Origin: an uncultured Bdellovibrionales bacterium
Lineage (GTDB): Bacteria > Patescibacteriota > Minisyncoccia > Moranbacterales > GWC2-37-73
Direction: 5' to 3'
NCBI GenBank assembly: GCA_964484505.1
Contig: CAZAFB010000002.1
Span: 9,679-73,678 of the forward strand
Length of the DNA stretch: 64,000 nucleotides
The position numbers were made by a program, and so were the translations under genes. Below the pieces are notes generated by a model. That model had not been told where the DNA came from and did no database searches. It saw nothing but the letters and a program-made list of their open reading frames with translations. Below are positions 1 to 64,000 of the stretch, piece after piece. Numbering within the stretch: the first letter of the stretch is position 1; each line of letters opens with the position of its first letter.

Positions 1-1594
1 CAGCCACAGTAAGGGCTTGACCGAAGCTAGAGCTGCTTTCTCCGGTAATATAAACATTAGCATCGGATCCTGCGATCATCGTTGAACTGTAACCCCCTCC
101 GGAATTTTGATAAAACAAATAAGTTCTACCCGCACTTGAACTATAACTCCTTGCTCCCACTACCAAATCAATTTTACCGTCTGAATTAAAATCTCCCGAA
201 TTAACAAAATTACCAAAACTCGATGAGCTTTCTCCTGTTACGATTACATCCGCAGAATTAGCAGTGTCAGGATATGAATCATCATTATAAAAGATATACG
301 CACGTCCATAGTCTGTATTATAAGTATAAGCTCCTACCGCAAGATCGGTTTTTCCATCGGAATTGAAATCGCCCTTAGTCAAAGCTGTTCCAAAATTGGA
401 AGCTGCCTCTCCAGTTATTATCACATCAGCCCCTATTACACCTTTGGAAGAAATATTATTATTGTAAAATACATATACCCTGCCAGCACTTGAATTATAA
501 GCTGGCGCTCCTATTACAAGATCAATTTTTCCATCTGAATTATAATCACCCACTTCCATAAAACCAGATCCGATCATTGACCCACTCTCCCCATTTATCA
601 CCGTCGCAGTTGTACTTTGACCGGGCGCGGTGAATGAAAGCGTCGGATCAAGGGCGATAGGATAACGCTCGGTTTTGATGTTCAGTTCGACAGCAATGGT
701 GGAATTGATGTCATCAATGAGCCAATCAGAATAATCCTTGGTACCATATTTGTCGATGAAAAACGGCCTGGGGATGATGAAGTCGGGAGCTTGATCTTCT
801 TGGGTTGAATTGCTATTTTTCAGATCTTCAGCCACCACTTTTTGGGCACGTTCAAGGAGACTCGGATCTACTTGGGCTTTTGCTTGTTCGTTTTGTTGGT
901 CCTGGTCACTGAAATAATACACTTCGACTTCCCCATCCTCATTGAGTTTTAGTTTGGCATTCTTGAAAGCATAGGCTTCTTCTTCGTGTCCGTTGCCTTT
1001 TTTATATACCAACCAGTTTTTGAGTTTTCTTTCACCTGAAGTCTGTTCTTTCTGGTAACCATAATAAAGCGCTTTTCTGTCGTCTTTAGTTTGGTACTTG
1101 ATGTATTGTTTTTCGTTTTTGGCTTCTTCGATTTTCGTAAGATCTTGATCTGCTTGCTGGCTTGGTGTCGGACTTTCCATGGTAAGTGTTTTTGCGGAAA
1201 TTCCTTGGGAATTTTTATCTTCCATGAAGATGGAACGTTGGCTGTCCAGCTTGATTTCGACAGGCTCTGCGTAGTTTTTGGGAAGATTTACAGAAAAATT
1301 TGCTTTCTTCTCTTCTTGCTGCTGGTCAGCATAGTGAATTTCCAATCCTACACTGCCATCATCTTTTATTTGATAATATTTGCCATCTTCGGAATCTCCA
1401 ATTTGAACGGTTGGAATTTGGTTGAAATCATTAATAATTCTATCCTTTATCGGCTCGACGGATTCCAATTCGGTCTGCAAAGTAAGCGGTTTGTCCTGAC
1501 GATTCCACATTTTAACCACCACAAAAACCAACACGCCAATAACAGCGGCAATTCCCAAGAAAGACAGCAATATTTTTTTATTTATATGCTCCAT
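1..1594 (-). CDS. FG-GAP (integrin-alpha beta-propeller) repeat protein, N-terminal part; C-terminus lies beyond window start
   Basis: ATG at 1592-1594 (minus strand) gives MEHINKKILLSFLGIAAVIGVLVFVVV, an N-terminal TM anchor. The same frame further in gives repeated DFNSDGKxDLAVGA / YIFYNDD / GESSSSFG units typical of FG-GAP repeats. Spot checks of the frame found no stop codons. It is absent from the ORF track because it runs off the window edge. Confidence 0.6.
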   Translation of the reverse strand, partial: MEHINKKILLSFLGIAAVIGVLVFVVVKMWNRQDKPLTLQTELESVEPIKDRIINDFNQIPTVQIGDSEDGKYYQIKDDGSVGLEIHYADQQQEEKKANFSVNLPKNYAEPVEIKLDSQRSIFMEDKNSQGISAKTLTMESPTPSQQADQDLTKIEEAKNEKQYIKYQTKDDRKALYYGYQKEQTSGERKLKNWLVYKKGNGHEEEAYAFKNAKLKLNEDGEVEVYYFSDQDQQNEQAKAQVDPSLLERAQKVVAEDLKNSNSTQEDQAPDFIIPRPFFIDKYGTKDYSDWLIDDINSTIAVELNIKTERYPIALDPTLSFTAPGQSTTATVINGESGSMIGSGFMEVGDYNSDGKIDLVIGAPAYNSSAGRVYVFYNNNISSKGVIGADVIITGEAASNFGTALTKGDFNSDGKTDLAVGAYTYNTDYGRAYIFYNDDSYPDTANSADVIVTGESSSSFGNFVNSGDFNSDGKIDLVVGARSYSSSAGRTYLFYQNSGGGYSSTMIAGSDANVYITGESSSSFGQALTVA

Positions 1595-1628
1595 TTGAAA
1601 TTTTTTGAGGACCGGTTCCTTTTTTTAA

Positions 1629-4600
1629 CTATTTAGCAAGGACAAAGGCGGCACTTTTTGCAGTTATTGTGCCGTCAGTATTGGTTTGACACACATACAC
1701 CTCATATTGTCCCCCGGCAAAATCCTTGCTTAATGATATTTCCCAGTTGCCATTATTGTCAGCAATCGTACCGGCAGTTGAAATTTGGCCATCCGAACCA
1801 TAGACGAAAACCGTAATTGAACGATTGCTAGGCACTGTTCCTGTCGCACTCAAAATAACATTGGCGGTTTCATTCTCCACAAATGCGGCATTGATGATAA
1901 TGAAATTATCATTGATTTCGCCTGAAAATTTCGGGTTGGAAAAACTTATTTTATCCCCTTTGTTTCCGTCGGAAGCTTCCAATGGATTATAACCATAGCG
2001 AAGTTCATCGCCATCTAGGAAAGTGTCACCATCGGTATCATATGAATAGGGATTCGTGCCGAGGCGATTTTCTTCTTCATCCACAAGCCCGTCTCCATCA
2101 GAGTCTACCGGCCCGTTGAAAGATTCGGTTGTTTGCGTTTTGACTGTTGGCACCGCTTCGGTCTCGTCCTTGCTTTCCACAATCCACCAGTCGAATGAAA
2201 TATCTTCCGTCACATTACCCTTAACTGAAACAACAAATCCCTCGCTTGGTTTCTTTTGGGTTACGGCGAGCGGATATTCGGCTGCCACTTTTGCCGTTAC
2301 GAATATCTTGGAATTATCAGTGACCGCCTTGGTTTTAATTTCCACATTGCTATTGTTTGCCCTGATGACAGCTTCCCCTATGGTTTTGGCTTCCGGATCC
2401 GTAATTTTAACCGTAAACACTCCTGCAACCATTTCTGCAGCGGTAATTTTGCCATCGAGCAAATCAACATTTCCTATTTCGTCTTTGTATATCATCTTTT
2501 GCACATCAAGCGCAATGGCGAAATCGAGAATTGCTTGATTTTGAGCATTGATCAGTTCCATTTGACTTTCCAATGTGGTGATTCGATTAACTTGGGCATT
2601 GAGCTGACTGCTCAAATCAGCAACTATCGTAGATTGGGATGCGATCGATTGTGTCAACTGAGCTTGAGCCTCGGTTATAATTCTGTTTACCTTGTCCTCA
2701 ACATCCATTTCGGCGATTCTTTGAGATACTTCTTCTTCCACCTTTTCCACGGTGAGCGATTTATTTCTGCGAGAGATGAGCACTTGGATAATTCCTTCTC
2801 CTTGTTGGATAGGCTCAAGAGCAACACCGACAGTAGAATCGCCGGAGTTTGCTTTCATAACATACCCTGGCTTGGTGGCTGCAGTAAGAGAATCTCCCGG
2901 ATTAATCTGTCCGTTTTCTGTGGATACTTTGGCGGGAACTTGTCCGAGCATACCGACGATGACGTAATTGTTGTCGAATTCCCTGCCCGGCTGAGCATTA
3001 CCCAACACTGAAGGAGAAGTGGAGACAATGCCCATAAGGTCAGGATCTTCTGCTCGAGTACAGCGCTTAACAGCATTGGAATTGTTGGTGTCTACGCATA
3101 CTGCTTCCCCAGGAGCAAGATCATGATCTTTTGTTTTGAAGAATTCGGCGTAGTCCGCGCTTCCATTAGTCCAAGCGTTGGAGTTATTAACATAAGCAGG
3201 GCTGGTACCGTCGCTATTCCAGTCTACATAGAACTTATAGGTGGCAGGGCTGGTTACGCCGATTCCCACGTTTCCTGAGCCGTTGATGGTTAGATAGGTA
3301 TTTGATCCTGCAGCTGCGCCGGAACCTATTTTGAAGAAGTCATCGGTATCATCTTGTCCTACATAGAAATCACGGGTGTTGCCGTCAAAGAGAACCAGTT
3401 GATCAGTGGCTGTTCCAGCTCCGAGGGTAATTGATGATTGACTAGTATCGGAACTGGTCATGGTCAAGATGCCGGTATTTCCGGTTGATAGGTTAGCGTA
3501 GTTGGAAGAATTGTAGGAAAGTCTGAGGCCATTGGTTGTGCCAAATATATCCAAGCTTGCTCCTGGCGTGGTGGTGCCAATGCCGAGGCGGCTATTGGTA
3601 TCATCCCAATACATTGTGGAGAATGCAGTCCAGGTACCGGCATTATTATAGAGCATCTGACCTTCTGTTCCGGAAGGCATACCGGATCCTGCCGCTGCCC
3701 AATATCCAGCCCCTGTTCCATCGGAAGTCCATACTTGACCGGAGGTTCCGGCAGAGCCAATGAAATATGCTCCGTAGGTGGATATGTCATAGCCATCGAC
3801 AGTACCGGAGATAATAAGATTGCCATTGATATTTGTATTTCCATTTACATCAAAAAGATACCCTGGGTCGCTGGTTCCGATTCCTACATTGCCATCTTGT
3901 TCTATAACTAAACGATTCAAACCACTGGTAAACATATTGATTCCATAATATCCGGAAACATAAGCTCCACTTTCGCTACCTGCATATGGTGTCGGGCGAT
4001 GAAATCCAAAACCGTAATGGTTCAAATACAATCCATTATAGGTAAAGTCATCATCAGATGTATTTGTGATACCGGGAGAATCATTATCCGTAGCACTTGC
4101 TCTGGAAATCTTGAGAATTCCGTTATTCAAATCAAGTTTTTCTCCCGGACTTGTCGTGCCAATGCCGATATTTGTTCCATTGTCATATATATTGGAATTT
4201 TCCAGGGCACTCGTTCCATTGAAGCGTGGAATGTAATTGTCTGTTCCGGAAATGGATGAAGCGGTTGCGTAATATGAACCATGTTGTCCATCGAGGAGGT
4301 CGGCGTTGAGGTTGGTATTGAGTGTTGTTGAGGTTACGGCTAATGGAGCTGTTCCTGTTGCCAGAGTTGAGGTGAGTTGTCCAGACATATTTAGTGTAGT
4401 GATTCCGGAAATCGCTCCTGCGCTTGAAATGTCCCAATCATTGCTATTGATAGCAATATCATCACCGCCGTCACCGAGTACCACTTGTCCATTTGCAGTA
4501 AGGGTTCCGTTGGACGTCAAGTTCGTGATAGCTGTAATTCCTGCCGGAAAAGTAACGTTCTTGTCTCTATCATAATATTCAGCATTTCTTCTTGCCGCTG

Positions 4601-7600
4601 GATAACCGCCCATCCACTCTATTCCATACAAAGTAAACGGATTCGCATATGTGGCAGATGCAATTGAAAATGTAATTCTAACTTGACCATATTGGGATGC
4701 GTTTGCGCTATACCATATAGGTGTATGAGGTATATAAACATGTCCAGGCCAGTTTGAAGTAGTACCATTGGTTATTTCCGTCCATCCATTGGTATTGTGA
4801 TAAGCTTCAATCTTGAAATTAACATTGTTTCCATTGGTTGAACAATATACATATAAGGCATTAAGAGAAATATATCCTGTACCGCCAGCCGCGTAGTCCC
4901 AAGTTAATCTATAATATCCCGAGCCACCAACGCTTGGCGCAGGTATGGCATTAACACTAGTTGATTGGCCTTCTCCAATCATCAAGTCTTTTAGATTATT
5001 TGTTGAAAGTCTTGTTGATGGCGTCCAAGTAGAACCATCTGCAGATTCTTCCTGCGAATATGCCGGTATAAATCTGAATTTATTATTGAATTGTCCATGG
5101 AAAAGCGCCATTTCTTCTACAGTTGGCGTTCCAAGATTGCTAGTTACGGTATTGAGAGCATTTTTCACTCCGGTTATTGTTCCGTTTACGGTCAAGGTTC
5201 CATTTACAGTTAACAAGTTACTATTAAGAGAAAGGAGGTCCGTATCAGAAGTATGACCTATGTTGGTGCCATCCAATCTTATATTATCAATAGTAGCAAT
5301 AGATCCAGTGTAGGAATTAGAAGTATTTGATAAAGTTAGAGCGTTGCTATATGTTCCAGAAAGCGAAGCATTAAGCAATAAGCCTGAGCCATCAATACCG
5401 TGCGATGTGTCGTCAACATAAAGACCTCCATCAGCCCTAAAATATTGTGGCGTATATATGTTCTTGGCAATATTCTGGTTAATTCTGAACCAAGTAGTGT
5501 CAGTGGAAGTCAATTCACCAACTTGAGTTGTGCCGTTATAGACTTTAATTGTTCCATTGGTATAAATATTGCCATTAACCGAAAGTTTTTCTCCCGGACT
5601 TGTCGTGCCAATGCCGATATTTGTTCCATTGTCATATATATTGGAATTTTCCAGGGCACTCGTTCCATTGAAGCGTGGAATGTAATTGTCTGTTCCGGAA
5701 ATGGATGAAGCGGTTGCGTAATATGAACCATGTTGTCCATCGAGGAGGTCGGCGTTGAGGTTGGTATTGAGAGTGGTTGAAGTCACGGCAAATGGCGCCG
5801 TGCCGGTTGCCAGAGTTGAAGTGAGTTGTCCAGACATTCCGATTGTCGTAACTCCGGAAAATGCTCCAGCGGTTGAAACGTCCCAGCTACTGGAATTTAC
5901 CGCAATAGTGTCTCCTCCATCTCCAATAGTTAGCGCTCCGGTAGTCGTCAAAGTTCCGGAAATATTATTGCTTCCGATTGTTCCTCCAGAAATCGTGATG
6001 GTATCGGCAACATATCCGTCAGCAATCGCATTACCACCCCAGGTTGCGTTCGAAATAGTCGAACCATTTATTGATATGAAACTGCTATTGGAATATATCC
6101 TCAGTGTACCATCAGCATCCAAAGATTGAATACCAGCTCTAAATGTTCCGCCGCTAGTTCCAGAAATGAGCCAAGTAGCTGAAGAGCCTGTGCCCATGGT
6201 AACATTCATACCTCCAGTATCTATACCATTGGTTGATCCCCAGCTACTACTGCGACCAGTTGTATAAACTCTGGAAAATGTCGGGCTGCTTGTTGTGAGG
6301 ACTGCTTGATTTAAATATGAAGCAAATTGATTACCATCCCAAAGATCAGCATTAAGATTGGAGACCAAAGTGGTTGAGGATACTGCTAACGGCGCCGTGC
6401 CAGTTGCAATTGTCGAAATCAATTGATTGTCAGTCCTGATTGCCCCACCGACAACATCAATTTTTGTCCCAGGACTTGTCGTTCCAATTCCAACATTTCC
6501 AGAATTTTTTATGGTCATCTTGACATCAGACATTGACACATTCGTGCCGTCCAGTACACCATTTAACGCAAAATGAAGATCACCAGTACCCCAAGTTCCA
6601 GTCCTTTGATGGTATATGGCTGATTTTATTGAATTTCCTCCTGCCACATATCCCTGAAAACCAATACCAGTCACTTCATTAGAAGCCAAAGGAGCCCCGA
6701 TCACTAATCCCACTTGGTTAGTGTTTGTGTCAACAATATGAGTTTTTGCTATCGAACTCGTCGTTCCAATTCCCACACTGCCCCCTACCGGATTAAGAGC
6801 GAGACTTCCATCATTAGCTATCCCTGTGTGCTTAGACTGAATGAAAGAATAACCAGCAGAACCCGCTCCCGCCACCGCACCAAGTTTGACTCCAACGTCA
6901 TTTAGTCCAGAATCAGTATCGAAACTCATTATTCCATAAGTAGTAGCATCTCCGGAAGTTCCAAGAATTTGTAACTTAGCCTGTGGACTCGTCGTTCCAA
7001 TTCCGACATTACCACTCGAATCTATACGAAGTCTTTCCGTACCGCCGGTTGAAAGTCCCAATGTGTCGGCAATCGGATTATAAATTCCCGTATTCTTGTC
7101 TCCCGTAAAAGTGAGGCTTGGAAGCGCTGCTGTTCCGGAGCCCATTCCGACGGTTCCGTTAAGATAAAGACTTCCGTTTTGGATAGCACTTGATGTCGAA
7201 TCAACGAGACGGGTAATGTCTGTGCGATAATAATCCTCAAATTCTCCGCGATTGTAGTACAATTGGGTCTGCTGTTCAGGAGTTAAATAGGCATCAAAAA
7301 CAGCCAAGCCCGCAATTTGAGCGTTTGCTTGATATGCGCCAGCATCATCCGAACCGATATACAAAGTTTTTCCCGTCGGATCTTGCGGTGTCCAACTGGC
7401 ACTTGAAGTATAACTGTTTCCATTAAGATAACAACGATTGTAGTTCCAATACCATCCGCAAGAAAGATGATTCCAGCCGTATCTGGTCACATCAGTCGTT
7501 GAAGTCGTTGATGTGGTCACCCATGCAGAACCGTTCCAATGATCGATAGAGAAACGATCATTCGTCGCATCCAAACGAACCCGTAATTCATTGGGGATGT

Positions 7601-10600
7601 ATAAAAGATATTTATCCGTATTATCACTTGTGATTGCGCGAGTCCATTGAGGCTTGAACCAGAAAGAAAAACCTCCCTTTTCTGATTTATAACTTGCCGG
7701 TACTGGGTATGACAATTTTTCTCCTGCGCGTGTAATTTCAGCAGTCGTGGTTGGGACATATGTTGTCGGAAAATATACGCTGCCGTTCGCCGCACTACGT
7801 TCAACTTGGATTCCATCAATATAAATGTTGCGGCTGGCGGATGGAAAATAAACTCCCACATCCCAGTTATTTGCGGCAGTGCTATCAAATTCACCGGTCA
7901 AACGATACCAACCATCCCCCAAAGGAGTGTAAGTAGTGGAAAGCGCGGTCAATCCATCATCTGTTCTAGCATAAAGACTTGCTATGGTCGAAGACATGTC
8001 AGCCCCCCAATAGCTTGTTTCATTTCTCCAGACATATGCTGAAACTTGGTGCTTCGTACCGGCAGTAACCTCTGAAAGATCGACTGTTTGGAAAACGCGA
8101 CAGGCAGCAGTGGAAGTCATATTTCCCGAATAAGTGCCATGCAGTGATTTGCCGGTCGATTGCGAAACAGAACATCCGGAACTTGCACTCCACTCACTTG
8201 GCGTCGATTCAAAAGAAGAATTTAGCAAAATATTCTTGCGCGATTCTTCCATATATATACCGAAATTTCCAGTCTTTGTTCCGGTGTCATAATAATAGTT
8301 ATTGGAATCAAACCCGCGATCTATTCGAGGCTCATTGGCGTTCTTGCTGACATATTTCAAACTGTTTTCATCAAGCGCCACCGCGCTACCGCTTGAAGCA
8401 TCAGTTCTTTGGAATGTTCCTACTTCTTTGCGAGAACCATCGATCGTGCCTTCGAAAGGAAGATGCAAGACGATATGCGATGAGAAATTGGAAGAGTTAT
8501 TGAGTCCGACATATCCGGTGTTTATGTATGAAGTGGAAAGAGTCCCTGTACTCACCGAACCTCCATACAATTCGCCTGATACACGTATACTTCCTCGCTG
8601 ATATGTGCGATTGCTTTGCTGAAGCATCACCAAATCACTCCTTTGATAATCCTCTATCGGCGCTTTGTCATTGTATATCTGAAGCACTTCGGCTTTGGTA
8701 AGACTACGACCAAAGATGGCAAAATCGGAAATCAAGGAATCAGCTCTGCCGCCCGCACTTGATTTGCTTCCCACATATAGCAGCGTATTTGTAGCCAACT
8801 GCTGAGTCTGGGCTGTCCATGAGGTCGCCGTAGCGACATATTCAATCCCGTCGAAATTTAAAACAAGTCCGGAAGTTGCATCCCATCTTACCGATACATA
8901 ATGATCTGTTCCGCCAACAAATGTTTGTGCCGGGGAGGAAACGGAAACTGTGGTCCAATTACTGCCGTTATACATCTGCGCATAAACCTTATCATCAGCC
9001 GCGCTATAGAAAATCTGAATAACATTCGGAACCTGCATAAGATAAAGGTCAGTTGCTGGCTTGTCATATGGCCACTCCGGTCTCCACCAAAATGACACTG
9101 TTCCTTTTGCAGGATCGATCAAAAAGTCGCTGCTCTCCGTGTTGCCGGTTCCGCGCCAGGCGTAATAATAGAGTGTTTCCTCGCCGCGGTTTCTTTGATT
9201 TGTGCCATTATTATAGATAAGTGAAGTTTCATATGGCACACCATTGGTGGTGTTGTAATCCGCTTCAATTTGACAACCATCCAATTGAATTTGTTTGCTC
9301 GCTTTGACGTTTACTCCATAATTAATCGCTCCGCCTGTTCCCGTGACTGTTCCCGAAATCTTATACCACCCACCCTCAACAGGTTTATATGAAGTAGCTA
9401 TAGCGCCATTGGCATAAAGCTCAACCACGGAGGAATCAACTGCACTGCGCACTGATCCTGATGTCGTATTTAACGCATAACAATAAAAGGGATAGCTTTG
9501 TCCGCTGGTAAGCGTATGCGAACGATAAGCGTTTCCGCCGGTAGCATTGGTATCACCAAGCGTAGCGGAATATGATTGGTGCTTCTTGTAGCCTGTCGTG
9601 GTGGTGAAAGTTTCCAAACCGCTGTTTGTCCATCCGCTTATTGAGCCACCGTCTTCAAATGAGGCATATTGGAAAAGATTACGTCTGCCGTTTTCCACCC
9701 AAACACCTTTGCCAATGTTTGTTTTTTCAAAGCGCGGAGTGTTGTTATATACATAATCATGGGTTATATATCCTGAGTCTGCAGTATAGGTAGCAGATGA
9801 ACCACTGGAAGTATCCGTTCTGGTATAATAGTCAGTATTTCCGCGAGATGATGAAAGTGAGTTTTGCATCGGCAAATAGAAAAGCAAATCATCGGCAATC
9901 ATTGAATTAGATAATCTCTGACCAGTTGGCAAATCGATATATGTGGAGCCTACTTTCAATCCGAGGTTTGTGTTGTCGCCGACAATATTGAGCAATCCTT
10001 CCGGGTTGGTCGTTCCAATGCCAACGCTTCCTGAAGCGCTGATCCGAAGACGTTCCGTTCCTGCCGTGGAAAAATTCAAAGTGTCATCGCCAGAGCTGAA
10101 CATTCCCGTGTTGGCATCGTTGTTGAAAGAAAAATTTGCATTTGACGCGCTTCCCTGATTGCTATATGCATATATATTGCCTACGCTCGTGATATCATTT
10201 GCGCCAAAGGTGATGTTGCCATTGGCAACCTCCAGGCTGGAACTTGGACTGGAAGTTCCGATTCCGAGTCTTCCGTTTAAATTATCCCAAAAAAATGAAC
10301 CGTTGTTTTGAGTGAGAAGTCCCCCGGTTCCGGCAAAAACCACTGATCCTTGCGTAAATCCGGTGGGAGTTATTGCCCCGGCAATGTTCGTGGCATACAC
10401 GTTTGCCCAACGATATGTGCCTGATCCTAAATTATATGTGTTATCAGCATCCGGTCCGAGATTTCCGGCAATCTGCAACTTGAAATTCGCCGGATTTGTC
10501 GTCCCAATGCCTAGATTTCCTGTACTTTGCTGCAGGAAGACTTGCCCGGAATTGAAGTTAAAATCTCCTGCACTGCCTACTGTCAACCTGGTCGTATCCG

Positions 10601-13600
10601 CTGTTTCCAAGTTTATACTATTGGCAGTACTAGTACCGAGATACATCGTATTGTCAGAATATATGTTAGCACCTGTGCCAAGTCCGCTTCCGGCAATATA
10701 TATGTTATATGTATCAGTAACTTGAAATCTTTTAGAGGGGTTTGTCGTTCCTATTCCGATATTCGTTCCATCGTTATATAGCAACGAATTCGCAACCCAT
10801 CCGGAACCATTGTTGCGTAAGGTTTGCCCGCTTGTGCCGCTTGGCAATGCGCCGCCGCCAGTTAAGTTAACTCCGTTCCAATATAGGTTTCCGCTGACGT
10901 TATACATCTTGTCGGTCACTGTTCCCGGTGCAGTCGTCTGCGCAAGACGAAGGCGACCATTTACATCAAGCGCCTCGGCAGGAGAAGTTGTGTTTATTCC
11001 AACCAAGCCATTATTCAAAACCAAAACGTCGCTATCCCATCCGGCAGCTCCTCTTGTTCCAAACTGCAGTCTAGCATAAGCATTTGTTGTATCGTAATAT
11101 ACTGCGCTTATACCGGCAGCGATGCTTCCGCTAGAAGTGCCTCTGAAGCCTATCCCGGACCACGTGTTATTTGTTCCGTTGGAATTTCTTATTATCAATT
11201 CCTCACCTCTTCCCCAAAGACTCGTGCTCGAATCTGATTTATTCACCTCCAATACAGCAATTGGATTTGTGGTACCAATACCGACATTGCCACCGTTGAA
11301 AGTAAAACCTTGTGTCTGGTTAGTATTGAATTGGAATTGATTGGAACCATATATGATATTGTTACTCGTGTTATTAAAATACAGATTCGCACCACTGCCA
11401 TCACCAATTTGAAGCGATCTGGCCAGACCGGACAAGATAACGTCACCATTGACATCCAATTTCTTTCCCGGACTTGTCGTCCCGATTCCCACATTGCCTT
11501 GAACATAAAGTCCGTTTGTGGGCGCACTATTTCCATAGTCACTCGTTATAGCCAAAGAGCCAACCTTTACAGGCAGTGCCGACCCGCCATCAGAAAAGAA
11601 TCCCGCATATGTTCCAGGTGAATAAATTTGACCGCCGATTCTGATTGCGCCATTTACATCCAAAGTGCGCGCGGGACTCGTTGTCCCAATTCCGACATTG
11701 CCACCAAAATATGATTTTGTTGAACCGGCGGTATAAATTGCAAAATTATTCGTCGAGCCTTTAACTAAATCAAAAACATATACACCATATTGCGTTCCGA
11801 TCGTTCCGGCACCGCTACCGTCATTGACCATCAGGCCATATGCATTGTTAGTAACATGTCCTGCTCCCGAATCAACTCTTGTCCAAAGAGCATGCGCATA
11901 ATCAGTTGTTCCACCGCTTCCATTGTTCCCTATCAACGACAAAACGCCCGTAACCGAGCTTACAGTTCCGCTTGTTATATTTGAACCGGTATTCAATCGC
12001 AAACCTTGCTTAAGTCCGGTATCTGCAATACCAAATGCTGTGTTGATAAATGCTCCATATTGTTCACTGGCGACAGCGGTTGAATATGTCTTCGAAACAG
12101 CAAGCATTGCTCCCGGATTTGAAGTTCCGATTCCGAAATTGCCTCCCATAAAATAACTGTTTCCATTTGTACTTATCTTGGTAGCAACGCCAGAATCGCT
12201 TGTTATATTTAGATATGCATCACCATTGTTTTCCAGTCCGAGACCGCCTCTGAAATTATCCCCACTGTTTTCAAATATTCTGAATGCATAGGTATTATCT
12301 ACTTGAGCTTGAATAGTTCCTTCTACATCAAATTTGTAAGCGGGACTTGTCGTTCCGATTCCCACATTGGTTCCGTTGTTATACAAAACCGAATTTGCAA
12401 TCCATGAAGTTCCGTTGTGACGGAGAGTTTGTCCGCTCGTTCCACTAGGAAGCGCGCCACCGCCGGAAAGATTGACTCCGTTCCAATATAGCGCGCCACT
12501 GACGTTGTAAAGTTTATCGGTCGTCGTAGCAGGCGCGGTTGTCTGCGCAAGACGAAGGCGACCGTTAACATCCAGAATTTCAGCAGGTGATGTTGTGCCG
12601 ATTCCAACGTTGCCACTGAAAAATCCATCTACACTAAAAATATCTCTCCATCTCAAAGAATCACTGCCCAGATCTCTTGTATCATTAGCACTTGGATAAA
12701 TACCGTTGGAAGTAAAATTTAATCTGTTAAATCCAGCAACATATACTTGTAATGTATCGTCTGCGCTTTCATAAAATCCAGTATCTCCATCGCCAAAGGA
12801 AAGTCCGCTCGCAGAAAATGTATAGCTCGTATCACTGATATGAAATCTAGTTGCAGGACTCGTCGTTCCGATTCCCACACGATTATTTGTCGAATCGATG
12901 TTTAAAATGCTGGTGCCGGATGCGTTTTGGAAATTTAGCGCGCTTGTTCCATTTGCCAGCATCCAGGGTTGCGGTTGCATCAGAGTCACTCCGCCGGCTG
13001 CATCCAAAACAACATCTCCGTTGTTAAAAGTGCGCAGCGTCAAATCATTTGATTCGAAAAGTTCGCCAACTTCGATCGTGAACGGCGCATTGGTTTTGAT
13101 ATTCGAAGCAGTTTGATTTGTGAAAATCAAATCATATGCCATCGAAACATCCCCGGAAGCAGTGAAAGAAGTCGGCACATTGAAAGATGCCTGAGTTGAA
13201 GAAATCGTCATCACGTCCGTGCCGCTCGCATTGAGCGTCAAAAGATTCCCGGTTCCATCGGAGCGAATGAAGAGACCTCCGGCGGCAGCACCCGTGTTGG
13301 AGTTATAGAAATTCGCGGCATAATCATTTACCGAAACATCAAGATCAATCGGGCCGTTCAGGTCAAGCGTGCCATTGACGGTCAACATATTACTCGCAAG
13401 ATTCAAAAGGTCGGTGTCAGAGGTGTGTCCGATTGTCGTGCCGTTAAGATAGAGATTATCTACCGTTGCGGCAGTTATATTTTGCAGTGCGCGAGCGGAA
13501 GTCAAAACGCTCGTGCCTCCCATGCGAAGTTCCGCACTGCCGATGATGTCAACATAGCTTGCGCCAGTTGCCAAATATGTCGAAGAAAAAGTCGTTACAT

Positions 13601-14330
13601 CACCGATCGCTCCAGCATTGATATCGATTCCATTGATAGTCTCATCAGTATTCAAAACCATCTGCCCTGACTCGTTGACGTAATATGAACTGGATTGGAA
13701 ATTCAAATTGCCGGTTGGATTCAAGGTCAAGGTTGTTGTTGAGTTTATGTCTCCACCGTTCACATTCACATCTCCGCTAACTGTCAAATTACCGGAAGTG
13801 TCAGTTGTCACAATGTGCGCATTAGCGCCACTAGTGGCACTGTCCAACCCATCAAGCAAATCAGAATTGAAAGCATATCCCGAAGCGCCGACTTTTTTTC
13901 TGGGACTCATCTCACTGTCTGATCCAACTTTGATGCCTAAATAATATGTCGAGTTAAAATCAAGATTGATCGCATTGTCACCGGCAACAGTATCACCGAT
14001 CATGATGGAGAAAATTCCATTGGTAACAGTTACAGCTCGCGCTGTCGGACTTCCGACCGTGCCGCGAGCAGTCCAAACGGGAGTGCCGCCACTAGCCGCG
14101 GCATACAAACTAATGACCATATTGTAACTGCCATCAGCAACCGCAACGCCCGAAGAATTTGTTAATTTTCCCTGATAACTAATTTCTTTCGTGATTGCAG
14201 CATGCGCATATTTTGAATAGACATATACGGAAACAATAACCAAAGACAACGACAAAAAACTTGCTACCATCTTTCGCAATCGAATTTTTTTTGCGTATTT
14301 GCTATTGTTTTTTATATTTCTTTCGTTCAT
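1629..14330 (-). CDS. Giant (4233 aa) membrane-anchored surface protein: phage tail-fibre-like repeats (about 40 copies of N[VI]GIGTTSP), LDGxxxxxY tail-fibre motifs, coiled coil, thrombospondin-type-3-like Ca-binding repeats, C-terminal Ig-like domain
   Basis: Single uninterrupted ORF with an N-terminal hydrophobic anchor (MVASFLSLSLVIVSVYVYS). It has periodic GNVGIGTTSP / LDVNG / LYxNG motifs and two LNADLLDGQHGSYYATASSISGTDNYIPRF segments. Towards the C-terminus there is a coiled coil (SQLNAQVNRITTLESQMELINAQ) followed by DSDGDGLVDEEE...TNPYSYDTDGDTFLDGDEL (DxDxDG Ca-binding). Confidence 0.85.
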   Translation of the reverse strand: MNERNIKNNSKYAKKIRLRKMVASFLSLSLVIVSVYVYSKYAHAAITKEISYQGKLTNSSGVAVADGSYNMVISLYAAASGGTPVWTARGTVGSPTARAVTVTNGIFSIMIGDTVAGDNAINLDFNSTYYLGIKVGSDSEMSPRKKVGASGYAFNSDLLDGLDSATSGANAHIVTTDTSGNLTVSGDVNVNGGDINSTTTLTLNPTGNLNFQSSSYYVNESGQMVLNTDETINGIDINAGAIGDVTTFSSTYLATGASYVDIIGSAELRMGGTSVLTSARALQNITAATVDNLYLNGTTIGHTSDTDLLNLASNMLTVNGTLDLNGPIDLDVSVNDYAANFYNSNTGAAAGGLFIRSDGTGNLLTLNASGTDVMTISSTQASFNVPTSFTASGDVSMAYDLIFTNQTASNIKTNAPFTIEVGELFESNDLTLRTFNNGDVVLDAAGGVTLMQPQPWMLANGTSALNFQNASGTSILNIDSTNNRVGIGTTSPATRFHISDTSYTFSASGLSFGDGDTGFYESADDTLQVYVAGFNRLNFTSNGIYPSANDTRDLGSDSLRWRDIFSVDGFFSGNVGIGTTSPAEILDVNGRLRLAQTTAPATTTDKLYNVSGALYWNGVNLSGGGALPSGTSGQTLRHNGTSWIANSVLYNNGTNVGIGTTSPAYKFDVEGTIQAQVDNTYAFRIFENSGDNFRGGLGLENNGDAYLNITSDSGVATKISTNGNSYFMGGNFGIGTSNPGAMLAVSKTYSTAVASEQYGAFINTAFGIADTGLKQGLRLNTGSNITSGTVSSVTGVLSLIGNNGSGGTTDYAHALWTRVDSGAGHVTNNAYGLMVNDGSGAGTIGTQYGVYVFDLVKGSTNNFAIYTAGSTKSYFGGNVGIGTTSPARTLDVNGAIRIGGQIYSPGTYAGFFSDGGSALPVKVGSLAITSDYGNSAPTNGLYVQGNVGIGTTSPGKKLDVNGDVILSGLARSLQIGDGSGANLYFNNTSNNIIYGSNQFQFNTNQTQGFTFNGGNVGIGTTNPIAVLEVNKSDSSTSLWGRGEELIIRNSNGTNNTWSGIGFRGTSSGSIAAGISAVYYDTTNAYARLQFGTRGAAGWDSDVLVLNNGLVGINTTSPAEALDVNGRLRLAQTTAPGTVTDKMYNVSGNLYWNGVNLTGGGALPSGTSGQTLRNNGSGWVANSLLYNDGTNIGIGTTNPSKRFQVTDTYNIYIAGSGLGTGANIYSDNTMYLGTSTANSINLETADTTRLTVGSAGDFNFNSGQVFLQQSTGNLGIGTTNPANFKLQIAGNLGPDADNTYNLGSGTYRWANVYATNIAGAITPTGFTQGSVVFAGTGGLLTQNNGSFFWDNLNGRLGIGTSSPSSSLEVANGNITFGANDITSVGNIYAYSNQGSASNANFSFNNDANTGMFSSGDDTLNFSTAGTERLRISASGSVGIGTTNPEGLLNIVGDNTNLGLKVGSTYIDLPTGQRLSNSMIADDLLFYLPMQNSLSSSRGNTDYYTRTDTSSGSSATYTADSGYITHDYVYNNTPRFEKTNIGKGVWVENGRRNLFQYASFEDGGSISGWTNSGLETFTTTTGYKKHQSYSATLGDTNATGGNAYRSHTLTSGQSYPFYCYALNTTSGSVRSAVDSSVVELYANGAIATSYKPVEGGWYKISGTVTGTGGAINYGVNVKASKQIQLDGCQIEADYNTTNGVPYETSLIYNNGTNQRNRGEETLYYYAWRGTGNTESSDFLIDPAKGTVSFWWRPEWPYDKPATDLYLMQVPNVIQIFYSAADDKVYAQMYNGSNWTTVSVSSPAQTFVGGTDHYVSVRWDATSGLVLNFDGIEYVATATSWTAQTQQLATNTLLYVGSKSSAGGRADSLISDFAIFGRSLTKAEVLQIYNDKAPIEDYQRSDLVMLQQSNRTYQRGSIRVSGELYGGSVSTGTLSTSYINTGYVGLNNSSNFSSHIVLHLPFEGTIDGSRKEVGTFQRTDASSGSAVALDENSLKYVSKNANEPRIDRGFDSNNYYYDTGTKTGNFGIYMEESRKNILLNSSFESTPSEWSASSGCSVSQSTGKSLHGTYSGNMTSTAACRVFQTVDLSEVTAGTKHQVSAYVWRNETSYWGADMSSTIASLYARTDDGLTALSTTYTPLGDGWYRLTGEFDSTAANNWDVGVYFPSASRNIYIDGIQVERSAANGSVYFPTTYVPTTTAEITRAGEKLSYPVPASYKSEKGGFSFWFKPQWTRAITSDNTDKYLLYIPNELRVRLDATNDRFSIDHWNGSAWVTTSTTSTTDVTRYGWNHLSCGWYWNYNRCYLNGNSYTSSASWTPQDPTGKTLYIGSDDAGAYQANAQIAGLAVFDAYLTPEQQTQLYYNRGEFEDYYRTDITRLVDSTSSAIQNGSLYLNGTVGMGSGTAALPSLTFTGDKNTGIYNPIADTLGLSTGGTERLRIDSSGNVGIGTTSPQAKLQILGTSGDATTYGIMSFDTDSGLNDVGVKLGAVAGAGSAGYSFIQSKHTGIANDGSLALNPVGGSVGIGTTSSIAKTHIVDTNTNQVGLVIGAPLASNEVTGIGFQGYVAGGNSIKSAIYHQRTGTWGTGDLHFALNGVLDGTNVSMSDVKMTIKNSGNVGIGTTSPGTKIDVVGGAIRTDNQLISTIATGTAPLAVSSTTLVSNLNADLWDGNQFASYLNQAVLTTSSPTFSRVYTTGRSSSWGSTNGIDTGGMNVTMGTGSSATWLISGTSGGTFRAGIQSLDADGTLRIYSNSSFISINGSTISNATWGGNAIADGYVADTITISGGTIGSNNISGTLTTTGALTIGDGGDTIAVNSSSWDVSTAGAFSGVTTIGMSGQLTSTLATGTAPFAVTSTTLNTNLNADLLDGQHGSYYATASSISGTDNYIPRFNGTSALENSNIYDNGTNIGIGTTSPGEKLSVNGNIYTNGTIKVYNGTTQVGELTSTDTTWFRINQNIAKNIYTPQYFRADGGLYVDDTSHGIDGSGLLLNASLSGTYSNALTLSNTSNSYTGSIATIDNIRLDGTNIGHTSDTDLLSLNSNLLTVNGTLTVNGTITGVKNALNTVTSNLGTPTVEEMALFHGQFNNKFRFIPAYSQEESADGSTWTPSTRLSTNNLKDLMIGEGQSTSVNAIPAPSVGGSGYYRLTWDYAAGGTGYISLNALYVYCSTNGNNVNFKIEAYHNTNGWTEITNGTTSNWPGHVYIPHTPIWYSANASQYGQVRITFSIASATYANPFTLYGIEWMGGYPAARRNAEYYDRDKNVTFPAGITAITNLTSNGTLTANGQVVLGDGGDDIAINSNDWDISSAGAISGITTLNMSGQLTSTLATGTAPLAVTSTTLNTNLNADLLDGQHGSYYATASSISGTDNYIPRFNGTSALENSNIYDNGTNIGIGTTSPGEKLDLNNGILKISRASATDNDSPGITNTSDDDFTYNGLYLNHYGFGFHRPTPYAGSESGAYVSGYYGINMFTSGLNRLVIEQDGNVGIGTSDPGYLFDVNGNTNINGNLIISGTVDGYDISTYGAYFIGSAGTSGQVWTSDGTGAGYWAAAGSGMPSGTEGQMLYNNAGTWTAFSTMYWDDTNSRLGIGTTTPGASLDIFGTTNGLRLSYNSSNYANLSTGNTGILTMTSSDTSQSSITLGAGTATDQLVLFDGNTRDFYVGQDDTDDFFKIGSGAAAGSNTYLTINGSGNVGIGVTSPATYKFYVDWNSDGTSPAYVNNSNAWTNGSADYAEFFKTKDHDLAPGEAVCVDTNNSNAVKRCTRAEDPDLMGIVSTSPSVLGNAQPGREFDNNYVIVGMLGQVPAKVSTENGQINPGDSLTAATKPGYVMKANSGDSTVGVALEPIQQGEGIIQVLISRRNKSLTVEKVEEEVSQRIAEMDVEDKVNRIITEAQAQLTQSIASQSTIVADLSSQLNAQVNRITTLESQMELINAQNQAILDFAIALDVQKMIYKDEIGNVDLLDGKITAAEMVAGVFTVKITDPEAKTIGEAVIRANNSNVEIKTKAVTDNSKIFVTAKVAAEYPLAVTQKKPSEGFVVSVKGNVTEDISFDWWIVESKDETEAVPTVKTQTTESFNGPVDSDGDGLVDEEENRLGTNPYSYDTDGDTFLDGDELRYGYNPLEASDGNKGDKISFSNPKFSGEINDNFIIINAAFVENETANVILSATGTVPSNRSITVFVYGSDGQISTAGTIADNNGNWEISLSKDFAGGQYEVYVCQTNTDGTITAKSAAFVLAK
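4134..4322. repeat. Intragenic duplication copy 1 (189 bp, identical to 5583-5771); similarity extends to about 4125-4470
   Basis: Base-by-base comparison with 5583-5771 shows identity. It encodes the repeated protein segment SGQLTSTLATGTAP(F/L)AVTSTTLNTNLNADLLDGQHGSYYATASSISGTDNYIPRFNGTSALENSNIYDNGTNIGIGTTSPGEKL. Confidence 0.8.
5583..5771. repeat. Intragenic duplication copy 2 (identical to 4134-4322); similarity extends to about 5575-5920
   Basis: Same evidence as copy 1. Identity decays gradually on both flanks. Confidence 0.8.
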
Positions 14331-14353
14331 TTTTCCGTTGATGCAAATCCTTT

Positions 14354-14496
14354 CTCTATTTTCGTCTTTCCTAAACCACTCTCTTTTTTTCTATCAAACT
14401 CATTTCCTAGAAAATAGTTACATGGATAAATGAAAATGGTTCAAGAAAATGGAAAGAAGAAACATGAATCATTTTTCTATTTTCGTCTTTCCTAAA
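14354..14496. promoter_or_regulatory. Two direct repeats of about 22-60 bp (core ttctattttcgtctttcctaaa at 14354-14375 and 14475-14496) in the 5' leader/promoter region of the giant gene
   Basis: Exact 21/22-bp core repeated 121 bp apart. Both copies are followed by similar T-rich tails (ttttttctatcaaactcatttcc vs ttttcttttttctgcttaacaaatttc). They lie immediately upstream (minus strand) of the start codon at 14330. Confidence 0.4.
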
Positions 14497-14542
14497 ACGA
14501 TTTTCTTTTTTCTGCTTAACAAATTTCTTATTTACTAAAATT

Positions 14543-14983
14543 TCATTCCTTCGGTACAACGTTTATCGATCTTACTTTTTGATTCGTGTCCACATAGATA
14601 TTCAAACTTCCGTCATCATTCTGTTCGATTTGATAGGACCCCTTTATTCCGTTTATTTGCTTACTTTTCTCACTGTTGCGAAAAATCAAAAATCCTCCAA
14701 TCATCAAACCAACCAATAAAATCAAGATTGCCACATAACGCCAAGTCAACCTATTCGCTTTTTCCTTTTCCGTAATTTTTTCCTCAATTATTTCATGTTG
14801 CACTTCAGCTTTGTCCGAGACCCTTTCCAGATATTCCAAAACGTCTTCTCTGGTAACCATCCATTTGCCATCTTTTTTGATCGCTCTGAGACGCTTCTTT
14901 CGTACCAAAAGACCCAGATAATTTGAGTCATATGGGGTCAGCTTTTCAGCCTCTTTAAGTGTGATATATGTCTTTTCCTGCAT
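14543..14983 (-). CDS. Small membrane-anchored DNA-binding protein: N-terminal excisionase/MerR-type helix-turn-helix, central TM helix, C-terminal extracytoplasmic tail
   Basis: ITLKEAEKLTPYDSNYLGLLVRKKRLRAIKKDGKWMVTREDVLEYL resembles HTH_17/excisionase-family DNA-binding domains. It is followed by a hydrophobic stretch WRYVAILILLVGLMIGGFLIF. Confidence 0.55.
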   Translation of the reverse strand: MQEKTYITLKEAEKLTPYDSNYLGLLVRKKRLRAIKKDGKWMVTREDVLEYLERVSDKAEVQHEIIEEKITEKEKANRLTWRYVAILILLVGLMIGGFLIFRNSEKSKQINGIKGSYQIEQNDDGSLNIYVDTNQKVRSINVVPKE

Positions 14984-15086
14984 TTTGCTTTATAAAAGCC
15001 TTTATTTAATTAAATTCAATACTGATTCAATACCCATTCAATACCATATTGGGTACAATTTTCCATGCTCAAATTATACCAAAAAA

Positions 15087-15107
15087 AACGGCTTTTTTAA
15101 AGCCGTT
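15087..15107 (-). terminator. Rho-independent terminator downstream of the LamG giant gene (9-bp stem aacggcttt/aaagccgtt, 3-nt loop, A-run 15081-15086 on plus strand, which is the U-tract on the minus strand)
   Basis: Perfect 9-bp inverted repeat at 15087-15095 / 15099-15107. It is flanked by an A-run on one side and T-rich sequence on the other. Confidence 0.5.
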
Positions 15108-15203
15108 AAACCAAGTTATCCACAGTGAGGGAAACGAATCAAAACGAAACAAATTCACGAATTAAAAACGAATAAAATTGCACGAACATGAAAATTCGTG
15201 TCC

Positions 15204-18200
15204 CTAATTACCGAAGCGTAGCGCACTTCCTTCGTTCATGACATTCTTGATTTGTTGGTCAGTAAGGGCATAATTATACACACGCACATCATCAAATTGA
15301 CCTGACGCATTCTGGGTTCCTGATTGAGTGTAGCCAGCAACTGTGATAAATGTTCCCGCTGTACTGTCAGTAAAGGTCAAAGGACTTCCCGTTGGTATTC
15401 CATCCGCATAAGCCTGACAATAGGAAGTCCCTCCAGAAGTCCACCATTTCAATGCAACATGCTTCCATATATTTGCAGAAGGTGCACTTGTTGAAGTGGG
15501 AAAAACAGCCGGATTACCTTTGACGAAACCAATGGTGCTGCCAGCAATACTTATGTAAGTCCTAAAATTAGCATCTGCCCTAAAAATATAATTTCCCACT
15601 CCAGCTGCAGGATTCTTAACCCATAACGCAACAGTTCCGTTTAACGGCGATACTGTCATATTTCTTGTTGCATAATCATCCGTTCCGTCAAAATTTAAAC
15701 TGGAATTGAATTTTCCACTTGTGCCATTACCCCAAGCAGTCCCTGAATTAGTGCATGTCCCCGCAGAAGTCTGCGTCCCACCACTTCCTATGTTTATTGT
15801 TCCATTATTACCATTTCCCGAAGAATCATAGGCTGTACCGCCTTGGCATTCGTCAAACTTCCACCAACCCACCGGTGCGCCACGATTGTAGTCATATGCA
15901 ACTTGCGCAGGTGTGCGGCCGTAATTATAAACCATAACATGGTCTATGGAACCATTGAATTCATCACCCGTAGCATCAGTTACATAACTTTCATAACCGC
16001 CGCCTATTCTGTTTATGCCCCTGTTTGATGAAAATGTAACAGTTCCGGAATTATCCAATTTACCATCCAGATAAAGTGCTACTGCACCACTTGTGTTGTG
16101 GGTTGCAACAATATGATGCCAATTTCCATCATTAACATTGGCAGTGCCGTTAACACTTGCCCAAGCGGAATTATAATGCATATATTGTATTTTTCCTCCA
16201 GTCAAACCAAAACCAAGACCTACCCCATTGGTATTATCCCCAATGACATTTTGCGCCGCATTTCCAGTATACGTTTTTGTACTATCGGAACTTGTGGACT
16301 TAACCCAGGCTTCCAAAGTAATTCCAGAGGAACCAAGATCGAATCTTGAGATACTTGCATAGTCATCAGTTCCATCAAAATTCGCTGCCGATCCTTTTTT
16401 GCCAACCACCCAAGTCGGACCGTTTGTTAGTGTTGCATTTCTGCCTCCAGAGCCGGTATCACTAACTGTTGTCCCGTTTTTTTCGTCAAACTTCCATTCC
16501 CCAACCGGCGCACTGCAAGATGTTGAGTCACCGGGCACGCAATATTCGGCATTTGCACTGCCATCACCAACGCCCCCAGCGCTCATTCCAGCAAATGACA
16601 TTACCGCAGATTTTCCTTGATTATAATCGGCTTCAACTTCTTCTTCGGAAAGCGCGGCATTGTAAATTTTCAGTTCATCAATAATTCCATCGAACGCATA
16701 TGTTCCTATTGAACCGGAGTATAAGTTATTATCATGAGAATAAATCGAAGCAGTGAAAGTGGTTGCATTTTTAAGAACACCATCAATATATATTTTCATC
16801 AATCTGTTATCATAAACTCCGACAACATGGTGCCAATCGGTCCAATTTGAAATAGCGCCACCATTAAGTATTTTTCCACTAGTCCAACAATCTGTTGCTG
16901 CAATATTGAAAGAAAAGCTATTGTTTGAATTTGCAACCAACCCACTATGACATCCTGATCTACCTAAAATAACACGCTCACCTCCAGCTTGGACACCATC
17001 CGGCTTCACCCAAGCGGAAATAGTAAACCTTCCGCTTTCACTTCCGTTTTTTAAAATGGCATTATCGGAAGAATTATATACATAATCATCGCTTCCATCA
17101 AAATGAACGGCCTTATTAAATTTGCCGGAATTTTCCCACTGTGGTGTTGCCGTGCTTGTTGCCAAGGAAAGATTCATGGAACTTCCTTTGAAGCCCACGT
17201 TATTTGCAGTAGTTCCGCTCCCTTCATCAAATTTCCAATATGCCAAAGGCTCCACTGTGCCACCACCTGAATCCGCATCGCTTCCGCCACCGCTCATATC
17301 TTCAACAATCTGGTCTGTCGTGCGGGCATAATTGTAAATTTTCACATCGTCAATCATTCCAGCATAAGTATCCAAATCGCCAGAATTTCTTCCTAGACGC
17401 AAAGGATTAACATCATCCGTCTTAAGGACTCCAACATCGGATGCGCTGCCTTTTAGAACTCCATTAACATATATATAGGCTTTTGTACCATCATACACGC
17501 CAGCAAAATGATACCAATCGCCGGCAACGATGTCTCCCGCCGTACCTCCTGCATTAGCCCATGCTCCTCCGCTTTTAGAATAATAAAATCTAGGCAAACC
17601 ATTAGCTTCCACAACTATCCAATATGCGCCACTGCTGCCATCCCCCTTTCCTACAATATGCGGCCTGTCCGAAAGAGAATCAAACTTTGCCCAAGCTTCC
17701 ACAGTCACATAGGCAGGATTAAGCATGGCTGTATTATTAACATTTACGTAATCACTGGTTCCTGCAAATTTCACGGCGCTCCCATATTTTCCTTGCGTCC
17801 ATGTCGGCGAGTTTACCATATTTCCATTTATGCCATTGCCGCTGAAATCACTTGCGGAAGTTCCTGCATTTTCATCCAATTTATAATGTAAAACCGGGCC
17901 CGGTGCCCAATCATAGAGTTTGCGGACTTCTTCCGGCGAAAGCGCGCGATTGTATGTTCGTGCTTCATCTATTTTCCCGTTGAAATAATATGATTCGTTG
18001 GGGCTGTTGCCTATTTGAAAATTATCAGAAGTGCTTGTCCAATTAACACTAGTGTTTGTAGAATTTGCTTGCTGCTGTCCATTGACATATATTTTGGCAT
18101 TCTTGGTTATTCCATCATAAACAGCCACCACATGGAACCAATCGCTCGTATTTAAAAGCGAGGGAGTTGCCGCAGTAAGCTGATTGGAGTTTAAACGAAA

Positions 18201-20540
18201 TGAGATTGTGTCATTGCTTTTTGCCAAGCGATAACCGCCATAGCCCTTTCCGATTATGTGTTCAAAACCTGAAAGGTCATTTGTTTTTATCCACGCGCTC
18301 ATGCTGAAACTGCTGGTATTTATGAACTGATAGTGTGTAGGATTTCCCATGTTGACATAATCATCCGTTCCATCAAAAATTCCGCCATTGCCAAACTTGG
18401 CATAGGCAGTCGTAGCTCCTCCGGAAGAAGTTCCATTATTTCCAACACCGCTTGCATCCTTCACTTCTCCAGTCGTTCCGTTCCAACTTGCCTCATCCAT
18501 CTTCCAATGTCCAACCAGGCCATCATTAAGCCATTTGTCAGATTTGCCGCCAAATGCTTGCGCCGATCCTTCTGCTGCCCCGCTTCCTGCAAGTCCGGAA
18601 TTATAATCCATTTTGATTTGCTCGCCGCTTCGCGCGAATGGATAGACTTTTACCTCATCAATATATCCTTTAAAAGTATATGTGCCTGGCGCCATTCCCA
18701 TTCCTCCAATTGCGCTATTATAACTTGCTGCAGTTCCCACACCCAATGTAGAACTTTGAGAAGCAACTTCCCTTCCGTTAACATAAAGGCGCATCACATC
18801 ACCATCATAAGAAAAGGTTACTTGAGTCCATTGGTTAAAGGGAAAACTATTAGGATCAGTAACCGCTGCCGAGGTGGAATTCCAAATCGTGCCACTTAAT
18901 CTCCCTCCTGCTATGCGTAATTCGATTCCATTATATGCTCCGCAGCAATCTCTTGCATTGCTATATATATACCCATATGAATAGCTGGAATCTCCTTTAT
19001 AGTTAACCCATGCTGAAACGGAGAAATTAGAAGGATTTAATTTTAAAGAGTTTCCCAAATTCACATAATCACCAGAATTTTGTCCATCAAAATAAAGACA
19101 ATTTCCGTTAAGACACTCCGAGCTATTTTTCCATGCAGCGCCAGTTATTGTGCCGTTAAAACCATTGGAAGTAGAGTCATTAGTAGTGGTTCCATTTCCC
19201 TCATCAAATTTCCAATAAGCTACGGGCGCAGGCGCCTGTTCTTCATTTCCCACATTTGATGAATTGGCTCCATATGTGCTTCCCTTGACTTTCATCTCAT
19301 CAATTCCCCCGTTTCCCGCGAACGTCCCATATCTTATTTGTCTGCTGCCTCCTGCTGAAAAAGCTTCGGAAGTTGAGTAGTTTGTTTGAAAATAGGAATT
19401 TTGCGCACTGGTGTAACCATGATGCCAATCGGAATTATTTTTATTAATAATCGTTCCGCCATACCTTCCATCAGCAGTCCATCTTTGTCCAAACCAATTA
19501 TCACCAAGATCAGCTTGATACAAGGTTCCGGAATCCGCAGCTTGATCAACAAGCGTCTCACTACCATTTACCCATACGGAATTGCGGGTAGCGGTGTCGA
19601 AATTTAAGTAATAATAAAGATTTTCAGTTCCCGAAGCATTGTAATTCATATACACCATCTCTTCCACGAATCCGTTACGGAACATTTTAACAATAGTACC
19701 GAAAGAACTATAGCTTCCATAATTTGTATCTTCATATTTAACTTCCACAAACATGGGACCTTGTGAAAGCAGTGTCCTTGAAAATTGCCTGTCATCCCAC
19801 CAATTTCCCGGGTAACTGTCTGTATAACGATACGTTCCATTAACGCCAAGGTTGGTCCCGTCTTTACGCATATCCGAAATCTTACCATAAGAAGCATTGG
19901 TGCTATATCCATAACCATCTTTCATTTCCACGGTTTCGCCATCATTAACAACACTGGAAACATCACTCGCAAAGTTCTGCGCAAGCGCCTGCTGATTGCC
20001 ATAGTAAATGAAATATGCTGCTGAATTTTTTGCATCAACATTGCCTTCTATCCATATGCCCGTAGTTGAAGTGTTCAAAGTGCTTTTCTCCAATTGAAAA
20101 CGAACGCTTTTTCCATTTATATCAACGACCCGCAAATCGCTCCCGTCGCTTTTCATCTTTCCAGCAGAAATTAGAGACTGGGTATCCAAAATCACGCGAT
20201 AAGGAATGTTTGATGCGACATAAGTGCTATTATTGCTGACAGTAATGCTTTTCCGATATGCCCATGAATCATTCCACCAAGCGGCTTGCGACTTTGGTCC
20301 GCGCAAAAAGGCAAACCAAATTGAACCAGAAAGAATGGCGATGATTATGATCAGTGAGGTTGAAGCGGCCCAATATGGGTGTTTGCGATTGAAATCCTTT
20401 TTGACAAAACCCACCGGATTGCGTTTAATCAGAAAACGCAAAAAATCAGCAGCTCTGTCCAACCACCAATCAGAACCAGACATGTTTAAACATGTCTTTT
20501 TAACTTTTCTAAGCAAAGTCTTTGCCATATTATGTGACAA
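15204..20540 (-). CDS. 1778-aa membrane-anchored protein: N-terminal TM, DUF2341-like motif (WWNDSWAYRKSITV), then about 8 tandem LamG / concanavalin-A-like lectin (Laminin_G_3-type) domains
   Basis: Repeated units of the form PxAYWKFDEGSGTTxxD.SGNGxNGT...DYVxV...FTISAWVK...WHHVVGVYDG...KIYIDGxL. N-terminal hydrophobic segment SLIIIIAILSGSIWFAF. Confidence 0.8.
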   Translation of the reverse strand: MSHNMAKTLLRKVKKTCLNMSGSDWWLDRAADFLRFLIKRNPVGFVKKDFNRKHPYWAASTSLIIIIAILSGSIWFAFLRGPKSQAAWWNDSWAYRKSITVSNNSTYVASNIPYRVILDTQSLISAGKMKSDGSDLRVVDINGKSVRFQLEKSTLNTSTTGIWIEGNVDAKNSAAYFIYYGNQQALAQNFASDVSSVVNDGETVEMKDGYGYSTNASYGKISDMRKDGTNLGVNGTYRYTDSYPGNWWDDRQFSRTLLSQGPMFVEVKYEDTNYGSYSSFGTIVKMFRNGFVEEMVYMNYNASGTENLYYYLNFDTATRNSVWVNGSETLVDQAADSGTLYQADLGDNWFGQRWTADGRYGGTIINKNNSDWHHGYTSAQNSYFQTNYSTSEAFSAGGSRQIRYGTFAGNGGIDEMKVKGSTYGANSSNVGNEEQAPAPVAYWKFDEGNGTTTNDSTSNGFNGTITGAAWKNSSECLNGNCLYFDGQNSGDYVNLGNSLKLNPSNFSVSAWVNYKGDSSYSYGYIYSNARDCCGAYNGIELRIAGGRLSGTIWNSTSAAVTDPNSFPFNQWTQVTFSYDGDVMRLYVNGREVASQSSTLGVGTAASYNSAIGGMGMAPGTYTFKGYIDEVKVYPFARSGEQIKMDYNSGLAGSGAAEGSAQAFGGKSDKWLNDGLVGHWKMDEASWNGTTGEVKDASGVGNNGTSSGGATTAYAKFGNGGIFDGTDDYVNMGNPTHYQFINTSSFSMSAWIKTNDLSGFEHIIGKGYGGYRLAKSNDTISFRLNSNQLTAATPSLLNTSDWFHVVAVYDGITKNAKIYVNGQQQANSTNTSVNWTSTSDNFQIGNSPNESYYFNGKIDEARTYNRALSPEEVRKLYDWAPGPVLHYKLDENAGTSASDFSGNGINGNMVNSPTWTQGKYGSAVKFAGTSDYVNVNNTAMLNPAYVTVEAWAKFDSLSDRPHIVGKGDGSSGAYWIVVEANGLPRFYYSKSGGAWANAGGTAGDIVAGDWYHFAGVYDGTKAYIYVNGVLKGSASDVGVLKTDDVNPLRLGRNSGDLDTYAGMIDDVKIYNYARTTDQIVEDMSGGGSDADSGGGTVEPLAYWKFDEGSGTTANNVGFKGSSMNLSLATSTATPQWENSGKFNKAVHFDGSDDYVYNSSDNAILKNGSESGRFTISAWVKPDGVQAGGERVILGRSGCHSGLVANSNNSFSFNIAATDCWTSGKILNGGAISNWTDWHHVVGVYDNRLMKIYIDGVLKNATTFTASIYSHDNNLYSGSIGTYAFDGIIDELKIYNAALSEEEVEADYNQGKSAVMSFAGMSAGGVGDGSANAEYCVPGDSTSCSAPVGEWKFDEKNGTTVSDTGSGGRNATLTNGPTWVVGKKGSAANFDGTDDYASISRFDLGSSGITLEAWVKSTSSDSTKTYTGNAAQNVIGDNTNGVGLGFGLTGGKIQYMHYNSAWASVNGTANVNDGNWHHIVATHNTSGAVALYLDGKLDNSGTVTFSSNRGINRIGGGYESYVTDATGDEFNGSIDHVMVYNYGRTPAQVAYDYNRGAPVGWWKFDECQGGTAYDSSGNGNNGTINIGSGGTQTSAGTCTNSGTAWGNGTSGKFNSSLNFDGTDDYATRNMTVSPLNGTVALWVKNPAAGVGNYIFRADANFRTYISIAGSTIGFVKGNPAVFPTSTSAPSANIWKHVALKWWTSGGTSYCQAYADGIPTGSPLTFTDSTAGTFITVAGYTQSGTQNASGQFDDVRVYNYALTDQQIKNVMNEGSALRFGN

Positions 20541-20680
20541 TTATAGCATAATGAGCTAAGCTAACCTAGTTTAGGAAATTTAGAGCCACAGCAATTCAAA
20601 GACCCACCCCTCTAGCGAGGACTGGGTCTCTTTTTATATTCGCCCTATTCGTGCATTTTTTATTCGTATAATTCGTGTAT

Positions 20681-21379
20681 TTACAGTTTCGCTGTTGCCG
20701 TATAGGTTATAATGTTGGAATAAGGTCCGGATTTCTGAGTTGGCGGAGCATCAACTTTGTATTCAATAGTCGTGTTATCACCACCACTGGAATATCCTGT
20801 TTTGGTATGAATAATCGCAGGCGTTAGAGGGAATGACGCATACTTATAATTTGGATTGCTGCCCCATTTCGAATCAACACCTGTTCCCGAAGCAATCGTG
20901 AAGCCAAGCCCCACACCAGACCACACACACGGCGCAATAATAAAACAAGAATAATCCGGGAGAGTAGTGACAGAATCAGAATGCAGCATTGAATGGTTTT
21001 CACTTGCATAAATATCATAACCACCCCAAGAATCAGTGGTGACTGTTATTATGGACTGACCAGTCCTTGCGATTCCAGGAGTAAGCGAACCCAGATTCAC
21101 CGTATTTGAATTAATCGACATGGAAAGTGAATAATTTATCATATACCAAAAACCCTGCTGAGCTGAAAAAGTTTCACTCTGCCCAATGCCAATAACCGGT
21201 TCGCCCAGAGTATCTGTCAACCTGAAAGATTCTGAGGTACCCAAATCACCCGCACTTCCAATAACATCGGAATTGATGCTATATGTCTCGCTGGACATGG
21301 CGGCATAACAATGGCTACTGATTAACAGCCCTGCCATCAGAAAGCCCGCGTATATTAATTTGTTTACTTTGTTTTTCAT
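20681..21379 (-). CDS. Small secreted beta-rich protein, paralog 3 of a three-member family (WxL-like surface protein candidate)
   Basis: Signal peptide (MKNKVNKLIYAGFLMAGLLISSHCYAA). Shares NLGSLTPG, GLGF(T/R)(I/V) and a C-terminal Y.VD.PPTQKSG.Y...ITY.ATAK motif with 24032..24715 and 24799..25449. Confidence 0.6.
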   Translation of the reverse strand: MKNKVNKLIYAGFLMAGLLISSHCYAAMSSETYSINSDVIGSAGDLGTSESFRLTDTLGEPVIGIGQSETFSAQQGFWYMINYSLSMSINSNTVNLGSLTPGIARTGQSIITVTTDSWGGYDIYASENHSMLHSDSVTTLPDYSCFIIAPCVWSGVGLGFTIASGTGVDSKWGSNPNYKYASFPLTPAIIHTKTGYSSGGDNTTIEYKVDAPPTQKSGPYSNIITYTATAKL

Positions 21380-21450
21380 CGAGGTCTAAAAAGAAATATG
21401 TTTCATGGAAAAAAGAAATTTGTTCAGGAAAGGTGAGGGTAACGTCAGAA

Positions 21451-22065
21451 TCACAACACTACCATTCTCTTCTTACGACGATTTAGATCATACACCGTCT
21501 TTTTATGCATCCATGCCAGAATAATTACTATTATTACTCCAGCTGCTATTGTTTTATTACCATCAATCCGAGAAAAGAAATGTGTCACGGCCCCGTCTTT
21601 CTCAATCAAATCAGAAACCACCATGCGCGAATACCTTCCAGAGGAGTCTGTCACAAATAAGCCATAACAATATTTCATTCCCGCAAGCGTAGTTTCATCC
21701 TGATATGAATCTCCGTTTCCGCGATATAATTCCGCGCCATCTCTGGGAAGCAAGGGACATCTATTTTCACTGCGCACAAGCACGACAGCTTCCGTTTCCT
21801 GCAAAGAAATCTTTTTCCAACTTATATACACCCCCCTAAGCAGCTGCTTCACTTGCAAATCTTCAACCCGTGAGGCTTCGTCAGCAGCAGCTTTTCCTGG
21901 AACTGTCGGAAGATCCTCCAAATTTATGGTTTGTGCCGAAACAGGAACAGTAATGGATACGATAATGAAAAAAAGTATGCCCGAAAAAACCGAAGCTGAA
22001 TCGGTAATTACTTTTTTTCCATAGGCATATTTTTCAGGACTGTTTTTTTCTGAAACACAATCCAT
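21451..22065 (-). CDS. Hypothetical membrane protein (N-terminal signal/TM, C-terminal TM)
   Basis: ORF with a hydrophobic N-terminus (SVFSGILFFIIVSITVPVSAQ) and a C-terminal TM (IAAGVIIVIILAWM). Its start overlaps the upstream gene by 32 nt. Confidence 0.45.
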   Translation of the reverse strand: MDCVSEKNSPEKYAYGKKVITDSASVFSGILFFIIVSITVPVSAQTINLEDLPTVPGKAAADEASRVEDLQVKQLLRGVYISWKKISLQETEAVVLVRSENRCPLLPRDGAELYRGNGDSYQDETTLAGMKYCYGLFVTDSSGRYSRMVVSDLIEKDGAVTHFFSRIDGNKTIAAGVIIVIILAWMHKKTVYDLNRRKKRMVVL

Positions 22066-23029
22066 ATCCTGTTTTTGTTATAACAATTAATACCGCAATA
22101 AAACCTAAAATGGTTACGAATGAATATTTTCCGAAAAGCATTTTTTTTGTTTGGTGAGCTCTGCCATCTCCGTCAGTGAAAGAAGCTTGAGCAACATACA
22201 CGCCAAAAAGTGATTTCACATTCCACTTAGCGGCGAAAGAATATTTTTTTCCAGGAAAAACAAAATGTTTTTCCAATTCAACCGTTTCAGTCTTTCTGGT
22301 GAAAAAATTGCGAACACTTATCTCTCCGTGCGGTATATAGTGAATCGTACCATTATTGGCAAATTCAGTATTGAAAACAACATCTTTATCCGCAACCAGT
22401 GGGGCATCAAATTTTGTAATCTTGCCGGCACCGGACTTCTCCCCAAGCACATTTATCAAAACATAAATTCCTACGCGCCCGCTAACTATCGTGGTTTGGA
22501 AATTGTCCACATTTATTTCCGGAAAAGCGCGCAACATTACTGCACCATAATGACTGCCCACAACGGCATCTTTGGGAACAACTATTGAAAATTCAATTTC
22601 TCTCGTTTCATTGGGGGAAAGCAACCAAGGATCAACCGGAATTTCCAGCCAGGATCGCATCCCATATGCTTCATTATCTCCATCGATAAAAGTTATCTCA
22701 TTATTGTCCGCGACCGAAAAATCTTGTTTTTCAGCTGACATTCTTTGTTCATTGGCGGAAATATTAACCACATTTACTTTGAATTTTTTTTCCTCTCCCT
22801 GAGCCAGATCGAAAGCGAAAGCGGATTGATCAATTGATATACCAACAATTTCGTCAGCAGAAGTCTCTTGAGCAAGGGCTTTTTTTGCTACGCAAAGCGC
22901 GCTGCATGTCATGATGACAAGAAGCGCGCAGAAAGGCACTAACCCTTTTTTCCCGAAAAAAATCATAGGCTTGAATTTCAATGACAGCAAAGCAGAAAAT
23001 ACAATTTCATCATACCACATTCCAGACAC
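22034..23029 (-). CDS. Cell-surface protein with signal peptide and C-terminal TM anchor (DUF916/DUF3324-like topology), paralog A
   Basis: N-terminal signal sequence (probable start at internal MIFFGKKGLVPFCALLVIMTCSALCVAKKALAQE), beta-rich body and C-terminal TM (FVTILGFIAVLIVITKTGYGLCF) followed by a basic tail. Topology is shared with 23039..23998. Confidence 0.5.
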   Translation of the reverse strand: MSGMWYDEIVFSALLSLKFKPMIFFGKKGLVPFCALLVIMTCSALCVAKKALAQETSADEIVGISIDQSAFAFDLAQGEEKKFKVNVVNISANEQRMSAEKQDFSVADNNEITFIDGDNEAYGMRSWLEIPVDPWLLSPNETREIEFSIVVPKDAVVGSHYGAVMLRAFPEINVDNFQTTIVSGRVGIYVLINVLGEKSGAGKITKFDAPLVADKDVVFNTEFANNGTIHYIPHGEISVRNFFTRKTETVELEKHFVFPGKKYSFAAKWNVKSLFGVYVAQASFTDGDGRAHQTKKMLFGKYSFVTILGFIAVLIVITKTGYGLCFRKKQS

Positions 23030-23038
23030 TCATGGTTT

Positions 23039-23998
23039 CTATTCATTCTCCTTTCTCTTGATTTCAAATTTGGTCGTGAATATCTTCCATCCAAGCCATA
23101 GGATTACGATAGCCAAAATGATAAGTACGGTTGTTTTCCAAGGAATAACCCAGAAAGTGGCTATTTTTTCCATCCTGATTTCTTGATCATCAGAAGCTAA
23201 TTGCATCTTCGCTTTATAATAACCGTAAGACCAGGGTGAAAAATTCCAAGAATTTTCATAATTACGATATCTTTCCGGATAAAGTATTCTTTCCGGGATC
23301 TCTTCTTCATTAACCTTCCTACCAAAAAGATTGGTTATTTCCAGTTTTCCGGTTGCCTTATAGTGAAGATTTCCACTATTATAAACTTCCGCTAACAACT
23401 CTGCCGGTTTATCCCAAAATATTTTCTTTTTTGCCTCAAACTTCCTGATTTCACCTGAGCGGCGAATTGGCTCATCACCCTTAACCGCCATTACCAACAA
23501 AACGCCCACGCGCTGATGGATGATAACTTTCGAAGTACGTCCGTCATCTTGCTCACCGGTGTTATTGGTCGTCTTGAAAAATATCGCTCCGTAATATCCA
23601 CCTGTAGGCATTTTTTCCGGCACATTCACTTTGAAAGAAATGTCTTTCCCTTCTCCGGGAGCAAGAGTTAGTTTTCGCGGTACATCAATCCAATTTATTA
23701 CATCCCAGGCTTTAAGTGGATGACTGTCCGTAGGCACGAAAAATCGAGCTTCAAAAGAATCATCAGAAACATAGAAGTCCTCTATCTCTACATCGACATC
23801 ATAGGGAATATCGGAATAATTTTTCAAGTTTATAACACCCGTCCTTCCCTCTCCATCATTAAAATCCCAGGCGAAACGAACCGGCGAAACCTGCACGCCA
23901 GATCCTATTCCATCATCCTGAGCCAAAACCGTGCTTGCATAAACCGATCCCAAAAAAATCAAGCCGGCCAAAACGGTAACTGAAATACTCTTTTTCAT
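23039..23998 (-). CDS. Cell-surface protein with signal peptide and C-terminal TM anchor (DUF916/DUF3324-like topology), paralog B
   Basis: MKKSISVTVLAGLIFLGSVYASTVLAQ signal peptide. C-terminal TM TTVLIILAIVILWLGWKIF followed by a KRKENE tail. Length (319 aa) and architecture match the adjacent 331-aa protein. Confidence 0.5.
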   Translation of the reverse strand: MKKSISVTVLAGLIFLGSVYASTVLAQDDGIGSGVQVSPVRFAWDFNDGEGRTGVINLKNYSDIPYDVDVEIEDFYVSDDSFEARFFVPTDSHPLKAWDVINWIDVPRKLTLAPGEGKDISFKVNVPEKMPTGGYYGAIFFKTTNNTGEQDDGRTSKVIIHQRVGVLLVMAVKGDEPIRRSGEIRKFEAKKKIFWDKPAELLAEVYNSGNLHYKATGKLEITNLFGRKVNEEEIPERILYPERYRNYENSWNFSPWSYGYYKAKMQLASDDQEIRMEKIATFWVIPWKTTVLIILAIVILWLGWKIFTTKFEIKRKENE

Positions 23999-24031
23999 AA
24001 TAGCTGTAAATATAATCTTAGGACTGTCTTT

Positions 24032-24715
24032 TTATGGTTTCGTCGTAGCCTGATAAGTTATTGTACCGTTATATGAACCGGATCTTTGCGTTCCGGGAAC
24101 ATCCACTCTGTATGCAACAACAACTGCAGTTGAGGTTGCACTATATGAGTCATGATCCATTATTGTGGCATATGTGCTAGGAAAACCCGCAAAAAGAGGA
24201 GAAGCATCTGTTCCCCACCAAGTTTGATTATGAGTAGCCGTTGTTCCTGAAACGGCAACACGAAATCCCAAACCTGTACCAGTCCAGGCAGCAGCATTTG
24301 GCGTGCCAGGTGTCCAAGCTGTTTTATCTGTTATGTTTGTAGCAGCATCAGTAGTGTGATCCATTGTCGTATCCCCATCGTCACGCCTTACCGCGAGATC
24401 ATATCCGCTTTCCGCATTGGTTGTTGTAGTGCAAGTGGAAGTGCCGTTTACGGGTGTTCCCGGAGTGAGTGTTCCCAAATTGACATCGGCGCCGCAATTT
24501 AATGATATGTTTTGGGCAACCGTAAGCGAAAGCGTAACTTGATCAGTTGTCGTTATGGCCCCGTTAATACAATTTAAGGGAAAAAGAATTGCAGCAGAAA
24601 AAATAACCAGGCCATATAACGCCACGAGAAGCTTAAATGTTTTATTTTTAATTTTTCTGTTTTTTTTCTCGAAAATAAACATGTTTATACAACGCATATG
24701 ATCAATCAGCGCCAA
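24032..24715 (-). CDS. Small secreted beta-rich protein, paralog 1 (WxL-like surface protein candidate); true start probably internal (MFIFEKK... or later)
   Basis: Near-identical N-terminal mature region to 24799..25449 (AITTTDQVTLSLTVAQNI(S/T)LNCGADVNLGTLTPGTPV). C-terminus is VDVPGTQRSGSYNGTITYQATTKP. Confidence 0.6.
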   Translation of the reverse strand: MALIDHMRCINMFIFEKKNRKIKNKTFKLLVALYGLVIFSAAILFPLNCINGAITTTDQVTLSLTVAQNISLNCGADVNLGTLTPGTPVNGTSTCTTTTNAESGYDLAVRRDDGDTTMDHTTDAATNITDKTAWTPGTPNAAAWTGTGLGFRVAVSGTTATHNQTWWGTDASPLFAGFPSTYATIMDHDSYSATSTAVVVAYRVDVPGTQRSGSYNGTITYQATTKP

Positions 24716-24798
24716 ATAGAAATATCCACGTTTATATCTAAAAGGAGGCAGGGTTTAAATTAATCCAGCGTATTTTAAAAATAATTATTTATCGCATA

Positions 24799-25449
24799 TT
24801 AAGGCTTTGTCGTAGCTTGATAAGTAATGGTACCATCATAAGCTCCCGATCTTTGAGTTCCTGGAACATCTACTTCATAGCAAACAACCGTGTTTGTCGA
24901 TGAAGAATTGTAACTGTCATAATCCATAATCAAAGTATAAGCAGTGGGAAAACCTGCATACTTTTGAGCTGCCTCAGTACATGCAGCACCAGTTCCCCAC
25001 CAAGTTGTATTTTTTGAACCTGTGGAGCTTAGCACTCCGAATCCAAGTCCTGTACCGGAATATGCCGCAGCGTTACCAGCGCCAGCGCTTGCTGTCGGAT
25101 CCCAAACAGTCTTGTCGGTAATATTATCGGAAGCACTTGTGGTTTTATCCATCGTTGTGTCGGCATCATCACGTCTTACCGCAAGATCATATCCAGCTTC
25201 CGAATTAGTTGTAACAGTACATGTTGAGCTTCCCGTAACTGGCGTACCAGGGGTAAGAGTTCCCAAGTTTACGTCAGCTCCGCAATTCAATGTAATGTTC
25301 TGAGCTACCGTTAATGATAACGTTACCTGATCGGTTGTAGTAATCGCCCCCTTGCTGCCTCGATCAAAAATCAATATATCCGCAGCAAAAATGATGGTGA
25401 TAACAGCCACGACAGCTATCAATCTCAACTGTTTCTTTCTGTTTTTCAT
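24799..25449 (-). CDS. Small secreted beta-rich protein, paralog 2 (tandem duplicate of 24032..24715)
   Basis: Signal/TM (LRLIAVVAVITIIFAADILIF). Body is largely identical to the neighbouring paralog. C-terminus is VDVPGTQRSGAYDGTITYQATTKP. Confidence 0.6.
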   Translation of the reverse strand: MKNRKKQLRLIAVVAVITIIFAADILIFDRGSKGAITTTDQVTLSLTVAQNITLNCGADVNLGTLTPGTPVTGSSTCTVTTNSEAGYDLAVRRDDADTTMDKTTSASDNITDKTVWDPTASAGAGNAAAYSGTGLGFGVLSSTGSKNTTWWGTGAACTEAAQKYAGFPTAYTLIMDYDSYNSSSTNTVVCYEVDVPGTQRSGAYDGTITYQATTKP

Positions 25450-25574
25450 CTTGTTATGTTTATTTTTATCTTAAAATGATGGCAATTATCTTGAATTTAA
25501 TCACTAACAATTTTCCCTATCTTTATTATAAAACATACTTATCAGAAATAAAAGTAACATGACTTATCCACAGG

Positions 25575-25886
25575 TTACTTTTTCTTTTTTTCGCCATCTA
25601 TCTTTCTCACTAAATCACGCATAGTATACATTCCAGCAAGAAAAACTACGCTAAAAATAACTTTTGATCCGGTGAAATATAAGGCAAATCTGCCTTCCGG
25701 CAAACCACCAAATATAAAGATGGCTTCGGCAATTGCGAGAAAAACTATAGCCATCAAAAACAACTTATAGGAAATATCCAATTCCTGTTCCACTCGCCAA
25801 ATCACCCCGATTGCATAAATAATCGAAAGAAGCAGGCAAGCGAAGATAACTGATTCCATTATTATTAATATTTGTTCTGTGCTCAT
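25575..25886 (-). CDS. Small 3-TM membrane protein
   Basis: 103-aa ORF with three hydrophobic helices. Its ATG overlaps the stop of the upstream gene (atga at 25883-25886), suggesting translational coupling. Confidence 0.45.
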   Translation of the reverse strand: MSTEQILIIMESVIFACLLLSIIYAIGVIWRVEQELDISYKLFLMAIVFLAIAEAIFIFGGLPEGRFALYFTGSKVIFSVVFLAGMYTMRDLVRKIDGEKKKK

Positions 25887-27325
25887 TTCAACACCTCCTT
25901 TCTTTTGGTTACAAATCCCTCTTTTTCCAAATCCATATCGAAAACATTCCTAAGTGCGTGCCTGTAAAGCCAGTACTCTATCAACAAAAGAATCAAGAAA
26001 ATCAAAAGTATCAGCAATAAAATAATAAATATCCAGCCAAGATTGGCAACAAGAGTTTCATTGGTAAGCAATATGCCGCCGCCAACACCAATGAAAGGAT
26101 AGTCTCGAATTAAAAAGAAATCTTCTGCAACGAAATTATTATTTTTCATTTGTGCAAAAAGACTTATTTTATATCTTCCCGGACCCATAAATACCGGAAG
26201 TTTGATATTTTTTTTCACATGCTCATCTGAAGTGATTTTTATTTCTTCTTTCAACTCATGCAGAAGTTTTGATTTGGAATCGAATATCCGATAAGTAAGC
26301 CAGGTTACATTTTCCGACCCTGACTTCCCTATATTTTTCAGAAAAACATCCAAAAAAAGTTCCTGTCCCCTAAAAACCAATTTTTCTTTATTAAGAACAG
26401 CTACCGAAACGCTTCCTTGCTTTCGCTCCATCGACATGGCGGGAGCAAGTTTTCCTTGCGGACGAACCAACTGCGTATAATTTTTATTTCCATGTTCATG
26501 ATCATCCTCATCAGATGTTGTTTCTTTAACTATTTCAAAAGACAATGAGGTTGTGCTCATGCGCATCTGATTATCATGATCGGTCGCGGTGACATAAATA
26601 ACATACGAACCAAGCGGCAAGTCTGCTGGAATGTTCCAATACCAATAACCATTAACATTGGCGAAAGTATCCGCCGCTATTATCGGTCCGGGATATAAGG
26701 ATATAGCTATTACAGCATTTGCCAAATTAGTCGTTCCTGTTATTAAAGGATTTTTGTTTTGAGTTTTAACAAGACCGACACTTTGCGTCAGATCAATCCC
26801 ATCGAAAGAAATAATTGCACATTGAGGCTGGGGGGGTGGCGGTGGCTCGCATATTCCCGTGGAAACAGCGGCCTCGTTAGATTGCGCATTACCCAACGGA
26901 CCATAAGCAACAACATAATAAGTATAGGAAGCATTCTGTTCTATGTTCGTGTCTGTATAGTAATTCGTAGAAATACCCGAAATTAAAATTTCCCCGTTCC
27001 TATATAAATCATAGCTGTTTGCATCCGGAGAAGCCGTCCAATTCAGCCAAATAGCAAGATTTCCCTTGTCACATTGTTCATAGCCGCTAAGCACAGGTAC
27101 TTCTGGCGGTCCCGGTATCCATAAACTCAGAGAAACGGCATCTGCAGCAAAGGCATATTTGTTTTTCATATCTCCCAGAAGCAATTCGGGACCCAACAAT
27201 AAACCGCTTGATATATATGCCACAAAAACCAAGCACGTTATTGCTGAATGGATTTTTACCGCGATATGCAGTTTTGTCTTTTTTGGCTTTGTCTTTTTCG
27301 GTTTTTTCTTTTTATTCATCTTCAT
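25883..27325 (-). CDS. 480-aa surface protein: N-terminal TM, fibronectin-III-like domain, PPPPPQPQ linker, Ig-like domain(s), C-terminal TM
   Basis: Lys-rich N-terminus then a TM (AITCLVFVAYISSGLLLG). FN3-like segment (PEVPVLSGYEQCDKGNLAIWLNWTASPDANSYDLYRNGE...YTYYVVAYGPLGN). C-terminal TM (IFIILLLILLIFLILLLIEYW). Confidence 0.6.
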   Translation of the reverse strand: MKMNKKKKPKKTKPKKTKLHIAVKIHSAITCLVFVAYISSGLLLGPELLLGDMKNKYAFAADAVSLSLWIPGPPEVPVLSGYEQCDKGNLAIWLNWTASPDANSYDLYRNGEILISGISTNYYTDTNIEQNASYTYYVVAYGPLGNAQSNEAAVSTGICEPPPPPQPQCAIISFDGIDLTQSVGLVKTQNKNPLITGTTNLANAVIAISLYPGPIIAADTFANVNGYWYWNIPADLPLGSYVIYVTATDHDNQMRMSTTSLSFEIVKETTSDEDDHEHGNKNYTQLVRPQGKLAPAMSMERKQGSVSVAVLNKEKLVFRGQELFLDVFLKNIGKSGSENVTWLTYRIFDSKSKLLHELKEEIKITSDEHVKKNIKLPVFMGPGRYKISLFAQMKNNNFVAEDFFLIRDYPFIGVGGGILLTNETLVANLGWIFIILLLILLIFLILLLIEYWLYRHALRNVFDMDLEKEGFVTKRKEVLK

Positions 27326-27396
27326 ATTTAAACGATGCGCTTAATTTTAAATTCTTTCCTGTTTGCACATTACCCATTCACCCTATTCATATGCCC

Positions 27397-30300
27397 TTAT
27401 TTTATCTTTGCCCAACCGAATATCTCTTGAAAATTGTTTATGATCAATTGGACGATATTTTCTTTTTTCTTTGGAGTAAGCAAAGCAAATTCACCCGAAG
27501 TACTTTCGTTTCCGGATTGATCTTTCGATTTCACCTTGAAATAATAGACTGTTCCGGGCTTAAAAATAGTAACCACAACGATATGCGTCTGGGAGGAATT
27601 CCCTTCTGTCATTATTTCTTTTTCTTCCCCATTGCGCCTTTCCTTATATGAAAGAACTGTTGTCGCTGGTTCATTTGTCGTCCAAGAAATTATGGACTGC
27701 ACTTTGTCATTCTGAGTAAGCGCATTCTCTGTTTTTATTTTATCTATTTTCGGCGCCGTATCATCTTTTCCTGTAGAAAAAGTTACTACTTGGGATTTTG
27801 CCTCATTGCTCTGTTCATCGCGAGCGATTACGGACAAATTATAAGCTACTCCCGATTCCAAATTTTCCAATTCCACTTCGTGTGAAATGGCCAGATCAGG
27901 CTTACCTTGCGTTCCTGAATTGGCAGGATTGCCTTGATCAATATAGGAAACAAGGGCATCTGTGGGAACATTGGTGGAAAACTTAACCACAGCACCATTC
28001 TCCGTAACTGACTCGACAGCTATATTGGAAATTTGCGGAGGAGCTTTGGATTCGAAAGTATAATCAGATGAAGAATACAAAGTTCCTTTCTGATCTTTAC
28101 CTTTTACTCGAAAATGATACGTTTGCGCCGGTTGCAAACCGGAAACTACCAGCTCATGATTTTTAACATAAGAGCCACTTTCTTTTATTTCACCATATGA
28201 ATTAGAAAGTCCATATTCGATTATTGAAGTAGTGGCTTGGTTGGTGCTCCAGGTTATTGTAGCTTCGTTGATGGATGTGGGAACAGCCTTGATTGAAGAT
28301 AGTGATGAAGGAGATTTGGTCGCAAAAGTTGATTGCGCCGATTCGGTTATGTTGCCGGCAACATCATATGAAACAACCGAATAATAGTATTTAGTATAAG
28401 GTACTAGTCCGGAAATCACTACCGAGTGAGAAGTGGAAAAATTATCCACACTGGTATTTACCAAATTATCACCTTCCATGCGCATATTCTTAGAATCAAC
28501 GCCATATTTTACCAGGCTATTCGCCTCTTCGTCAGTGGTCCAAGAAATGGTTACGGAGTCACCCGTAGAAGCAGACGTCTTGATACTACTTATTTTGGGA
28601 GCAATATCATCATCTCCAGTGCCGCTTCCTCCGCCTGATCCTGCCTGCTGCTGCGAAGTAACAAAAGAATACTCATCGGAAGAAATCGTGGTACTGAGAT
28701 TATCCTGACAAGTTACTTTGTAATAATAAGTCGTTTCAAAAATGAGTCCTGCAAGATGAATTGAATGCGTCTTGTCATAAGTAGCTTCAGAAACTGGAAC
28801 CTCGGTGTAATTTCCTGATTGAGTTCCAAATTCGATTGTACACTCCGCTTCCTGATCAGTATCAAAAGAAACAACAGCTTTGGTATCCGTTATTACAGGA
28901 GTGGAGACATTATCGATAGAACCAAGCGGGTCATGTTGTTGTTCGGTTGGTTTTTCTGTGGTGAAATTTCCCGGTGACGATGTGCCTGCATTGCCATATG
29001 CATCAGTCGCAGTAATTGTAAATAAATAACTATCATCAGCATTAAGACCGGAAAGCAACACGAAATGATCCGTGGCGTAGTTTGTCATATTCACATTGTT
29101 TGTAAGAGGCATTTCTGTTCCATATAAAACCAAGCTCCTGGTTGCTTTGTCCGTATGCCATGAAATTAGCGCGCTATCAGAAGCAAGTTCCTCCACTGTT
29201 ATAGCGGAAATTACCGGATCGGAATCATCATGCCCGGTAGCGAAAGAATCATTGGTTGAATACCCTGTATTGCCACTACTATCTTGTGAAAATACTCTGA
29301 ATTGATATGTGTTATCAGCACCAAGATCATGAGGTAACTCAATCGAATGAGAAGTGGAAAGGTCACTGCTTCCATACACTCGACCATAAGCAACCGTTGG
29401 TCCGAATTCCACAAATGAAGAAGCGGCTTCATCGCTGTCCCAAGTTACCAACACTGTTTGCTGATCCGCTCCGGAAACAGCAGCTGCAACATTGGAAATC
29501 ACAGGTGCAACACTATCATCACCTCCCGACAACGTGCTGAAGTTGTTTTCTGCAGAGACGGCTTCATTTCCCATTGCATCTCGCGAATGTACCCGATAAT
29601 AATAAGTGGCGCTTGAGGAAAGTCCTGACAGCGTAACTGAATGCGAGGTAACCATGTCGTTTGTACCCAACAGCAATCCGGCAGGAAAACCTTGAGTTAA
29701 TGAATACTCCACAAAAGAATTGGAAGATTCATCGGTATCCCAAGTTATGGTAGCAGCGTCTTCGGTCGTTATGGCATTCAAGGAAGAAATGGCCGGAGGC
29801 GTAGAATCCAAGGGGTCCGTGATGAAAGGAGCCTGAGAATCATCAATTCCGACATTACCATATTGATCAGCTGATTTTACTTGGTAGTAATAGGTTTGTC
29901 CAGGCGTAAGTCCGGTAAGTGTAACGCTGTGTTCCGTACCCATAGTCGTAACTCCTATCTCGGAAGTAAAATCCCCCGAAACAGTTGAAAAACCGACAGT
30001 AGCATTAGCAAGAACATCGGTTTGCCAATTTAGTTGAGCCGTGGTTGTTGTCACGTTCGAAATCTGTATATTCGATATCACAGGAGGAATAGAACTAACT
30101 TCACCATTACCATCTGGTATATCACTGGTAATGTTGGAAAAGGCCGAAATACTGCCGTTCACATCTTCTGCTGTAATTTTGTAATAATATCTGGTTTCAG
30201 CAACAAGATCAGCATCCAGATAATAATTAGTCAATCTGTCTTCATTGGTTGCCACAGGAGTTGAGCCATAATTGATTCCATCACTGCTTCGCCAAATATT

Positions 30301-33300
30301 ATATTTGGCGAATCCGGCTCCGGATTGCCCTCCATCAATAACATCCCAAACAATAAGCTCGCGATATTTATCATTGTCAACATCCGAAGCGTCATAATAT
30401 ATAGTATTCAGAGGTTTTGCCGGCGTAGTTACGGAGATATCGGTATAATTTCCATAGGCATCGCCTATTCTCAAATATACCGTGGCGGGATCATCGGTAA
30501 GATTGCCATATACATACGAAGACTGAAATGCTTGGTATGAGGTATCGTTAAAATCAGCAAAGTTGGAAACCATCATTTGATAAGAAGAATCATCGATCGG
30601 AGTATCTAAAGACAAAAGATTTTGAGTATGATCTATGGAAAAGGCGACATTTGTCGGATTCTTGGTATCAATGATAAAAACATTCGAGGAGTTGTATCCC
30701 AAATTATTTGCACCCTCAGAGTCATTGGCTTTTACTCTGACCTTAAAATTAGAACCATTGAATTGCTGTGGATAATCAATTTTTGGATTCCATGTAAGCT
30801 GATAAGTGCTCCAATTAACTTCCTGAACCGCTATCCCGGCGCCCACATTTCCACCAACCGTAGCGGCATCAACCCATGTCTCGCTTCCAGCTGCGCTGCA
30901 ATTGGCGCTGCAATATTGCAGGGATATTTCAACATTGCCTGGAGTAGCGCCGGAAAGAGTGTCGGTATCGCGAGTTTCGTAATTTACAGTAACGATTCCA
31001 TTACTTCCTTGTGATGCTGAAACGTTACGCAATTCCGGTGGCGCATTAACCACATACTGCATGGTCACATCGGATAGATTTGGAGCGCTTAAGCCATCAG
31101 AAACAAGGAATGCTCTGTATTGAATCCATTGATCATCCAAGCCATCCCTCAGGACACTTGGCATTGATTCTCCGCCATTTTTATCAGTAAAATAGCTCGC
31201 ACCTGTTCCATCCGGACCCATCCAAGAAGTCCAGGTACCAGGAATACTTCCGTCATGCACCGCCGTACGTACTTGAAATCTCACATCAGTTCCAGACGGA
31301 ACAGTTTCATTCCATCTTATCTTCGAAAGTATGTTAGCACCATCAGATGTGTTATACATCGTGGAAGTAAGCGTCATGGGCGAAGGGTAATATTCGTAAG
31401 AAATTGTGGCTTGCTGGAATCTTGGTGTTGCCGTATCGTCAGTAGTCGTAAAATTAACCCTATATTGATAATAGCGATGCTGCCCCAAGCTGGATATATC
31501 TCCTCCTTGAGAAACATCGACTATCCAAGAAGTCCAAGTGCCATCGGGTGTGCCATTATCACCTGCACGTACATCCAGGGTAACCGTACTTCCTGCTGGC
31601 GCATCGTACAAATAAGCCATAGTAGTATAAGTTTTGATACTCCCGGTATCCACAACTACCGAAGAAAATGATCCCGCCGTATTGTAATGAGTTACGCCAA
31701 GCACCAAGGTTCCTGAAGCTGCACCCCATACTTTTAAAGGTAATGATTTATCATAATAATTATTCGTGCCAAGCTGTCCGTAGTTGTTCATGCCCCAATT
31801 CCAAACAGAATTTCCATCGGTTGACAAACTGGCAGTGGAACCATATCCGGCAGTAATTGCGCCTATGCTGGACAAATTACCCGTTCCCGCAGAATCAAGG
31901 GCTTGAACCGGATAGTTTTTATTTATTGAAGAGTTATCACCTAATTGTCCGTAGCCGTTCCAACCCCAAGCCCACACGGTGTTGTCAGTCTTCATTGCAA
32001 CCGTATGCGCATTGCCGCAAGCAACAGAAGAAACGTCGTTGAGAGTGCCACTGCCTCCCGCTCCAACAACCTGACTTGGCATATGAGCATCAACAATAGT
32101 TCCATTACCAATTTGTCCATTGCCATTCCAGCCCCAAGCCCAAACAGTTCCATTGTTCATAAGTGCAACCGAGTGCAAATAGCCCGCAGAAATTGATGAT
32201 ATGTTTTGCAAATATCCGCTACCCGTAGAATCGAATACTTGAATCGGGGCAGATTCATTTTGAGTGGTATTATTTCCCAGTTGACCGTTACTGTTATATC
32301 CCCAAGACCAAACAGTACCATCGTCTTTAAGCGCCAGAGAATGTTTTTCTCCTCCCGCAACCTTGGATACTCCAGACAAATAACCCAGTCCGCCTGGACC
32401 GACCACTTGTACTGGAATCATTTTCATATTGGTTGTATTATCCCCGAGCTGACCGTTTGAATTGTTTCCCCAAGTCCAAACTGTGCCATCGGTTTTCACC
32501 ACAAGCGTGAAGGTGTTTCCACAAGCAATAGATTCCACATCAGTAAGATAGCCTATGCCGTCTGAATCTGTAACCTGCGTCGGGGTGTATCTGTTCATTG
32601 TTGAATTATCGCCAAGTTGACCATAGCCGTTCCAACCCCAAGCCCAAACGGTGCCATCTGATTTTAAGGCAAATGAATGAGAATATCCCGCAGCAATCGC
32701 AACCACATCAGTAAGATTGCCACTTCCACCCGAACCCAGAACCTGGATCGGGGTTAACCTATTGGTTGTCGTGTTATCACCCAGTTGACCGTTTCCATTC
32801 CAGCCCCACGCCCAAACTGTTCCATCATTCTTCAAAGCAAGTGTGTGTGAATATCCGGAAGCTATTTTGGAAACATTAGAGAGAAATCCGCTGGCTGGAC
32901 CCCATGTTTGCAGAGGTAATCTTGATCCCGTAGTAGTGTTATTTCCAAGCTGTCCGCTGACATTATCGCCCCAAGTCCATAATGTTCCGTCATTTTGAAA
33001 AGCATATGAATTATCATGACCTCCTGTTATAAATTTAACATTGGCAAGATTTCCGGTTCCCAGATTGTCCATAACTTGACTGGGAAGATAACGATCAACG
33101 AGCGTATTATCAGCCAATTGTCCTGTTCCGTTATAACCCCAGGCCCAAGCATTTCCACTTGAATCTATCGCCAGTGAATGTTTAAATCCTCCATTGATAC
33201 TGATGATATTTGAAAGATTTGCCAAGCCGGAAGAATCCAAAACCTGAACTGGCAAATGTTTTTCTATTATGGTGTTGTCTCCGAGCTGGCCTCTATCATT

Positions 33301-34950
33301 CAATCCCCAAGCACGCACCGTTCCGTCAGTCATAACGCCAAGTGAATGATTTGAACCACTGGCAATTGCCGTTACCCCGCCAAGAAAATCATCACCGGCT
33401 TCATTTAATACTTGTACAGGCGTCGACTTGCTGATTATAGTATTATCACCCAGCTGTCCATTAGCGTTCAAACCCCAAGTCCAAACAGTGCTGTCGGATT
33501 TTAAAGCAATCGCGTGAGACCCTCCTGCCGAAATATTTTGGATACCACTAAGTGTTCCCGCGCCACCAGTTCCAAGGACTTGTACGGGAAGATGTTTGTC
33601 AACAACTGTTCCGTCGCCCAATTGACCGCTTGTGTTCAAACCCCAAGCCCAAACGGTGCCATCTGATTTTAAAGCAAGTGAAAATCTATCTCCCGCAGCT
33701 ATGGCTACAACATCCGTAAAATCGCCAGCACCATCAGAATCCACAACTTTTATGGGAGAATTTTTTTGAGCAACCGTATTATCTCCGAGTTGACCATGAT
33801 CATTATTTCCCCAAGCAAAAACCGTGCCGTCAGCTCTTAGCGCAAGCGAATGAGAACTTCCTGCGCTGACCGCTTCGATCTCCTCGAGATATCCAGCGCC
33901 GCCTTCACCCAAAACTTGCACCGGTGTATAGCGATTGGTAATTGTACTTTCACCAAGTTGCCCATTACCGTTCGCTCCCCATGCCCAGACAGAATCATCC
34001 GCCCTGATTGCCAACACATGGGTTTGACCGGCAGACAATGCCGCAACGCCGGCAAAACTCATTTTGACTCCAGCAGTAGCACCAGCACCAAAAACTTTAG
34101 TATTGGTATTTGTTCCGGAGTTGAAACCGCCTGAGTTATGGGTGTCTTCCTCGCCGGTACTTGATGTTTGCAGTGAAGACTCGGCGGTCCACGCAACCGA
34201 AACATCATTGCCGCCATTGATAATATCCGTATTCGCATCTTTTGCGAAATACTCATTCCAACTTGTCTGGTTAGCTGGATGCGCGGCATAATTGGCAGTC
34301 GCTCCGCCGGACCAGCTGGTTTGCTGCCAAGTATAAGTGGCTCCCTTGGTGTAACTATAATTATTCAAAAAAGCCGTAATGACTATAATAAATATAACCA
34401 AAAAGGAAACAGCTCTTTTGGCAAAAGTTTTTTGAGAAAAAGTTTTTATAAATTTCTTTTTTTCAATTAAACATGCTTGCTGGAATTTTTTTATGAAATT
34501 TTCAAAACTAAAATAACCATCTTTCAAAACCACACTGGCCATTTTTCTCAACAAAGAATCGTTTCTTACCATGCGTGTCGAAAGAGAGTTTCTTGAAATA
34601 GAAAATCGGCTCTTGCTTAGCTTTAATTTTCTTTTTCTTTTTTTCAAAATAAGTTTATCCGGCAAGCTGCGGAAATTTTCAAAAACTTTCCTTGCCTTAT
34701 TTGATGTAAATGCAACTAGCGACAAAATGTTGATGAAGATGTGCGAAACACAAAATGTTGGTTTTTGTCTTCTTGCAATATTATTTCTTTGCTCAATGCG
34801 TCTAAAGCCATCCATTGAACCACGGTGAAAACCGCCCTTCTTCAGAGAGGCATAAGAAATTACTTCACCTGCAATTTTTCTCGTCGATTTTTGTTTTATT
34901 TTTTTCATTCCGGCGCTGAACACCTTGTTTTGAGAGAGAAAAATTATCAT
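27397..34950 (-). CDS. Giant (up to 2517 aa) membrane-anchored surface protein: about 20 RCC1-type beta-propeller repeats followed by about 10 FN3-like repeats; true start probably internal (ATG at 34572 or 34542)
   Basis: Repeated WAWGxNxxGQLGDNTxxxxxxPxQV blades (RCC1 / alpha-tubulin suppressor family). The C-terminal half has repeated PPVISNIQISNVTTTTAQLNWQTD...HSVTLTGLTPGQTYYYQVKSADQYGN FN3-type units. TM helix AVSFLVIFIIVITAFL precedes the repeats. The first roughly 126 codons are basic, low-complexity and lack domain signal. Confidence 0.8.
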   Translation of the reverse strand: MIIFLSQNKVFSAGMKKIKQKSTRKIAGEVISYASLKKGGFHRGSMDGFRRIEQRNNIARRQKPTFCVSHIFINILSLVAFTSNKARKVFENFRSLPDKLILKKRKRKLKLSKSRFSISRNSLSTRMVRNDSLLRKMASVVLKDGYFSFENFIKKFQQACLIEKKKFIKTFSQKTFAKRAVSFLVIFIIVITAFLNNYSYTKGATYTWQQTSWSGGATANYAAHPANQTSWNEYFAKDANTDIINGGNDVSVAWTAESSLQTSSTGEEDTHNSGGFNSGTNTNTKVFGAGATAGVKMSFAGVAALSAGQTHVLAIRADDSVWAWGANGNGQLGESTITNRYTPVQVLGEGGAGYLEEIEAVSAGSSHSLALRADGTVFAWGNNDHGQLGDNTVAQKNSPIKVVDSDGAGDFTDVVAIAAGDRFSLALKSDGTVWAWGLNTSGQLGDGTVVDKHLPVQVLGTGGAGTLSGIQNISAGGSHAIALKSDSTVWTWGLNANGQLGDNTIISKSTPVQVLNEAGDDFLGGVTAIASGSNHSLGVMTDGTVRAWGLNDRGQLGDNTIIEKHLPVQVLDSSGLANLSNIISINGGFKHSLAIDSSGNAWAWGYNGTGQLADNTLVDRYLPSQVMDNLGTGNLANVKFITGGHDNSYAFQNDGTLWTWGDNVSGQLGNNTTTGSRLPLQTWGPASGFLSNVSKIASGYSHTLALKNDGTVWAWGWNGNGQLGDNTTTNRLTPIQVLGSGGSGNLTDVVAIAAGYSHSFALKSDGTVWAWGWNGYGQLGDNSTMNRYTPTQVTDSDGIGYLTDVESIACGNTFTLVVKTDGTVWTWGNNSNGQLGDNTTNMKMIPVQVVGPGGLGYLSGVSKVAGGEKHSLALKDDGTVWSWGYNSNGQLGNNTTQNESAPIQVFDSTGSGYLQNISSISAGYLHSVALMNNGTVWAWGWNGNGQIGNGTIVDAHMPSQVVGAGGSGTLNDVSSVACGNAHTVAMKTDNTVWAWGWNGYGQLGDNSSINKNYPVQALDSAGTGNLSSIGAITAGYGSTASLSTDGNSVWNWGMNNYGQLGTNNYYDKSLPLKVWGAASGTLVLGVTHYNTAGSFSSVVVDTGSIKTYTTMAYLYDAPAGSTVTLDVRAGDNGTPDGTWTSWIVDVSQGGDISSLGQHRYYQYRVNFTTTDDTATPRFQQATISYEYYPSPMTLTSTMYNTSDGANILSKIRWNETVPSGTDVRFQVRTAVHDGSIPGTWTSWMGPDGTGASYFTDKNGGESMPSVLRDGLDDQWIQYRAFLVSDGLSAPNLSDVTMQYVVNAPPELRNVSASQGSNGIVTVNYETRDTDTLSGATPGNVEISLQYCSANCSAAGSETWVDAATVGGNVGAGIAVQEVNWSTYQLTWNPKIDYPQQFNGSNFKVRVKANDSEGANNLGYNSSNVFIIDTKNPTNVAFSIDHTQNLLSLDTPIDDSSYQMMVSNFADFNDTSYQAFQSSYVYGNLTDDPATVYLRIGDAYGNYTDISVTTPAKPLNTIYYDASDVDNDKYRELIVWDVIDGGQSGAGFAKYNIWRSSDGINYGSTPVATNEDRLTNYYLDADLVAETRYYYKITAEDVNGSISAFSNITSDIPDGNGEVSSIPPVISNIQISNVTTTTAQLNWQTDVLANATVGFSTVSGDFTSEIGVTTMGTEHSVTLTGLTPGQTYYYQVKSADQYGNVGIDDSQAPFITDPLDSTPPAISSLNAITTEDAATITWDTDESSNSFVEYSLTQGFPAGLLLGTNDMVTSHSVTLSGLSSSATYYYRVHSRDAMGNEAVSAENNFSTLSGGDDSVAPVISNVAAAVSGADQQTVLVTWDSDEAASSFVEFGPTVAYGRVYGSSDLSTSHSIELPHDLGADNTYQFRVFSQDSSGNTGYSTNDSFATGHDDSDPVISAITVEELASDSALISWHTDKATRSLVLYGTEMPLTNNVNMTNYATDHFVLLSGLNADDSYLFTITATDAYGNAGTSSPGNFTTEKPTEQQHDPLGSIDNVSTPVITDTKAVVSFDTDQEAECTIEFGTQSGNYTEVPVSEATYDKTHSIHLAGLIFETTYYYKVTCQDNLSTTISSDEYSFVTSQQQAGSGGGSGTGDDDIAPKISSIKTSASTGDSVTISWTTDEEANSLVKYGVDSKNMRMEGDNLVNTSVDNFSTSHSVVISGLVPYTKYYYSVVSYDVAGNITESAQSTFATKSPSSLSSIKAVPTSINEATITWSTNQATTSIIEYGLSNSYGEIKESGSYVKNHELVVSGLQPAQTYHFRVKGKDQKGTLYSSSDYTFESKAPPQISNIAVESVTENGAVVKFSTNVPTDALVSYIDQGNPANSGTQGKPDLAISHEVELENLESGVAYNLSVIARDEQSNEAKSQVVTFSTGKDDTAPKIDKIKTENALTQNDKVQSIISWTTNEPATTVLSYKERRNGEEKEIMTEGNSSQTHIVVVTIFKPGTVYYFKVKSKDQSGNESTSGEFALLTPKKKENIVQLIINNFQEIFGWAKIK

Positions 34951-35110
34951 AAACTAAGACAGACAATTAGAACTGTCCCATAGTATAAATTATACTATCT
35001 CCTCACATTATTCGCAAAGTTTAACAAGCGCCCTGTTTTTGCTTTCCTTAGCGTTTTTCTAAACAAATACACCGCAATGATTTTGGCAAGAAATTTTATA
35101 TTTTTCTACA

Positions 35111-35142
35111 AAAAAATCCGGCTCTTTCAGCCGGATTTTTTA
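35111..35142 (-). terminator. Bidirectional rho-independent terminator just 3' of gyrB (stem atccggct/agccggat, loop ctttc, A-run on the left, T-run on the right)
   Basis: Perfect 8-bp inverted repeat at 35116-35123 / 35129-35136. It is flanked by aaaaaa (35111-35115) and ttttt (35137-35141). gyrB stops at 35170 on the minus strand. Confidence 0.6.
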
Positions 35143-35169
35143 TAAGTTTTGATTGTAAATCATCTTTTT

Positions 35170-37366
<2,197 letters not shown>

Positions 37367-37406
37367 TGAAATTCATAAAATAATAACTTTACAAAACGCA
37401 CTTTTT

Positions 37407-37781
37407 TTATCTTCTTGTTAGGAAATAAAGTTCAACCAATAGCACCCCCGCCACAACCAGCAGTCCATCCCACCAAGTCAACACTCGATAACTCTGCAAT
37501 AACAAAATTATCGCTGCCAAAATAGCAAGCAAAATTCCTTGCCGGAAACCGGTACCCAAAACTACCGCCATGTTTTCCCGATCATGATCTAATTTCAAAC
37601 GTGACCAAGTGAGAAAAAGAATGAATATGCCACTTAGCGCCAGCATCAGACTGCCATAAAACAGTGCCTGCCCTGCCAAACCAGAGACTTCTGGATCGAC
37701 AAAAAACAGTACTGTGGCGAATGCGCCGACAGACAAAAGCGTCCCTATCCTGATCGCCCACAGGTACGTTTTGAGGGTCAT
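37407..37781 (-). CDS. Hypothetical 4-TM membrane protein
   Basis: 124-aa ORF consisting almost entirely of four hydrophobic helices. Confidence 0.4.
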   Translation of the reverse strand: MTLKTYLWAIRIGTLLSVGAFATVLFFVDPEVSGLAGQALFYGSLMLALSGIFILFLTWSRLKLDHDRENMAVVLGTGFRQGILLAILAAIILLLQSYRVLTWWDGLLVVAGVLLVELYFLTRR

Positions 37782-38050
37782 GATTGGTTGTATTATTCGT
37801 TTTTGTTATTTATCCTTCTTTTGTCATTTTAACGCAAAACAAAGCTTCTGGCAAGCAAAAAACAGCATCTGAAATGCTGCATTATTGCGGGGCATTGTGA
37901 ACGACATTAGGATTTTCTTTGAGACAGAGAACAACTTGAACTTTGCTCCCCTCAACAAAGACTAATTTTAAAAACATTCGGAAATACAAAACCCCTCGAT
38001 GGGGGGAGGGGGTCTAAAATATGGGACATAGCCAGAAATGCTTCTTAAAA

Positions 38051-38581
38051 TTACATTAAATCTTTCTCAAATAGGGGTAAAGCATTTAGATATGCTTCTC
38101 TATTTTCATAGAAAGCAGTAGAATTCATAGATTCAAATATTTCTTTCATTTTTTTATCTAAAATCAAATCTGAATTCTTACAATAAAACCATATTTTAAA
38201 CAACTTAATCAGTGGTAAGTTTTCCTGAGTTATACTTTGATATAATTCGCAACAATCATAAATTAAATACTCCGAAAGAACAGCGTCAAATTTTATAGTT
38301 TTATCCTGGTCTTCCCTGTTTGCGTGTTTGAAGAAATTTTTGGCATTATGAAAAACACCATAAATCTCCTTTTGCCTCTCCTTTTTTATATTATTTTTTA
38401 TCCAATCATTTATGGCTGATTCTTTATTCTGTTTTTTGGCAAGGTCATTCAGAATATTGTGCGATGCCCCTGCTAAGGTATGAATAGCCACCACATCTCC
38501 ATATCTAAAAAACAATCTTATTGCGATTTCGAGCTGTCTTTTAGCGGCGTCTATTTTTGAAATATAAATATGATTCGACAT
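38051..38581 (-). CDS. Hypothetical protein (island cargo)
   Basis: 176-aa ORF in an AT-rich region with no recognisable motifs. Confidence 0.4.
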   Translation of the reverse strand: MSNHIYISKIDAAKRQLEIAIRLFFRYGDVVAIHTLAGASHNILNDLAKKQNKESAINDWIKNNIKKERQKEIYGVFHNAKNFFKHANREDQDKTIKFDAVLSEYLIYDCCELYQSITQENLPLIKLFKIWFYCKNSDLILDKKMKEIFESMNSTAFYENREAYLNALPLFEKDLM

Positions 38582-39078
38582 AATTTTTTTAAAGCTATGA
38601 GCGGTGGAAATTCAAATAAGCACTAGCCAAAAATATCAATTGCGACTTTTGAGCCGTTTTTTTTATTGGATTTTCTTTGGGGATACCACTTGGTCAAAGA
38701 ACCATTTATGAGAATACAAACTATAACCCTATACTTGCGTGTGCTTGCATAAGGAAACAGATTTATTCTGCGAAACAAGGTTAGCCTTTAACTTGGTCGA
38801 TGGAATATTGGCACTGTGCGTTATACTCCGAGGTTGAGTTTTCCCCTTCCTATGGCAGGGTTATTCTTTTCAACGTCTTTTTGGGTCAGTGCGGTGAGGT
38901 TCGGCTTTCCAGCCGTCCTCGTTTAGTCGAGGGACTTTTTACAAGAAAGAACTAATTGCCCTCTAAATGGCTTTTGGTTCAGTTATACCCGCATCCTTTC
39001 GGATACTTGTTTCGGTTTCTTTGAAGTCGTTTTTATTATAGCGTGCTTTTATCTAAAGGTAAAAAATATTAGTTGAAA

Positions 39079-39684
39079 TCAAATATTGCCGTAAACCCTG
39101 AGTGCTAAAAATGAAATTCCAAGCAGGGCAATTATTATTTCAGCCACAAAAAGCCTGCTATTTATTTTAGAGTCTGGATTTATTTTTTGATTGTTAAAGT
39201 TTATTGCTTGTTGAATTGCTAACAATGGAAAAATTCTTAAAAATGTAATAAGAAAAACCAGATTATCAGCTCGATTGAAAAGAATAGCAAAAATGTAAAA
39301 AAGATATAGCCCCAATATTGAGAAGTTGGTTTTATATCCTAATTCTTTCGCTGATTTGATAATCCTACCAAACAGGCTATAGCAATAAAAAAGGTTAAAA
39401 ATCGGCAAGGCTCTTATTCCAGCAGACATACTAAAAAATGCTTTTTCTTTTTTTTCTTGAGCAAATATTTTCTGCCAATTTTTGTAAAACCAATAAAAAT
39501 CGTAAAGTCCGAGTGAAATAATAGACATTATGGCTAACTTTATTAGAGATACTGAAAAATATTCTATTGCTGTGGAATTTTTCTTTTCAAGTGATTCCTT
39601 TTCTTCCTTCTGCCATTCTCCACAAAAACGACATTTCGTGGCTTCTGATTGAATTTGTTCTCCGCAAAATTTACAGGTTTTCAT
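39079..39684 (-). CDS. Zinc-ribbon domain membrane protein (island cargo)
   Basis: N-terminal CxxC...CxxC zinc ribbon (MKTCKFCGEQIQSEATKCRFCGEW). Followed by several hydrophobic helices. Confidence 0.45.
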   Translation of the reverse strand: MKTCKFCGEQIQSEATKCRFCGEWQKEEKESLEKKNSTAIEYFSVSLIKLAIMSIISLGLYDFYWFYKNWQKIFAQEKKEKAFFSMSAGIRALPIFNLFYCYSLFGRIIKSAKELGYKTNFSILGLYLFYIFAILFNRADNLVFLITFLRIFPLLAIQQAINFNNQKINPDSKINSRLFVAEIIIALLGISFLALRVYGNI

Positions 39685-39707
39685 TTTTTTTATTAAAATT
39701 ATTTTAG

Positions 39708-40091
39708 TTAATTTCCAAATGGTCGTGGCTCTGGCGGTGGTTCACTTGGGATATTATCTGGAAAATAATCAAATCCAACGCCAGCATAAATATCATCTCC
39801 TCTTTTCCAATTTTCGCATTCCACCTTTAGCCTAATGTAGACAGGATTATCCTTTTTTAAGTAGCAGGCAATTCCCATTGCTTCCATTGTTTTTTTCTTT
39901 TGCTCATTCCATAATCTCGTCTCTTTCCCATCAGAAGTAAAGTATGGCTTATAGGCATATGTGTAAATAATGGGAATGGTTAGAATGCAAATCAACCAAA
40001 TAAACACTAGGCGTGTTTTTTTATCTAGCGTGTTTTTCGATTTAAAAAAGGCGAAAGTCAGCAGAATAATAGCAAAAAATAATGAACCCAT
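39708..40091 (-). CDS. Hypothetical membrane protein (island cargo)
   Basis: 127-aa ORF with two N-terminal TM helices and a Pro-rich C-terminus (PSEPPPEPRPFGN). Confidence 0.4.
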   Translation of the reverse strand: MGSLFFAIILLTFAFFKSKNTLDKKTRLVFIWLICILTIPIIYTYAYKPYFTSDGKETRLWNEQKKKTMEAMGIACYLKKDNPVYIRLKVECENWKRGDDIYAGVGFDYFPDNIPSEPPPEPRPFGN

Positions 40092-40357
40092 ATTTTTAAA
40101 ATTATTTTTTAACCAAACAAAAAAGGACAGCCGAGCTGTTCAACCATAACGTTCATCCCAAGGGAATCCCGATTACGGAACTCGGACTGCCCCTTACTAC
40201 CCACAATCGGGCGTAAAGACACAATCTCCCTTAGGAAATTTAGTTATGGTTGAACACTTATAGCTTACTATAGATAATCAGCAAAAACAAGGACTTCCAA
40301 GATTGCTTCTGAACGTAATTTGGGGTAAATTAAAGATACAGAAATAACAATAAAACT

Positions 40358-41047
40358 ATGGATTTAACACCAGACCAACGAAGAAAATGGGTTATTGAAA
40401 AAATTGTAAATAATTTTAAGAATTATCCCAAAATAAGTAGCAAGACTTGGTATAAAGTCGACACCCAAGAAAGCGACCCCCCACCAGAAACACAAAGAGA
40501 TATTGTTGAAAAAATATTGGAGGTTTTTGAAGCCATAAAAATTTTAAGCAGAAAAGAATCAAGAAGTGGAAAAAAAACCAAAAAAGAGGAAACGAACTGG
40601 TATGACATTGAAATTGTAAGTCCAAAATTTGATGAACTATGTGAAGAATATGGCATAAAATTTGAGAGGCGTATTAACAAAAAAGACTGCTACTATGTGA
40701 GCATACTGGCAACCAGAGTAATCGCATTAAATGATAAATACAGACTTTCAAAACCGAATGTCGAATCAGAAAATGACCATTTTTTTAATTATGTCTTCCA
40801 CAATCCTAATAAGTTGATTTTAAGGGAAGAGATTGAGAGAAATGAGAACGCAACCATAGGAAAAGATTTTCATCACATATTAAATGACCTTGGATTCAGA
40901 AATGAATTACGAAAATTATTTTTTGAAGTTTCTAAAAATGCTGTAAAATTTAGAAATTTCATTCCAAAAAATAGAATGGAAGAATTTGGGATAGATTCAA
41001 ATAAACTTACTAATAATATTTCAAAGCTAAAAAGCATTGGTGAGTAA
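40358..41047 (+). CDS. Hypothetical protein (island cargo)
   Basis: 229-aa ORF, plus strand, preceded by a long non-coding structured region. Confidence 0.4.
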   Translation: MDLTPDQRRKWVIEKIVNNFKNYPKISSKTWYKVDTQESDPPPETQRDIVEKILEVFEAIKILSRKESRSGKKTKKEETNWYDIEIVSPKFDELCEEYGIKFERRINKKDCYYVSILATRVIALNDKYRLSKPNVESENDHFFNYVFHNPNKLILREEIERNENATIGKDFHHILNDLGFRNELRKLFFEVSKNAVKFRNFIPKNRMEEFGIDSNKLTNNISKLKSIGE

Positions 41048-41346
41048 GAAACATTAAGAAGTATTAAGAAATACTATTGAATAATTAAGAAGTAGCAAGA
41101 TTAAAAGGTAAAATATTTTCACTTAAAGTAGGCTAGATATAGTCTACTTTTTTAATTTTCTAAAATTCTATGCAATTGACCGCCGAACAAGTGAATAGCT
41201 ACAGACTTCTGCACAAAAAGCTTTTCGGTGTGGAAATTAGCGAAGACGAAGCCTATGAACAAGGAATGAATCTTGCCTGTTTCTTTGAGTTTCTCTTGAA
41301 ACCCACTGACAGCAACAAGGAAAACTAATTATTAAAAATCAAAAAA

Positions 41347-41652
41347 ATGGAAAACATTAGTCAGGAAAAAATAATTGAAAATCTAAAAAGATGCTCGCAT
41401 TTTGAAAGATGCTCGCAAAATCTTTGCCCGCTTGATTTAGAGCTTTCACTGCGGGTTGGGGCTACACGAGATGAATGCCGTTATATGCGAAGACCTAGGC
41501 AGGTAAAAATTGGCGGTAAGGAATTTGTATCAGGAGGCACTGTTGCTCCAGATGCTGTCCTAAATTTTACGCCTAGCGAGAACTTAGACCGCCTAAACGA
41601 GTCGTCAAAAAAGAGATGGGAAGAACTTAATAAATTAAAGCCAAAAAAATGA
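41347..41652 (+). CDS. Hypothetical Cys-containing small protein (island cargo)
   Basis: 101-aa ORF with CSHFERCSQNLC. Its stop overlaps the start of the next ORF (atga at 41649-41652). Confidence 0.4.
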   Translation: MENISQEKIIENLKRCSHFERCSQNLCPLDLELSLRVGATRDECRYMRRPRQVKIGGKEFVSGGTVAPDAVLNFTPSENLDRLNESSKKRWEELNKLKPKK

Positions 41653-41981
41653 AAATAAACTTCACCGAACTGGAAGTCAGAATTAAAAAGGTTGCCGACA
41701 AAGCCAAGCACCCGAATCTTCTAGCCTATGTAACCGTTATTTTAAGAAATGATACGGGCGACTACCTTTCAATCACTGGCTTCACTGTATGGAAGAGCAA
41801 GTTTGAAAATGGCGGGCTAAATGTTGAAGAGCCAGGCAAACGAGGGTTTAAATATGTTTTATCTGAAAAATCATTCGAGGAAAAATTGAAAAGAGAAATC
41901 TTGGCAAAATATGAATATGCAGAAATTCCAATAGTGGGAGAAAGCCCAAATGATGAAATAAACATTGATGAAATTTTCTGA
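41649..41981 (+). CDS. Hypothetical protein (island cargo), translationally coupled to 41347..41652
   Basis: 110-aa ORF with a 4-nt overlap with the upstream gene. Confidence 0.4.
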   Translation: MKINFTELEVRIKKVADKAKHPNLLAYVTVILRNDTGDYLSITGFTVWKSKFENGGLNVEEPGKRGFKYVLSEKSFEEKLKREILAKYEYAEIPIVGESPNDEINIDEIF

Positions 41982-42102
41982 TTCGTTCGCTTACATTCCC
42001 TATAGTTTATTACTAGATATAATCTATAGTCTTATTTCCCTCTAAATGTAAGAGAAATAAACTAAATTGCTAAACTGAAACTAGAACTACTAAGCAGTTA
42101 TT

Positions 42103-43728
42103 ATGAGCAAAAGAATATCGGACGAGAAAATTAAATACTTTGCCTACATCCGTAAAAGTAGCGATAGGGACGATGCACAGACTTTGAGCTTAAAAGCCCA
42201 AAGACGAGAATTGAAAAGTTTTGCGGAAAAACACAATCTGAAAATCGTGGCTACTTTTGAGGAGTCCGCATCTGCTTATAAAATAGGTCGTCCCCAATTC
42301 AACAAGATGCTTGCGGAAATCGAGAAAGGCAAAGCTAACGCTATCCTGGTTTATCACCTTACCCGTATTGCCAGAAACAGCTTTGATGGTGGCAGGGTAA
42401 TTTATATGATGGACGAGGGGCTTATCAAAGAAATCAAGACACCCGAAAAGGCGTATTGTGCCAGTATTGGAGATGACAAATTTATAATGCAAATTCATTT
42501 CGCTATGGCGAAAAAATCTTCGGACGACACCAGCCAATTCGTGAAACGAGACATTCAAAGCAAAATTCTCAAAGGCGAATACCCAGTTTCCGCACCCATC
42601 GGATATTTGAATTTAGACGAGTTCGGAAGAATAGCTGGAAAGCGTTTTGATAATAAAAAACAAGAGCTAATAGAAAATTGCATCAAGACGGAAAAAAGGA
42701 AACCAAAAAGAATCGAGCAAGACCCGATTTTAGCTCCGATAATCAAAGAACTATTTCAACTTTACGCCAGTGAAAAACATTCGCTGGACAACTTGCGATA
42801 TAAATCACTGGAATTGGGAATCAAGGGGGTTAGAAACGACAATCAACTCACGAAATCGACTCTGGTCAGAATGTTAACAAATCCTATTTATTACGGGGCT
42901 ATACCTTGGAAAGGCGAAATTCACGAGCCAGAACAACTCCCAGAAGAAAGCAGGCATATTCCGATTATTGATAAGAAACTTTTTTCAGAAGTTCAATCTA
43001 TACTCAACAATAAATCCAGACCACGAGGGCAAGTCCATAATTTCGAATACACGGGACTTATGCGATGCGGTGAATGTGGGTCAATGATAACCGCCGAAAC
43101 CAAAAAGGGCTTCATTTATTACCGATGCACGAAGAAACGAGGCATCTGTTCCCAAAAATACCTTCGAGAAGATGAGCTTGAAAAACAACTCCACAACAAT
43201 ATGCTCGAATACATTATCCCCCAGGAATTTGCACAATGGGCTTTGGAAGTTCTAAACACCAATAATGCCAATGAGGACAGGAAAAGGAAAGCTATCTTGC
43301 TTCAACAAAGAAACCAGCTCACACACATTGAGCAACAACTTGGAAACCTCCTCAAGCTTAAAATTTCGCCCAGCAATATGAACGGCGAGCTTATTTCAGA
43401 CGAAGAGTATATAGACCAGAAGAGCGTATTGCTGTCCGAAAAAAAGACCATAAACGAAAAACTTTCTGATATTGAGCAGAATATGGAAAATTGGCTCGAA
43501 CAATGCGAGCAATTCTTTGATTTGGCTGTAAATTGCGAAAAAAAGTGGAATCAGAACAATCCTGGCAACAGAAAAGGAGTTTTTGCTTTTATGTTCGGCT
43601 CGAACAGCCTTTTAATAGACCAAAAAGTCCTATTTAAAGCCAAAAAGCCGTTATTTAAAACAGCTCTTTTAGCTAAATCGTCTAATTGGCGGGAGCGACG
43701 GGACTCGAACCCGCGACCTACTGCGTGA
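42103..43728 (+). CDS. Large serine recombinase (resolvase-type N-terminal catalytic domain, recombinase domain, zinc-ribbon, coiled coil)
   Basis: N-terminal YIRKSS...DAQTLSLKAQ...LVYHLTRIARN (catalytic Ser / resolvase fold). Central recombinase region, CGECGSMITAE...YYRCTKK zinc ribbon and a C-terminal coiled coil. The last 14 codons overlap tRNA-Asp on the opposite strand. Confidence 0.8.
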   Translation: MSKRISDEKIKYFAYIRKSSDRDDAQTLSLKAQRRELKSFAEKHNLKIVATFEESASAYKIGRPQFNKMLAEIEKGKANAILVYHLTRIARNSFDGGRVIYMMDEGLIKEIKTPEKAYCASIGDDKFIMQIHFAMAKKSSDDTSQFVKRDIQSKILKGEYPVSAPIGYLNLDEFGRIAGKRFDNKKQELIENCIKTEKRKPKRIEQDPILAPIIKELFQLYASEKHSLDNLRYKSLELGIKGVRNDNQLTKSTLVRMLTNPIYYGAIPWKGEIHEPEQLPEESRHIPIIDKKLFSEVQSILNNKSRPRGQVHNFEYTGLMRCGECGSMITAETKKGFIYYRCTKKRGICSQKYLREDELEKQLHNNMLEYIIPQEFAQWALEVLNTNNANEDRKRKAILLQQRNQLTHIEQQLGNLLKLKISPSNMNGELISDEEYIDQKSVLLSEKKTINEKLSDIEQNMENWLEQCEQFFDLAVNCEKKWNQNNPGNRKGVFAFMFGSNSLLIDQKVLFKAKKPLFKTALLAKSSNWRERRDSNPRPTA

Positions 43729-43762
43729 CAGGCAGTCGCTCTAACCAGCTGAGCTACGCCCC
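43687..43762 (-). tRNA. tRNA-Asp (anticodon GTC)
   Basis: Reverse complement gives GGGGCGTAGCTCAGCTGGTTAGAGCGACTGCCTGTCACGCAGTAGGTCGCGGGTTCGAGTCCCGTCGCTCCCGCCA. Cloverleaf has anticodon stem ACTGC/GCAGT, loop CTGTCAC, a T-arm GGTTCGAGTCC and an encoded CCA. Confidence 0.85.
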
Positions 43763-43786
43763 CATCATTAACCCCTCACACCTTTG

Positions 43787-43860
43787 TACCAGGGGAGAGA
43801 TTCGAACTCTCGACCCCAGGCTTATGAGTCCTGTGCTCTAACCAACTGAGCTACCCTGGC
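43787..43860 (-). tRNA. tRNA with CAT anticodon (elongator Met, or Ile2/lysidine type)
   Basis: Reverse complement gives GCCAGGGTAGCTCAGTTGGTTAGAGCACAGGACTCATAAGCCTGGGGTCGAGAGTTCGAATCTCTCCCCTGGTA. Anticodon loop CTCATAA, T-arm GAGAGTTCGAATCTCTC, G1-U72 wobble and no encoded CCA. Confidence 0.75.
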
Positions 43861-43893
43861 TCAAAAATGCGAAGGGGTAATTTTTAACTTTGT

Positions 43894-43966
43894 TGCGGGG
43901 GGCGGATTCGAACCGCCGACCTCGTGGTTATGAGCCACGCGAGCTGCCAGACTGCTCCACCCCGCT
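43894..43966 (-). tRNA. Initiator-like tRNA-fMet (CAT)
   Basis: Reverse complement gives AGCGGGGTGGAGCAGTCTGGCAGCTCGCGTGGCTCATAACCACGAGGTCGGCGGTTCGAATCCGCCCCCCGCAA. It closely resembles the E. coli initiator tRNA (CGCGGGGTGGAGCAGCCTGGTAGCTCG.CGGGCTCATAACCCGAAGGTCGTCGGTTCAAATCCGGCCCCCGCAACCA), including the mismatched 1-72 pair. Confidence 0.75.
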
Positions 43967-44087
43967 ATATAAAAATAACGCTTTTTTTCAAGCATTTCCC
44001 ATTATACACCAACTTCCATGACTGTCAATATCAACAGCTCTATAAATTTCCGTATTTTTCCGTAAATTCCAGTATTTTTCTGTACGT

Positions 44088-44636
44088 TTATAAGAATTCC
44101 AGATACCTCAAGAAAGTTTCGAAAGTCTTAATGGTAGATTCAGCCAGATCACGATCCACTTTGAACGTTTCGTCATGCACGATACGGTTACGAACTTCGT
44201 GTACCCGTTGCAAATCATCAGTCATATAATCAAGTTGATCCGGCCTGATTGTAGCCAAACGTTCGCCCATATTGGCACCTTTGTACCCGATTCCCGCCAA
44301 AATCTCATCAGCGATAGCGTCCGCTTCAATTATTGCAACTTTATATTGGGATTCATTTCCATCTCCAAGCCTAGCAATGACTTTGTCCCAACGTTTTTGC
44401 ATTTTACTTTTGGAAGCAAGTGGGATATCCGATCCTCTCATAGTCACGCGATAATTTGCTGTCACTCCGCGCATCATCAAAAGCATCACCAGATTTATAA
44501 ACACGATGATTGTATATGCCATTAAAAATATTTTAATGACAATCAAAATCCAGGAATGAGAAAACCATTCCCAGCCGTTTAATACTGAAAAAAATATCGA
44601 TTCCGCACCTGGTTGATTTGCGCTAGAAAAATCCAT
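44088..44636 (-). CDS. Hypothetical membrane protein
   Basis: 182-aa ORF with an N-terminal hydrophobic region (WILIVIKIFLMAYTIIVFINLVMLLMM) and a soluble C-terminal domain. Confidence 0.4.
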   Translation of the reverse strand: MDFSSANQPGAESIFFSVLNGWEWFSHSWILIVIKIFLMAYTIIVFINLVMLLMMRGVTANYRVTMRGSDIPLASKSKMQKRWDKVIARLGDGNESQYKVAIIEADAIADEILAGIGYKGANMGERLATIRPDQLDYMTDDLQRVHEVRNRIVHDETFKVDRDLAESTIKTFETFLRYLEFL

Positions 44637-44744
44637 ATGTTACGAACTACGAATTTAAATTCTACGAAATACGAATTTTTGCAAATGCACGAAGCCTAAA
44701 ATCTCACACGTTTGTACTTTCGTATTGTTCGTAATTCGTAGAGA

Positions 44745-46208
44745 CTAACTAATTTCGTACGCGTGCACAGCATTCAAAAGCCCTTCTTCATCAAACCACT
44801 TGCCCATCAACTGCCCTCCGATTGGCAATCCGCCAGCTGGCGGATTGCCATCCGTTGGGACTGTGCCGATCGGGAAAGATATGGCTGGCACACCGGCAAG
44901 ATTAGCAGTGATTGTATAAATATCGGACAAATACATCTTGAGAGGATCGTTTGTTTTTTCGCCAAACTTAAATGCGACTTCTGGAGCAGTCGGGGAATAA
45001 ATGAAGTCAACTTTTTTAAATGCTTCTTCAAAATCTTTTCGGATAAGCGCGCGAACCTTCTGCGCCTTAAGATAATAAGCATCATAATATCCGGCGCTGA
45101 GCGCATATGTTCCGAGCATGATACGGCGCTTAACCTCATCACCAAGCCCAATTTTTCTTGTATCCAAATATGTTTCCAAAAGACTGCGAGGAATACCGCT
45201 TTCCGGAACATCGGAATCAACCTGATCATTGACTCGCATGCCATACTTTATTCCATCAAATTTTGCCAAATTGGAACTAACTTCGCTCGTCATGATAATG
45301 TAATACACAGGCAAGGAATATTTCACGTTTGACAAGCTTATAATTTCAACCGTAGCTCCCAATGACTTAAACTTTTCAACCGATTGCTCGAATACTTTTT
45401 TTATATTTTCATCCAACCCCTCCATATATTCCTGCGGGATGCCAATTTTTTTTCCTTTGATTTCTCCGGTTAAATATTCTTCATAACTTTTTTCGGAACT
45501 TTGTGCGGAAGTTGCATCTTTTTTGTCTTCTCCTGCGATAGCACTCAAAACAATAGCAGCATCCTCGGCTGTTTTTGTCAGTGGACCTATCTGATCAAGG
45601 CTCGAGCCCATAGCGATAGCACCATAGCGAGAAACTCTTCCATATGTTGGTTTCAAACCTACTAAACCACAAAAAGACGCAGGCTGACGTATCGACCCTC
45701 CTGTGTCGGTACCGAGTGCCCACACTGCTTCACCAGCAGCTACTGCTGCCGCACTTCCGCCCGAAGATCCTCCTGGTACACGTTCCGTATCGACCGGATT
45801 TTTAGTAACTTTATAGGCACTACTTTCAGTGGAAGAACCCATGGCAAACTCGTCTTGATTAACTTTACCTAAAATGACAGCTCCTCGCTCCTTCAGTTTT
45901 CTGATTACTGTCGCATCATAAGGAGCGATATAATTATCAAGTATTTTCGATCCAGCCGTAGTTCTCACCCCCTCTATGCAAATCATGTCTTTGATTGCCC
46001 CAGGAATTCCTTCCAATAATCCTATTTTTTCTCCACGTGCGATTTTTTCGTCAACAAAGACGGCTTGCTGCATTGCAAGGTCTCTGGTCAATGTTAAATA
46101 TGCTCCAATCTCACCATCCTTTTTTTCAATCGCATCAAAATATTGCTCCGTAAGTTTTACGGATGTTATTTCTTTGTTTATAAGTTTGTTATGAAGTTCT
46201 TTAATCAT
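44745..46208 (-). CDS. gatA: Glutamyl/aspartyl-tRNA amidotransferase subunit A (amidase family)
   Basis: Amidase signature GGSSGGSAAAVAAGEAVWALGTDTGGSIRQPASFCGLVGLKPTYGRVSRYG. Its length and the upstream gatC support the call. The ORF track starts at 46232, but the likely start is MIKELHNKLINKEI (46208). Confidence 0.85.
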   Translation of the reverse strand: MIKELHNKLINKEITSVKLTEQYFDAIEKKDGEIGAYLTLTRDLAMQQAVFVDEKIARGEKIGLLEGIPGAIKDMICIEGVRTTAGSKILDNYIAPYDATVIRKLKERGAVILGKVNQDEFAMGSSTESSAYKVTKNPVDTERVPGGSSGGSAAAVAAGEAVWALGTDTGGSIRQPASFCGLVGLKPTYGRVSRYGAIAMGSSLDQIGPLTKTAEDAAIVLSAIAGEDKKDATSAQSSEKSYEEYLTGEIKGKKIGIPQEYMEGLDENIKKVFEQSVEKFKSLGATVEIISLSNVKYSLPVYYIIMTSEVSSNLAKFDGIKYGMRVNDQVDSDVPESGIPRSLLETYLDTRKIGLGDEVKRRIMLGTYALSAGYYDAYYLKAQKVRALIRKDFEEAFKKVDFIYSPTAPEVAFKFGEKTNDPLKMYLSDIYTITANLAGVPAISFPIGTVPTDGNPPAGGLPIGGQLMGKWFDEEGLLNAVHAYEIS

Positions 46209-46307
46209 TTCGCATGGGCTACAAACATACAAATTTTTACAAAAATACGAAAAGTTGAACGCGAAATTTTGTATTTTTGTAATTTTTTGTAATTTCGTAG
46301 TGATATT

Positions 46308-46595
46308 TTACAACACACTCTTAACCTTAATGTAGCCGTCTTTCGTCTCTGGTGCGTTCTCGAGAATCGCATCCTTGCCGATTGAACCAAAATCTTCAGC
46401 TTCGTCGTGGCGCATACGGTCGGTCATGCCCGTAATGTGCCCTATCGACTCAACATCATCCGTATCCAATTCTTCCAACTGTTTGAAATAATCCAAAATC
46501 GCCGAAAGATCTTTCTGATATGATTCGACATCCGCCTCATGCAAGCCTATACGGGCAAGCGCAGCAATATTTACGATTTCATCACGTGTTAACAT
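46308..46595 (-). CDS. gatC: Glutamyl/aspartyl-tRNA amidotransferase subunit C
   Basis: 95-aa protein MLTRDEIVNIAALARIGLHEADVESYQKDLSAILDYFKQLEELDTDDVE, immediately upstream of gatA. Confidence 0.8.
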   Translation of the reverse strand: MLTRDEIVNIAALARIGLHEADVESYQKDLSAILDYFKQLEELDTDDVESIGHITGMTDRMRHDEAEDFGSIGKDAILENAPETKDGYIKVKSVL

Positions 46596-46640
46596 AAGCT
46601 AAAAAATTTCAAACTTACTTTCAGTAATTCACCAAATTTA

Positions 46641-46750
46641 TAATTCACCTAATTCATCTAATAAAATGTCAAATTCACAAATGTCTAAAGCATGCCCTAT
46701 TTGATTATTTGGAATTTTATTAGGTGAATTAGGCAATTAGGTGAATTTTG
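46641..46750. repeat. Palindromic MITE-like intergenic repeat, copy B (arms taattcacctaattcatctaataaaat / attttattaggtgaattaggcaattaggtgaatt), with an additional partial arm at 46771-46790
   Basis: Same arm sequences as copy A at 37271-37366, with a different internal spacer. It lies between the ligA stop and the gatC start. Confidence 0.7.
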
Positions 46751-46810
46751 AATTCAAAATATGATAAATTGATAATTAGGCGAATTTGTTTAGCAATCAA
46801 ATGTTGCTAA

Positions 46811-49021
<2,211 letters not shown>

Positions 49022-49104
49022 TTATACCCCGTACTTCAAAACAAGGGAATAAAAAAACAAAAGTCGCCACAAGGACGACTCCTGAGTGTTTTCTTTTTTG
49101 TAGC

Positions 49105-49659
49105 TTAAGTTGGCAATTTGGTCCAATTTCTCAGAGAAACTGTCGATTGCACAGCCATTAATCCAGCATCCTGAACATCAACCAGGGATGATATCGTAAC
49201 CCTTCCGGCACTCGATGCAGTCGGCAAAAGAACCCTGAAATTTACATATCCTCCCGATCCCATATTTTCCACTAAAGTGCTTGTTGGCGTCACACTTTCA
49301 TTCTTGCAGTCATTAATACTAGTTGATGCGCCAACGCCCATTTTTAGTGCTCCGCTAACATAACTATAAACAATGCAGGCACTGGTACTTTGCGAATGAT
49401 CGTACACCTTCAACTGTTGAGTATCTCCTGAAGTAGCCATGTTGACAACCGTACTTGTCCTGATAACTTTAGTCATGATATTCATGGCCTCATTGGATTG
49501 CTCCAGCGCTTTTTGTTGAGCCCTCACCACTCGAAAAGTCTTGAAAAAACTGGCAAAAGTTCCTGAAATCATGGTCATAGCCAAAGTGAACACAAAAAGA
49601 GAAACCAACACCTCTATCAGGGTAAAACCTTTTAATATTTTTGTTTTTTTATGATTCAT
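49105..49659 (-). CDS. Minor (pseudo)pilin with prepilin N-terminal cleavage/methylation motif
   Basis: KGFTLIEVLVSLFVFTLAMTMISG matches the type IV prepilin leader/GFTLIE motif. Confidence 0.6.
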   Translation of the reverse strand: MNHKKTKILKGFTLIEVLVSLFVFTLAMTMISGTFASFFKTFRVVRAQQKALEQSNEAMNIMTKVIRTSTVVNMATSGDTQQLKVYDHSQSTSACIVYSYVSGALKMGVGASTSINDCKNESVTPTSTLVENMGSGGYVNFRVLLPTASSAGRVTISSLVDVQDAGLMAVQSTVSLRNWTKLPT

Positions 49660-49688
49660 TGAAATAATTTAACTGTTCTTCGTTATTT

Positions 49689-50276
49689 TTATTTCTCAAT
49701 AATGGTTTTGTATGCGACACATTTTTTGGCCAAAGAGCAATCAGACTCAGGTGGATAAGAACCATTCCAGCTTACAACACTTATTACCACTTTTTTGTCG
49801 GAACTTCCTTCATCAGTTATTGAAATCCTGCGACTGAATTTTGTGGCAATTCCAGTTGAAGAACTACCATAGAAACCGGTTGCCTGATTTAAATACAAAG
49901 CATATGGACCACCGCTGCTGGTGCCCTTATTACAAAAGCTTGCGGATGAAGTGCCCCAGGAATCAAGATCGCTATCAGCAAATATCACACACTGATCGCT
50001 CCCGGAAACTTCTTCCAGGTGCAAAAATTGGTCCGATGCGCTAGAAGCTATATTATTGTCCCTAATAAAACGTACCAGTTCCGTACCTTCTTGGGCAAGT
50101 TGAGAGGCAACTATCTGGTCACGACTAAGCATGGTTGTCTTAAGATTATTGGACATCAGAGACAGGACTCCTAGCAAACCGATCAATATAACGAAAATTG
50201 AAATAACCACCTCCAACATGGAGAAGGCTTTTTTATTCCCTATTTTTTTTATTTTTTTGATAATTTTATTTTTCAT
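49689..50276 (-). CDS. Minor (pseudo)pilin with prepilin-type N-terminus
   Basis: KKAFSMLEVVISIFVILIGLLGVLSL is an (A/G)F(S/T)(L/M)(L/I)E prepilin motif followed by a hydrophobic helix. Confidence 0.55.
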   Translation of the reverse strand: MKNKIIKKIKKIGNKKAFSMLEVVISIFVILIGLLGVLSLMSNNLKTTMLSRDQIVASQLAQEGTELVRFIRDNNIASSASDQFLHLEEVSGSDQCVIFADSDLDSWGTSSASFCNKGTSSGGPYALYLNQATGFYGSSSTGIATKFSRRISITDEGSSDKKVVISVVSWNGSYPPESDCSLAKKCVAYKTIIEK

Positions 50277-50285
50277 ATAGAAATA

Positions 50286-50843
50286 TTAAGGGCAAGTTGC
50301 ATTACCCTCTAGTTCTACAATATTTCCCGTGCTGGAATTTATGCACAAAGTCCATTTTTTGCTATTATCAGAAGTGGATTGAAGTACTATTTTCCCACCA
50401 CCGGTTATTGAAGCTCTGGGAGCATTAAAAGAAATGGCTTGCGTGTCTGTTGCTCCACTATCATAATTTACACCACTTATCTCGCCCGACAAATCATAGC
50501 TTCCCGTAGCACCGGAACACGTACCACTATTGGACAATGTATATTGGGAATTATACGAAAGCTTTCCCGAAGCATTTACTATATTAATGGTAAAGCGACA
50601 TGCAATCTGATCATTACTCGGTCCAACCATTTTGCCGGCAAGAGAATCGTTTTGAACCTGTCTAACCAAGGCGGCAAGCTGGCGGGCAGCGACCTCCACG
50701 GTCTTTTGCGGCTTTACTCCTTGAAGACTAACGATAGTTGCAGCAGTCATTATTCCTATGATTGCCATAACCACAATCAATTCAACCAGGCTGAATCCTT
50801 GCTTATTTAATAAATATGTTTTTTGTTTTTTTATATTTTGCAT
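50286..50843 (-). CDS. Minor (pseudo)pilin (FimT/GspH-like) with prepilin N-terminus
   Basis: KQGFSLVELIVVMAIIGIMTAATIVSL. Confidence 0.6.
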   Translation of the reverse strand: MQNIKKQKTYLLNKQGFSLVELIVVMAIIGIMTAATIVSLQGVKPQKTVEVAARQLAALVRQVQNDSLAGKMVGPSNDQIACRFTINIVNASGKLSYNSQYTLSNSGTCSGATGSYDLSGEISGVNYDSGATDTQAISFNAPRASITGGGKIVLQSTSDNSKKWTLCINSSTGNIVELEGNATCP

Positions 50844-50940
50844 ATATTTGCGAATAATTCACATGCTTCCAAAAATTCGCGCTTATTTATTGGCGACAAT
50901 TCGCATGTATTTAAAATTTGCATCTATTCGCATCCTAATT

Positions 50941-51738
50941 TTACATCAAAAACAAGAAATTTTCAAATTGAGGAAACATTTGCGGCAGCATAATTGCAAG
51001 CAACATACCCACGACAAGAAACGGCGCGAACGGCACTTGGCTCTTCACTGTTTTTCTACGTAAAAAAACCAGGATCATACTTACTACAGCTCCTACTGTA
51101 AATGAAAAAAGCAATGCCAATAATATGCCCGGCCAACCCATGATCAAACCTGCCAAAAGACCAAGATAAGCGTCTCCCATGCCCATCCAGGTTTCTTTCG
51201 AGGCAGCTGCCAAAACAAAGAAAAAAAGAAAGGCCACGATACCCGCAATCAGACTTGAAATTAAATTAAGTGAAAGCAAGCTATCTGCCGTGCCGAATTG
51301 ATTCCAATCAGCAATCAGAGAATACACAACAGCTACAGCTACGCCAGCCCAAAGAATAATCATTGGTATTTCCATATACTTAAGGTCGTAAATGAAAATA
51401 ATAATCAACAGCGAAAATTCAGCCATTAAATAAAGCGTGGTAAGCCAAGAAAACATATCAGCTTGAACAAAGAAATATGACCCGATCATAGCAAAAACAA
51501 TCCCCGTCATCAATTCAACAGCGGGATATTGCCAAGAAATCTTCTCTCCGCAATCACGACATCTGGCACTCAGCACGATGAAGCTAAGCAGCGGAACGTT
51601 GTCAAACCAACGAATCTTTTTCTTACAATGTGGGCAATGCGACCGCTCCCAAAGCGACTCGACAGCATCAAGGCGATATACAACGGCATTTAAGAAGCTG
51701 CCGATAATCAGACCTAGGATGAAGAAAATTATAAACAT
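50941..51738 (-). CDS. pilD: Prepilin peptidase (A24 family)
   Basis: N-terminal GLIIGSFLNAVVYRL, Cys-tetrad region CPHCKKKIRWFDNVPLLSFIVLSARCRDCGEKISWQYP and multiple TM helices. Confidence 0.8.
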   Translation of the reverse strand: MFIIFFILGLIIGSFLNAVVYRLDAVESLWERSHCPHCKKKIRWFDNVPLLSFIVLSARCRDCGEKISWQYPAVELMTGIVFAMIGSYFFVQADMFSWLTTLYLMAEFSLLIIIFIYDLKYMEIPMIILWAGVAVAVVYSLIADWNQFGTADSLLSLNLISSLIAGIVAFLFFFVLAAASKETWMGMGDAYLGLLAGLIMGWPGILLALLFSFTVGAVVSMILVFLRRKTVKSQVPFAPFLVVGMLLAIMLPQMFPQFENFLFLM

Positions 51739-51845
51739 AGAAAATTTATTGCCATATTCTTTATGCCACTATTGTACAACAGAAAATAAAAATAAACCAG
51801 CCAGAGACAATCTCTGGCTGGTTTTAATCAACTAAATATAGGTTT

Positions 51846-52253
51846 CTAACAACCTGTAAATATTACGCCTGCCTGAGTAAACGTTACACCTGTGCAAGTA
51901 CCAGCTGGCCAACCTGCAGTGACGGTAATATCAAATGTTCCCGCTCCATTTGGTCCACAATCGTCATTATTAGGAGCAGTTTCCGAAATAGCTATGCCTG
52001 TAGTATTCGGGTTTGGCAATGGAATGTCTCCAGAAATATCCGTAGTTCCATCCAAAGCACCGTCACAAGCTATGATTGCACCTGCTTGCATTGAAGAGAT
52101 CTGCGACTTGAAATTAGCAACCTGCGCTTTTGTTCGCGCGTTGCTCAAACTGACAAGCACCACGGATGCCAAGATACCGATGATCGCAATAACGATCAAG
52201 AGTTCGATAAGCGTAAAGCCTCTTTTTGTTTTTCTCATTATGTTCCTCGGCAT
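51846..52253 (-). CDS. pilA: Type IV major pilin (PilA-like), copy 1 (probable start at [12 protein letters not shown], 52238)
   Basis: [56 protein letters not shown]: prepilin leader and conserved alpha-1 helix. Confidence 0.75.
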
Positions 52254-52387
52254 TCATTCTTTACCTTTTAAAATAAAACAAGTATGCCGATTTTTAAAAT
52301 TATTAAACCAAATAAATAGGAAAGACCAACAAAATCAAAGATTTCATATGTCTGCCAAAATAAATCAGCAGACAAGAAAATCTTCGA

Positions 52388-52807
52388 TTAACATCCCGTG
52401 AAAGTCACACCTGTTTCAGTATATGTGGTAGCTGTACAAGCTGCAGGCCTGCCTCCTGTAATGGAAACACTAAACGTTCCAGCTCCAGTGGGTCCGCAAC
52501 TTGAAGCGGTAACATTTACAGTAATGCCGGATCCAGCAGGAGTAGGCACATCTGCGTTGGCAATATTGATTCCCGGAGCACCATCACAAGCGATAATCGT
52601 ACCCGCTTGCATCGAAGAAACTTGCGATTTGAAATTAGCAACAGTTGCTTTTGATCGCGCATTGCTCAAACTGACGAGAACTACTGACGCCAAAATACCG
52701 ATGATCGCGATAACGATCAAAAGTTCAATCAAAGTAAAGCCTCTTTTTTGTGTCTTCTTCATAAAAAACACCTCCTTTCTTTTTTGGAAAAGCGTTTTCA
52801 AAAGCAT
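52388..52807 (-). CDS. pilA: Type IV major pilin (PilA-like), copy 2 (probable start at [13 protein letters not shown], 52762)
   Basis: [56 protein letters not shown] is nearly identical to copy 1 in the N-terminal 55 residues. The C-terminal globular part diverges. Confidence 0.75.
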
Positions 52808-52984
52808 GATACCCTATCTTTTCTTGCATTATGCCTTCGGGGTCGCTTTCCGCTTGTTTATATTTTATATCCTTTATCAACTCTACACAACAACCTTATC
52901 CACACAACATCGGTACCGTCAATAATTCACATGTTTCTCTATTCGCATCCATTCACCTTTATCATTCGTGAAAATTCGCATATG

Positions 52985-54196
52985 CTATTTTATTTGCCCT
53001 GCTATATTGTATATCGGCATAAGGATTGTGAAAACCAATATTGCCACACCGATACCAAGAATCACAATCAAAATCGGTTCAATCAAGGTTGTCATGTTAC
53101 GCGTCATGCGATCAGTTTCCCTTTCATAAAACTCGGCAACGTTTTTGAGCACCTCTTGAATTTTTCCCGAATCCTCACCGATTTTGATCATGCGTGGAAT
53201 AATCGGCGGAAACTCCCGGGAGCGAGCGAAGACCAAACTCATCGCACCACCCGTCTTTACCTCATCAGCAGCGCGCAAAATTACTGACTTATACACATCA
53301 TTGTTCACCACATCCGCCACAATAATCAAGGCTCGCACAACTGGAATACCTCCCGTTAGGAGAACAGCGAGATTTTCAGCGAAGCGCACCATATATAAAT
53401 CGCGAAAAAGAGCCCCAAATACGGGGATTTTTAACTTCCACTGATCCCATTCCCGCTTACCAGAGTCTGTTTTTATATAATACATTACCCCTAAAACAGC
53501 TCCGATAATCAATATAACAATCAACCACCAATAATGTCTGGCAAAATTACTGGAAGATATAATCATTTTAGTATACCAAGGCAATTCTATTTCCATATCA
53601 GCAAAAATGGCGGTAAGTTTTGGGATTACAATGGTAAAAACAATAAAACCGATAATCACGGCTGCAGTCAGAATAAATCCGGGATAAAAAAGCGCGCTTT
53701 TTATTTTATTGGTTAGTTCATAGTTTTTCTCGGTATTTTCCGCAAGAAATGCCAATGATTTCTGGAGATTTCCGGAAACTTCTCCAGCACGCACCATGCT
53801 TACCATCAACTGAGTGAAAACTGTCGGATGCTTTGATAAACTATCGGAAAGCGACATACCATCTTTTACATCAAGCACTATCTCATCTATCACCAACTTG
53901 AAATATTTGTTTTCCGTCTGTTCACCTATGGTCTGCAAAGATGTGACTACAGGCACCTTGGCATCGATAAGAGTGGCAAATTGCCTGAGAAAAACGGCCA
54001 ATTCTCTTTGACTAGCACCCTCCCAGATTCTTTTTATATCCTTTATGACATCAGAGTTCTTTTTTTCCTCTTCAATGGAAAGCGGGATCAAGCCGTTACT
54101 TTGAAGGATTTGTGCCACAGCCTCGCGACTCATGGCTTCGACACTGCCTTCTCGAACTTCCCCCGTGGAACCCTTGGCTTTGAATAAAAATTTCAT
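52985..54196 (-). CDS. pilC: Type IV pilus inner-membrane platform protein PilC (GspF family)
   Basis: 403 aa with two T2SS-F-type domains and three TM segments. It lies between pilT and pilA, as is typical. Confidence 0.8.
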   Translation of the reverse strand: MKFLFKAKGSTGEVREGSVEAMSREAVAQILQSNGLIPLSIEEEKKNSDVIKDIKRIWEGASQRELAVFLRQFATLIDAKVPVVTSLQTIGEQTENKYFKLVIDEIVLDVKDGMSLSDSLSKHPTVFTQLMVSMVRAGEVSGNLQKSLAFLAENTEKNYELTNKIKSALFYPGFILTAAVIIGFIVFTIVIPKLTAIFADMEIELPWYTKMIISSSNFARHYWWLIVILIIGAVLGVMYYIKTDSGKREWDQWKLKIPVFGALFRDLYMVRFAENLAVLLTGGIPVVRALIIVADVVNNDVYKSVILRAADEVKTGGAMSLVFARSREFPPIIPRMIKIGEDSGKIQEVLKNVAEFYERETDRMTRNMTTLIEPILIVILGIGVAILVFTILMPIYNIAGQIK

Positions 54197-54289
54197 AAAA
54201 CTCGCGAATGCGGAGCCAATGACAACGAATTAAAGCAAATATTCGCACCCATTAGCCTTTATTCGCTCTTTATTAGCGAGTTACTTGTT

Positions 54290-55369
54290 TTACTTTTTTG
54301 AAATAAGCATCTGTAAATATTCCCTATTCTTTGCATACACGAAAGCATCATCAGCCGTAATTGTGCCGCGCATAACCAAATCAGCCAGAGCCTTATCCAG
54401 AGATATCATGCCTTCACGCATACTCGTTTCGATAACCGAATCTATTTGATATGACTTGTTTTCACGGATAAGATTCTCCACGGCATGATTCTTGATCATA
54501 ATTTCCATTGCCGGAACACGTCCACCGCCAACCTTGGGAACCAAGCGTTGAGAAACAACGCCAACCAAAACGCTTGCCAGCTGGGAGCGGATTTGGTTTT
54601 GTTGATGAGCAGGGAAAACATCAATGATACGATCGATGGTCTGGGTCGTATCATTCGTGTGCAGAGTTCCCAAAATCAAATGCCCCGTTTCAGCAGCCGT
54701 CATGGCAGTACCGATGGTGTCCAAATCACGCATTTCACCAATAAGCACCACATTGGCATCTTCGCGAAAGACCGCACGTAAGCCCTCTTTGAAAGACTTT
54801 GTATCCCTTCCCACTTCGCGCTGATTGATGATACATCGATCTTGTTCGTAGATATATTCAATCGGATCCTCGATTGTGATAACATGTTTGTCCTGCGAGT
54901 GATTGATAAAATCAATCATCGCCGCAAGCGTAGTGGATTTTCCGTGACCAACCGGTCCGGTAACCAAAAGCAAACCTTGGGTAAGATGCATGAAATCATA
55001 AAGCATCGGCGATATATTCAATTCCTCCAGAGTTCTGATCTTGCCGGAAATTTGACGCATCGTAACACTAATATTGCCTTTTTGAAAAAAAATGTTGGTA
55101 CGAAAGCGAGCCTTATCTTCAAAATTGTATGAGAAATCAACCTGCCCTTCGTCAAGCAGTTTCTTTTTATTATCTTCGCTCAAGATGGCATCGGAAAGAT
55201 TTTTAGTATCTTCCGCAGTAAGCATGCTCTCTTGGGTAATCGGATAAAGTTTTCCGTCTAAACGCAAAGTAGGATACCTGCTTACAACCAGATGAAGATC
55301 GGAAGCGCCCTGCTGACACACTATTCTCAGCAGATTTTTCATGCGCTGTTCATTGTGCAATGTATCCAT
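54290..55369 (-). CDS. pilT: Twitching-motility/retraction ATPase PilT
   Basis: LLVTGPVGHGKSTTLAAMIDFIN (Walker A), VVLIGEMRDLDTI, ETGHLILGTLHTNDTTQTIDRIID, and a length of about 359 aa. Confidence 0.85.
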   Translation of the reverse strand: MDTLHNEQRMKNLLRIVCQQGASDLHLVVSRYPTLRLDGKLYPITQESMLTAEDTKNLSDAILSEDNKKKLLDEGQVDFSYNFEDKARFRTNIFFQKGNISVTMRQISGKIRTLEELNISPMLYDFMHLTQGLLLVTGPVGHGKSTTLAAMIDFINHSQDKHVITIEDPIEYIYEQDRCIINQREVGRDTKSFKEGLRAVFREDANVVLIGEMRDLDTIGTAMTAAETGHLILGTLHTNDTTQTIDRIIDVFPAHQQNQIRSQLASVLVGVVSQRLVPKVGGGRVPAMEIMIKNHAVENLIRENKSYQIDSVIETSMREGMISLDKALADLVMRGTITADDAFVYAKNREYLQMLISKK

Positions 55370-55429
55370 AATTTATTTTTTATTTTTTATCGTTTTTTTT
55401 GTTTTATTGATATTCGTATTGAACAAACT

Positions 55430-55813
55430 TTAGCATACACTGATAGCAGCCCTGATCTTTTCCACAACTTCCGAGGGAGTAAAGTGTGATTTAATAATGT
55501 AATCATTTACTCCCCGTTCCAAAATCTCATTAACACGATCTTTTTCGGAAAGGTTGGTCAACATTATTATTTTGAGATTTTTCCACTCTTCTTTTTTCTG
55601 AATTTTTTCCAGTACCTCGATTCCATCCATATATGGCATGACCATGTCCAACAAAACCAGATCCGGCAAATCTTCTTCGAGATATTTAATCGCTTCCACA
55701 CCGTTAGTTGCACAAGTAACATCAAATCCTTCTTGCTTCAATTTGAGATTATAAATATCCTGCACAAAAACATCGTCCTCAACCAACAATATTTTTTTCT
55801 TATTTGCTTCCAT
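55430..55813 (-). CDS. Stand-alone response-regulator receiver domain (CheY-like) embedded between pilB and pilT
   Basis: KKILLVEDDVFVQDIYNLKLKQEGFDVTCATNGVEAIKYLEEDLPDLVLLDMVMPYMDGIEVLEKI, with the conserved DD...D...K pattern. There is no output domain. Confidence 0.75.
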   Translation of the reverse strand: MEANKKKILLVEDDVFVQDIYNLKLKQEGFDVTCATNGVEAIKYLEEDLPDLVLLDMVMPYMDGIEVLEKIQKKEEWKNLKIIMLTNLSEKDRVNEILERGVNDYIIKSHFTPSEVVEKIRAAISVC

Positions 55814-56011
55814 ATTATTGTTATTTATAAAATGAGAACCCGTCTTTTCAGAACTTACGCGTTTGAATTTTTAAAATTTCAGCAAATATTGTTTTTTGCG
55901 CACTGCCGGCCGACCCGAGAGGGAAAGGCAAGCAAAAAATATATATTTGCTTGAAATTTATGCAAATGCTTAACTCCTATTATTATAAAATAGAGGCGCG
56001 TCTATTGCAAA

Positions 56012-57724
56012 TCAACCACGATCATCGTCAACATCGCCACCGATACTAAGACTTCCCTCAGTCACTCTTTCCACTTCCGCAAAAGTGGTAAGACCTTTTA
56101 AAACCTTCAACATACCATCTTGTTTCATGGTTACCATTTTAGTGCTTTCTGCATATTTTTTAACAAATACTTCTTCGCCATGATGCTCTGAAATTATTTC
56201 CTTCAATTCAGCATTCACTTCAAGAACTTCAAAAATAGCAACACGCCCCTTATATCCGGTCTTTGCACATGCTTCACATCCTTTTCCTTGATATATTCTT
56301 ATGCCTTCATTGATATCAACCCCATATTTAGCCAACTCTTCAGAATCAATCCTGGAGAGTTCGTTTTTAATGAATTCTTTGATAGCATTAGAAACTTCCA
56401 CTTCTTCTTTACATTCTTGACATATACGCCTAACCAAACGCTGAGCTGCTACCGCTTGCAATGAAGATGAAAGAAGGAATGGTTCTATACCCATATCGAT
56501 CAAGCGCGGAATAGCTCCTATTGAGGTGTTGGTGTGTAATGTGGAAAAAACAAGATGTCCCGTAAGGGCGGCGTGTATGGAAAGCTCCGCGGTCTCCGTA
56601 TCTCTAATTTCACCCACCATTATTACATTCGGATCTTGACGAAGAATGGAGCGCAAACCACTGGCAAAAGTATATCCGATTTCCGGTTTGATCTGACTCT
56701 GGTTTACTCCTTCCACGGAATATTCAACAGGATCTTCCAAGGTCACAATGTTTCGCTCTTCCTTATTGAGAATTTGCAAGAAAGAATAAAGAGTTGTTGA
56801 TTTCCCGCTCCCAGTAGGTCCGGTTATCAGAATTATGCCATAAGGCTCTCTTATTCTTTTTAATAATATATCCCTGTTACTTGCAATAAGCCCCAGTGTT
56901 TCCACATCAATCATTTTATCACCCTTGTCCAGAAGTCGCAGCACTGCCTTTTCCCCCTCCACCACGGGCAAAGTCGAAACGCGAAAATCTACAGGCTTGC
57001 CGTTTTCCACCACCCTGAAACGACCATCCTGAGGTTTTCTTTTCTCATCTATTTTTAAATTGGAAATTATCTTAATACGGGAAACCACCGCTCGACCAAC
57101 TTCCTTGGGAACAGCAAACGATGAATGTAAAACACCGTCAACCCGAAAACGTATTCGATATTCCTTATCCATGGGCTCAATATGAATATCGCTGGCTTTA
57201 CCTTCAATTGCATGCTTAATTACAACACTAAGCAGTTTGGTGATTGGAGCATCCTGAATAGCCTCCTTTTTTTCTACTGTCTGATCTTTTTCAAAAATAT
57301 CGCCAAAATCATCGCCTTGCAATGATTGCATGGCTTCCTGAATAGCCTTTTCCGTATTGGAATATTGCCCCAAAACCCCCTGAAAAACTTCTTCACCGAT
57401 AAGATAAACTTCGAATTCTATTTTTGCGTTTTCCGCGATGAATCTCAAAATATTCATGGCACCCAAGTCATCCGGGTTGACGATTCCCAATTTCACGACA
57501 TTGCCTTTTTTTTCCAATGGCACCATCTTGTGTCTCTTGGCTATATCTTCAGAAATTATATCCAAAACAGCCTTGGGAACTTTCGGCGCTTCCAAAATCA
57601 AAGGAAGGCGATATTTATCCGCCTTTTCCTGCAGTTCCTTATTGGGAGTATCTTTTGCTTCATCTTGCAAGCTGGCAGCAGAGATAATCCCATTATCCTT
57701 TTTTGCGTCTTTCTTCCCCTTCAT
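56012..57724 (-). CDS. pilB: Type IV pilus assembly (extension) ATPase PilB (GspE family)
   Basis: N-terminal GSPII_E_N-like region, Walker A ILITGPTGSGKSTTLYS, the Asp box, TGHLVFSTLHTN and the Cys tetrad CxxC...CxxC near the C-terminus. Confidence 0.85.
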   Translation of the reverse strand: MKGKKDAKKDNGIISAASLQDEAKDTPNKELQEKADKYRLPLILEAPKVPKAVLDIISEDIAKRHKMVPLEKKGNVVKLGIVNPDDLGAMNILRFIAENAKIEFEVYLIGEEVFQGVLGQYSNTEKAIQEAMQSLQGDDFGDIFEKDQTVEKKEAIQDAPITKLLSVVIKHAIEGKASDIHIEPMDKEYRIRFRVDGVLHSSFAVPKEVGRAVVSRIKIISNLKIDEKRKPQDGRFRVVENGKPVDFRVSTLPVVEGEKAVLRLLDKGDKMIDVETLGLIASNRDILLKRIREPYGIILITGPTGSGKSTTLYSFLQILNKEERNIVTLEDPVEYSVEGVNQSQIKPEIGYTFASGLRSILRQDPNVIMVGEIRDTETAELSIHAALTGHLVFSTLHTNTSIGAIPRLIDMGIEPFLLSSSLQAVAAQRLVRRICQECKEEVEVSNAIKEFIKNELSRIDSEELAKYGVDINEGIRIYQGKGCEACAKTGYKGRVAIFEVLEVNAELKEIISEHHGEEVFVKKYAESTKMVTMKQDGMLKVLKGLTTFAEVERVTEGSLSIGGDVDDDRG

Positions 57725-57735
57725 ATTTTACTATT

Positions 57736-58536
57736 TTATGGCAAAAAAGGATTCGCCTTTCCCGCGCCTGAAGCTTCCAAATTAGGCATAACCGTAGCAA
57801 CATTTTCTCTCAACTTATCGACAGTGGAAAAATCATATACCGATCTTAAGAACAAGGGATGGCTATAGCCATTACTGATATTAACCATAGGCAAACTTGC
57901 AAAATTAATAGCTATCTTAGCCTCCAATGTTTGTCCGGAAGCATCTTTTGCCGTTTCCGTGGAAATATGGGCCGCCTTTTGAGAAGTGCTGCCGGCACGT
58001 GAGATAACAACAGAATCAAGAGAGCTTAGCATTTCCATATTATGCAGATTACTCAAAAAAGTCATAATAGATTCATAGGAACCGGACAGTAAAATTGTAC
58101 CTTTTGTATAACTAACCACAGGCGTTTTAACTGTCGCCTCAAGTGAAGGGTCTGATAAGCCATCACCATTGCCTGAAACATCGGCAGCTACCCCTGCTGC
58201 AACAAGAGGTGTTTCTTCTTTAACATTCTCCAAATTAATGTTAAAGAGTATCAGTCCGTTGGAAAGATAATTGATTGAGTCAATAATCCTTTCCTCGGAT
58301 CTATTCTTAGGAACATATCTCTCCGCATAACTCACTCTGTCAACATTTTTTTCAATATCGCTAAGGAGACTTCCCGCATTGCGACTTTTTTGATTCATAT
58401 CAGCAAGCGTCGCTGCCAATTTATCTCCCTCCTTCCTGGCGACTTTTATTTCCTCCCACTGTGGAACGATGAAACTGAGCACTAAGGTGACGGAGACAAG
58501 TAACATTAACGGAAAAAATAGAAGTTTCAAGCGCAT
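57736..58536 (-). CDS. pilO: PilO-like pilus assembly protein (N-terminal TM plus coiled coil)
   Basis: TM (LLFFPLMLLVSVTLVLSFIV) then a coiled-coil / periplasmic domain. It sits between pilN-like and pilB. Confidence 0.45.
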   Translation of the reverse strand: MRLKLLFFPLMLLVSVTLVLSFIVPQWEEIKVARKEGDKLAATLADMNQKSRNAGSLLSDIEKNVDRVSYAERYVPKNRSEERIIDSINYLSNGLILFNINLENVKEETPLVAAGVAADVSGNGDGLSDPSLEATVKTPVVSYTKGTILLSGSYESIMTFLSNLHNMEMLSSLDSVVISRAGSTSQKAAHISTETAKDASGQTLEAKIAINFASLPMVNISNGYSHPLFLRSVYDFSTVDKLRENVATVMPNLEASGAGKANPFLP

Positions 58537-58592
58537 ATTTTTTGTTCGAGAAAACTTTTCTAATCAGAAAAGTCTGCTCTGTTTGTATTTAA

Positions 58593-59123
58593 TTATTTGT
58601 TTTTGAAATTACCGCTTATTTTAAAAATTATGCCCTTTTCTGTCCTTTTCATATCCTTCACAACCAAACTATCGATATTTCCGGAACTCTTGAAACTAAG
58701 GACCTGTTTAGCAATTGAAAGAAAATCATTGGCAATAAAATCTATCTCTAAAAGCTTGTTCTCATATGAAAAAGAATCGACATACACACCTGGCAACATA
58801 GAATTTTTGATTGCATCCATCATCTTATTGGCATCTTGCCTTGTTGTAAAATTTTCTTTGATAACATCCAGCCGTTGTTGCAAATCGACCATCCTGTTAA
58901 CCTTATCCTTGGAAAAACTTTGCTGCAGTTGAACTATCTGCTCGTTCATTTGCTCATTATTATGCACAGTCCTGTAATGGAAAAATTTAAAGCCGCCCCA
59001 AACCAGCAACGTCACCACCAAAACTCCTATGGAAATAAAGAAGCCTTTATCAGCGACAGCGTTCCTGTTGTCTGACTGGCTCAATTCATCCGTAGATGAC
59101 TGATGAAAATTAATCGATGTCAT
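58593..59123 (-). CDS. pilN: PilN-like pilus assembly protein
   Basis: Short cytoplasmic N-terminus, single TM (FFISIGVLVVTLLVWGGFKFF) and a coiled-coil periplasmic part. It is immediately downstream of pilM. Confidence 0.45.
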   Translation of the reverse strand: MTSINFHQSSTDELSQSDNRNAVADKGFFISIGVLVVTLLVWGGFKFFHYRTVHNNEQMNEQIVQLQQSFSKDKVNRMVDLQQRLDVIKENFTTRQDANKMMDAIKNSMLPGVYVDSFSYENKLLEIDFIANDFLSIAKQVLSFKSSGNIDSLVVKDMKRTEKGIIFKISGNFKNK

Positions 59124-59211
59124 ATTTTTTATTTTTTATTATATTTGTTATATTTATGAATTTTCTAGTTGTTTGCAGTCAAAAATTCGCACAAGCATGT
59201 TCACAAAAATT

Positions 59212-60309
59212 TCATTTTCTTTGATATTCTTCTACTCCGCGCAAAGCAAGTCCTACGGCAACGGTAAAAGCTGATCCCAACTTCTCCACATGAGGCAACA
59301 CTGACTCGTCACAAACAATTCTTCGCCAAGGATTACCTAGGGTTGATTTAATACCAAGAGCCTCAGCGAAATACTGCTCAGCCCCTTTCATATGCGCCGC
59401 CCCTCCTGAAAGTATCACTCCATCTATTTTAGCTTGCTGATTATTAGATTTATATGATCCAATCATCCTGTTCGCTTCATCCACAATCATGCCAATAACC
59501 GGCAACACAATTGTTGAATCTTTGGAATTAAGCAGGTCTTTTTCGCCTTTTTTGAATATTTCCGCACGAGACTTGGAAATATTCATACCCTCAGCTATCG
59601 CCTTTGTGATCTCACTGCTTCCAGCATCCATATTTCTGCTTATTCTCACGATACCTTTTTCCACCAGTATTATGTTGGTGGAACGAGCCCCCATGTCCAA
59701 AATAAGGAATGTGCCAGCATCATCGCCTACCAAAGCTCTGGCTATGGAAAAAGTTTCCAATTCTATAGCGCCTATTTCCAATCCTGCAGAATTTATCAAC
59801 CCTTCATATTTGGCAACTTCTTTTTTGGGCGCAGCAACAAGCAACACTTGTAACTTGTCAATCGTGTCTTTTTCATCATTTTTCAAGATAGAGTGATTGT
59901 TTTTCCCGACAACTTCCCAACTAAGAGCTATCTCCTCGACAGTCGCCGGTATATATTTATGCGCCTCAAACTGAATAGCACTCTCCAATTCCTCATTACT
60001 CATTTCCGGAAGCTCAATAAGAGTTATCAATCCGCTGAATCCTGGCAAAGCTACAAAAGATGGCGCCTCCTTCTTGACCCCAGTCTGCTGGCAAAGTTCT
60101 TTGAAACATTCTTTAAGTTTATCCTCGTAGGATTGAAGCTTCATTTCTTTGACATCTTCTACTTGCAAAACCGCATCAAGATCTATCCAACCATAATTGA
60201 TCAGATGAGGACGCTGTTCTTTATATGTTAGTTCGACGATTTTAATCGCAGAAGTGCCGAAATCCACACCAACAAAGTGATTTTTTTTACTTGAAAATAT
60301 ACCTAACAT
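59212..60309 (-). CDS. pilM: Type IV pilus assembly ATPase-fold protein PilM (actin-like)
   Basis: N-terminal VGVDFGTSAIKIVEL phosphate-1 motif of the actin/HSP70 fold. Internal GGAAHMKG and the length of 365 aa also fit. Confidence 0.8.
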   Translation of the reverse strand: MLGIFSSKKNHFVGVDFGTSAIKIVELTYKEQRPHLINYGWIDLDAVLQVEDVKEMKLQSYEDKLKECFKELCQQTGVKKEAPSFVALPGFSGLITLIELPEMSNEELESAIQFEAHKYIPATVEEIALSWEVVGKNNHSILKNDEKDTIDKLQVLLVAAPKKEVAKYEGLINSAGLEIGAIELETFSIARALVGDDAGTFLILDMGARSTNIILVEKGIVRISRNMDAGSSEITKAIAEGMNISKSRAEIFKKGEKDLLNSKDSTIVLPVIGMIVDEANRMIGSYKSNNQQAKIDGVILSGGAAHMKGAEQYFAEALGIKSTLGNPWRRIVCDESVLPHVEKLGSAFTVAVGLALRGVEEYQRK

Positions 60310-60497
60310 TTATTTTTGTCTTAACAGTATTTTTTATGAAAACCCTTTGTTAAAATTATACCACGACATCGATATGACCACAACCAACAGTAAGGAGCAA
60401 CTATTCTTCTTCAAAATCAACATTGACAGTCTGACTTATAAAAAACTAAACTAAATACGTGTTTTAAGCTTACTTTATTATACAACTTTTTGAACTC

Positions 60498-61301
60498 ATG
60501 TTAAAGCTCGCTATTTTTTCAGCTATGCACAGTTTTATTCTAGACACCCTTTTCCCTGTCCGTTGCATCTCCTGCCGCAAATATGGGGATTGGCTATGTG
60601 AAAAGTGCCTCAAAAACATCAAGCTTATCAGTGAGCACTCCTGTCCGCACTGCGAAAAAGTTTCCACTAACTCCGGCACTACTTGCCTTGATTGCCGTGA
60701 TAATTTCTCACTTGATGGCCTGGTTAGTGCCGCCTCTTATCATGATGACACCGTTTCCGAGGCGGTGCATTTTTTCAAATATCGTTTCGTTGAGGATTTA
60801 GCGACGCCACTTGCCGAGTTGATGGCACGATCTTATGTTGATTCCAATAATCCCCTTCCTGACATGATTGTGCCTGTACCACTTCATCCTCGCCGCCTGC
60901 GTTGGCGCGGTTTCAATCAAGCGGAACTACTGGCAAGAGAACTAAGCGCAAAACTAGCGCCGGGAATAAACATAGGGTTTGATAATAATTTAATTGTTCG
61001 CAAAAAATATACGCGACCACAGATGAAAATCAAAAAATATCGCGACCGCATCGCCAATATGCGCAACACGTTTTCCTCTGCGGATGATGTGTCGCTTGTA
61101 AATAAACATATTTTATTAGTAGATGACATTGCCACCACCGGAACCACGCTTTTGGAGTGTGCCAAAATCCTGAAAAAGCTCCATGCGCGCAAAGTAACAG
61201 CGCTCATCATCGCCCGCCAAGAGCTCAAAAAAGATAAGTTTAGGTTTAAGCTTAACACAGCCAAGAACCACCATACCCTTGCTTTTTTCGGCGAAAAGTG
61301 A
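60498..61301 (+). CDS. comF: Competence protein ComF (ComFC-type phosphoribosyltransferase with N-terminal zinc finger)
   Basis: N-terminal CISCRKYGDWLCEKC...CPHCEKVS...CLDC zinc-finger. The C-terminal PRTase motif is HILLVDDIATTGTTLLECAKIL. Confidence 0.8.
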   Translation: MLKLAIFSAMHSFILDTLFPVRCISCRKYGDWLCEKCLKNIKLISEHSCPHCEKVSTNSGTTCLDCRDNFSLDGLVSAASYHDDTVSEAVHFFKYRFVEDLATPLAELMARSYVDSNNPLPDMIVPVPLHPRRLRWRGFNQAELLARELSAKLAPGINIGFDNNLIVRKKYTRPQMKIKKYRDRIANMRNTFSSADDVSLVNKHILLVDDIATTGTTLLECAKILKKLHARKVTALIIARQELKKDKFRFKLNTAKNHHTLAFFGEK

Positions 61302-61364
61302 TATAATGTAAAACTGGTAAATTAACAAATTTTCATTAATCTTTCTTCCCAAAGGAGGTACGAC

Positions 61365-61700
61365 ATGGACTATGACCTGTTGCGTCACCTGGAGATTGAA
61401 ATTGAGAAAGCGGCCGGCAAAGCGGGGAAAAAAATTCCCTTCAATGCCATAAAGAAGAAAGTTATCAATTGTCACGCCAGAGAACTGGGGAATGAACTAC
61501 ATATATATGAAAAAGTAATCTCCTCGGACTTTGGCAAGAAAGGCGGCAGGGCTGCCGCCGAGAAAATATTAATTAAGCAATTCCTGCGTTCGACTCAAAT
61601 AGAAGAGAGTCATGAACAAGAATTGTTTGATATGATCCGCCACGGCGACGTGGAAATAACAGCCGACGGCGATACACTCCCCTTGTATAACGGGGAGTGA
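61365..61700 (+). CDS. Hypothetical small protein
   Basis: 111-aa ORF preceded by a strong Shine-Dalgarno (aaaggaggt) 7 nt upstream of ATG 61365. Confidence 0.5.
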   Translation: MDYDLLRHLEIEIEKAAGKAGKKIPFNAIKKKVINCHARELGNELHIYEKVISSDFGKKGGRAAAEKILIKQFLRSTQIEESHEQELFDMIRHGDVEITADGDTLPLYNGE

Positions 61701-61712
61701 AGGATAGAAAAC

Positions 61713-61744
61713 AAGGGTGTTTGCGTCAATACGCAAACACCCTT
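61713..61744. terminator. Bidirectional intrinsic terminator between convergent genes (13/14-bp perfect stem aagggtgtttgcgt / acgcaaacaccctt, loop caat)
   Basis: Perfect long inverted repeat with U-rich flanks on both transcripts. It lies between 61365..61700 (+) and the histidine kinase (-). Confidence 0.6.
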
Positions 61745-61759
61745 TTGCATTCAAAAATA

Positions 61760-62908
61760 TTATTCGATATTTTCGATATTAAGGCATGGGAGATATATTC
61801 TAAATTCCGTGCCCTCCCCTTCTTTGGAAGAGAAACGAAGATAACCACTATGCCTTTCCACGATTTTAATAGCTGTGGTTACTCCAATTCCTGTGCCCTC
61901 TTTTTTGGTTGTGAAATATTTTTCAAACAACCTCCTTTGGGTTTCTTCATTCATGCCGCAGCCAGTGTCAGAAATGCTAAGTCGGACGTATTTTCCCTTG
62001 GGGACTTCCGCACCGTCTTCATCCAGATCGAAATTTTCCGTGGAAATTACAATTTCCCTGATCTCGCTTTCTTCAACCGCTTGTTTGGCATTTGTAACAA
62101 TATTCAGCACAACGCTGGTTAACTCTCCATAGCTTCCCATGATAAAATAAACTGGCTGCAATTTTCTGCAAATCGAAATTCCCCTTCTGTGAGCATCATT
62201 CATACTCATAGCATAAATATCCTCAGCAATATCATTGATATCCAGAGGATTCATGGAATATCCTCCTTTTGCCATGCGAAGCAAGTTATTTGACAGTGCG
62301 CATACCTTTTCTACACCATTGACTATCATATGGGCAAAATGTTTGTCCTTCTCGGAAGCGTCAGGAGAAGCTTCCAACAGAGAAGCAAAACCCATTATGG
62401 ATGTCATGAAATTCCGGATATCGTGAATAATGCTATCCACTATCATTCCAAGAGAATCGGCGGTTTCCATTCGCATTAATCTTTCCTCAGCCTCAGCAGC
62501 TTCCTTTTCTCTCTTCTTTCTTTCAGAAATATCCCGCACAAACCCGATTGCACCCCAAGTACCGTCATCAAAAGGCAACTTTGATAAGGAAAGTTCGATA
62601 GGAAATTCCTCGCCGTTTTTGCGCAAACTCACCCATTCTGTGGTCTTATCAATAGTCATCCCCTGCCCGGTTTCTTGAAAATATCTAACCCCCTTATCAC
62701 AAGAAGCATGCAGTTCCGTAGTTGCGATAAGCTCGTGAATATCTTTACCCACAGCTTCCTCCGTTGAATATCCGAACATGTCCTCGGCACGCGGATTGAA
62801 ATATATTACCTTATTATCCTTGTCGGTAATAATGATGGCATCTGGTGCCATGTAAAAAATCTTTTCCAAAGCGATACCCAGATCAATCCCACCAAGTTTT
62901 TTTCGCAT
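61760..62908 (-). CDS. Sensor histidine kinase with N-terminal PAS domain (cytoplasmic, no TM)
   Basis: PAS (APDAIIITDKDNKVIYFNPRAEDMFGYSTEEAVGKDIHELI), HisKA (DSIIHDIRNFMTSIMGFASLL) and HATPase_c (SISDTGCGMNEE...GTGIGVTTAIKIVERHSGYL). Confidence 0.8.
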   Translation of the reverse strand: MRKKLGGIDLGIALEKIFYMAPDAIIITDKDNKVIYFNPRAEDMFGYSTEEAVGKDIHELIATTELHASCDKGVRYFQETGQGMTIDKTTEWVSLRKNGEEFPIELSLSKLPFDDGTWGAIGFVRDISERKKREKEAAEAEERLMRMETADSLGMIVDSIIHDIRNFMTSIMGFASLLEASPDASEKDKHFAHMIVNGVEKVCALSNNLLRMAKGGYSMNPLDINDIAEDIYAMSMNDAHRRGISICRKLQPVYFIMGSYGELTSVVLNIVTNAKQAVEESEIREIVISTENFDLDEDGAEVPKGKYVRLSISDTGCGMNEETQRRLFEKYFTTKKEGTGIGVTTAIKIVERHSGYLRFSSKEGEGTEFRIYLPCLNIENIE

Positions 62909-63134
62909 TTTTTTACCCTCCTTTTGTCCTATCAGGTTCGTAATATATTTTTTGAGAATATTTTTAAATAACTTTTTATCGTGCGATTTTATTCTCCTTT
63001 TTGCGTTTTGTCAATACAAACATCACTGATATTGACACTTTTTTTCATTCGTGTAATAATGGTTTTTCACGGCAATATCCGTGTTTTTGTTTTGAATACA
63101 ACACACCAAACGCAAAAAAAAGGGGGGTTAGCTA

Positions 63135-63479
63135 ATGTCTTGGAAAGATTTTTATCTCTTTTTGGCAACATTCAACAGCTTCTTAGATTCATACCTCGGA
63201 AGCCGTCAAGAAATTTCAAGGCTTAATCTGGCACAGGGAGTAACAGTTGTGCATGAAAAATGGGGCTTCTCCGTGTACGTATGCGAGAACCTTTGGGAGG
63301 TGGTGATGGACACCCAGGGTATCAAGAGGATGCTAGGTGATTCCATAAGAAGAATCGACATTTGCGGCAGCAGTATGGATCTGCATGCTCTCGTCTCCAA
63401 ACATCTTCGTCCCAAAAAAATCAGCGGCGGAAAAAAAAGTTTTCAAAATAACGAAGCTCAAGTCGCCAAAGCGGCTTAA
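63135..63479 (+). CDS. Hypothetical protein
   Basis: 114-aa ORF with a strong SD (aaggggggt) just upstream of ATG 63135. Confidence 0.45.
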   Translation: MSWKDFYLFLATFNSFLDSYLGSRQEISRLNLAQGVTVVHEKWGFSVYVCENLWEVVMDTQGIKRMLGDSIRRIDICGSSMDLHALVSKHLRPKKISGGKKSFQNNEAQVAKAA

Positions 63480-63556
63480 GCCAAAACGCTGCAAAAAAGC
63501 AAAGAGCTCTCAGCAAAAGTTGAGAGCTCTTTTTATTTTGTAAAATATTCAAAGCC

Positions 63557-64000
63557 CTAGGCATGCAGCGCTTCTTTGTATACACCGATCACGTCTTCCA
63601 GATTTGCCGTGCGCGGATTGGTAAATGAACAAGCATCTTTCATTGCATTCATTGCCATTTTTTTCAAGTCCCTTTCTTTAACTCCAAGCGCTTTTAAGTT
63701 TACCGGGATACCGATATCTTCGGATAATTTTTTAATTGACTCGATTGCAACTTCTGCAGCCTCTACGACGGAAAGTCCTTCCACATTCTCACCTAAGGCA
63801 ATAGCAATATCGGCAAATCTTTCTTCCTTGGCAATCAGATTAAATTTGGAAACATGCGGCAAGAGAATTGCATTACAAACTCCGTGCGGCAAATCATAGA
63901 AACCTCCTAATTGATGCGCCATCGCATGCACATATCCGAGCGATGCATTATTAAACGCCATCCCGGCCAAAAATTCCGCATAAGCCATTTGGTCGCGCGC
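63557..64000 (-). CDS. Iron-containing alcohol dehydrogenase (FucO/lactaldehyde-reductase-like), C-terminal part; N-terminus beyond window end
   Basis: GYVHAMAHQLGGFYDLPHGVCNAILLPHV is the Fe-ADH signature. The ORF runs off the window edge. Confidence 0.75.
   Translation of the reverse strand, partial: ARDQMAYAEFLAGMAFNNASLGYVHAMAHQLGGFYDLPHGVCNAILLPHVSKFNLIAKEERFADIAIALGENVEGLSVVEAAEVAIESIKKLSEDIGIPVNLKALGVKERDLKKMAMNAMKDACSFTNPRTANLEDVIGVYKEALHA

What the first reader, a model, noticed from the sequence alone, without database searches (positions are those of the whole stretch)
20681..25449. WxL-locus-like surface-protein module: three secreted paralogs plus two signal-peptide/C-terminal-TM proteins
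Three small secreted proteins share N-terminal (L.L.V..N..LNCGADVNLG(T/S)LTPG), central (W.G.GLGF) and extreme C-terminal (Y.VD.P.TQ(R/K)SG.Y.G.ITY.AT.K) motifs. Two proteins of about 320-330 aa with a signal peptide and a C-terminal TM anchor lie beside them. The layout is secreted beta-rich proteins ending in a short aromatic C-terminal motif, plus a DUF916/DUF3324-topology partner. It mirrors the WxL loci of Enterococcus, Lactobacillus and Listeria, which bind peptidoglycan non-covalently and mediate adhesion. Such a locus has not been expected outside Firmicutes. Homology is inferred from motifs and topology only.
Basis: inference. Interest (0 to 1): 0.7.

Follow-up and report, generated by a model that had tools for sequence, protein, structure and literature searches.

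The report
Usher-less pilus locus with WxLIP-type chaperones
This is a conserved surface-fibre gene cluster of an ultrasmall (CPR/Patescibacteria) bacterium whose two membrane-anchored helper proteins are true relatives of the Firmicute WxL-interacting proteins, while its three small secreted paralogs look like chaperone-usher/Pam-type pilus subunits rather than WxL domains.

Summary

- **Helper proteins:** the two about 320-aa proteins are genuine homologues of WxLIP (DUF916-DUF3324-TM). Pfam PF06030 hits 43/43 family members. hhalign against Firmicute WxLIPs gives 98.8% probability, E=4e-17, across both domains. The best PDB fold matches are the E. faecium WxLIP structures 9i1y and 9i25.
- **Small paralogs:** they are not WxL-domain proteins. 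PF13731 hits 0/43, there is no W-x-L motif, and hhalign probability is about 12% (C-terminal strand only). Their confident model resembles donor-strand pilins (CsuA/B, CfaB, PapG/FimH pilin domains, TasA). NCBIfam gives sub-threshold hits to the 2026 CPR "Pam" pilus models.
- **Other features:** there is no LPXTG motif, sortase or usher. The module recurs in 11 CPR loci, mostly Moraniibacteriota.

Best reading: a chaperone-assisted, usher-less donor-strand fibre. It is a single-domain variant of the Pam pilus, and it connects Pam-type pili to Firmicute WxL clusters through the shared WxLIP-type chaperone.

The parts
24799..25449 (-). P6, major subunit candidate (216 aa). It has a signal peptide, a conserved N-terminal extension and a pilin-type incomplete Ig-like domain with four conserved Cys.
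24032..24715 (-). P5, second subunit (227-aa ORF; likely start at 24697, giving 221 aa). It is 69% identical to P6.
   Evidence: NCBIfam CPR_Pam_pilin_C E=1.2e-5, matching residues 75-225 to profile positions 3-146 of 148.
25300..25338 (-). Putative donor strand of P6, residues 38-50 (TTDQVTLSLTVAQ). The equivalent segment of P5 is at 24512-24550.
   Evidence: T39 81%, V42 90%, L44 95% and V48 95% conserved, giving an alternating hydrophobic pattern. Mean conservation is 0.65, against 0.71 for the domain and 0.29 for the signal peptide. The segment is left as coil, outside the fold, in the monomer model. It is retained as the linker before the C-terminal domain in most long-form relatives. The donor-strand role is inferred by analogy with PamA/B and chaperone-usher N-terminal extensions.
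23039..23998 (-). P4, a membrane-anchored WxLIP/PapD-like chaperone candidate (319 aa). It has a signal peptide, two Ig-like domains and a C-terminal TM helix (279-311).
   Evidence: Pfam WxLIP_PGBD 20.8 bits, E=4e-4. Family 43/43, best 1e-9. PDB profile hit to EfmWxLIP1 9i25_C and 9i1y_A, E=2.3e-5. AF2 pLDDT 90.2. Foldseek top hits are 9i1y and 9i25_C, then CfaA, RbmA, CsuC and Caf1M. hhalign against 9 Firmicute WxLIPs: 98.8%, E=4.4e-17, 256 columns.
23480..23602 (-). Long beta-hairpin of P4 (residues 133-173) with a low-confidence charged tip (146-161). It is the candidate strand donated to the subunit groove.
   Evidence: Secondary structure and pLDDT. The segment aligns with the EfmWxLIP1 segment '...[22 protein letters not shown]'. 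PMC10599100 reports that a long hairpin of WxLIP, disordered when alone, inserts as a strand into WxL. The equivalence of the two hairpins is inferred.
22034..23029 (-). P3, second WxLIP-like chaperone candidate (331-aa ORF; likely start at 23020). It is a paralog of P4 with a C-terminal TM at 297-326.
   Evidence: Pfam WxLIP_PGBD 25.7 bits, E=1.3e-5, against a gathering threshold of 27.3. 26% identity to P4, E=5e-26. P3-type and P4-type copies are both kept in 6 of 11 related loci.
21451..22065 (-). P2 (204 aa): signal/TM, a beta-rich domain of about 110 aa with two conserved Cys, and a C-terminal TM. Possible membrane tether or terminator, as PamR is proposed to be.
   Evidence: ORF. TM segments. 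Homologues sit at the same position in L007 and L008. No Pfam or NCBIfam family. The role is inferred and weakly supported.
20681..21379 (-). P1 (232 aa), a PamT-like subunit. It has the same C-terminal pilin domain but lacks the N-terminal donor strand, carrying a distinct N-terminal region of about 65 aa instead. Candidate tip or initiator subunit.
   Evidence: NCBIfam CPR_pilus_PamT E=2.5e-13, 50 bits, against a 240-bit cut-off (residues 13-128 to profile 11-128 of 241). Also CPR_Pam_pilin_C E=8.9e-6. 38% identity to P6. A P1-type gene is present in 9 of 11 related loci. 90 homologues, all CPR where named.
25575..27325 (-). P7 (25575-25886, 103 aa, hydrophobic segments consistent with 2-3 TM helices) and P8 (25883-27325, 480 aa, N-terminal and C-terminal TM, Big_13 Ig-like domain). 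These are upstream co-oriented genes and possible lineage-specific accessories.
   Evidence: They are conserved only in the closest relative, L006, so they are not part of the core module.

Best explanation
The locus encodes a usher-less, chaperone-assisted donor-strand surface fibre (pilus) of a monoderm CPR/Patescibacteria bacterium, close to Moraniibacteriota.

Proposed working:
1. P6 and P5 are Sec-exported subunits made of a single incomplete Ig-like pilin domain.
2. That domain is preceded by a conserved N-terminal strand (T-D-Q-V-T-L-S-L-T-V).
3. P4 and P3 are membrane-anchored two-Ig-domain proteins homologous to WxLIP and fold-similar to PapD, CfaA and CsuC. They are proposed to cap each subunit's open groove with a hairpin strand at the outer face of the membrane.
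4. The N-terminal strand of the next subunit then displaces the chaperone strand (donor-strand exchange), and the fibre grows.
5. P1 is PamT-like and lacks the donor strand. It would sit at the distal tip.
6. P2 (one beta domain plus a TM helix) may tether the base.
7. In other genomes the same C-terminal domain and linker strand carry beta-propeller, LRR or FN3 passengers. These would be adhesive subunits.

Shown: the genes, the paralogy, the conserved synteny, WxLIP homology of P3/P4, the pilin-type fold of P6, and remote similarity to the Pam models.

Inferred: strand donation, polymerisation, subunit order and the tether role.
For: - **Candidate donor strand.** The N-terminal segment is as conserved as the domain but is excluded from the monomer fold. 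It persists as the linker in most of the 84 long-form relatives, whose pilin domain always ends 0-6 residues from the C terminus. This is the NTD-linker-CTD plan of PamA/B.
- **Pam similarity.** NCBIfam Pam pilin C-domain hits 33/43 family members, best 1.3e-7. PamT hits P1 at 2.5e-13. P1 is 232 aa; the PamT model has 241 positions and PamT is 25.6 kDa.
- **Chaperones.** WxLIP homology is shown. Chaperone-usher chaperones CfaA, CsuC, Caf1M and EcpB score E=1e-10 to 1e-7. They have the same SP + two-Ig + C-terminal TM architecture as PamC/D. WxLIP is predicted to complete the WxL sandwich with a hairpin strand.
- **Synteny.** The module recurs in 11 CPR loci. In L010-L012 it is arranged as subunit-chaperone pairs.
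- **Rival assembly routes absent.** There is no usher, sortase or LPXTG.
Against: - No direct evidence of polymerisation exists. No multimer prediction could be run.
- All Pam-model scores are below NCBI's curated cut-offs (20-26 bits against 55; 50 against 240), so this is not a Pam equivalog.
- The window's subunits lack the N-terminal domain that stabilises PamA/B filaments.
- Two tandem Ig domains hit many unrelated PDB entries, such as RbmA, hydin and transglutaminase. The chaperone-usher fold similarity alone is therefore weak.
- The closest sequence relatives of P3/P4 (WxLIP) are described as anchors of non-polymeric WxL proteins, not as pilus chaperones.
- P2 has no conserved N-terminal donor strand.
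- The ATP-synthase neighbourhood reported for pam operons is absent here.
Confidence: 0.6

Rival explanations
1. WxL-like static display. The small proteins do not polymerise. Each stays bound, by strand complementation, to a membrane-anchored WxLIP-like protein (P3/P4). Together they form a surface scaffold or adhesin complex, as proposed for Firmicute WxL-WxLIP pairs.
For: - P3/P4 are sequence homologues of WxLIP across both domains.
- The solved 9i25 structure is a stable WxLIP-long WxL complex.
- The gene layout and the short/long domain architecture match WxL clusters.
- There is a weak but family-wide C-terminal strand similarity to WxL. hhalign gives P=0.0026 against 0.36 for the reversed control. 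A WxL HMM scores a median of 3.3 bits against -0.2 for reversed sequences.
Against: - The conserved free N-terminal strand of P5/P6, and its absence in P1, has no role in a 1:1 complex.
- The fold and the Pam-model similarity point to polymerising pilins.
- Two near-identical subunit genes suggest a bulk structural subunit.
Confidence: 0.25
2. A bona fide WxL locus. The three paralogs are divergent WxL domains that bind peptidoglycan non-covalently.
For: - WxLIP homology of the partners.
- A collinear weak motif resemblance: '..FG', 'G[WY].L.V', and a C-terminal 'Y.[GT].[IL]T[WY].[LA]...P'.
Against: - Pfam WxL hits 0/43 at E<=1.
- There is no W-x-L motif.
- hhalign probability is 11.6-18%, covering only 26 columns.
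- There is no PDB sequence hit at E<=10.
- There is no LPXTG partner or sortase.
Confidence: 0.05
3. Unrelated secreted beta-sandwich proteins, such as S-layer or cell-envelope components, that merely neighbour Ig-fold membrane proteins. There would be no strand-complementation system.
For: - All family assignments for the small proteins are sub-threshold.
- Ig-like folds are promiscuous in fold searches.
Against: - Subunit and chaperone genes are strictly co-conserved in 11 loci across divergent CPR lineages.
- The top structural hits for P6 are overwhelmingly donor-strand fibre subunits, not generic Ig domains.
- The WxLIP homology is significant.
Confidence: 0.05

Closest known systems
Pam pili of Candidatus Mycosynbacter amalyticus (CPR, Saccharimonadia); bioRxiv 10.64898/2026.03.03.709456; NCBIfam NF058579 and NF058581
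   Same: - Both are from CPR hosts.
[quoted passage not shown]
- A conserved strand lies immediately before that domain.
- There is a single-domain, PamT-like subunit without a donor strand.
- Two paralogous chaperone-like proteins have a signal peptide, two Ig domains and a C-terminal TM helix.
- There is no usher, sortase or ATPase.
- A small TM-anchored beta-domain protein sits in the operon.
- Sequence hits to the Pam pilin C-domain and PamT models are significant but sub-threshold.
   Different: - The window's major subunits are single-domain (about 180 aa mature). They lack the nine-strand N-terminal domain of PamA (55 kDa) and PamB (39 kDa), so the donor strand is N-terminal as in classical chaperone-usher pilins.
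- Scores are far below the curated cut-offs.
- The host lineage is Moraniibacteriota/Paceibacterota, not the Saccharimonadia/Microgenomatia reported.
- There is no ATP-synthase neighbourhood.
- P2 has one beta domain, whereas PamR has two FnIII domains.
Firmicute WxL clusters (WxL PF13731 + WxLIP = DUF916/PF06030 + DUF3324 + TM; csc clusters of L. plantarum, E. faecium loci A-C; PDB 9i1y and 9i25)
   Same: - P3/P4 are homologous to WxLIP over both domains and share its C-terminal TM.
- Several small secreted paralogs lie next to the WxLIP gene.
- Both families have short forms (domain only) and long forms (passengers plus the domain at the extreme C terminus).
- WxLIP is predicted to insert a hairpin strand into its partner.
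   Different: - The small proteins are not WxL domains by any test run here.
- There is no LPXTG protein or sortase.
- There are two WxLIP-like genes rather than one.
- The host is CPR, whereas over 91% of WxL sequences are in Firmicutes.
- Peptidoglycan binding is unknown.
Classical and archaic chaperone-usher pili (Pap/Fim, CFA/I, Csu, Caf1)
   Same: - The subunit has an N-terminal extension with alternating hydrophobic residues.
- The C-terminal strand carries a G-x-Y...T-Y pattern.
- The chaperone has a two-Ig-domain fold.
   Different: - There is no outer-membrane usher and no outer membrane.
- The chaperones are membrane-anchored.
- There are no Pfam PapD_N/PapD_C or Fimbrial hits. Only weak DUF4402 hits occur, in 15/43 members.
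TasA/TLP, Ena and archaeal donor-strand fibres (TasA 8aur, TLP-2 9ikk, CanX 9h8b, bundling pili 7ueg)
   Different: Those systems use no dedicated two-domain chaperone, and no sequence similarity was detected.

Membership tests
WxL cluster (Firmicutes) | Small and large proteins carry a WxL domain (PF13731) with two Trp-x-Leu motifs | tested here: not met
   [not shown]
WxL cluster (Firmicutes) | WxLIP partner: DUF916 (PF06030) N-domain | tested here: met
   P3 scores 25.7 bits and P4 20.8 bits, just under the gathering threshold of 27.3. 43/43 family members match, best 1e-9. Many homologues carry precomputed PF06030. The PDB EfmWxLIP1 hit has E=2.3e-5.
WxL cluster (Firmicutes) | WxLIP partner: DUF3324 second domain plus a C-terminal TM helix | tested here: met
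   There is no direct Pfam DUF3324 hit. However, hhalign aligns columns 15-284 to WxLIP 7-279 of 346, which covers both domains (98.8%, E=4.4e-17). The AF2 model has two beta-sandwich domains plus helix 287-310.
WxL cluster (Firmicutes) | Associated small LPXTG protein and sortase anchoring | tested here: not met
   No LPXTG-like motif occurs in P1-P8. No sortase domain was found among the 31 window ORFs scanned with Pfam. ORFs of 60-150 aa outside the module were not scanned.
WxL cluster (Firmicutes) | Non-covalent peptidoglycan binding | not testable with these tools
   Requires biochemistry.
Pam pilus (CPR) | [quoted passage not shown] | tested here: inconclusive
   The E-values are significant (P1 8.9e-6, P5 1.2e-5, P6 3.6e-4; 33/43 members, best 1.3e-7). 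All scores are below the curated cut-off. The match is full-length to the model, positions 3-146 of 148.
Pam pilus (CPR) | PamT tip subunit (NF058579 equivalog, cut-off 240 bits) | tested here: not met
   P1 scores 50 bits, E=2.5e-13, over the N-terminal half of the model only. The L014 homologue gives the same result. P1 is related to PamT but is not an equivalog.
Pam pilus (CPR) | Two-domain major pilins (nine-strand NTD, linker donor strand, CTD) | tested here: not met
   P5 and P6 are a single domain plus an N-terminal strand. The NTD-linker-CTD plan does occur in long-form relatives elsewhere.
Pam pilus (CPR) | Two membrane-anchored PapD/FimC-like chaperones in the operon | tested here: met
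   This is met at the architecture and fold level only. Sequence comparison with PamC/D was not possible.
Pam pilus (CPR) | Forms helical filaments by donor-strand exchange | not testable with these tools
This needs AF3 or cryo-EM.
Chaperone-usher pili | Outer-membrane usher (PF00577) and periplasmic PapD-type chaperone (PF00345/PF02753) | tested here: not met
   No such Pfam hits occur in the module or in the window ORFs scanned. There is only fold-level similarity to CfaA, CsuC and Caf1M.
Sortase-assembled Gram-positive pili | LPXTG sorting signal, pilin motif and a class C sortase | tested here: not met
Type IV pilins | Class III signal peptide / N_methyl motif | tested here: not met
   No N_methyl hit occurs in P1, P5 or P6. 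True type IV pilins are elsewhere in the window, at 49105-50843.

The most novel reading that the evidence does not exclude
Firmicute WxL clusters and CPR Pam-type pili are two branches of one ancient monoderm 'chaperone without usher' donor-strand system.

The WxLIP-type protein is the shared, membrane-anchored chaperone. The WxL domain would be a strongly diverged pilin domain. The supporting pattern is a collinear weak motif match ending in Y-x-[GT]-x-[IL]-T-[YW]-x-[AL]-x-x-x-P at the C terminus.

This would predict that WxL proteins are assembled, and perhaps polymerised, by strand exchange. The WxL proteins fetched here carry a short N-terminal beta-like segment followed by a Pro-rich linker, which could serve that role. 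It would also predict that PamC/D are WxLIP homologues.

The present locus has single-domain subunits and clear WxLIP-type partners. It would be the intermediate that makes the link visible.
Probability: 0.3. Interest if true: 0.8.

Novelty: new variant of a known kind. Interest (0 to 1): 0.6.

Why it matters
CPR bacteria are mostly obligate episymbionts, and how they reach and hold their hosts is a central open question. Pam pili were described only in 2026, and only for Saccharimonadia and Microgenomatia.

This locus shows a related but simpler fibre system with single-domain subunits. It is widespread in Moraniibacteriota and Paceibacterota, and it falls below the curated thresholds used to annotate Pam proteins, so current annotation misses it.

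Its helper proteins are demonstrable homologues of the Firmicute WxL-interacting proteins. That connection is absent from the Pam preprint and was not found in the WxL papers searched or in the searchable literature. It gives both fields a testable hypothesis. WxLIP-type proteins may be membrane-anchored donor-strand chaperones. WxL display in pathogens and commensals (Enterococcus, Listeria, Lactobacillus) and CPR pilus assembly may then share a mechanism.

The long-form relatives carry propeller, LRR and FN3 passengers on the same C-terminal domain. This suggests a modular way of mounting adhesins on the fibre.

Tried and rejected
- **Pfam WxL model** on the three paralogs and on 43 family members: no hit.
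- **PDB sequence searches** with the pilin profile and with P1: nothing at E<=10. Neither WxL (9i25) nor any deposited Pam chain is detectable by sequence.
- **AFDB50 fold search:** the library was unavailable, so AlphaFold models of WxL proteins could not be compared.
- **Bridging to bona fide Pam through the two Saccharibacteria loci (L015, L016):** their proteins also stay below the NCBIfam cut-offs.
- **Enlarging the WxL profile** from 8 to 16 sequences, adding Bacillus, Melissococcus and E. raffinosus: the hhalign signal did not improve (P 0.0013-0.0022 became 0.0026).
- **First WxL-HMM decoy test:** it failed on an option clash and was rerun successfully.
- **Pam sequences from the preprint supplement:** none are held.
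Taxonomy therefore rests on named homologues.
- **Giant-protein N-terminal domain** against Pfam, PHROGs and PDB: no hits.
- **Promoter and terminator scan** of the module: promoter-like sites match the shuffled expectation (19 against 19.2 +/- 3.8). Terminator-like sites are above it (11 against 5.9 +/- 2.4), but none gave a usable operon boundary.
- **Rejected kinds:** type IV pilin, sortase pilus and classical chaperone-usher system were each considered and rejected on their defining features (see the membership tests).

Full report
**1. What is in the sequence**

Between 20681 and 27325 the minus strand carries eight co-oriented ORFs:
- P8 (480 aa)
- P7 (103 aa)
- P6 (216 aa)
- P5 (227 aa)
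- P4 (319 aa)
- P3 (331 aa)
- P2 (204 aa)
- P1 (232 aa)

Two giant surface proteins flank them. One is a 2517-aa RCC1/FN3 protein at 27397-34950. The other is a 1778-aa LamG-repeat protein at 15204-20540.

The paralogies it claimed are real:
- P5 vs P6: 69% identity.
- P1 vs P6: 38% over 159 aa, E=6e-23.
- P3 vs P4: 26% over 283 aa, E=5e-26.

A profile of the P5/P6 family finds only these three ORFs in the six-frame translation of the window. P3 and P4 have an N-terminal hydrophobic segment and a C-terminal TM segment. It also did not note that P1 lacks the N-terminal strand shared by P5 and P6.

**2. Host and conservation**

Named homologues come from Candidatus Paceibacterota, Moranbacteria/Moraniibacteriota and the Parcubacteria group. 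Reference-genome loci are titled Moraniibacteriota, Patescibacteria and Saccharibacteria. Three are titled Bdellovibrionales but show the same synteny, so they are probably mislabelled MAGs.

The window also has a complete type IV pilus cluster, plus gyrB, ligA and gatA.

In all 11 related CPR loci, an A1-type subunit gene sits beside at least one P4/P3-type gene. Nine loci also have a P1-type gene, and nine have at least two chaperone-type genes. In L010-L012 the order is subunit, chaperone, P1-type, chaperone.

P2 recurs in L007 and L008. P7, P8 and the RCC1 giant recur only in the closest relative, L006.

**3. The about 320-aa proteins are WxLIP homologues**

- Pfam WxLIP_PGBD (DUF916) scores 25.7 bits for P3 and 20.8 bits for P4, against a gathering threshold of 27.3.
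- All 43 aligned family members match it, best 1e-9. Many database homologues carry PF06030 precomputed. JGI labels one of them 'PapD'.
- The family profile hits the E. faecium WxLIP chains 9i25_C and 9i1y_A at E=2.3e-5.
- The AF2 model is confident (pLDDT 90.2). It shows two beta-sandwich domains, a long hairpin at 133-173 with a low-confidence tip, and a C-terminal helix.
- Its best PDB matches are 9i1y and 9i25 ('WxLIP bound to long WxL'). The chaperone-usher chaperones CfaA, CsuC, Caf1M and EcpB follow, along with RbmA.

I fetched nine real WxLIP proteins from Enterococcus, Melissococcus and Bacillus plasmids. hhalign of the CPR family against them gives 98.8% probability and E=4.4e-17 over 256 columns, spanning both domains.

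**4. The three small paralogs are not WxL domains**

- Pfam WxL hits none of the three and none of 43 relatives at E<=1.
- They contain no W-x-L motif.
- The family profile finds nothing in PDB sequences at E<=10.
- hhalign against 8 and then 16 genuine WxL proteins gives only 11.6-18% probability (P 0.0013-0.0026). It aligns just the last 26 columns. The reversed control gives P 0.36-0.66.
- A WxL-domain HMM does score the CPR domains slightly but consistently above decoys. The median is 3.3 bits, against -0.2 for reversed, -0.1 for shuffled and -1.1 for the chaperone family. The match lies in the C-terminal strand.

The sequences in that last test are related to each other. It therefore counts as one family-level observation, not as 255 independent ones.

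**5. What the small paralogs are**

The P6 model is confident (pLDDT 88.7).

NCBIfam gives sub-threshold but significant hits to two models built for the newly described CPR Pam pilus:
- CPR_Pam_pilin_C matches P1, P5 and P6. It hits 33/43 relatives, best 1.3e-7, over the full model length.
- CPR_pilus_PamT matches P1 at E=2.5e-13 over the N-terminal half.

The Pam preprint (10.64898/2026.03.03.709456) reports the following:
- Cryo-EM filaments of PamA and PamB built by donor-strand exchange.
- A single-domain tip subunit, PamT.
- Two PapD/FimC-like chaperones with C-terminal TM helices, PamC and PamD.
- A TM-anchored FnIII tether, PamR.
- No usher.

The present locus has the same parts list. 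It differs in three ways:
- Its major subunits lack the Pam N-terminal domain.
- All scores are below NCBI's cut-offs.
- It lies in a lineage outside the Saccharimonadia and Microgenomatia emphasised there.

**6. The candidate donor strand**

After the signal peptide, P5, P6 and their relatives begin with A-T-x-T-D-Q-V-T-L-S-V-T-V. Conservation is T39 81%, V42 90%, L44 95% and V48 95%.

This segment is nearly as conserved as the folded domain (0.65 against 0.71; the signal peptide is 0.29). Even so, AF2 leaves it as coil outside the monomer fold. P1-type proteins lack it.

An exhaustive profile search found 862 relatives at E<=1e-3. Among the best 150 and the earlier hits there are 84 long proteins (296-3773 aa). 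Their pilin domain always ends 0-6 residues from the C terminus. Most keep the same strand as a linker between the passenger and the domain. Passengers include DUF5122 beta-propellers, DUF285/BspA-type repeats, FN3 and glycine-rich domains.

This is the NTD-linker strand-CTD plan of PamA/B. It also matches the 'short versus long, domain always C-terminal' rule described for WxL proteins.

**7. Mechanism proposed (inferred)**

- Subunits are exported by Sec.
- A hairpin strand of the membrane-anchored P4 or P3 caps each subunit's groove.
- Exchange against the N-terminal strand of the next subunit builds a fibre.
- P1 sits at the tip.
- P2 is possibly at the base.

For WxLIP, AlphaFold predicts exactly such a hairpin-strand insertion into WxL (PMC10599100). 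The P4 hairpin aligns with the corresponding charged WxLIP segment.

No LPXTG motif, sortase, usher or N_methyl motif is present.

**8. Alternatives**

A static WxL-like complex without polymerisation remains possible (about 0.25). A true WxL locus and a coincidental neighbourhood are each unlikely (about 0.05).

**9. Novelty**

The kind of system, the Pam pilus, is known as of 2026. This is a distinct variant of it.

The Pam preprint contains no mention of WxL, DUF916 or DUF3324. The two WxL papers examined contain no mention of chaperones or CPR taxa, and the WxLIP paper does not mention donor strands. No paper in the library combines 'WxL domain' with 'donor strand'. The search pairing DUF916 with CPR terms listed none holding DUF916 among its top 12 hits. 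The bridge between the two systems through the WxLIP-type protein therefore appears to be new.

Whether the WxL domain itself is a diverged pilin domain is left open, at about 0.3.

**10. Limits**

- No multimer prediction could be run.
- The AFDB library was unavailable.
- No dedicated signal-peptide predictor was used.
- The taxonomy of the window rests on named homologues.

Noticed in passing
window 49105-60309 (- strand): A complete type IV pilus cluster: PilM, PilN-like, PilO-like, PilB, a PilT-like ATPase, PilC, prepilin peptidase and three N_methyl pilins. The organism therefore encodes two unrelated fibre systems within 35 kb.
   Followed up: partly
window 14546-14989 and 1629-14330 (- strand); L008 10787-12039, L009 11316-14650, L012 10693-11367: The module's synteny extends further. 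In three related loci it is followed by homologues of a 148-aa HTH_17 + TM protein and of the N-terminal ~190 aa of the 4233-aa giant protein. That N-terminal domain has no Pfam, PHROG or PDB sequence match. It may correspond to the 'tail fibre-like protein' that the Pam preprint reports next to pam operons.
   Followed up: partly
L008, L009, L012 (genome contigs): Three MAG contigs are titled 'uncultured Bdellovibrionales/Pseudobdellovibrionaceae'. They carry subunits 57-65% identical to P6 and the same gene order as the Moraniibacteriota loci. They are probably taxonomically mislabelled CPR bins. If not, the system would also exist in predatory diderm bacteria.
   Followed up: no
window 38000-43966: A low-GC stretch (0.335-0.341, against about 0.41 elsewhere) contains ORFs without Pfam hits. 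It ends at a large serine recombinase (42103-43728, +) that abuts tRNA-Asp, tRNA-Met and tRNA-Met (43687-43966). This looks like an integrated mobile element at a tRNA site.
   Followed up: no
L001-L005, L017, L019-L021 (Firmicute WxL loci): Most of the WxL proteins translated here show a short conserved beta-like segment right after the signal peptide, for example 'EAKVTI', 'GNIEF' and 'ADITF'. In the longer ones a Pro-rich linker then follows before the WxL domain. This is reminiscent of an N-terminal donor strand on a tether. I did not find it discussed in the two WxL papers read.
   Followed up: no
window 15204-20540 and 27397-34950 (- strand): Two giant N-terminally anchored surface proteins flank the module: a 1778-aa protein with six LamG_3 repeats and a 2517-aa RCC1/FN3 protein. 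Neither carries the pilin domain. The RCC1 giant keeps its position in L006.
   Followed up: partly
L007 13065-13736: In one relative, a Y1 (IS200-like) transposase is inserted between the second chaperone gene and the P2 homologue. This suggests the module tolerates disruption there.
   Followed up: no

What the first reader, a model, noticed from the sequence alone, without database searches (positions are those of the whole stretch)
37800..43728. About 6-kb low-GC island with large serine recombinase abutting a tRNA cluster: probable integrated element
The region is distinctly more AT-rich. It carries only small hypothetical proteins (zinc-ribbon membrane protein, Cys-rich small proteins, overlapping gene pairs) plus a large serine recombinase. 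It ends exactly at tRNA-Asp and is flanked by core genes. No phage structural genes are present, so it looks like a minimal integrative element or a prophage remnant. The left boundary is not defined by an obvious tRNA-derived direct repeat.
Basis: partly seen in the sequence, partly recalled or inferred. Interest (0 to 1): 0.6.

Follow-up and report, generated by a model that had tools for sequence, protein, structure and literature searches.

The report
Small integrated element at tRNA-Asp
A 5.8-kb mobile element sits at the tip of a tRNA-Asp gene in a candidate-phyla-radiation bacterium, inserted by a large serine recombinase whose own gene spans the attachment site, so that integration swaps the enzyme's conserved tail for a tRNA-encoded one.

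Summary
The element is window 37892..43693, 5,802 bp, GC 0.354 against 0.420 (z = -4.0). Seven contigs from conspecific strains carry the same flanks with tRNA-Asp joined directly to the 124-aa gene. These empty sites differ from the window by exactly 5,802 bp.

The junctions share only GCGGG, as expected for a serine recombinase. The tRNA is rebuilt exactly.

Its true last 24 codons lie at the far end of the element (37892..37965). They are conserved in frame in a sister element (dN/dS 0.17).

At least 68 of the 120 best homologues, those with taxon labels being Patescibacteria or Peregrinibacteria, end in tRNA-derived peptides (Asp, Gln and Trp confirmed). About 25 carry a conserved non-tRNA tail, W-[LR]-x-[LIV]-[LV]-[DT]-x-[IV]-R-T-[YF]. 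One of these sits on a circular 9-kb contig.

A 52-aa gene accompanies the recombinase in 11 of 12 related loci (as well as in the window) and is a candidate directionality factor. Cargo function is unknown.

No circular form of this particular element was found. Any function of the tail swap is inferred.

The parts
37892..43693 (.). The integrated element, 5,802 bp counting one copy of the core.
   Evidence: blastn of empty-site contigs: the alignment stops at 43685-43693 and resumes at 37891. The gap between flanking genes is 6306 nt here and 504 nt in L044.
37887..37891 (.). Left junction core GCGGG, in the context CATTATT GCGGG GCATTGTG.
   Evidence: Sequence read directly. Identical 5 bp occur in attB of L044 and at the right junction.
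43689..43693 (.). Right junction core GCGGG. On the tRNA strand it reads CCCGC, that is acceptor positions 70-72, discriminator G73 and C74. The crossover must lie within it. In sister element L069 the shared core is only GCGG.
42103..43728 (+). Large serine recombinase in its integrated form, 541 aa. The last 12 codons (RERRDSNPRPTA) and the stop are encoded by the antisense strand of tRNA-Asp. The stop TGA is the complement of U35-C36-A37 of the anticodon loop.
   Evidence: Pfam and PHROG matches. The catalytic Y-x-R-x-S and Arg columns are invariant in a 50-sequence alignment that includes this protein. Overlap with the tRNA.
37892..37965 (+). Stranded 3' end of the recombinase gene. In the circular form the ORF continues here (…NWR-GIVNDIRIFFETENNLNFAPLNKD, stop TAA at 37963-37965), giving a 554-aa protein.
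   Evidence: In-silico circle. The same frame and same stop are kept in L069, with dN/dS 0.17; the other two frames have stops. The sequence fits the free-form motif of the homologues.
37992..38011 (-). GC-rich hairpin followed by a T-run. It is the terminator of the 176-aa gene. It lies just past the recombinase stop of the circular form and is conserved in L069.
38051..38581 (-). Cargo ORF of 176 aa, no recognisable family.
38727..39014 (-). Conserved non-coding stretch, a candidate structured RNA or origin, shared with L069 and L072.
   Evidence: The minus-strand fold has z = -3.2, and one 7-bp hairpin shows three pair types at two positions among three sequences.
39079..39684 (-). Cargo ORF of 201 aa with an N-terminal CxxC…CxxC zinc ribbon followed by hydrophobic segments. 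The DUF4234 match is weak.
39708..40091 (-). Cargo ORF of 127 aa with a hydrophobic N-terminus, 50% identical to an ORF in L069.
40358..41047 (+). ORF of 229 aa whose C-terminal half has a winged-helix (OmpR/PhoB-like) fold. It is probably the element's DNA-binding regulator or initiator. It is conserved in L069 (70%), L072 (75%) and L071 (63%).
41170..41328 (+). ORF of 52 aa, a small helical-looking protein that travels with this recombinase clade. It is a candidate recombination directionality factor or regulator.
   Evidence: jackhmmer finds it upstream of the recombinase in 11 of 12 related loci (L053, a truncated contig, lacks it), as well as in the window, including loci whose recombinase is only 30% identical. 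No Pfam or PDB match.
41347..41652 (+). ORF of 101 aa, Cys-rich, overlapping the next gene by 4 nt.
41649..41981 (+). ORF of 110 aa, weakly similar to the 107-aa ORF at the same position in L069 and L053.
43687..43763 (-). tRNA-Asp (GTC), the target gene. Positions 1-73 are identical to the empty-site copy. It is followed by CCA here and by CAA in the empty site.
43786..43966 (-). Two tRNA-Met genes in the same operon as tRNA-Asp.
44001..44028 (-). Consensus promoter (TTGACA-16-TATAAT, 12 of 12 matches) in front of the tRNA operon.
37862..37880 (-). Hairpin terminator of the tRNA operon. It starts 6 nt past the core (last base of the core, C74) in the empty site and is now 5.8 kb away.
37407..37781 (-). 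Host 124-aa membrane protein gene, the left flank, present in empty-site strains.
44088..44636 (-). Host 182-aa gene, the right flank, present in empty-site strains.

Best explanation
Window 37892..43693 is a 5.8-kb integrative element of a Patescibacteria (Paceibacteria-like) bacterium. Its large serine recombinase inserted it at the 3' tip of tRNA-Asp. Recombination took place between attB (the tRNA acceptor end plus the downstream terminator) and an attP that lies inside the last part of the recombinase's own coding sequence. The crossover falls within the shared GCGG(G). The tRNA is rebuilt exactly. The recombinase gene, by contrast, is cut 24 codons before its stop and now ends with 12 tRNA-encoded codons. 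Excision would restore the 554-aa protein with the conserved tail W-R-x-I-V-N-D-I-R-x-F-F. The conserved 52-aa partner gene is the best candidate for the excision (directionality) factor, and the 229-aa winged-helix protein for the element's regulator or initiator.

Shown: the insertion, its boundaries, the enzyme class, the split ORF with its in-frame conservation, and the family-wide tRNA targeting.

Inferred: the exact crossover dinucleotide, present-day mobility, the roles of the 52-aa and 229-aa proteins, and any regulatory effect of the tail swap.
For: - **Empty sites.** L044, L046, L048, L049, L050, L051 and L052 lack exactly 5,802 bp.
- **Junctions.** Both share only GCGGG, and no long repeat exists.
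- **Enzyme.** The recombinase has all three LSR domains, and the catalytic columns are invariant.
- **Sister element.** L069 sits at tRNA-Asp of another host, with recombinase 75%, the 229-aa protein 70%, the 52-aa protein 65% and the 127-aa protein 50% identical. It has the same attP sequence.
- **Stranded tail.** It is kept in frame with the same stop codon. dN/dS is 0.17, and dN (0.151) is close to the recombinase body dN of 0.157.
- **Family pattern.** L054 and L055 (63% identical) also end 42 nt inside tRNA-Asp. L070 reads through tRNA-Gln and L072 reads into tRNA-Trp. 68-71 of the 120 best homologues have tRNA-derived tails and about 25 have the free-form motif.
- **Free form on a circle.** Free-form P0015 lies on a contig with a 123-nt terminal overlap, which implies a 9,042-bp circle. 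A second contig is a circular permutation of it.
- **Protein-level selection on the tail.** In six free-form genes the motif Arg uses AGG, AGA and CGA, and Ile/Leu uses ATT, ATC, ATA, TTA and CTA.
- **Partner gene.** The 52-aa gene is present in 11 of 12 related loci, as well as in the window.
Against: - There is no direct sign that this copy still excises. The predicted 554-aa circular-form protein is absent from a 15-billion-protein collection, and the 30-nt attP junction is absent from IMG/VR.
- The dN/dS estimate for the tail rests on only 15 differences in one pair.
- Part of the tail conservation is at DNA level. RAC-G is conserved while the residue encoded by the G-starting codon varies, as expected for an attP half-site.
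- AF2 gives the tail helix of P0015 only pLDDT 52-61, and it is not docked.
- No replication or transfer gene is recognisable.
- L071 carries a free-form-type tail on a contig that also holds a tRNA-Trp gene, so 'free-form tail' does not always mean an episome.
Confidence: 0.92

Rival explanations
1. Prophage remnant: the island is what is left of a larger temperate phage after deletion of its structural genes.
For: The recombinase matches a phage integrase PHROG. All cargo genes are small ORFans.
Against: No virion, terminase or lysis gene is detectable. Sister element L069 keeps the same compact core and both ends. Relatives exist as complete circles or contigs of 5.7-9 kb without virion genes. 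All ORFs, including the recombinase and its stranded tail, are intact.
Confidence: 0.04
2. Ancestral low-GC content: the region is native to the lineage and was precisely deleted in the other strains, so it is not a mobile insertion.
For: The direction of the event cannot be read from presence/absence alone. The gatA-side flank differs by about 4% between occupied and empty strains.
Against: The deletion would have to be base-precise at a recombinase core, which is simply excision of a mobile element. A sister element occupies tRNA-Asp in an unrelated flank context. A 98%-identical recombinase (P0001) reads into a tRNA-Asp of different sequence. Composition is foreign.
Confidence: 0.02
3. The element is integrated as described, but the split ORF is incidental. 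The recombinase tail has no protein function, and its conservation reflects only the DNA sequence that the enzyme needs in the P' arm of attP.
For: LSR attP half-sites span about 25 bp, which overlaps the first 8 tail codons. RAC-G is conserved at nucleotide level while the following residue varies D/V/G/A/E. The AF2 tail confidence is low. The integrated form, which lacks the tail, keeps all catalytic and DNA-binding domains.
Against: There is synonymous codon switching at the conserved Arg and at the hydrophobic positions. In-frame conservation with the same stop codon extends 24 codons (72 bp), beyond a half-site, with 5 synonymous codon changes. The motif persists across recombinases only 40-60% identical, whose DNA specificities (Asp, Gln, Trp and other tRNAs) differ.
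Confidence: 0.35

Closest known systems
Large serine recombinases (serine integrases) of phages and integrative elements: phiC31, Bxb1, A118/LI, TP901-1, SPbeta SprA
   Same: Same three-domain architecture (Resolvase, Recombinase, zinc ribbon with a coiled-coil insertion), short crossover core, no long att repeats, and the recombinase gene next to attP. The best solved relatives by sequence are SPbeta YokA/SprA chains.
   Different: The target is the 3' end of a tRNA gene. Mageeney et al. 2020 (PMC7192596) found S-Ints at t(m)RNA genes in only 14 of 297 elements and called the usage previously unreported. Here attP lies inside the recombinase ORF, so the protein's C-terminus differs between the free and integrated states. 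Sequence identity to characterised enzymes is very low: the phmmer E-value is 5e-8 at best, over the catalytic domain.
Tyrosine-integrase genomic islands in tRNA genes (P4-like, Islander-type islands)
   Same: Integration at the 3' end of a tRNA gene with exact restoration of the tRNA. The integrase gene sits at the tRNA-proximal end. Occurrence among strains is sporadic.
   Different: A different enzyme family and chemistry. Those islands are flanked by tRNA-derived direct repeats of 15-60 bp, whereas here only 4-5 bp are shared.
Integration-dependent immunity of mycobacteriophages (Brujita, Charlie; Broussard et al. 2013, as summarised in PMC6109161)
   Same: attP lies inside the 3' end of a gene, so that integration changes the C-terminus of its product and the free and integrated forms differ.
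   Different: In those phages the split gene is the repressor and the enzyme is a tyrosine integrase, and the removed tail is an ssrA-like degron. Here the split gene is the serine recombinase itself. This element's free tail ends in NKD, not in a degron-like AA, although 10 of 25 free-form homologues do end in Ala. A functional consequence is not shown.
SSV1-type (fusellovirus) integrases of archaea
   Same: The integrase gene contains attP and is partitioned by integration into a tRNA gene.
   Different: Those are tyrosine recombinases whose gene is split into two non-functional parts. Here only the last 24 codons are exchanged and all domains stay in one ORF.
phiRSM-type small serine recombinases
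   Same: A serine recombinase that integrates an element at the 3' end of a tRNA gene (cited in PMC7192596).
   Different: phiRSM enzymes are resolvase-like 'S-Core' proteins without the Recombinase and zinc-ribbon domains. The present enzyme has both.
Engineered integrase-RDF fusions (Olorunniji et al. 2017, PMC5737554)
   Same: They show that a polypeptide attached to the C-terminus of a serine integrase can set recombination direction. This makes a natural state-dependent tail a plausible control device.
   Different: Those are artificial constructs with a full RDF domain. Here the piece is a natural 24-residue tail, and its effect is untested.

Membership tests
Large serine recombinase (serine integrase) | N-terminal resolvase-type catalytic domain with the serine nucleophile and conserved arginines | tested here: met
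   PF00239 at 5.4e-19, above its cut-off. The Y-x-R-x-S and Arg columns are invariant in a 50-sequence alignment that includes this protein.
Large serine recombinase (serine integrase) | C-terminal Recombinase domain and zinc-ribbon domain | tested here: met
   PF07508 at 8.5e-15 and PF13408 at 1.6e-11, both above their cut-offs.
Large serine recombinase (serine integrase) | Coiled-coil insertion in the zinc-ribbon domain | tested here: met
   The AF2 model of homologue P0015 (59% identical) has two long antiparallel helices, 376-423 and 435-478, between the zinc-ribbon strands at pLDDT above 90. This was modelled on the homologue, not on this protein.
Large serine recombinase (serine integrase) | Short crossover (2-bp staggered cut) with no long att identity | tested here: inconclusive
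   attL, attR and attB share only GCGGG, and only GCGG in L069. No longer repeat exists. The dinucleotide itself cannot be fixed, and a palindrome-axis scan was uninformative.
Large serine recombinase (serine integrase) | Catalyses attP x attB recombination, with excision needing a directionality factor | not testable with these tools
   This needs a recombination assay. The 52-aa gene is only a candidate by association.
Integrative genetic element (attL, attR, contained integrase, sporadic occurrence) | Uninterrupted attB in related genomes, precise junctions, and an integrase gene inside | tested here: met
   Seven empty-site contigs show a 5,802-bp difference. The recombinase lies at the right end.
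Prophage | Virion structural, packaging or lysis genes | tested here: not met
   The PHROG scan of all ORFs gives only the integrase, plus zinc-ribbon hits of unknown function. Pfam gives nothing.
Integrative conjugative or mobilisable element | Relaxase, coupling protein or type IV secretion genes, or an oriT | tested here: not met
   No such Pfam or NCBIfam match was found. An oriT cannot be excluded.
Integration-dependent switch (attP inside a gene so that integration alters its product) | attP inside the coding sequence, giving different C-termini in the free and integrated forms | tested here: met
   The ORF crosses attR. The alternative 24-codon end at 37892..37965 is conserved in frame. 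The same is true across the family.
Integration-dependent switch (attP inside a gene so that integration alters its product) | The exchanged tail changes stability or activity, for example an ssrA-like degron | not testable with these tools
   This element's free tail ends in NKD. 10 of 25 free-form homologues end in Ala, which is only suggestive.
phiRSM-type small serine integrase | Resolvase-like protein without the Recombinase and zinc-ribbon domains | tested here: not met
   Both extra domains are present.

The most novel reading that the evidence does not exclude
A large clade of serine recombinases in candidate-phyla-radiation bacteria is specialised on the 3' ends of tRNA genes and carries attP inside its own reading frame. 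The enzyme therefore senses its own state. The free element makes a recombinase with a conserved C-terminal helix (W-[LR]-x-[LIV]-[LV]-[DT]-x-[IV]-R-T-[YF]). The integrated element makes one with a tRNA-encoded tail. This swap, together with the co-travelling 52-aa protein, would set the direction or level of recombination. That would be a built-in directionality switch not described for serine integrases.
Probability: 0.3. Interest if true: 0.8.

Novelty: new variant of a known kind. Interest (0 to 1): 0.6.

Why it matters
Serine integrases are widely used as genome-engineering tools and are regarded as enzymes that avoid tRNA genes. The only systematic survey found in the searched library reported such use in 4.9% of cases and asked for experimental proof (PMC7192596).

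Here a whole clade, with about a thousand database members at E < 1e-30, appears dedicated to tRNA 3' ends in Patescibacteria. The target can be read straight from the protein's C-terminus. This has four consequences:
- It gives a simple rule for finding att sites and host links for mobile elements of an uncultivated, genetically intractable phylum.
- It provides candidate integrases for conserved, universally present target sites.
- It provides a natural test case for whether a state-dependent C-terminal tail can control directionality.
- It shows that compact 5-30-kb elements of this type move defence systems (type III restriction-modification, ABC-3C-like) among these bacteria.

Tried and rejected
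- **tRNA-derived att repeats.** The search found none; the best direct repeats are chance AT-rich matches.
- **Synteny through GyrB in 185,579 species genomes.** The closest genome (80% identical, L001) breaks 134 nt upstream of gyrB. More distant ones (66% or less) do not keep tRNA-Asp next to gyrB. This was uninformative, and exact-protein look-ups of the small flanking genes replaced it.
- **Circular form of this element.** The predicted 554-aa protein is not in the protein collection. The attP 30-mer is not in IMG/VR. IMG/VR holds no relative of the recombinase.
- **Far junctions of L054 and L055.** They were not found by core, motif or half-site searches. These elements probably run off the fetched DNA.
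- **Palindrome-axis scan of seven attP sites.** It was meant to fix the crossover dinucleotide, but no consistent axis emerged.
- **Cargo annotation.** Pfam, PHROGs, PADLOC and NCBIfam gave nothing above threshold.
- **The 52-aa family against PDB and Pfam.** Nothing was found.
- **AF2 of a free-form recombinase.** It was meant to show whether the tail docks, but the tail had low confidence.
- **Inovirus reading.** A literature hit suggested it. It was rejected because no morphogenesis ATPase or Rep gene is present.
- **The 101-aa ORF against the 95-aa ORF at the same place in L069.** No similarity was found.

Full report
**1. The observation**

The window is from a Patescibacteria genome. Its GyrB is 80% identical to that of a 'Candidatus Paceibacteria' MAG, and other relatives are Parcubacteria-group MAGs.

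GC falls to 0.29-0.37 between 38 and 42 kb, against 0.39-0.46 elsewhere. For the element as finally delimited, GC is 0.354 against 0.420. That is z = -4.0 against 233 equal-sized windows, and the tetranucleotide profile is the most deviant in the window (z = 6.1).

The ORF at 42103..43728 has the Resolvase, Recombinase and Zn_ribbon_recom domains, all above Pfam's cut-offs. It matches the PHROG integrase family 95 at 3.6e-67. ARAGORN and Rfam place tRNA-Asp(GTC) at 43687..43763 on the minus strand, followed by two tRNA-Met genes. No cargo ORF matches a phage structural, plasmid, conjugation or defence family. The description therefore stands.

**2. It is an insertion, and the boundaries are exact**

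Distant genomes were no help. The nearest one breaks 134 nt from gyrB, and the rest have lost synteny.

Exact-sequence look-ups of the two small flanking proteins found other assemblies of the same species. One JGI contig (3300022663) and a Logan contig carry the island. Four contigs have the order gatA, 182-aa gene, tRNA-Met, tRNA-Met, tRNA-Asp, 124-aa gene, with gyrB following where the contig reaches it (L044, L048, L049), with only 504 nt between the two small genes. These are L044 (12.5 kb held of a 14.3-kb contig), L046, L048 and L049. The window has 6306 nt in that gap. Three shorter contigs, L050-L052, show the same tRNA-Asp to 124-aa junction.

blastn shows these contigs aligning to the window up to 43685-43693 and resuming at 37891. 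The insert is 5,802 bp, at 37892..43693.

Read directly, the sites are:
- attB: CATTATT-GCGGG-AGCGACGGG
- left junction: CATTATT-GCGGG-GCATTGTG
- right junction: CTAATTG-GCGGG-AGCGACGGG

Only five bases are shared. This is why no att repeat was visible, and it is what a serine recombinase leaves behind.

On the tRNA strand the core is CCCGC: the last three acceptor bases, the discriminator G, and the next C. tRNA positions 1-73 are identical in occupied and empty sites. The only change is that the gene is followed by CCA when occupied and by CAA when empty.

**3. The recombinase gene spans the attachment site**

The ORF does not stop before the junction. It reads …SSNW-RERRDSNPRPTA. TGG (W) is the complement of the CCA end, DSN is the complement of the T-loop, and the stop TGA is the complement of U35-C36-A37 of the anticodon loop.

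Joining the element's ends in silico continues the ORF into 37892..37965. The result is a 554-aa protein ending …NWR-GIVNDIRIFFETENNLNFAPLNKD.

This far-end segment behaves as coding sequence. In the sister element L069 the recombinase is 75% identical, the 229-aa protein 70%, the 52-aa protein 65% and the 127-aa protein 50%. L069 is integrated at tRNA-Asp of a different host. There the homologous segment is open in the same frame with the stop at the same codon (GIVDDIRNYFETENNLNFALCDKN). Five codons differ only synonymously, including TTG to CTA. dN/dS is 0.151/0.882 = 0.17, and 0.08 over the first 18 codons. The tail's dN is close to that of the recombinase body (0.157). The other two frames contain stops.

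The sample is small, with 15 differences. Even so, the signal is what is expected if selection sees the circular-form ORF.

In L069 the shared core is only GCGG. This narrows the crossover to those four bases. A GG at tRNA positions 71-72 is my best guess from half-site spacing, but the symmetry scan was not decisive.

**4. This is a family trait**

Two recombinases 63% identical to this one (L054, L055) also end 42 nt inside tRNA-Asp. A search of 5.8 billion proteins gave 1,007 hits at E < 1e-30. Where sources name an organism they are labelled Patescibacteria, Moranbacteria, Parcubacteria or Peregrinibacteria.

Among the best 120:
- 68-71 end in tRNA-derived peptides such as WRGRPDSNRRPSA, WRERRDSNPRPSA and WLGRRDSNPRM….
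- 11 stop just after WR.
- About 25 carry instead a longer non-tRNA tail with a shared motif, W-[LR]-x-[LIV]-[LV]-[DT]-x-[IV]-R-T-[YF]. Arg is present in 22 of 24 and Thr in 21 of 24.

The predicted free tail of the present element (WRGIVNDIRIFF) fits this motif.

Other tRNAs are used too. The L070 recombinase reads through a whole tRNA-Gln, and the L072 recombinase (30% identical to ours) reads into tRNA-Trp.

The free-form proteins sit on episome-like contigs:
- P0015 is on a contig with a 123-nt terminal overlap, implying a 9,042-bp circle. A second contig is a circular permutation of it. The cargo is a type III restriction-modification system.
- P0119 is on 27-32-kb contigs with a RepB-primase-like protein and a 1,755-aa FtsK-like protein.
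- P0023 is on a contig with a primase zinc ribbon and an AAA_25 ATPase.

The tail motif is under selection at protein level. In six free-form genes the invariant Arg is coded AGG, AGA or CGA, and the hydrophobic positions vary at silent sites. Some DNA-level constraint is superimposed: RAC-G is conserved while the residue after it varies. That is expected because this stretch is also the P' arm of attP.

**5. Other parts**

*The 52-aa gene.* A jackhmmer search of all ORFs in 12 related loci finds a homologue of the 52-aa gene (41170..41328) upstream of the recombinase in 11 of them, besides the window's own copy. This includes loci with recombinases only 30% identical. The family has no Pfam or PDB relative. 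Its size is in the range of the small known directionality factors of TP901-1, A118 and SPbeta (my recollection). By association it is the best candidate for that role, or for a regulator.

*The tRNA operon.* It has a perfect consensus promoter at 44028-44001. Its hairpin terminator, which starts 6 nt past the core (last base of the core, C74) in the empty site, now lies at 37880-37862, 5.8 kb away. Read-through from the tRNA operon would therefore be antisense to the recombinase gene. This is an inference.

**6. What is not shown**

No circular form of this element was found. No variant of its recombinase with a free tail appears among the homologues.

Evidence for mobility is indirect:
- Presence/absence among strains whose left flank is 99.5-100% identical.
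- Assembly breaks exactly at the att sites in two samples (L047, L039).
- A sister element at the same tRNA in another host.
- A 98%-identical recombinase (P0001) that reads into a tRNA-Asp of different sequence (WRGRPGSNR).

The AF2 model of a free-form homologue is good overall (pLDDT 87), but the tail helix is uncertain (52-61). Nothing can be said about what the tail touches. How the element replicates or transfers is unknown.

**7. Comparison with the known**

By domain content and junction anatomy the enzyme is a large serine recombinase, and the island is an integrative genetic element. It is not a prophage or a conjugative element by gene content.

Three things set it apart. First is the target: Mageeney et al. 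found S-Ints at t(m)RNA genes in 14 of 297 elements and stated that such use had not been reported (PMC7192596). Second, attP is placed inside the recombinase ORF. Third, the C-terminus is exchanged as a result.

The nearest analogies are:
- Integration-dependent immunity of mycobacteriophages, where attP lies in the repressor gene and a tyrosine integrase is used.
- SSV-type archaeal integrases, where the gene is split and the enzyme is a tyrosine recombinase (my recollection).
- Engineered integrase-RDF fusions, which show that a C-terminal appendage can set direction (PMC5737554).

Five full-text searches found no description of this clade or arrangement. The library lacks most subscription-journal papers, so prior description cannot be excluded.

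**8. Verdict**

The anatomy behind it is a new variant of a known kind: a tRNA-targeting serine-integrase clade of the candidate phyla radiation with a self-spanning attP and a conserved, state-dependent tail.

Noticed in passing
window 38727..39014 (minus strand); L069 2650-2990; L072 8365-8760: A non-coding stretch of about 290 nt inside the element is conserved in three elements whose neighbouring genes differ. The minus-strand fold is unusually stable (z = -3.2, against -1.1 on the plus strand). One 7-bp hairpin shows three different pair types at two positions among only three sequences. No Rfam family matches. It could be an element-borne RNA or an origin.
   Followed up: partly
window 35245..37891 versus 43685..53551, compared with L044, L046, L048, L049: In empty-site strains the gyrB-side flank is 99.5-100% identical to the window, but the gatA-side flank is only 95.8-97.8% identical. 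The change occurs at the insertion site. This suggests homologous exchange with a breakpoint at the tRNA or element.
   Followed up: no
C-termini of free-form homologues (P0023, P0058, P0061, P0065, P0070, P0075, P0086, P0090, P0095, P0118): 10 of 25 free-form recombinases end in Ala, four of them in AA, against 6.9% Ala overall (binomial p about 3e-6, not corrected for relatedness). This is reminiscent of ssrA-like degrons. This element's own free tail ends in NKD.
   Followed up: partly
window 44001..44028 (-) and 37862..37880 (-): The tRNA operon has a 12-of-12 consensus promoter. The insertion has moved its terminator 5.8 kb away, so read-through would run antisense through the recombinase gene.
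   Followed up: no
L047 (JGI 3300022664), L039 (SRR6476076), L041 (SRR6476075): The L047 contig ends exactly at the left junction (37891). L039 ends inside tRNA-Asp and L041 ends inside a tRNA-Met gene. This would be expected if occupied and empty variants coexist in those samples, or if the tRNA repeats break the assembly graph.
   Followed up: no
L072 803-7552; L060/L061: Related elements with the same 229-aa/52-aa/recombinase module carry defence-type cargo. L072 has DUF2326 plus MC6/MC8 plus SMEK_N/CTD12 (ABC-3C-like) and a Schlafen/AlbA_2 protein. L060 has a type III restriction-modification pair.
   Followed up: no
L071 2457-5280: A recombinase with a free-form-type tail (…AIVKDVRTLF…) lies about 1 kb from a tRNA-Trp gene, with a 322-aa gene in between. 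This may be a tandem or composite insertion, or an episome that carries tRNA genes.
   Followed up: partly
window about 27300..34950 (minus strand) and 48-54 kb: Next to gyrB lies a 2,517-aa protein full of RCC1/WD40-like repeats. Beyond ligA lies a type IV pilus / type II secretion cluster (T2SSE, T2SSF, prepilin peptidase, several N_methyl pilins). In such bacteria this cluster could serve DNA uptake (gene tables).
   Followed up: no
window 43807..43938 (-): A weak Rfam YrlA (Y RNA-like) match at 29.7 bits, against a gathering score of 69, spans the two tRNA-Met genes. It is almost certainly an artefact of the tRNA-like module of that model.
   Followed up: no

What the first reader, a model, noticed from the sequence alone, without database searches (positions are those of the whole stretch)
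43687..43728. Serine recombinase coding sequence runs 42 nt into tRNA-Asp on the opposite strand
The last 14 codons of the recombinase (…WRERRDSNPRPTA*) are encoded by the antisense of the tRNA-Asp 3' half. A recombinase gene whose C-terminus is specified by its own attachment site is a hallmark of site-specific integration into tRNA genes. That is usual for tyrosine integrases and much less so for large serine recombinases. Transcription of the recombinase would also run antisense into the tRNA.
Basis: seen in the sequence. Interest (0 to 1): 0.5.

Follow-up and report, generated by a model that had tools for sequence, protein, structure and literature searches.

The report
Serine integrase island in tRNA-Asp
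A 5.8-kb mobile element has been inserted by a large serine recombinase at the very 3' end of a tRNA-Asp gene in a Moranbacteria (CPR) genome, and because the element's attachment site lies inside the recombinase gene, insertion replaces the enzyme's conserved C-terminal helix with a short tRNA-antisense-encoded tail; this layout is shared by a large, uncharacterised recombinase family.

Summary
The 541-aa large serine recombinase (LSR) ORF 42103-43728(+) ends 42 nt inside tRNA-Asp(GTC) 43687-43763(-).

Seven metagenomic contigs of the same population carry the empty site. They define a 5,802-bp island (37892-43693) flanked only by a 5-bp core, GCGGG (tRNA positions 70-74). The tRNA stays intact, and there is no long attB-like repeat.

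The reconstructed attP lies inside the LSR gene. The excised form would end ...NWRGIVNDIRIFF..., a tail motif (W-[LR]-x-Φ-Φ-x-x-Φ-R-T-[YF]) found in about 24 of 120 homologs. One of these sits on a circular 9-kb episome, where AlphaFold2 predicts the tail as a confident helix.

Integration replaces this helix with host-tRNA-encoded residues. They number 3-13 depending on the host tRNA, so they are a by-product.

60 of 80 relatives in GTDB genomes also end inside an antisense tRNA (12 isotypes, none in the sense orientation).

In the tRNA-Asp clade the last codons of the LSR also carry, on the opposite strand, a replacement terminator for the tRNA operon (11/12 loci against 3/48 controls).

tRNA targeting by serine integrases was described in 2020 as essentially unreported. 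I rate this a new variant of a known kind.

The parts
42103..43728 (+). Large serine recombinase ORF in its integrated form (541 aa). Codons 1-530 are element-encoded and the last 11-12 codons are host tRNA-encoded.
   Evidence: Resolvase, Recombinase, Zn_ribbon_recom. (PHROG 95, integrase); the fold of homolog P0015 matches the SPbeta, Bxb1 and phiC31 integrases.
43687..43728 (.). The reported 42-nt overlap of the LSR ORF with the antisense of the tRNA-Asp 3' half.
43687..43763 (-). tRNA-Asp(GTC). Positions 1-74 are identical to the empty-site gene. The encoded C75-A76 (43688-43687) are supplied by the element; the empty site reads ...G-C-A-A.
   Evidence: (75 nt in empty sites, 77 nt here).
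43689..43693 (.). attR core GCGGG (tRNA C74-G73-C72-C71-C70). The crossover lies within CGGG; the most likely dinucleotide is GG at 43691-43692 (inference).
   Evidence: comparison of attL, attR, attB and the reconstructed attP. attP has one extra G to the left of the core.
37887..37891 (.). attL core GCGGG.
37892..43693 (.). Integrated element, 5,802 bp counting one core copy. It has low GC (0.32-0.37 over most of its length) and is absent from 7 empty-site contigs.
   Evidence: composition. (L085, L087, L089-L093 join window 43685 directly to 37891).
37892..37965 (+). Orphaned native 3' end of the LSR ORF (P' arm). After excision it would be read in frame as G-IVNDIRIFFETENNLNFAPLNKD*, with stop TAA at 37963-37965.
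   Evidence: The motif matches the native tails and the attP of the circular episome L094 and of L134.
43638..43674 (-). Terminator-like hairpin plus U-run on the tRNA strand, 13 nt after the CCA. It is embedded antisense in LSR codons ...AKKPLFKTALLAK. It is read as the element-borne replacement terminator of the tRNA operon.
   Evidence: dG -19.6 kcal/mol, z -2.67. (11/12 tRNA-Asp-clade loci against 3/48 controls). (Fisher p = 1e-8).
37862..37880 (-). Original intrinsic terminator of the tRNA-Met/Met/Asp operon. It begins about 8 nt after the tRNA in the empty site and is now displaced 5.8 kb.
   Evidence: GCAGCATTTCAGATGCTGT followed by TTTTTG. (position in the empty site).
44001..44028 (-). 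Promoter-like site (TTGACA-16-TATAAT, 12/12) upstream of the tRNA operon. It reads towards the LSR gene.
43786..43966 (-). Two tRNA-Met(CAT) genes upstream of tRNA-Asp in the same operon.
38051..41981 (.). Cargo of the element: seven ORFs (176, 201 and 127 aa on the minus strand; 229, 52, 101 and 110 aa on the plus strand). None has a significant Pfam or PHROG function. The 52/101/110-aa trio is syntenic with a related element (L083).
37992..38011 (-). Terminator-like hairpin at the left end of the element, downstream of the leftward cargo genes.

Best explanation
A 5,802-bp integrative element of a Candidatus Moranbacteria (Patescibacteria/CPR) bacterium was inserted by its own large serine recombinase (LSR) into an attB. 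That attB consists of the extreme 3' end of tRNA-Asp (B' arm: acceptor stem and T-arm) plus the downstream spacer (B arm). Strand exchange took place within CGGG at tRNA positions 70-73. As a result the whole tRNA is kept, only 5 bp are shared by attL and attR, and the element supplies the CCA.

The element's attP lies inside the 3' end of the LSR gene. In the free circular form the ORF continues across the core into the P' arm and encodes a conserved C-terminal helix (W-R-x-I-V-x-x-I-R-x-F). On integration that helix-coding segment is carried to the far end of the element (37892-37965). The ORF instead reads into the antisense of the tRNA until the first stop it meets. The tRNA-encoded residues (RERRDSNPRPTA here; 1-11 residues in relatives) are therefore a by-product.

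The last 25 or so codons of the LSR also encode, on the opposite strand, a terminator hairpin. This replaces the displaced terminator of the tRNA operon and shields the element from the strong tRNA promoter.

Shown: the island boundaries, the empty sites, the core, the family-wide tRNA association, the conserved native tail, a circular episomal relative, and the enrichment of the hairpin. Inferred: the exact crossover dinucleotide, that the LSR is the catalyst and is still active, that the hairpin terminates transcription, and any effect of the tail swap.
For: Empty sites: seven contigs join window 43685 to 37891. The gyrB-side flank is 99.2-100% identical. For L091 and L092 the short (about 110-220 nt) tRNA-side flank available is also at least 99% identical.

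The att sites align as expected for a simple crossover in GCGGG. No tRNA-derived repeat exists elsewhere in the window. The LSR is the only recombinase in the island.

A 98%-identical LSR (P0001/L082) sits in a different tRNA-Asp variant. Its DNA identity to the window ends right after TGGCGGG.

Of 120 protein homologs, at least 72 end in tRNA-antisense peptides and 24 carry the native motif. Of 80 genome loci, 60 overlap an antisense tRNA and none a sense tRNA, across 12 isotypes.

P0015 (59% identity, native tail) lies on a circular 9,042-bp contig with a 123-nt terminal overlap, and a circularly permuted second assembly exists. Its attP DNA aligns with the attP reconstructed from the window. 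L134/L137 (LSR only 31-38% identical) share nearly the same attP core and P' arm.

The Arg codon of the tail motif is AGG, AGA or CGA in the three attPs, which indicates constraint at the protein level. AlphaFold2 of P0015 gives the tail as helix 528-543 with pLDDT of about 85.

Homologs ending WRE* and WRS* are also in tRNA-Asp; their stop comes from the acceptor stem.

Terminator evidence. Host identity: GyrB is 82-85% identical to named Moranbacteria MAG proteins.
Against: The circular (attP) form of this particular element was not found in the viral or metagenome contig collections, so excision is not demonstrated.

The occupied/empty polymorphism could reflect a single integration followed by vertical spread.

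The far-end P' arm could not be located in the other tRNA-Asp-clade loci within the flanks available. The tail swap is therefore reconstructed directly only for this element.

The tool's own terminator scan did not list the 43638-43674 hairpin; it was found with my own scanner and RNAfold.

The episomal relatives L094 and L134 lack a clear hairpin plus T-run at the equivalent place (read).

No biochemical evidence exists for any member of this clade. The nearest characterised phage and plasmid LSRs are at most 29% identical.
Confidence: 0.88

Rival explanations
1. The tail swap is a built-in state sensor. The native C-terminal helix is needed for attP x attB synapsis, or for autoinhibition or stability. 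Replacing it with a tRNA-encoded or truncated tail changes the activity, directionality or half-life of the integrated-form enzyme. Function would then depend on integration state, as in integration-dependent immunity. This extends the best explanation rather than excluding it.
For: The native tail motif is conserved in LSRs down to about 31-40% identity, with synonymous Arg codons. It is predicted as a confident helix. Integration always removes it, whatever the host tRNA. The orphaned tail-coding segment at attL is intact and in frame for restoration.
Against: There are no functional data. Conservation of the P' arm could be partly a DNA-level (attP recognition) constraint: L134 and the window share 20 of 24 nt there, although their proteins are under 40% identical. 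Distant clade members (L022, L043, L046) show no recognisable native motif in the reconstructed attP form.
Confidence: 0.3
2. The overlap is a fortuitous ORF extension with no relation to integration. The LSR gene merely happens to lie next to a tRNA, and its true stop is missing.
For: 13 stop-free codons are expected by chance about half the time. The length of the extension varies among homologs.
Against: The empty sites place the element boundary at the W-R codons. 60 of 80 relatives show the same arrangement in a strictly antisense orientation. Identity between near-identical elements breaks exactly at the core.
Confidence: 0.02
3. The tRNA-antisense peptide (RxRxDSNPRPxA) is itself a selected, functional C-terminal module of the recombinase.
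For: At first sight it looks conserved in most homologs.
Against: Its conservation is explained by tRNA sequence conservation. Homologs with 54-64% identity in tRNA-Asp genes with a stop in the acceptor stem lack it entirely (WRE*, WRS*, WRG*). It is host-encoded, not element-encoded.
Confidence: 0.03
4. The island is a decaying remnant that can no longer move. The LSR in its integrated, tail-less form is inactive, and the occupied/empty polymorphism is ancestral.
For: No circular form of this element was found. The cargo has no recognisable replication or transfer genes.
Against: The LSR ORF, the orphaned tail segment and both att cores are intact. A 98%-identical LSR occurs in a different host tRNA-Asp variant, which indicates recent horizontal movement. 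Independent assemblies break exactly at the att junctions, as expected for mixed occupied and empty populations.
Confidence: 0.1

Closest known systems
Phage and ICE large serine integrases (phiC31, Bxb1, SPbeta SprA, A118/LI Int, TP901-1)
   Same: Same domain architecture: Resolvase, Recombinase and Zn-ribbon domains plus a long coiled coil. Full-length fold matches to the SprA, Bxb1 and phiC31 complexes. The shared att core is very short, 5 bp here against 2-8 bp typically (PMC8092301 gives 5-8 bp for Int-S systems). The int gene is adjacent to the att site.
   Different: At most 29% identity to any LSR in cultured phages or plasmids. The target is the 3' end of a tRNA gene and is not disrupted, whereas characterised LSRs integrate in and usually disrupt protein-coding genes (PMC8092301; PMC7192596). 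attP lies inside the integrase ORF, so the C-terminus changes on integration. I do not know of a described LSR with that layout, and two full-text searches found none.
Tyrosine-integrase genomic islands and prophages in tRNA genes (P4, HP1, Islander-type)
   Same: Integration is at the 3' end of a tRNA gene and the tRNA is preserved. The int gene sits next to the tRNA-proximal junction. The element supplies the sequence downstream of the crossover, here the CCA, a trailer and a terminator.
   Different: The enzyme family and mechanism differ. There is no 15-70-bp duplication of the tRNA 3' segment, only 5 bp. Some distant members of this LSR family do carry 15-18-bp repeats.
Integration-dependent immunity of mycobacteriophages (attP inside the repressor gene), as summarised in PMC8092301
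   Same: attP lies within a coding sequence, so integration changes the C-terminus of the encoded protein. A stop codon near attL or attR defines the prophage-form product.
   Different: There the affected gene is the repressor, and a degradation tag is removed, with a tyrosine integrase. Here it is the serine integrase's own gene, and no functional consequence has been shown.
SSV-type archaeal tyrosine integrases (attP within the int gene; review PMC8371274)
   Same: The integrase gene contains its own attP, targets a tRNA gene, and is altered by integration.
   Different: SSV-type integration splits the int gene into two large parts. Here only the last 25 or so codons are exchanged, and the enzyme is a serine recombinase in bacteria.
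Sporadic predictions of serine integrases at tRNA genes (TIGER: 14 of 297 S-Int islands, PMC7192596; Paracoccus phage vB_PamS_Pami6 at tRNA-Met, PMC6536676)
   Same: A serine recombinase is associated with a tRNA attB.
   Different: Those are isolated, unverified cases ('experimental proof will be required'). Here a whole clade, with hundreds of members mostly in Patescibacteria, shows the association with a fixed geometry, and for this element precise empty sites are available.

Membership tests
Large serine recombinase (serine integrase) | N-terminal resolvase catalytic domain followed by a Recombinase domain and a zinc-ribbon domain | tested here: met
   Pfam PF00239 (5e-19), PF07508 (9e-15) and PF13408 (2e-11). 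PHROG 95 'integrase', 4e-67.
Large serine recombinase (serine integrase) | Coiled-coil insertion in the zinc-ribbon domain and an overall LSR fold | tested here: met
   The AlphaFold2 model of homolog P0015 has long helices 376-423 and 435-486 after the Zn ribbon. Foldseek top hits are the SprA, Bxb1 and phiC31 integrase complexes, E 8e-19 to 9e-13. This was tested on the homolog, not on the window protein itself.
Large serine recombinase (serine integrase) | Simple attP x attB recombination with a very short identical core and no long flanking direct repeats | tested here: met
   5-bp core GCGGG at attL and attR, a single copy in the empty site, and no other repeat.
Large serine recombinase (serine integrase) | Catalysis through a phosphoserine intermediate with a 2-bp staggered cut | not testable with these tools
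   Residues invariant in the alignment include R17/S19 and R88/R91. There is no biochemistry.
tRNA-targeting genomic island of the tyrosine-integrase (Islander) type | Tyrosine (Phage_integrase) recombinase | tested here: not met
   No Phage_integrase domain is found in any island ORF.
tRNA-targeting genomic island of the tyrosine-integrase (Islander) type | The island is flanked by the intact tRNA and a displaced copy of its 3' segment (tens of bp) | tested here: not met
   No match to the tRNA 3' half was found elsewhere. Only GCGGG is shared.
tRNA-targeting genomic island of the tyrosine-integrase (Islander) type | Integration at the 3' side of a tRNA gene with tRNA function preserved | tested here: met
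   tRNA positions 1-74 are identical in occupied and empty sites.
Prophage | Virion structural, packaging or lysis genes | tested here: not met
   PHROGs and Pfam give no functional hits for the seven cargo ORFs. The LSR family is nearly absent from IMG/VR: 5 weak loci.
Integration-dependent C-terminal switching (attP inside an ORF) | attP core lies within a coding sequence, so the free and integrated forms encode different C-termini | tested here: met
   Reconstructed attP-form ORF ...NWRGIVNDIRIFFETENNLNFAPLNKD* against the integrated ...NWRERRDSNPRPTA*. An episomal relative carries the native-type tail on a circular contig.
Integration-dependent C-terminal switching (attP inside an ORF) | The two protein forms differ in activity or stability | not testable with these tools
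   Only indirect support: the native tail is conserved and predicted as a helix.

The most novel reading that the evidence does not exclude
A large, mostly Patescibacterial clade of serine integrases has evolved to use the 3' ends of tRNA genes as attB, with attP embedded in the integrase's own last codons. Integration therefore does three things at once. It removes a conserved C-terminal helix of the enzyme, which could act as a self-contained switch of directionality, activity or stability that reports integration state. It rebuilds the tRNA 3' end. And it installs a terminator, encoded antisense within the integrase ORF, that insulates the element from the tRNA promoter. If the helix swap controls directionality, this would be an integration/excision switch in serine integrases that does not depend on a separate directionality factor (RDF).
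Probability: 0.3. Interest if true: 0.8.

Novelty: new variant of a known kind. Interest (0 to 1): 0.62.

Why it matters
Textbook practice assigns tRNA-gene integration to tyrosine integrases. A 2020 survey called serine-integrase use of tRNA genes unreported and in need of proof (PMC7192596).

This window provides a clean, boundary-resolved case with attL, attR, attB and a reconstructed attP. It also exposes a whole family with the same geometry across at least 12 tRNA isotypes, mainly in CPR bacteria whose mobile elements are poorly known.

Three things follow:
1. Serine integrases whose attB is a universally conserved tRNA 3' end would be attractive genome-engineering tools for organisms without genetic systems. 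They could also be used to mine natural landing pads.
2. An attP inside the integrase ORF creates two protein isoforms tied to integration state. That makes a directly testable hypothesis about how directionality is controlled.
3. The antisense terminator within a coding sequence is a compact example of dual coding that preserves host tRNA expression.

Tried and rejected
1. I searched for a displaced copy of the tRNA-Asp 3' half in the window, first with up to 3 mismatches over 42 nt and then by local alignment. Nothing was found. This is later explained by the crossover lying at the extreme 3' end.

2. I searched for the element's own attP junction in IMG/VR and in JGI metagenome contigs with a degenerate 20-mer. 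The window's circle was not found. Only 3 of 42 hits were real (L110, which is L094, plus L134 and L137). The rest had no LSR and are taken as chance matches.

3. My first look-up of the flanking membrane protein used the wrong end coordinates and found nothing. It was corrected.

4. I tried to locate the far-end P' arm in nine other tRNA-Asp-clade loci by peptide motif and by fuzzy DNA match. None was found within the available flanks.

5. My initial idea was that the 'WLxxLxxIRTY' tails are tRNA antisense read in another frame. I rejected it: those tails occur on an episome without any tRNA and align as a protein motif.

6. Functional annotation of the cargo ORFs with Pfam and PHROGs gave nothing significant.

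7. The viral-contig scan for relatives gave only 5 weak loci. Phage and plasmid tblastn gave at most 29% identity.

8. I inspected dyad symmetry of the att arms by eye. Both P arms carry a recurring CTAA(A)T-TCGT-like motif, but this was not analysed rigorously and is not claimed.
Full report
OBSERVATION

ARAGORN places tRNA-Asp(GTC) at 43687-43763 on the minus strand, followed by two tRNA-Met genes. Rfam confirms all three. The plus-strand ORF 42103-43728 is 541 aa and ends ...SSNWRERRDSNPRPTA*. It has the three Pfam domains of a large serine recombinase (LSR): Resolvase, Recombinase and Zn_ribbon_recom.

The overlap is exactly the 42 nt reported. TGG (Trp529) is the antisense of the CCA end. 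The stop TGA is the complement of tRNA positions 37-35 (sequence). An independent Logan assembly carries the identical ORF.

THE ISLAND AND ITS EXACT BOUNDARIES

The block from about 37.8 to 42 kb has 32-37% GC against about 41-46% around it, with reversed skews. It lies between a small membrane-protein gene and gyrB on one side and the LSR on the other.

An exact-sequence look-up of that membrane protein returned the window's own contig (JGI Ga0248167_1000297) and several contigs from other samples. In those contigs ligA-gatC-gatA-ORF182-tRNAMet-tRNAMet-tRNAAsp is followed directly by the membrane-protein gene and gyrB. BLAST shows that seven such contigs join window position 43685 to 37891. 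The gyrB-side flank is 99.2-100% identical. For L091 and L092 the short (about 110-220 nt) tRNA-side flank available is also at least 99% identical.

The four att sites, in window orientation:
- Empty site (attB): ...gctgcattattGCGGGagcgacgggactcgaa...
- attL: ...gctgcattattGCGGGgcattgtgaacgac... (core at 37887-37891)
- attR: ...aaatcgtctaattgGCGGGagcgacggg... (core at 43689-43693)

The element is therefore 5,802 bp and is flanked only by GCGGG, which is the complement of tRNA positions C70-C74. This explains why no copy of the tRNA 3' half exists elsewhere in the window.

attP has one extra G to the left of the core (ATTGGCGGG against ATTGCGGG in attB). That confines the exchange to CGGG. A non-palindromic GG (43691-43692, tRNA C72-C71) is the most plausible crossover, but this is inference.

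The tRNA is 75 nt without an encoded CCA in the empty sites (...G-C-A-A) and 77 nt with CCA in the occupied site. The element supplies the CA.

Host GyrB is 82-85% identical to proteins of named Candidatus Moranbacteria MAGs.

attP LIES INSIDE THE RECOMBINASE GENE

Joining the right end of the island to its left end reconstructs attP. It also reconstructs an ORF ending ...KSSNWRGIVNDIRIFFETENNLNFAPLNKD*, with its stop at 37963-37965. Several lines show that this is not an arbitrary read-through.

(i) Among the 120 best homologs, 24 end with the same motif, W-[LR]-x-[ILV]-[LV]-x-x-[IVF]-R-T-[YF].

(ii) One of them, P0015 (59% identical), lies on a 9,042-bp circular contig. That contig has a 123-nt terminal overlap, and a second assembly is a circular permutation of it. 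It carries a type III restriction-modification system and no tRNA. Its attP DNA (cgatTGGCGGGACATCTTGGACGTTATTCGA) aligns with the attP reconstructed from the window (taatTGGCGGGGCATTGTGAACGACATTAGG).

(iii) A degenerate attP probe recovered a further element in metagenomes (L134/L137). Its LSR is only 31-38% identical, yet it has nearly the same core and P' arm and the tail ENWRDIVNDVRTII....

(iv) The motif's Arg is encoded AGG, AGA or CGA in the three attPs, which argues for constraint at the protein level.

(v) AlphaFold2 models the tail of P0015 as helix 528-543 with pLDDT of about 85. The whole model matches the SPbeta SprA, Bxb1 and phiC31 integrase structures.

THE tRNA-ENCODED TAIL IS A BY-PRODUCT

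A 98%-identical LSR (P0001, contig L082) sits in a different tRNA-Asp variant. Its DNA identity to the window ends right after TGGCGGG, and its tail becomes WRGRPGSNR*.

Homologs P0029 and P0017 (55-60% identical) are also in tRNA-Asp, but they stop after WRE* and WRS*, because those acceptor stems contain TGA.

So the number of tRNA-encoded residues after the W-R codons (1 to 11) depends on the host. What is constant is the loss of the native helix.

THE FAMILY

Of 80 relatives in GTDB representative genomes (62-33% identity), 60 have the ORF's 3' end overlapping a tRNA gene on the opposite strand and none on the same strand. The hosts are mostly Patescibacteria, with some Omnitrophota, Elusimicrobiota, Planctomycetota and Verrucomicrobiota. 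The tRNAs are Ser, Gln, Asp, Asn, Arg, Glu, Gly, Leu, Lys, Tyr, Val and Ala. Most of the remaining 20 loci run off a contig end at that point or have tRNA-like tails that ARAGORN missed.

In three distant members, a 15-18-bp copy of the tRNA 3' terminus lies 3.3-9.1 kb upstream, next to what looks like the original terminator. In those members the crossover is deeper in the tRNA, and the element carries a replacement 3' end.

Related tRNA-Asp elements carry primase-like (Zn_ribbon_DnaG) and AAA_25 helicase-like genes. The window's element has seven ORFs with no recognisable function. The family is nearly absent from IMG/VR. It is at most 29% identical to any LSR in cultured phages or plasmids.

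A TERMINATOR HIDDEN IN THE LAST CODONS

The tRNA operon has a perfect -35/-10 promoter-like site at 44028-44001(-). In the empty site, an intrinsic terminator (37880-37862) begins about 8 nt after tRNA-Asp. Integration displaces it by 5.8 kb.

In the occupied site, the tRNA strand reads CCA, then 13 nt, then a hairpin at 43674-43638 (dG -19.6 kcal/mol, z -2.67), followed by a U-run. This lies antisense within codons ...AKKPLFKTALLAK.

I wrote a simple scanner for a hairpin followed by a T-run. It finds such a structure within 70 nt of the tRNA 3' end in 11 of 12 tRNA-Asp-clade loci, with different stem sequences (for example GACCGTTC-GAAA-GAACGGTC, AGGGGT-AGCA-ACCCCT, AGAAGACGC-GAAA-GCGTCTT). 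The rate in control windows deeper in the same ORFs is 3 of 48 (Fisher p = 1e-8). In the other isotype clades it is 5 of 52.

I read this as an element-borne replacement terminator. It would keep the tRNA transcript short and shield the element from the tRNA promoter. That it functions as a terminator is inferred, not shown. The tool's own scan did not list it.

COMPARISON WITH WHAT IS KNOWN

By domains, fold and short core this is a large serine integrase. It behaves like tyrosine-integrase tRNA islands in its choice of target and in preserving the tRNA, but it fails their defining features: it has no Y-integrase and no long duplication.

Mageeney et al. [quoted passage not shown] They found 14 of 297 candidate cases and say that 'experimental proof will be required'. 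A single Paracoccus phage with a serine recombinase was predicted at tRNA-Met (PMC6536676). Mycobacterial Int-S prophages all disrupt ORFs (PMC8092301).

The closest analogues for an attP inside a coding sequence are the integration-dependent immunity systems of mycobacteriophages, where the repressor gene is affected (summarised in PMC8092301), and the SSV-type archaeal tyrosine integrases (PMC8371274). Full-text searches found no description of an LSR with attP in its own ORF, nor of this Patescibacterial clade. The library is incomplete, so absence of a hit is not proof.

VERDICT

Its core interpretation, that the recombinase C-terminus is specified by its attachment site in a tRNA and that this is unusual for serine integrases, is right in substance. 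It is wrong in expecting a tRNA-derived repeat at the far end and in treating the tRNA-encoded tail as a property of the protein.

The finding is a boundary-resolved example of a large, undescribed tRNA-targeting LSR clade with an attP embedded in the ORF and, in the tRNA-Asp clade, a dual-coded terminator. I rate it a new variant of a known kind, with interest about 0.6.

Noticed in passing
window 37316-37394 and 46697-46775: A 79-nt direct repeat (82% identity) lies just upstream of gyrB and just upstream of gatC. It is rich in AATTAGG(C/T)-like units. It may be a shared promoter or regulatory region, or a small repeat element. The Logan contig L001/L086 breaks at about 37267, next to it.
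   Followed up: no
window 43685-47210 against 35245-37891, compared with L085, L087, L089 and L090: In four empty-site contigs the gyrB-side flank is 99.5-100% identical to the window, but the tRNA/gatA-side flank is only 95.8-96.3% identical. The att site coincides with a sharp change in divergence. This suggests homologous recombination or hitch-hiking around the island, or different strain backgrounds.
   Followed up: partly
L088 start (window 37891); L001/L086 ends (window about 37267 and 43747): Independent assemblies break exactly at or next to the att junctions. This is expected if occupied and empty alleles coexist in those samples.
   Followed up: partly
L094/L095 (P0015 element): The episomal relative is a 9.04-kb circle. 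It carries a type III restriction-modification system (N6_N4_Mtase + ResIII/HI_1054) together with the LSR and small ORFs, so it is a mobile defence cassette on an integrative mini-element.
   Followed up: partly
window 43687-43689 and empty site L085 9895-9898: tRNA-Asp encodes its CCA only after integration. The neighbouring tRNA-Met genes also lack an encoded CCA. In many bacteria an encoded CCA blocks RNase Z, so integration may change the 3'-maturation route of tRNA-Asp. This rests on my own knowledge and was not tested.
   Followed up: no
window 41170-41981; L083 130-940: Three small ORFs (52, 101 and 110 aa) immediately upstream of the LSR are syntenic in the 88%-identical element and have no family assignment. 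They are candidates for a regulator or a recombination directionality factor.
   Followed up: no
L043 7976-11509; L046 7738-11086; L022 2365-11482: Distant family members appear to form very small elements (3.3-3.5 kb, little more than the LSR) or a 9.1-kb element. These are flanked by 15-18-bp repeats of the tRNA 3' terminus. So crossover depth varies within the family.
   Followed up: partly
window 27397-34950 and about 3000-19000: A 2,517-aa ORF has RCC1/WD40_RLD repeats (168-nt period). Further upstream there are long repeat-rich coding regions (repeat families D1-D12). These are probably giant surface proteins typical of CPR genomes.
   Followed up: no
GyrB homologs P0129, P0209, P0210: Some closely related Moranbacteria GyrB proteins are about 1,130 aa and carry an intein-type domain (PF14890). 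The window's GyrB (710 aa) does not.
   Followed up: no
window 43647-43664 and the equivalent positions in L002, L143 and L144: The near-invariant protein motif (A/E)KKPFF near the LSR C-terminus coincides with the A-run and stem of the antisense terminator. The amino-acid conservation there may partly reflect the RNA structure on the other strand.
   Followed up: partly

Follow-up and report, generated by a model that had tools for sequence, protein, structure and literature searches.

Type IV pilus (T4P) loci have been described in CPR bacteria, including Saccharibacteria, where they have been tied to competence and host attachment (Meheust et al. 2019, PMC6744442; TM7x T4P-1, PMC12206443). 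In these loci, as in the one analyzed here, pilM, pilN, pilO (here pilN-like and pilO-like genes), pilB, pilT, pilC, pilD and several pilin genes are co-localised and PilQ is missing. However, the same papers mention no receiver or response regulator at the locus, whereas here a receiver gene stands between pilB and pilT, as it does in many Parcubacteria-type genomes. The CPR T4P locus itself is already known; the receiver is its new part.

Among known regulators of pili, PilG and PilH of the Pil-Chp system of Pseudomonas and Xanthomonas, which bias T4P extension versus retraction, are receiver-only like the protein described here, but they are encoded together with the CheA-type ChpA, the CheW-type PilI and the MCP PilJ, away from pilB/pilT (PMC7029496). 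No CheA, CheW or MCP domain was found among the scanned ORFs of the window, i.e., the whole 64-kb stretch of DNA that was analyzed (the 80 related loci described below were searched with the window's own proteins as queries, and these three are not among them). The comparison with PilG/PilH drawn in a first-pass annotation of this DNA is therefore retained as a functional analogy, but not beyond that, as such genes are lacking and the nearest relatives of the receiver are of the RR468/PhoB type. Two Xanthomonas proteins, EmvR (PMC11973254) and DrdR (PMC13507683), are also receiver-only orphans without an output domain. Both bind PilB and alter ATPase activity, and DrdR binds PilT as well (PMC11973254, PMC13507683); EmvR carries its phosphate on one Asp, and the kinase contact identified for it is ColS (PMC11973254). 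They differ from the present receiver in being proteobacterial and unlinked to pil genes, DrdR has tandem receivers, and orthology with the receiver family is unsupported. EmvR and DrdR are the best mechanistic precedent for a receiver acting on PilB/PilT.

The closest solved relative is RR468 of Thermotoga maritima (profile E=3e-31, 38-39% identity, TM 0.90, rmsd 1.2 Å), which is also a stand-alone receiver, but which was solved with the kinase HK853 (PDB 3DGE and others) and has no known pilus link; after beta5 it reads K-P-F, whereas the receiver family reads K-S-H-F. In the PilS-PilR system, a kinase/regulator pair is encoded beside pilB-pilT-pilC, and transcription of pilA is under the control of PilR, a sigma-54 activator that has AAA+ and DNA-binding domains. 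Unlike PilR, the receiver is a protein of 127 aa without AAA+ or HTH output domains, encoded between pilB and pilT with no adjacent kinase. Arrangements of the PilS-PilR type were encountered in loci selected by PilT (L104, L111, L113, L125 and L144), all of which were without the comF-pilM synteny of the CPR type.

Gene content of the pilus locus

The window was searched with Pfam and NCBIfam profiles, the Pfam scan taking in most ORFs of 120 aa or more together with the genes of the locus. As shown in Table 1, every gene named in the first-pass annotation was found where it had been placed, in the order pilM, pilN-like, pilO-like, pilB, receiver, pilT, pilC, two pilins, pilD and three minor pilins on the minus strand. 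The locus is a full monoderm-type T4P cluster. PilC, PilM, PilD and the prepilins reached Pfam gathering scores, with the exception of the minor pilin at 49689-50276. When compared with NCBIfam models, PilB scored 545 bits with TIGR02538 (cutoff 676) and 552 bits with TIGR02533, both under the equivalog cutoffs; it has a tetracysteine motif (CxxC...CxxC). The pilN-like and pilO-like genes had no NCBIfam match and sub-threshold Pfam matches, and their products have the expected bitopic topology at a conserved position. Among full-length syntenic loci, pilM was found in 30 of 31. No Secretin domain, the sign of the outer-membrane secretin PilQ (a diderm feature), was detected among the scanned ORFs of the window; because loci without this secretin are the reported norm in the CPR (PMC6744442), its absence was not counted against a monoderm T4P. 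The region is a type IVa pilus operon of the standard kind without a secretin, from a member of the Moranbacteria/Parcubacteria (CPR). In L084, a contig with an identical receiver, pilin 2 is broken into ORFs of 47 and 81 aa.

Table 1. Features of the pilus locus and its flank (positions in the window).
Feature	Position	Strand	Evidence
Minor pilin	49105..49659	-	N_methyl E=1.4e-5
Minor pilin, PilV-like N terminus	49689..50276	-	N_methyl E=6.4e-4, 19.6 bits (cutoff 21.2 bits); TIGR02523 E=2.1e-10, below cutoff
Minor pilin, GspH/FimT-like N terminus	50286..50843	-	N_methyl E=1.2e-7; TIGR01708 E=4.5e-11, below cutoff
pilD, prepilin peptidase	50941..51738	-	A24_N_bact 111 bits; Peptidase_A24 41 bits
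Pilin 2	51846..52253	-	N_methyl E=4e-10
Pilin 1, type IVa-like prepilin	52388..52807	-	N_methyl E=7.6e-10; 10-residue motif
pilC, platform protein	52985..54196	-	T2SSF 197 bits, 2 stretches
pilT, retraction ATPase	54290..55369	-	TIGR01420 443 bits (cutoff 319.1); AVENLIRE motif
Receiver-only response regulator (REC), 127 aa	55430..55813	-	PF00072 92 bits
pilB-REC spacer, 198 nt	55814..56011	-	Promoter-like site TTTGCA-18-TATAAT at 56011-55982
pilB, extension ATPase, GspE/PilB family	56012..57724	-	T2SSE 445 bits; MshEN-type N domain E=9.5e-10
pilO-like, bitopic membrane protein	57736..58536	-	PF04350 E=6.5e-3, below cutoff; N-terminal TM, residues 1-28; conserved position
pilN-like, bitopic membrane protein	58593..59123	-	PF05137 E=6e-4, below cutoff; one TM, residues 22-48; conserved position
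pilM, actin-like cytoplasmic platform protein, first pil operon gene	59212..60309	-	PF11104 PilM_2 148 bits; FtsA domain
comF, ComFC-type, double zinc ribbon and PRTase fold	60498..61301	+	DZR_2, Pribosyltran; TIGR00201 E=1.7e-32, below cutoff
Soluble PAS-HisKA-HATPase_c histidine kinase	61760..62908	-	Pfam; H-box IIHDIRN; own terminator 61744-61713

Terminators were located after pilin 2 (51824-51794, with a 14-bp stem) and after the last minor pilin (49084-49058). The promoter-like hexamers of the spacer between pilB and the receiver gene are shared with L081, the closest relative (receiver 88% identical); about 110 nt of the spacer is an insertion by comparison with L081, and elsewhere the spacer has a median length of 32 nt. 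An Rfam scan of the window returned three tRNAs only, with no regulatory RNA at the locus.

The divergent orientation of comF and pilM, previously pointed out for this locus, was seen here and recurs in 34 of the 56 loci that could be evaluated; consistent with the earlier suggestion that a T4P accompanied by comF implies DNA uptake, this recurrence fits the link proposed for the CPR (PMC6744442). The designation "competence locus" is too strong, given that comF was the sole competence gene found; ComEC- or ComEA-type domains were not detected in the 64 kb by the Pfam scan, which took in the locus genes and most ORFs 120 aa or longer. In many loci a 2.6-kb gap between comF and pilM holds an ORF of ~825-865 aa that appears ClpB/ClpC-like by eye and that gave no match to the PAS kinase query described below. 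The CPR context, which had been an inference, is supported by the source names of homologs, which lead to Moranbacteria/Parcubacteria. Because some record labels ("uncultured Bdellovibrionales", "Micavibrio" and "Saccharibacteria" in binchicken assemblies) clash with Moranbacteria-like synteny, these were left out as distribution evidence.

The receiver family and its place between pilB and pilT

The residues E12, D13, D14, D56, T86, Y105 and K108 are present in the receiver, and on alignment the phospho-acceptor Asp (D56), on which the earlier idea of phospho-control depended, is kept with the whole D-D-D-T-K set in place. A 24-sequence alignment of the family shows no variation at E12, D13, D14, D56, K108 and N87, the last of which is specific to the family; Y105 hardly varies, and Thr or Ser occupies position 86. 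The alpha1 docking face is also conserved in the family alignment, and a profile of 195 non-redundant members puts the mean conservation of the beta5-alpha5 loop (K108-T112) at 0.94. The family signature, K-S-H-F-T-P-S-E-V, takes the form K-[SA]-H-F-T-P-S-E-V, and deeper lineages have the looser form K-x-x-x-T-P-[ST]-E-V-V; the K-S-H-F of the family stands where typical receivers have a Lys-cisPro motif. The AF2 model of the receiver (pLDDT 90.3) has the canonical (beta-alpha)5 fold in the order b1-a1...b5-a5, and its best PDB match is RR468, with Spo0F at TM 0.87. By family and structure together, the nearest relatives are of the RR468/PhoB/YycF type and not of the PilG/PilH type.

Homology searches returned 804 receiver homologs at E<=1e-10; the family is tight and numbers at least 800 members. 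The best 120 of these 804 are 55-88% identical to the receiver, nearly all of them consist of a single domain and are about 125 aa long (range 117-176), and all those with a source name are from Patescibacteria. Eighty species-level genome loci were then picked by the receiver signature. In this set, which by its selection shows where the receiver lives and not the share of T4P loci that have one, pilB lay directly upstream of the receiver in 70 of 75 evaluable loci (and in four more with one small pilin-like ORF in between) and pilT directly downstream in 73 of 75, with median gaps of 32 nt (pilB-receiver) and 31 nt (receiver-pilT). The slot between the two motor genes is thus strongly conserved among related loci. 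The exceptions included a receiver in a non-pil context (L078) and one without adjacent pilT (L043).

A receiver-blind check was also made with loci selected by PilT. Nine metagenome loci selected in this way had a receiver between pilB and pilT, and the three with enough flanking sequence (L090, L091 and L100) also showed the comF-pilM synteny. The pilB-receiver-pilT arrangement spans deep divergence, down to ~45% identity in PilT. Two Parcubacteria-type pilB-pilT loci (L088 and L089) were without a receiver, so that it is dispensable in some lineages; when the PilT relatives of a receiver-less locus were inspected, all three carried the receiver. In rate of evolution the receiver is about as slow as PilB, and PilC, PilM and PilD all change faster. 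In many Parcubacteria-type genomes the receiver gene belongs to the operon as an integral part and has been inherited vertically. In the literature on CPR pilus regulation, no description of a receiver between pilB and pilT was found by a search that left subscription journals mostly outside, such that an earlier description is possible; the receiver is apparently an undescribed, conserved fixture of T4P clusters in many related genomes.

A mirror-tree search for a partner (receiver against PilB, PilT, PilC, PilM and PilD in 17 complete loci, with LigA as control) gave equal results for all Pil proteins (partial r 0.44-0.57), and this distance-matrix comparison therefore singled out no Pil partner.

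The neighboring PAS histidine kinase

The first-pass annotation had noted a cytoplasmic PAS histidine kinase near the pilus locus. Its end was confirmed to lie 1.45 kb from the start of pilM, and because no hydrophobic segment was found, the protein is taken to be soluble. It had been put forward as the partner of the receiver; the kinase would then sense an intracellular cue and phosphorylate the receiver, which would in turn tune PilB/PilT. The kinase is intact (PAS, H-box IIHDIRN, HATPase_c). Apart from it and the receiver, no two-component protein was detected in the 64 kb, and neither of the two has an adjacent partner (no second kinase or second receiver appeared when Pfam was run on the locus genes and on most ORFs 120 aa or longer). 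CPR genomes are small, and alternative two-component partners may be few. Moreover, in other lineages a kinase lies directly beside a REC-pilB pair (L140, L130). Here, however, 5.9 kb separates the kinase gene from that of the receiver, two plus-strand genes (comF and an ORF of 111 aa) lie between the kinase and the operon, and the kinase is its own transcription unit, ended by a strong terminator.

Conservation of the two proteins also differs. Kinase homologs fall from 100%, 71% and 44% identity to generic PAS kinases from other phyla at no more than 37%, i.e., three relatives at 44% or above, as against at least 120 receiver clusters at 55-88%. When the PAS kinase was searched with phmmer against all ORFs of the 80 loci, nothing was found at E<1e-5 within 10 kb. 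In L081, whose PilT falls in the same 90% cluster as that of the window, ribosomal protein genes and two unknown ORFs lie upstream of pilM, and the PAS kinase was not found beside it. In addition, conservation of the alpha1 docking face in the receiver implies that the donor is conserved too, and the PAS kinase does not fit that description. The kinase is thus a lineage-specific neighbor and not the conserved partner of the receiver family. In this organism alone the kinase might nonetheless act as donor, but we regard the pairing as rather unlikely. The DHp helices of the three kinase relatives are conserved only in part after the His.

Proposed role of the receiver

Phospho-control of pilus dynamics, as proposed in the first pass, is partly supported, by the intact phospho-residues and the conserved slot, but not with the PAS kinase as partner. 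Given that the slot between pilB and pilT is conserved, control of pilus dynamics is the most economical reading. We consider it probable that the operon-integral receiver is a D56 phospho-switch on the Pil motor, with its donor outside the locus and the PAS kinase as a lineage-specific neighbor, although, with no match to this kinase within 10 kb in any of the 80 loci, phosphorylation of the receiver is a prediction.

Phosphate sink and phosphorelay intermediate are frequent roles of single-domain receivers, and a Spo0F- or CheY2-like receiver of this kind would have its output outside the pilus machine, its pil location reflecting co-expression only. The structural matches, which include Spo0F, and the family member outside a pil context would suit such a role; co-expression alone, however, hardly explains why the slot between motor genes is kept in ~93-97% of evaluable loci over a range of PilT divergence this wide, and no linked Hpt protein, kinase or second receiver was found in the 80 loci searched with the window's own proteins, so that this explanation is judged highly improbable. 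Slightly less credible still is a receiver that needs no phosphorylation and serves the motor as a structural adaptor or pseudo-receiver subunit, which would accord with K-S-H-F in place of the Lys-cisPro motif and with the 80 loci in which the window's PAS kinase, used as query, revealed no linked kinase, but which conflicts with the invariance of D13, D14, D56 and K108 and with Thr/Ser at position 86 in the 24-sequence alignment, given that pseudo-receivers normally lose some phospho-chemistry residues and that we know of no reason for an acidic pocket to be retained without phosphorylation or metal binding.

As a phospho-switch on the Pil motor, the receiver is most likely phosphorylated on D56, by a donor that would not be locus-encoded, and the phosphorylated form most likely binds a motor component directly, presumably via its highly conserved beta4-alpha4/beta5-alpha5 face. 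The binding target would be PilB and/or PilT, or possibly PilM or PilC. Binding would most likely shift the balance of pilus extension and retraction, and this shift would alter host-cell attachment and DNA uptake. More tentatively, the receiver might be a dedicated motor switch that many Parcubacteria have taken into their pilus operon as a core subunit gene and that replaces the c-di-GMP- or Chp-type control of other bacteria, its donor being either a conserved orphan kinase encoded elsewhere or acetyl phosphate; pilus dynamics, host attachment and DNA scavenging might then follow the metabolic state of cells that depend on a host, a possibility that we hold with less than even confidence.

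These results remove from the annotation a kinase-receiver pairing that was tempting but unsupported. They also provide a signature motif as a marker for tracing the system in metagenomes, and a defined protein for work on PilB/PilT binding and D56 phosphorylation. Type IV pili are the best-supported means of host attachment and DNA uptake in CPR/Patescibacteria and, to our knowledge, nothing is known about how pili are controlled in these tiny, regulator-poor cells. With its place between the extension and retraction motor genes fixed in many genomes, the receiver gene is a concrete candidate control point for CPR pili.

Gene content and transcription units of the pilus locus

The gene order described in the first-pass annotation was reproduced exactly by an open reading frame (ORF) map and domain scans of the window, as listed in the following table.

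Features of the type IV pilus locus and adjoining genes
Feature	Position	Strand	Evidence or remarks
pil gene run as a whole	60309 down to 49105	-	ORF map and domain scans
pilM	first gene of run	-	PilM_2, 148 bits
pilN-like gene	between pilM and pilO-like gene	-	sub-threshold Pfam match; one N-terminal TM segment; position conserved
pilO-like gene	between pilN-like gene and pilB	-	sub-threshold Pfam match; one N-terminal TM segment; position conserved
pilB	56012-57724, after pilO-like gene	-	T2SSE, 445 bits; MshEN-type N domain; CxxC...CxxC motif
receiver-only gene, 127 aa	55430-55813, pilB-pilT interval	-	domain scan
pilT	54290-55369, after receiver gene	-	TIGR01420, 443 bits vs cutoff 319
pilC, two type IVa-like prepilins, pilD, three minor pilins, in that order	after pilT	-	
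comF	divergent from pilM, 188-bp spacer		double zinc ribbon and PRTase
kinase, PAS-HisKA-HATPase_c	61760-62908		zero hydrophobic segments

In consensus scans, pilin 2, the last minor pilin, and the kinase gene were each followed by a strong terminator. The same scans revealed a promoter-like TTTGCA-18-TATAAT (56011-55982) directly behind the pilB stop, at the 5′ end of the spacer 55814-56011, with hexamers common to L081, the locus of the closest relative. This pilB-receiver spacer is 198 nt long in the window (compared with a median of 32 nt elsewhere), and ∼110 nt of it are an insertion relative to L081. The shared promoter-like site suggests a predicted internal promoter for the receiver gene, pilT, and pilC.

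Pilin 2 (51846-52253) is intact in the window and encodes 135 aa; in L084 (JGI contig Ga0248167_1000297), whose receiver is identical to that of the window, two ORFs of 47 and 81 aa occupy 13557-13968, which suggests that one pilin varies at strain level or is decaying. In L081 (GCA_964500125.1), a 761-aa PMT_2 glycosyltransferase gene lies on the opposite strand (14054-16339), inserted between pilin 2 and pilD. This gene is absent from the window and may have a pilin-glycosylation function.

A tight family of receiver-only proteins

The phospho-control of pilus dynamics proposed earlier presupposes a phospho-acceptor Asp in the receiver, and this residue is present (D56), together with E12, D13, D14, T86, Y105, and K108. 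In an alignment of 24 sequences, the residues of phospho-chemistry were invariant, except for a Thr/Ser alternation at position 86. The AF2 model of the receiver (pLDDT 90.3) displayed a canonical (βα)5 fold. By both profile and fold, the closest solved protein was RR468, a stand-alone receiver of Thermotoga maritima (E=3e-31, TM 0.90, 38-39% identity), followed by PhoB/YycF/MtrA-type receivers.

When 5.8 billion proteins were searched, 804 homologs of the receiver were recovered at E≤1e-10. The best 120 of these were nearly all single-domain proteins of ∼125 aa (range 117-176) with 55-88% identity, which is unusually tight for a receiver. Whereas typical receivers carry Lys-cisPro-Phe after β5, this family carries K-S-H-F, as part of a post-β5 signature K-S-H-F-T-P-S-E-V that was invariant in the 24-sequence alignment. 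In a set of 195 sequences, the β5-α5 loop was the most conserved non-catalytic element (0.94), and conservation was also high at P113, E115, and V116 of α5. Moreover, F16, D19, I20, Y21, and K24 of α1 were invariant or near-invariant among the 24 aligned sequences. In receiver domains, the kinase docks on α1, and α4-β5-α5 forms the output face. The conserved pattern in α1 and β5-α5 suggests that the donor and the target of the family would both be conserved.

Conservation of the pilB-receiver-pilT arrangement

A scan for the family signature in one genome per species (GTDB representatives) yielded at least 385 relatives, and the best 80 loci were analysed with 10-kb flanks. Among these 80, pilB was directly upstream of the receiver gene in 70 of 75 evaluable loci, a further four having one small pilin-like ORF between the two, and pilT was directly downstream in 73 of 75; the median gaps were 32 nt between pilB and the receiver gene and 31 nt between the receiver gene and pilT. 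The recurring order was that of the window: divergent comF, then pilM, pilN, pilO, pilB, receiver, pilT, pilC, pilins, pilD, and minor pilins, with ligA, gatC, and gatA farther along.

Because these loci had been picked via the receiver, two receiver-blind checks were added. A PilT-seeded scan of metagenome contigs sampled PilT loci of 45-55% identity arbitrarily; in nine of them, pilB and pilT flanked the receiver, whose signature was relaxed to K-x-x-x-T-P-[ST]-E-V-V, and comF-pilM synteny was found in the three of these with enough flank (L090, L091, and L100). Others among the PilT-seeded loci, including two of Parcubacteria type (L088 and L089), were without this receiver. The second check concerned the receiver-less L089: three PilT relatives from named Parcubacteria/Pacebacteria each had a Response_reg gene between pilB and pilT. 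Taken together, the synteny of the 80 loci and the two checks show that the insertion is widespread among Parcubacteria-type lineages, with occasional loss.

Different regulators occupy this spot in other lineages (L140 and L130, described below); in L098, a 304-aa ORF between pilB and pilT (2587-3501) looks HDOD-like by eye. A Sungiibacteriota contig (L069) has, besides the canonical pilB-receiver-pilT set, a second pilB paralog that is immediately preceded by a second stand-alone receiver without the signature (47-2195).

The locus had also been termed a competence locus. comF is indeed present; when most ORFs of 120 aa or longer were scanned against Pfam, no ComEC/ComEA-type domains were detected elsewhere in the 64 kb, so that comF by itself is what speaks for this designation. 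Nor did these scans detect a second kinase or a second receiver elsewhere in the 64 kb. Among the best 80 of the at least 385 relatives, 34 of 56 loci had a divergent comF on the upstream side of pilM, adjacent in 19 and farther off in 15. In the six of these 15 that were inspected, one large minus-strand ORF (∼825-865 aa) with a ClpB/ClpC-like look intervenes. Between comF and the kinase gene of the window is a 111-aa ORF (61365-61700, plus strand) without a Pfam match; since a homolog adjoins comF in Parcubacteria GW2011_GWD2_38_11 (L007), this ORF may be a conserved associate of comF.

The named homologs came from Candidatus Moranbacteria/Moraniibacteriota, Parcubacteria, Paceibacterota, and 'Patescibacteria group' MAGs, and these source names support the candidate phyla radiation (CPR) context. 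Many 'MAG TPA_asm' records (L006, L009, L011, L013, L033, L037, and others) bear the taxon label uncultured Bdellovibrionales, Micavibrio, or Saccharibacteria; as their synteny is of Moranbacteria type and their receivers share 50-62% identity with that of the window, these labels look unreliable. Elsewhere in the window, three giant minus-strand ORFs (1629-14330, 4233 aa; 15204-20540, 1778 aa; 27397-34950, 2517 aa) carry Laminin_G_3/ConA-like lectin repeats, DUF2341, a bacterial TSP3 repeat, and 14 RCC1 repeats with Fn3-type repeats. They are typical CPR-style surface proteins, possibly with a role in host interaction. A low-GC island (38000-43966; GC 0.335-0.341 vs ∼0.41) contains small ORFs without annotation and a large serine recombinase gene (42103-43728, plus strand) that abuts tRNA-Asp, tRNA-Met, and tRNA-Met (43687-43966); it is probably an integrated mobile element.

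The PAS kinase and the putative motor switch

The homolog profile of the kinase was the opposite of the receiver's: one identical protein, one at 71%, one at 44%, and then generic PAS kinases of other phyla at ≤37%. No match to this kinase was found in the 80 loci (best 80 of at least 385, 10-kb flanks). Upstream of pilM in L081, where the receiver is 88% identical and PilT falls in the same 90% cluster, there were ribosomal protein genes and two unknown ORFs, and neither comF nor the kinase gene. According to the consensus scans, the kinase gene of the window is its own terminated transcription unit. On these grounds, the kinase is a lineage-specific neighbour. Its proposed partnership with the receiver had only proximity in its favour, and this proximity did not recur in the 80 loci or beside pilM of L081; as each is without an adjacent partner, the kinase may serve the receiver in the source organism. 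In other lineages, a 266-aa TM-HisKA-HATPase kinase and a 125-aa receiver lie directly upstream of pilB (L140, 4526-5715), and a multi-PAS kinase and a receiver lie upstream of pilB in L130 (1344-4112). Both receivers are without the family signature, and the kinase adjoining each receiver-pilB pair shows that kinase-fed control of pilB-linked receivers exists.

The best-supported reading is that the receiver would be a phospho-switch acting on the pilus motor through protein-protein contact. In Xanthomonas, the receiver-only EmvR binds PilB and alters its ATPase activity (PMC11973254), and DrdR, also receiver-only, binds both PilB and PilT and alters their ATPase activity (PMC13507683); PilG/PilH provide the classical analogy. 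Moreover, the receiver has evolved as slowly as PilB, and in L043 it is kept beside pilB although pilT is missing from the locus. These precedents and observations favour the motor switch; a distance-matrix comparison did not discriminate between partners.

The observation of the first-pass annotation was confirmed, and its interpretation was supported in part. Papers on Saccharibacteria TM7x (PMC12206443) and CPR protein families (PMC6744442) list pil genes, and a regulator is absent from these lists. A description of the pilB-receiver-pilT arrangement was not found in the full-text literature searched, most subscription journals being outside its coverage. The CPR pilus locus is already known, as is receiver-only control of type IV pilus motors as a kind of mechanism; what appears to be new is that a dedicated receiver family, marked by its own signature, has a fixed place between pilB and pilT in many genomes of Parcubacteria type, without linkage to any kinase.
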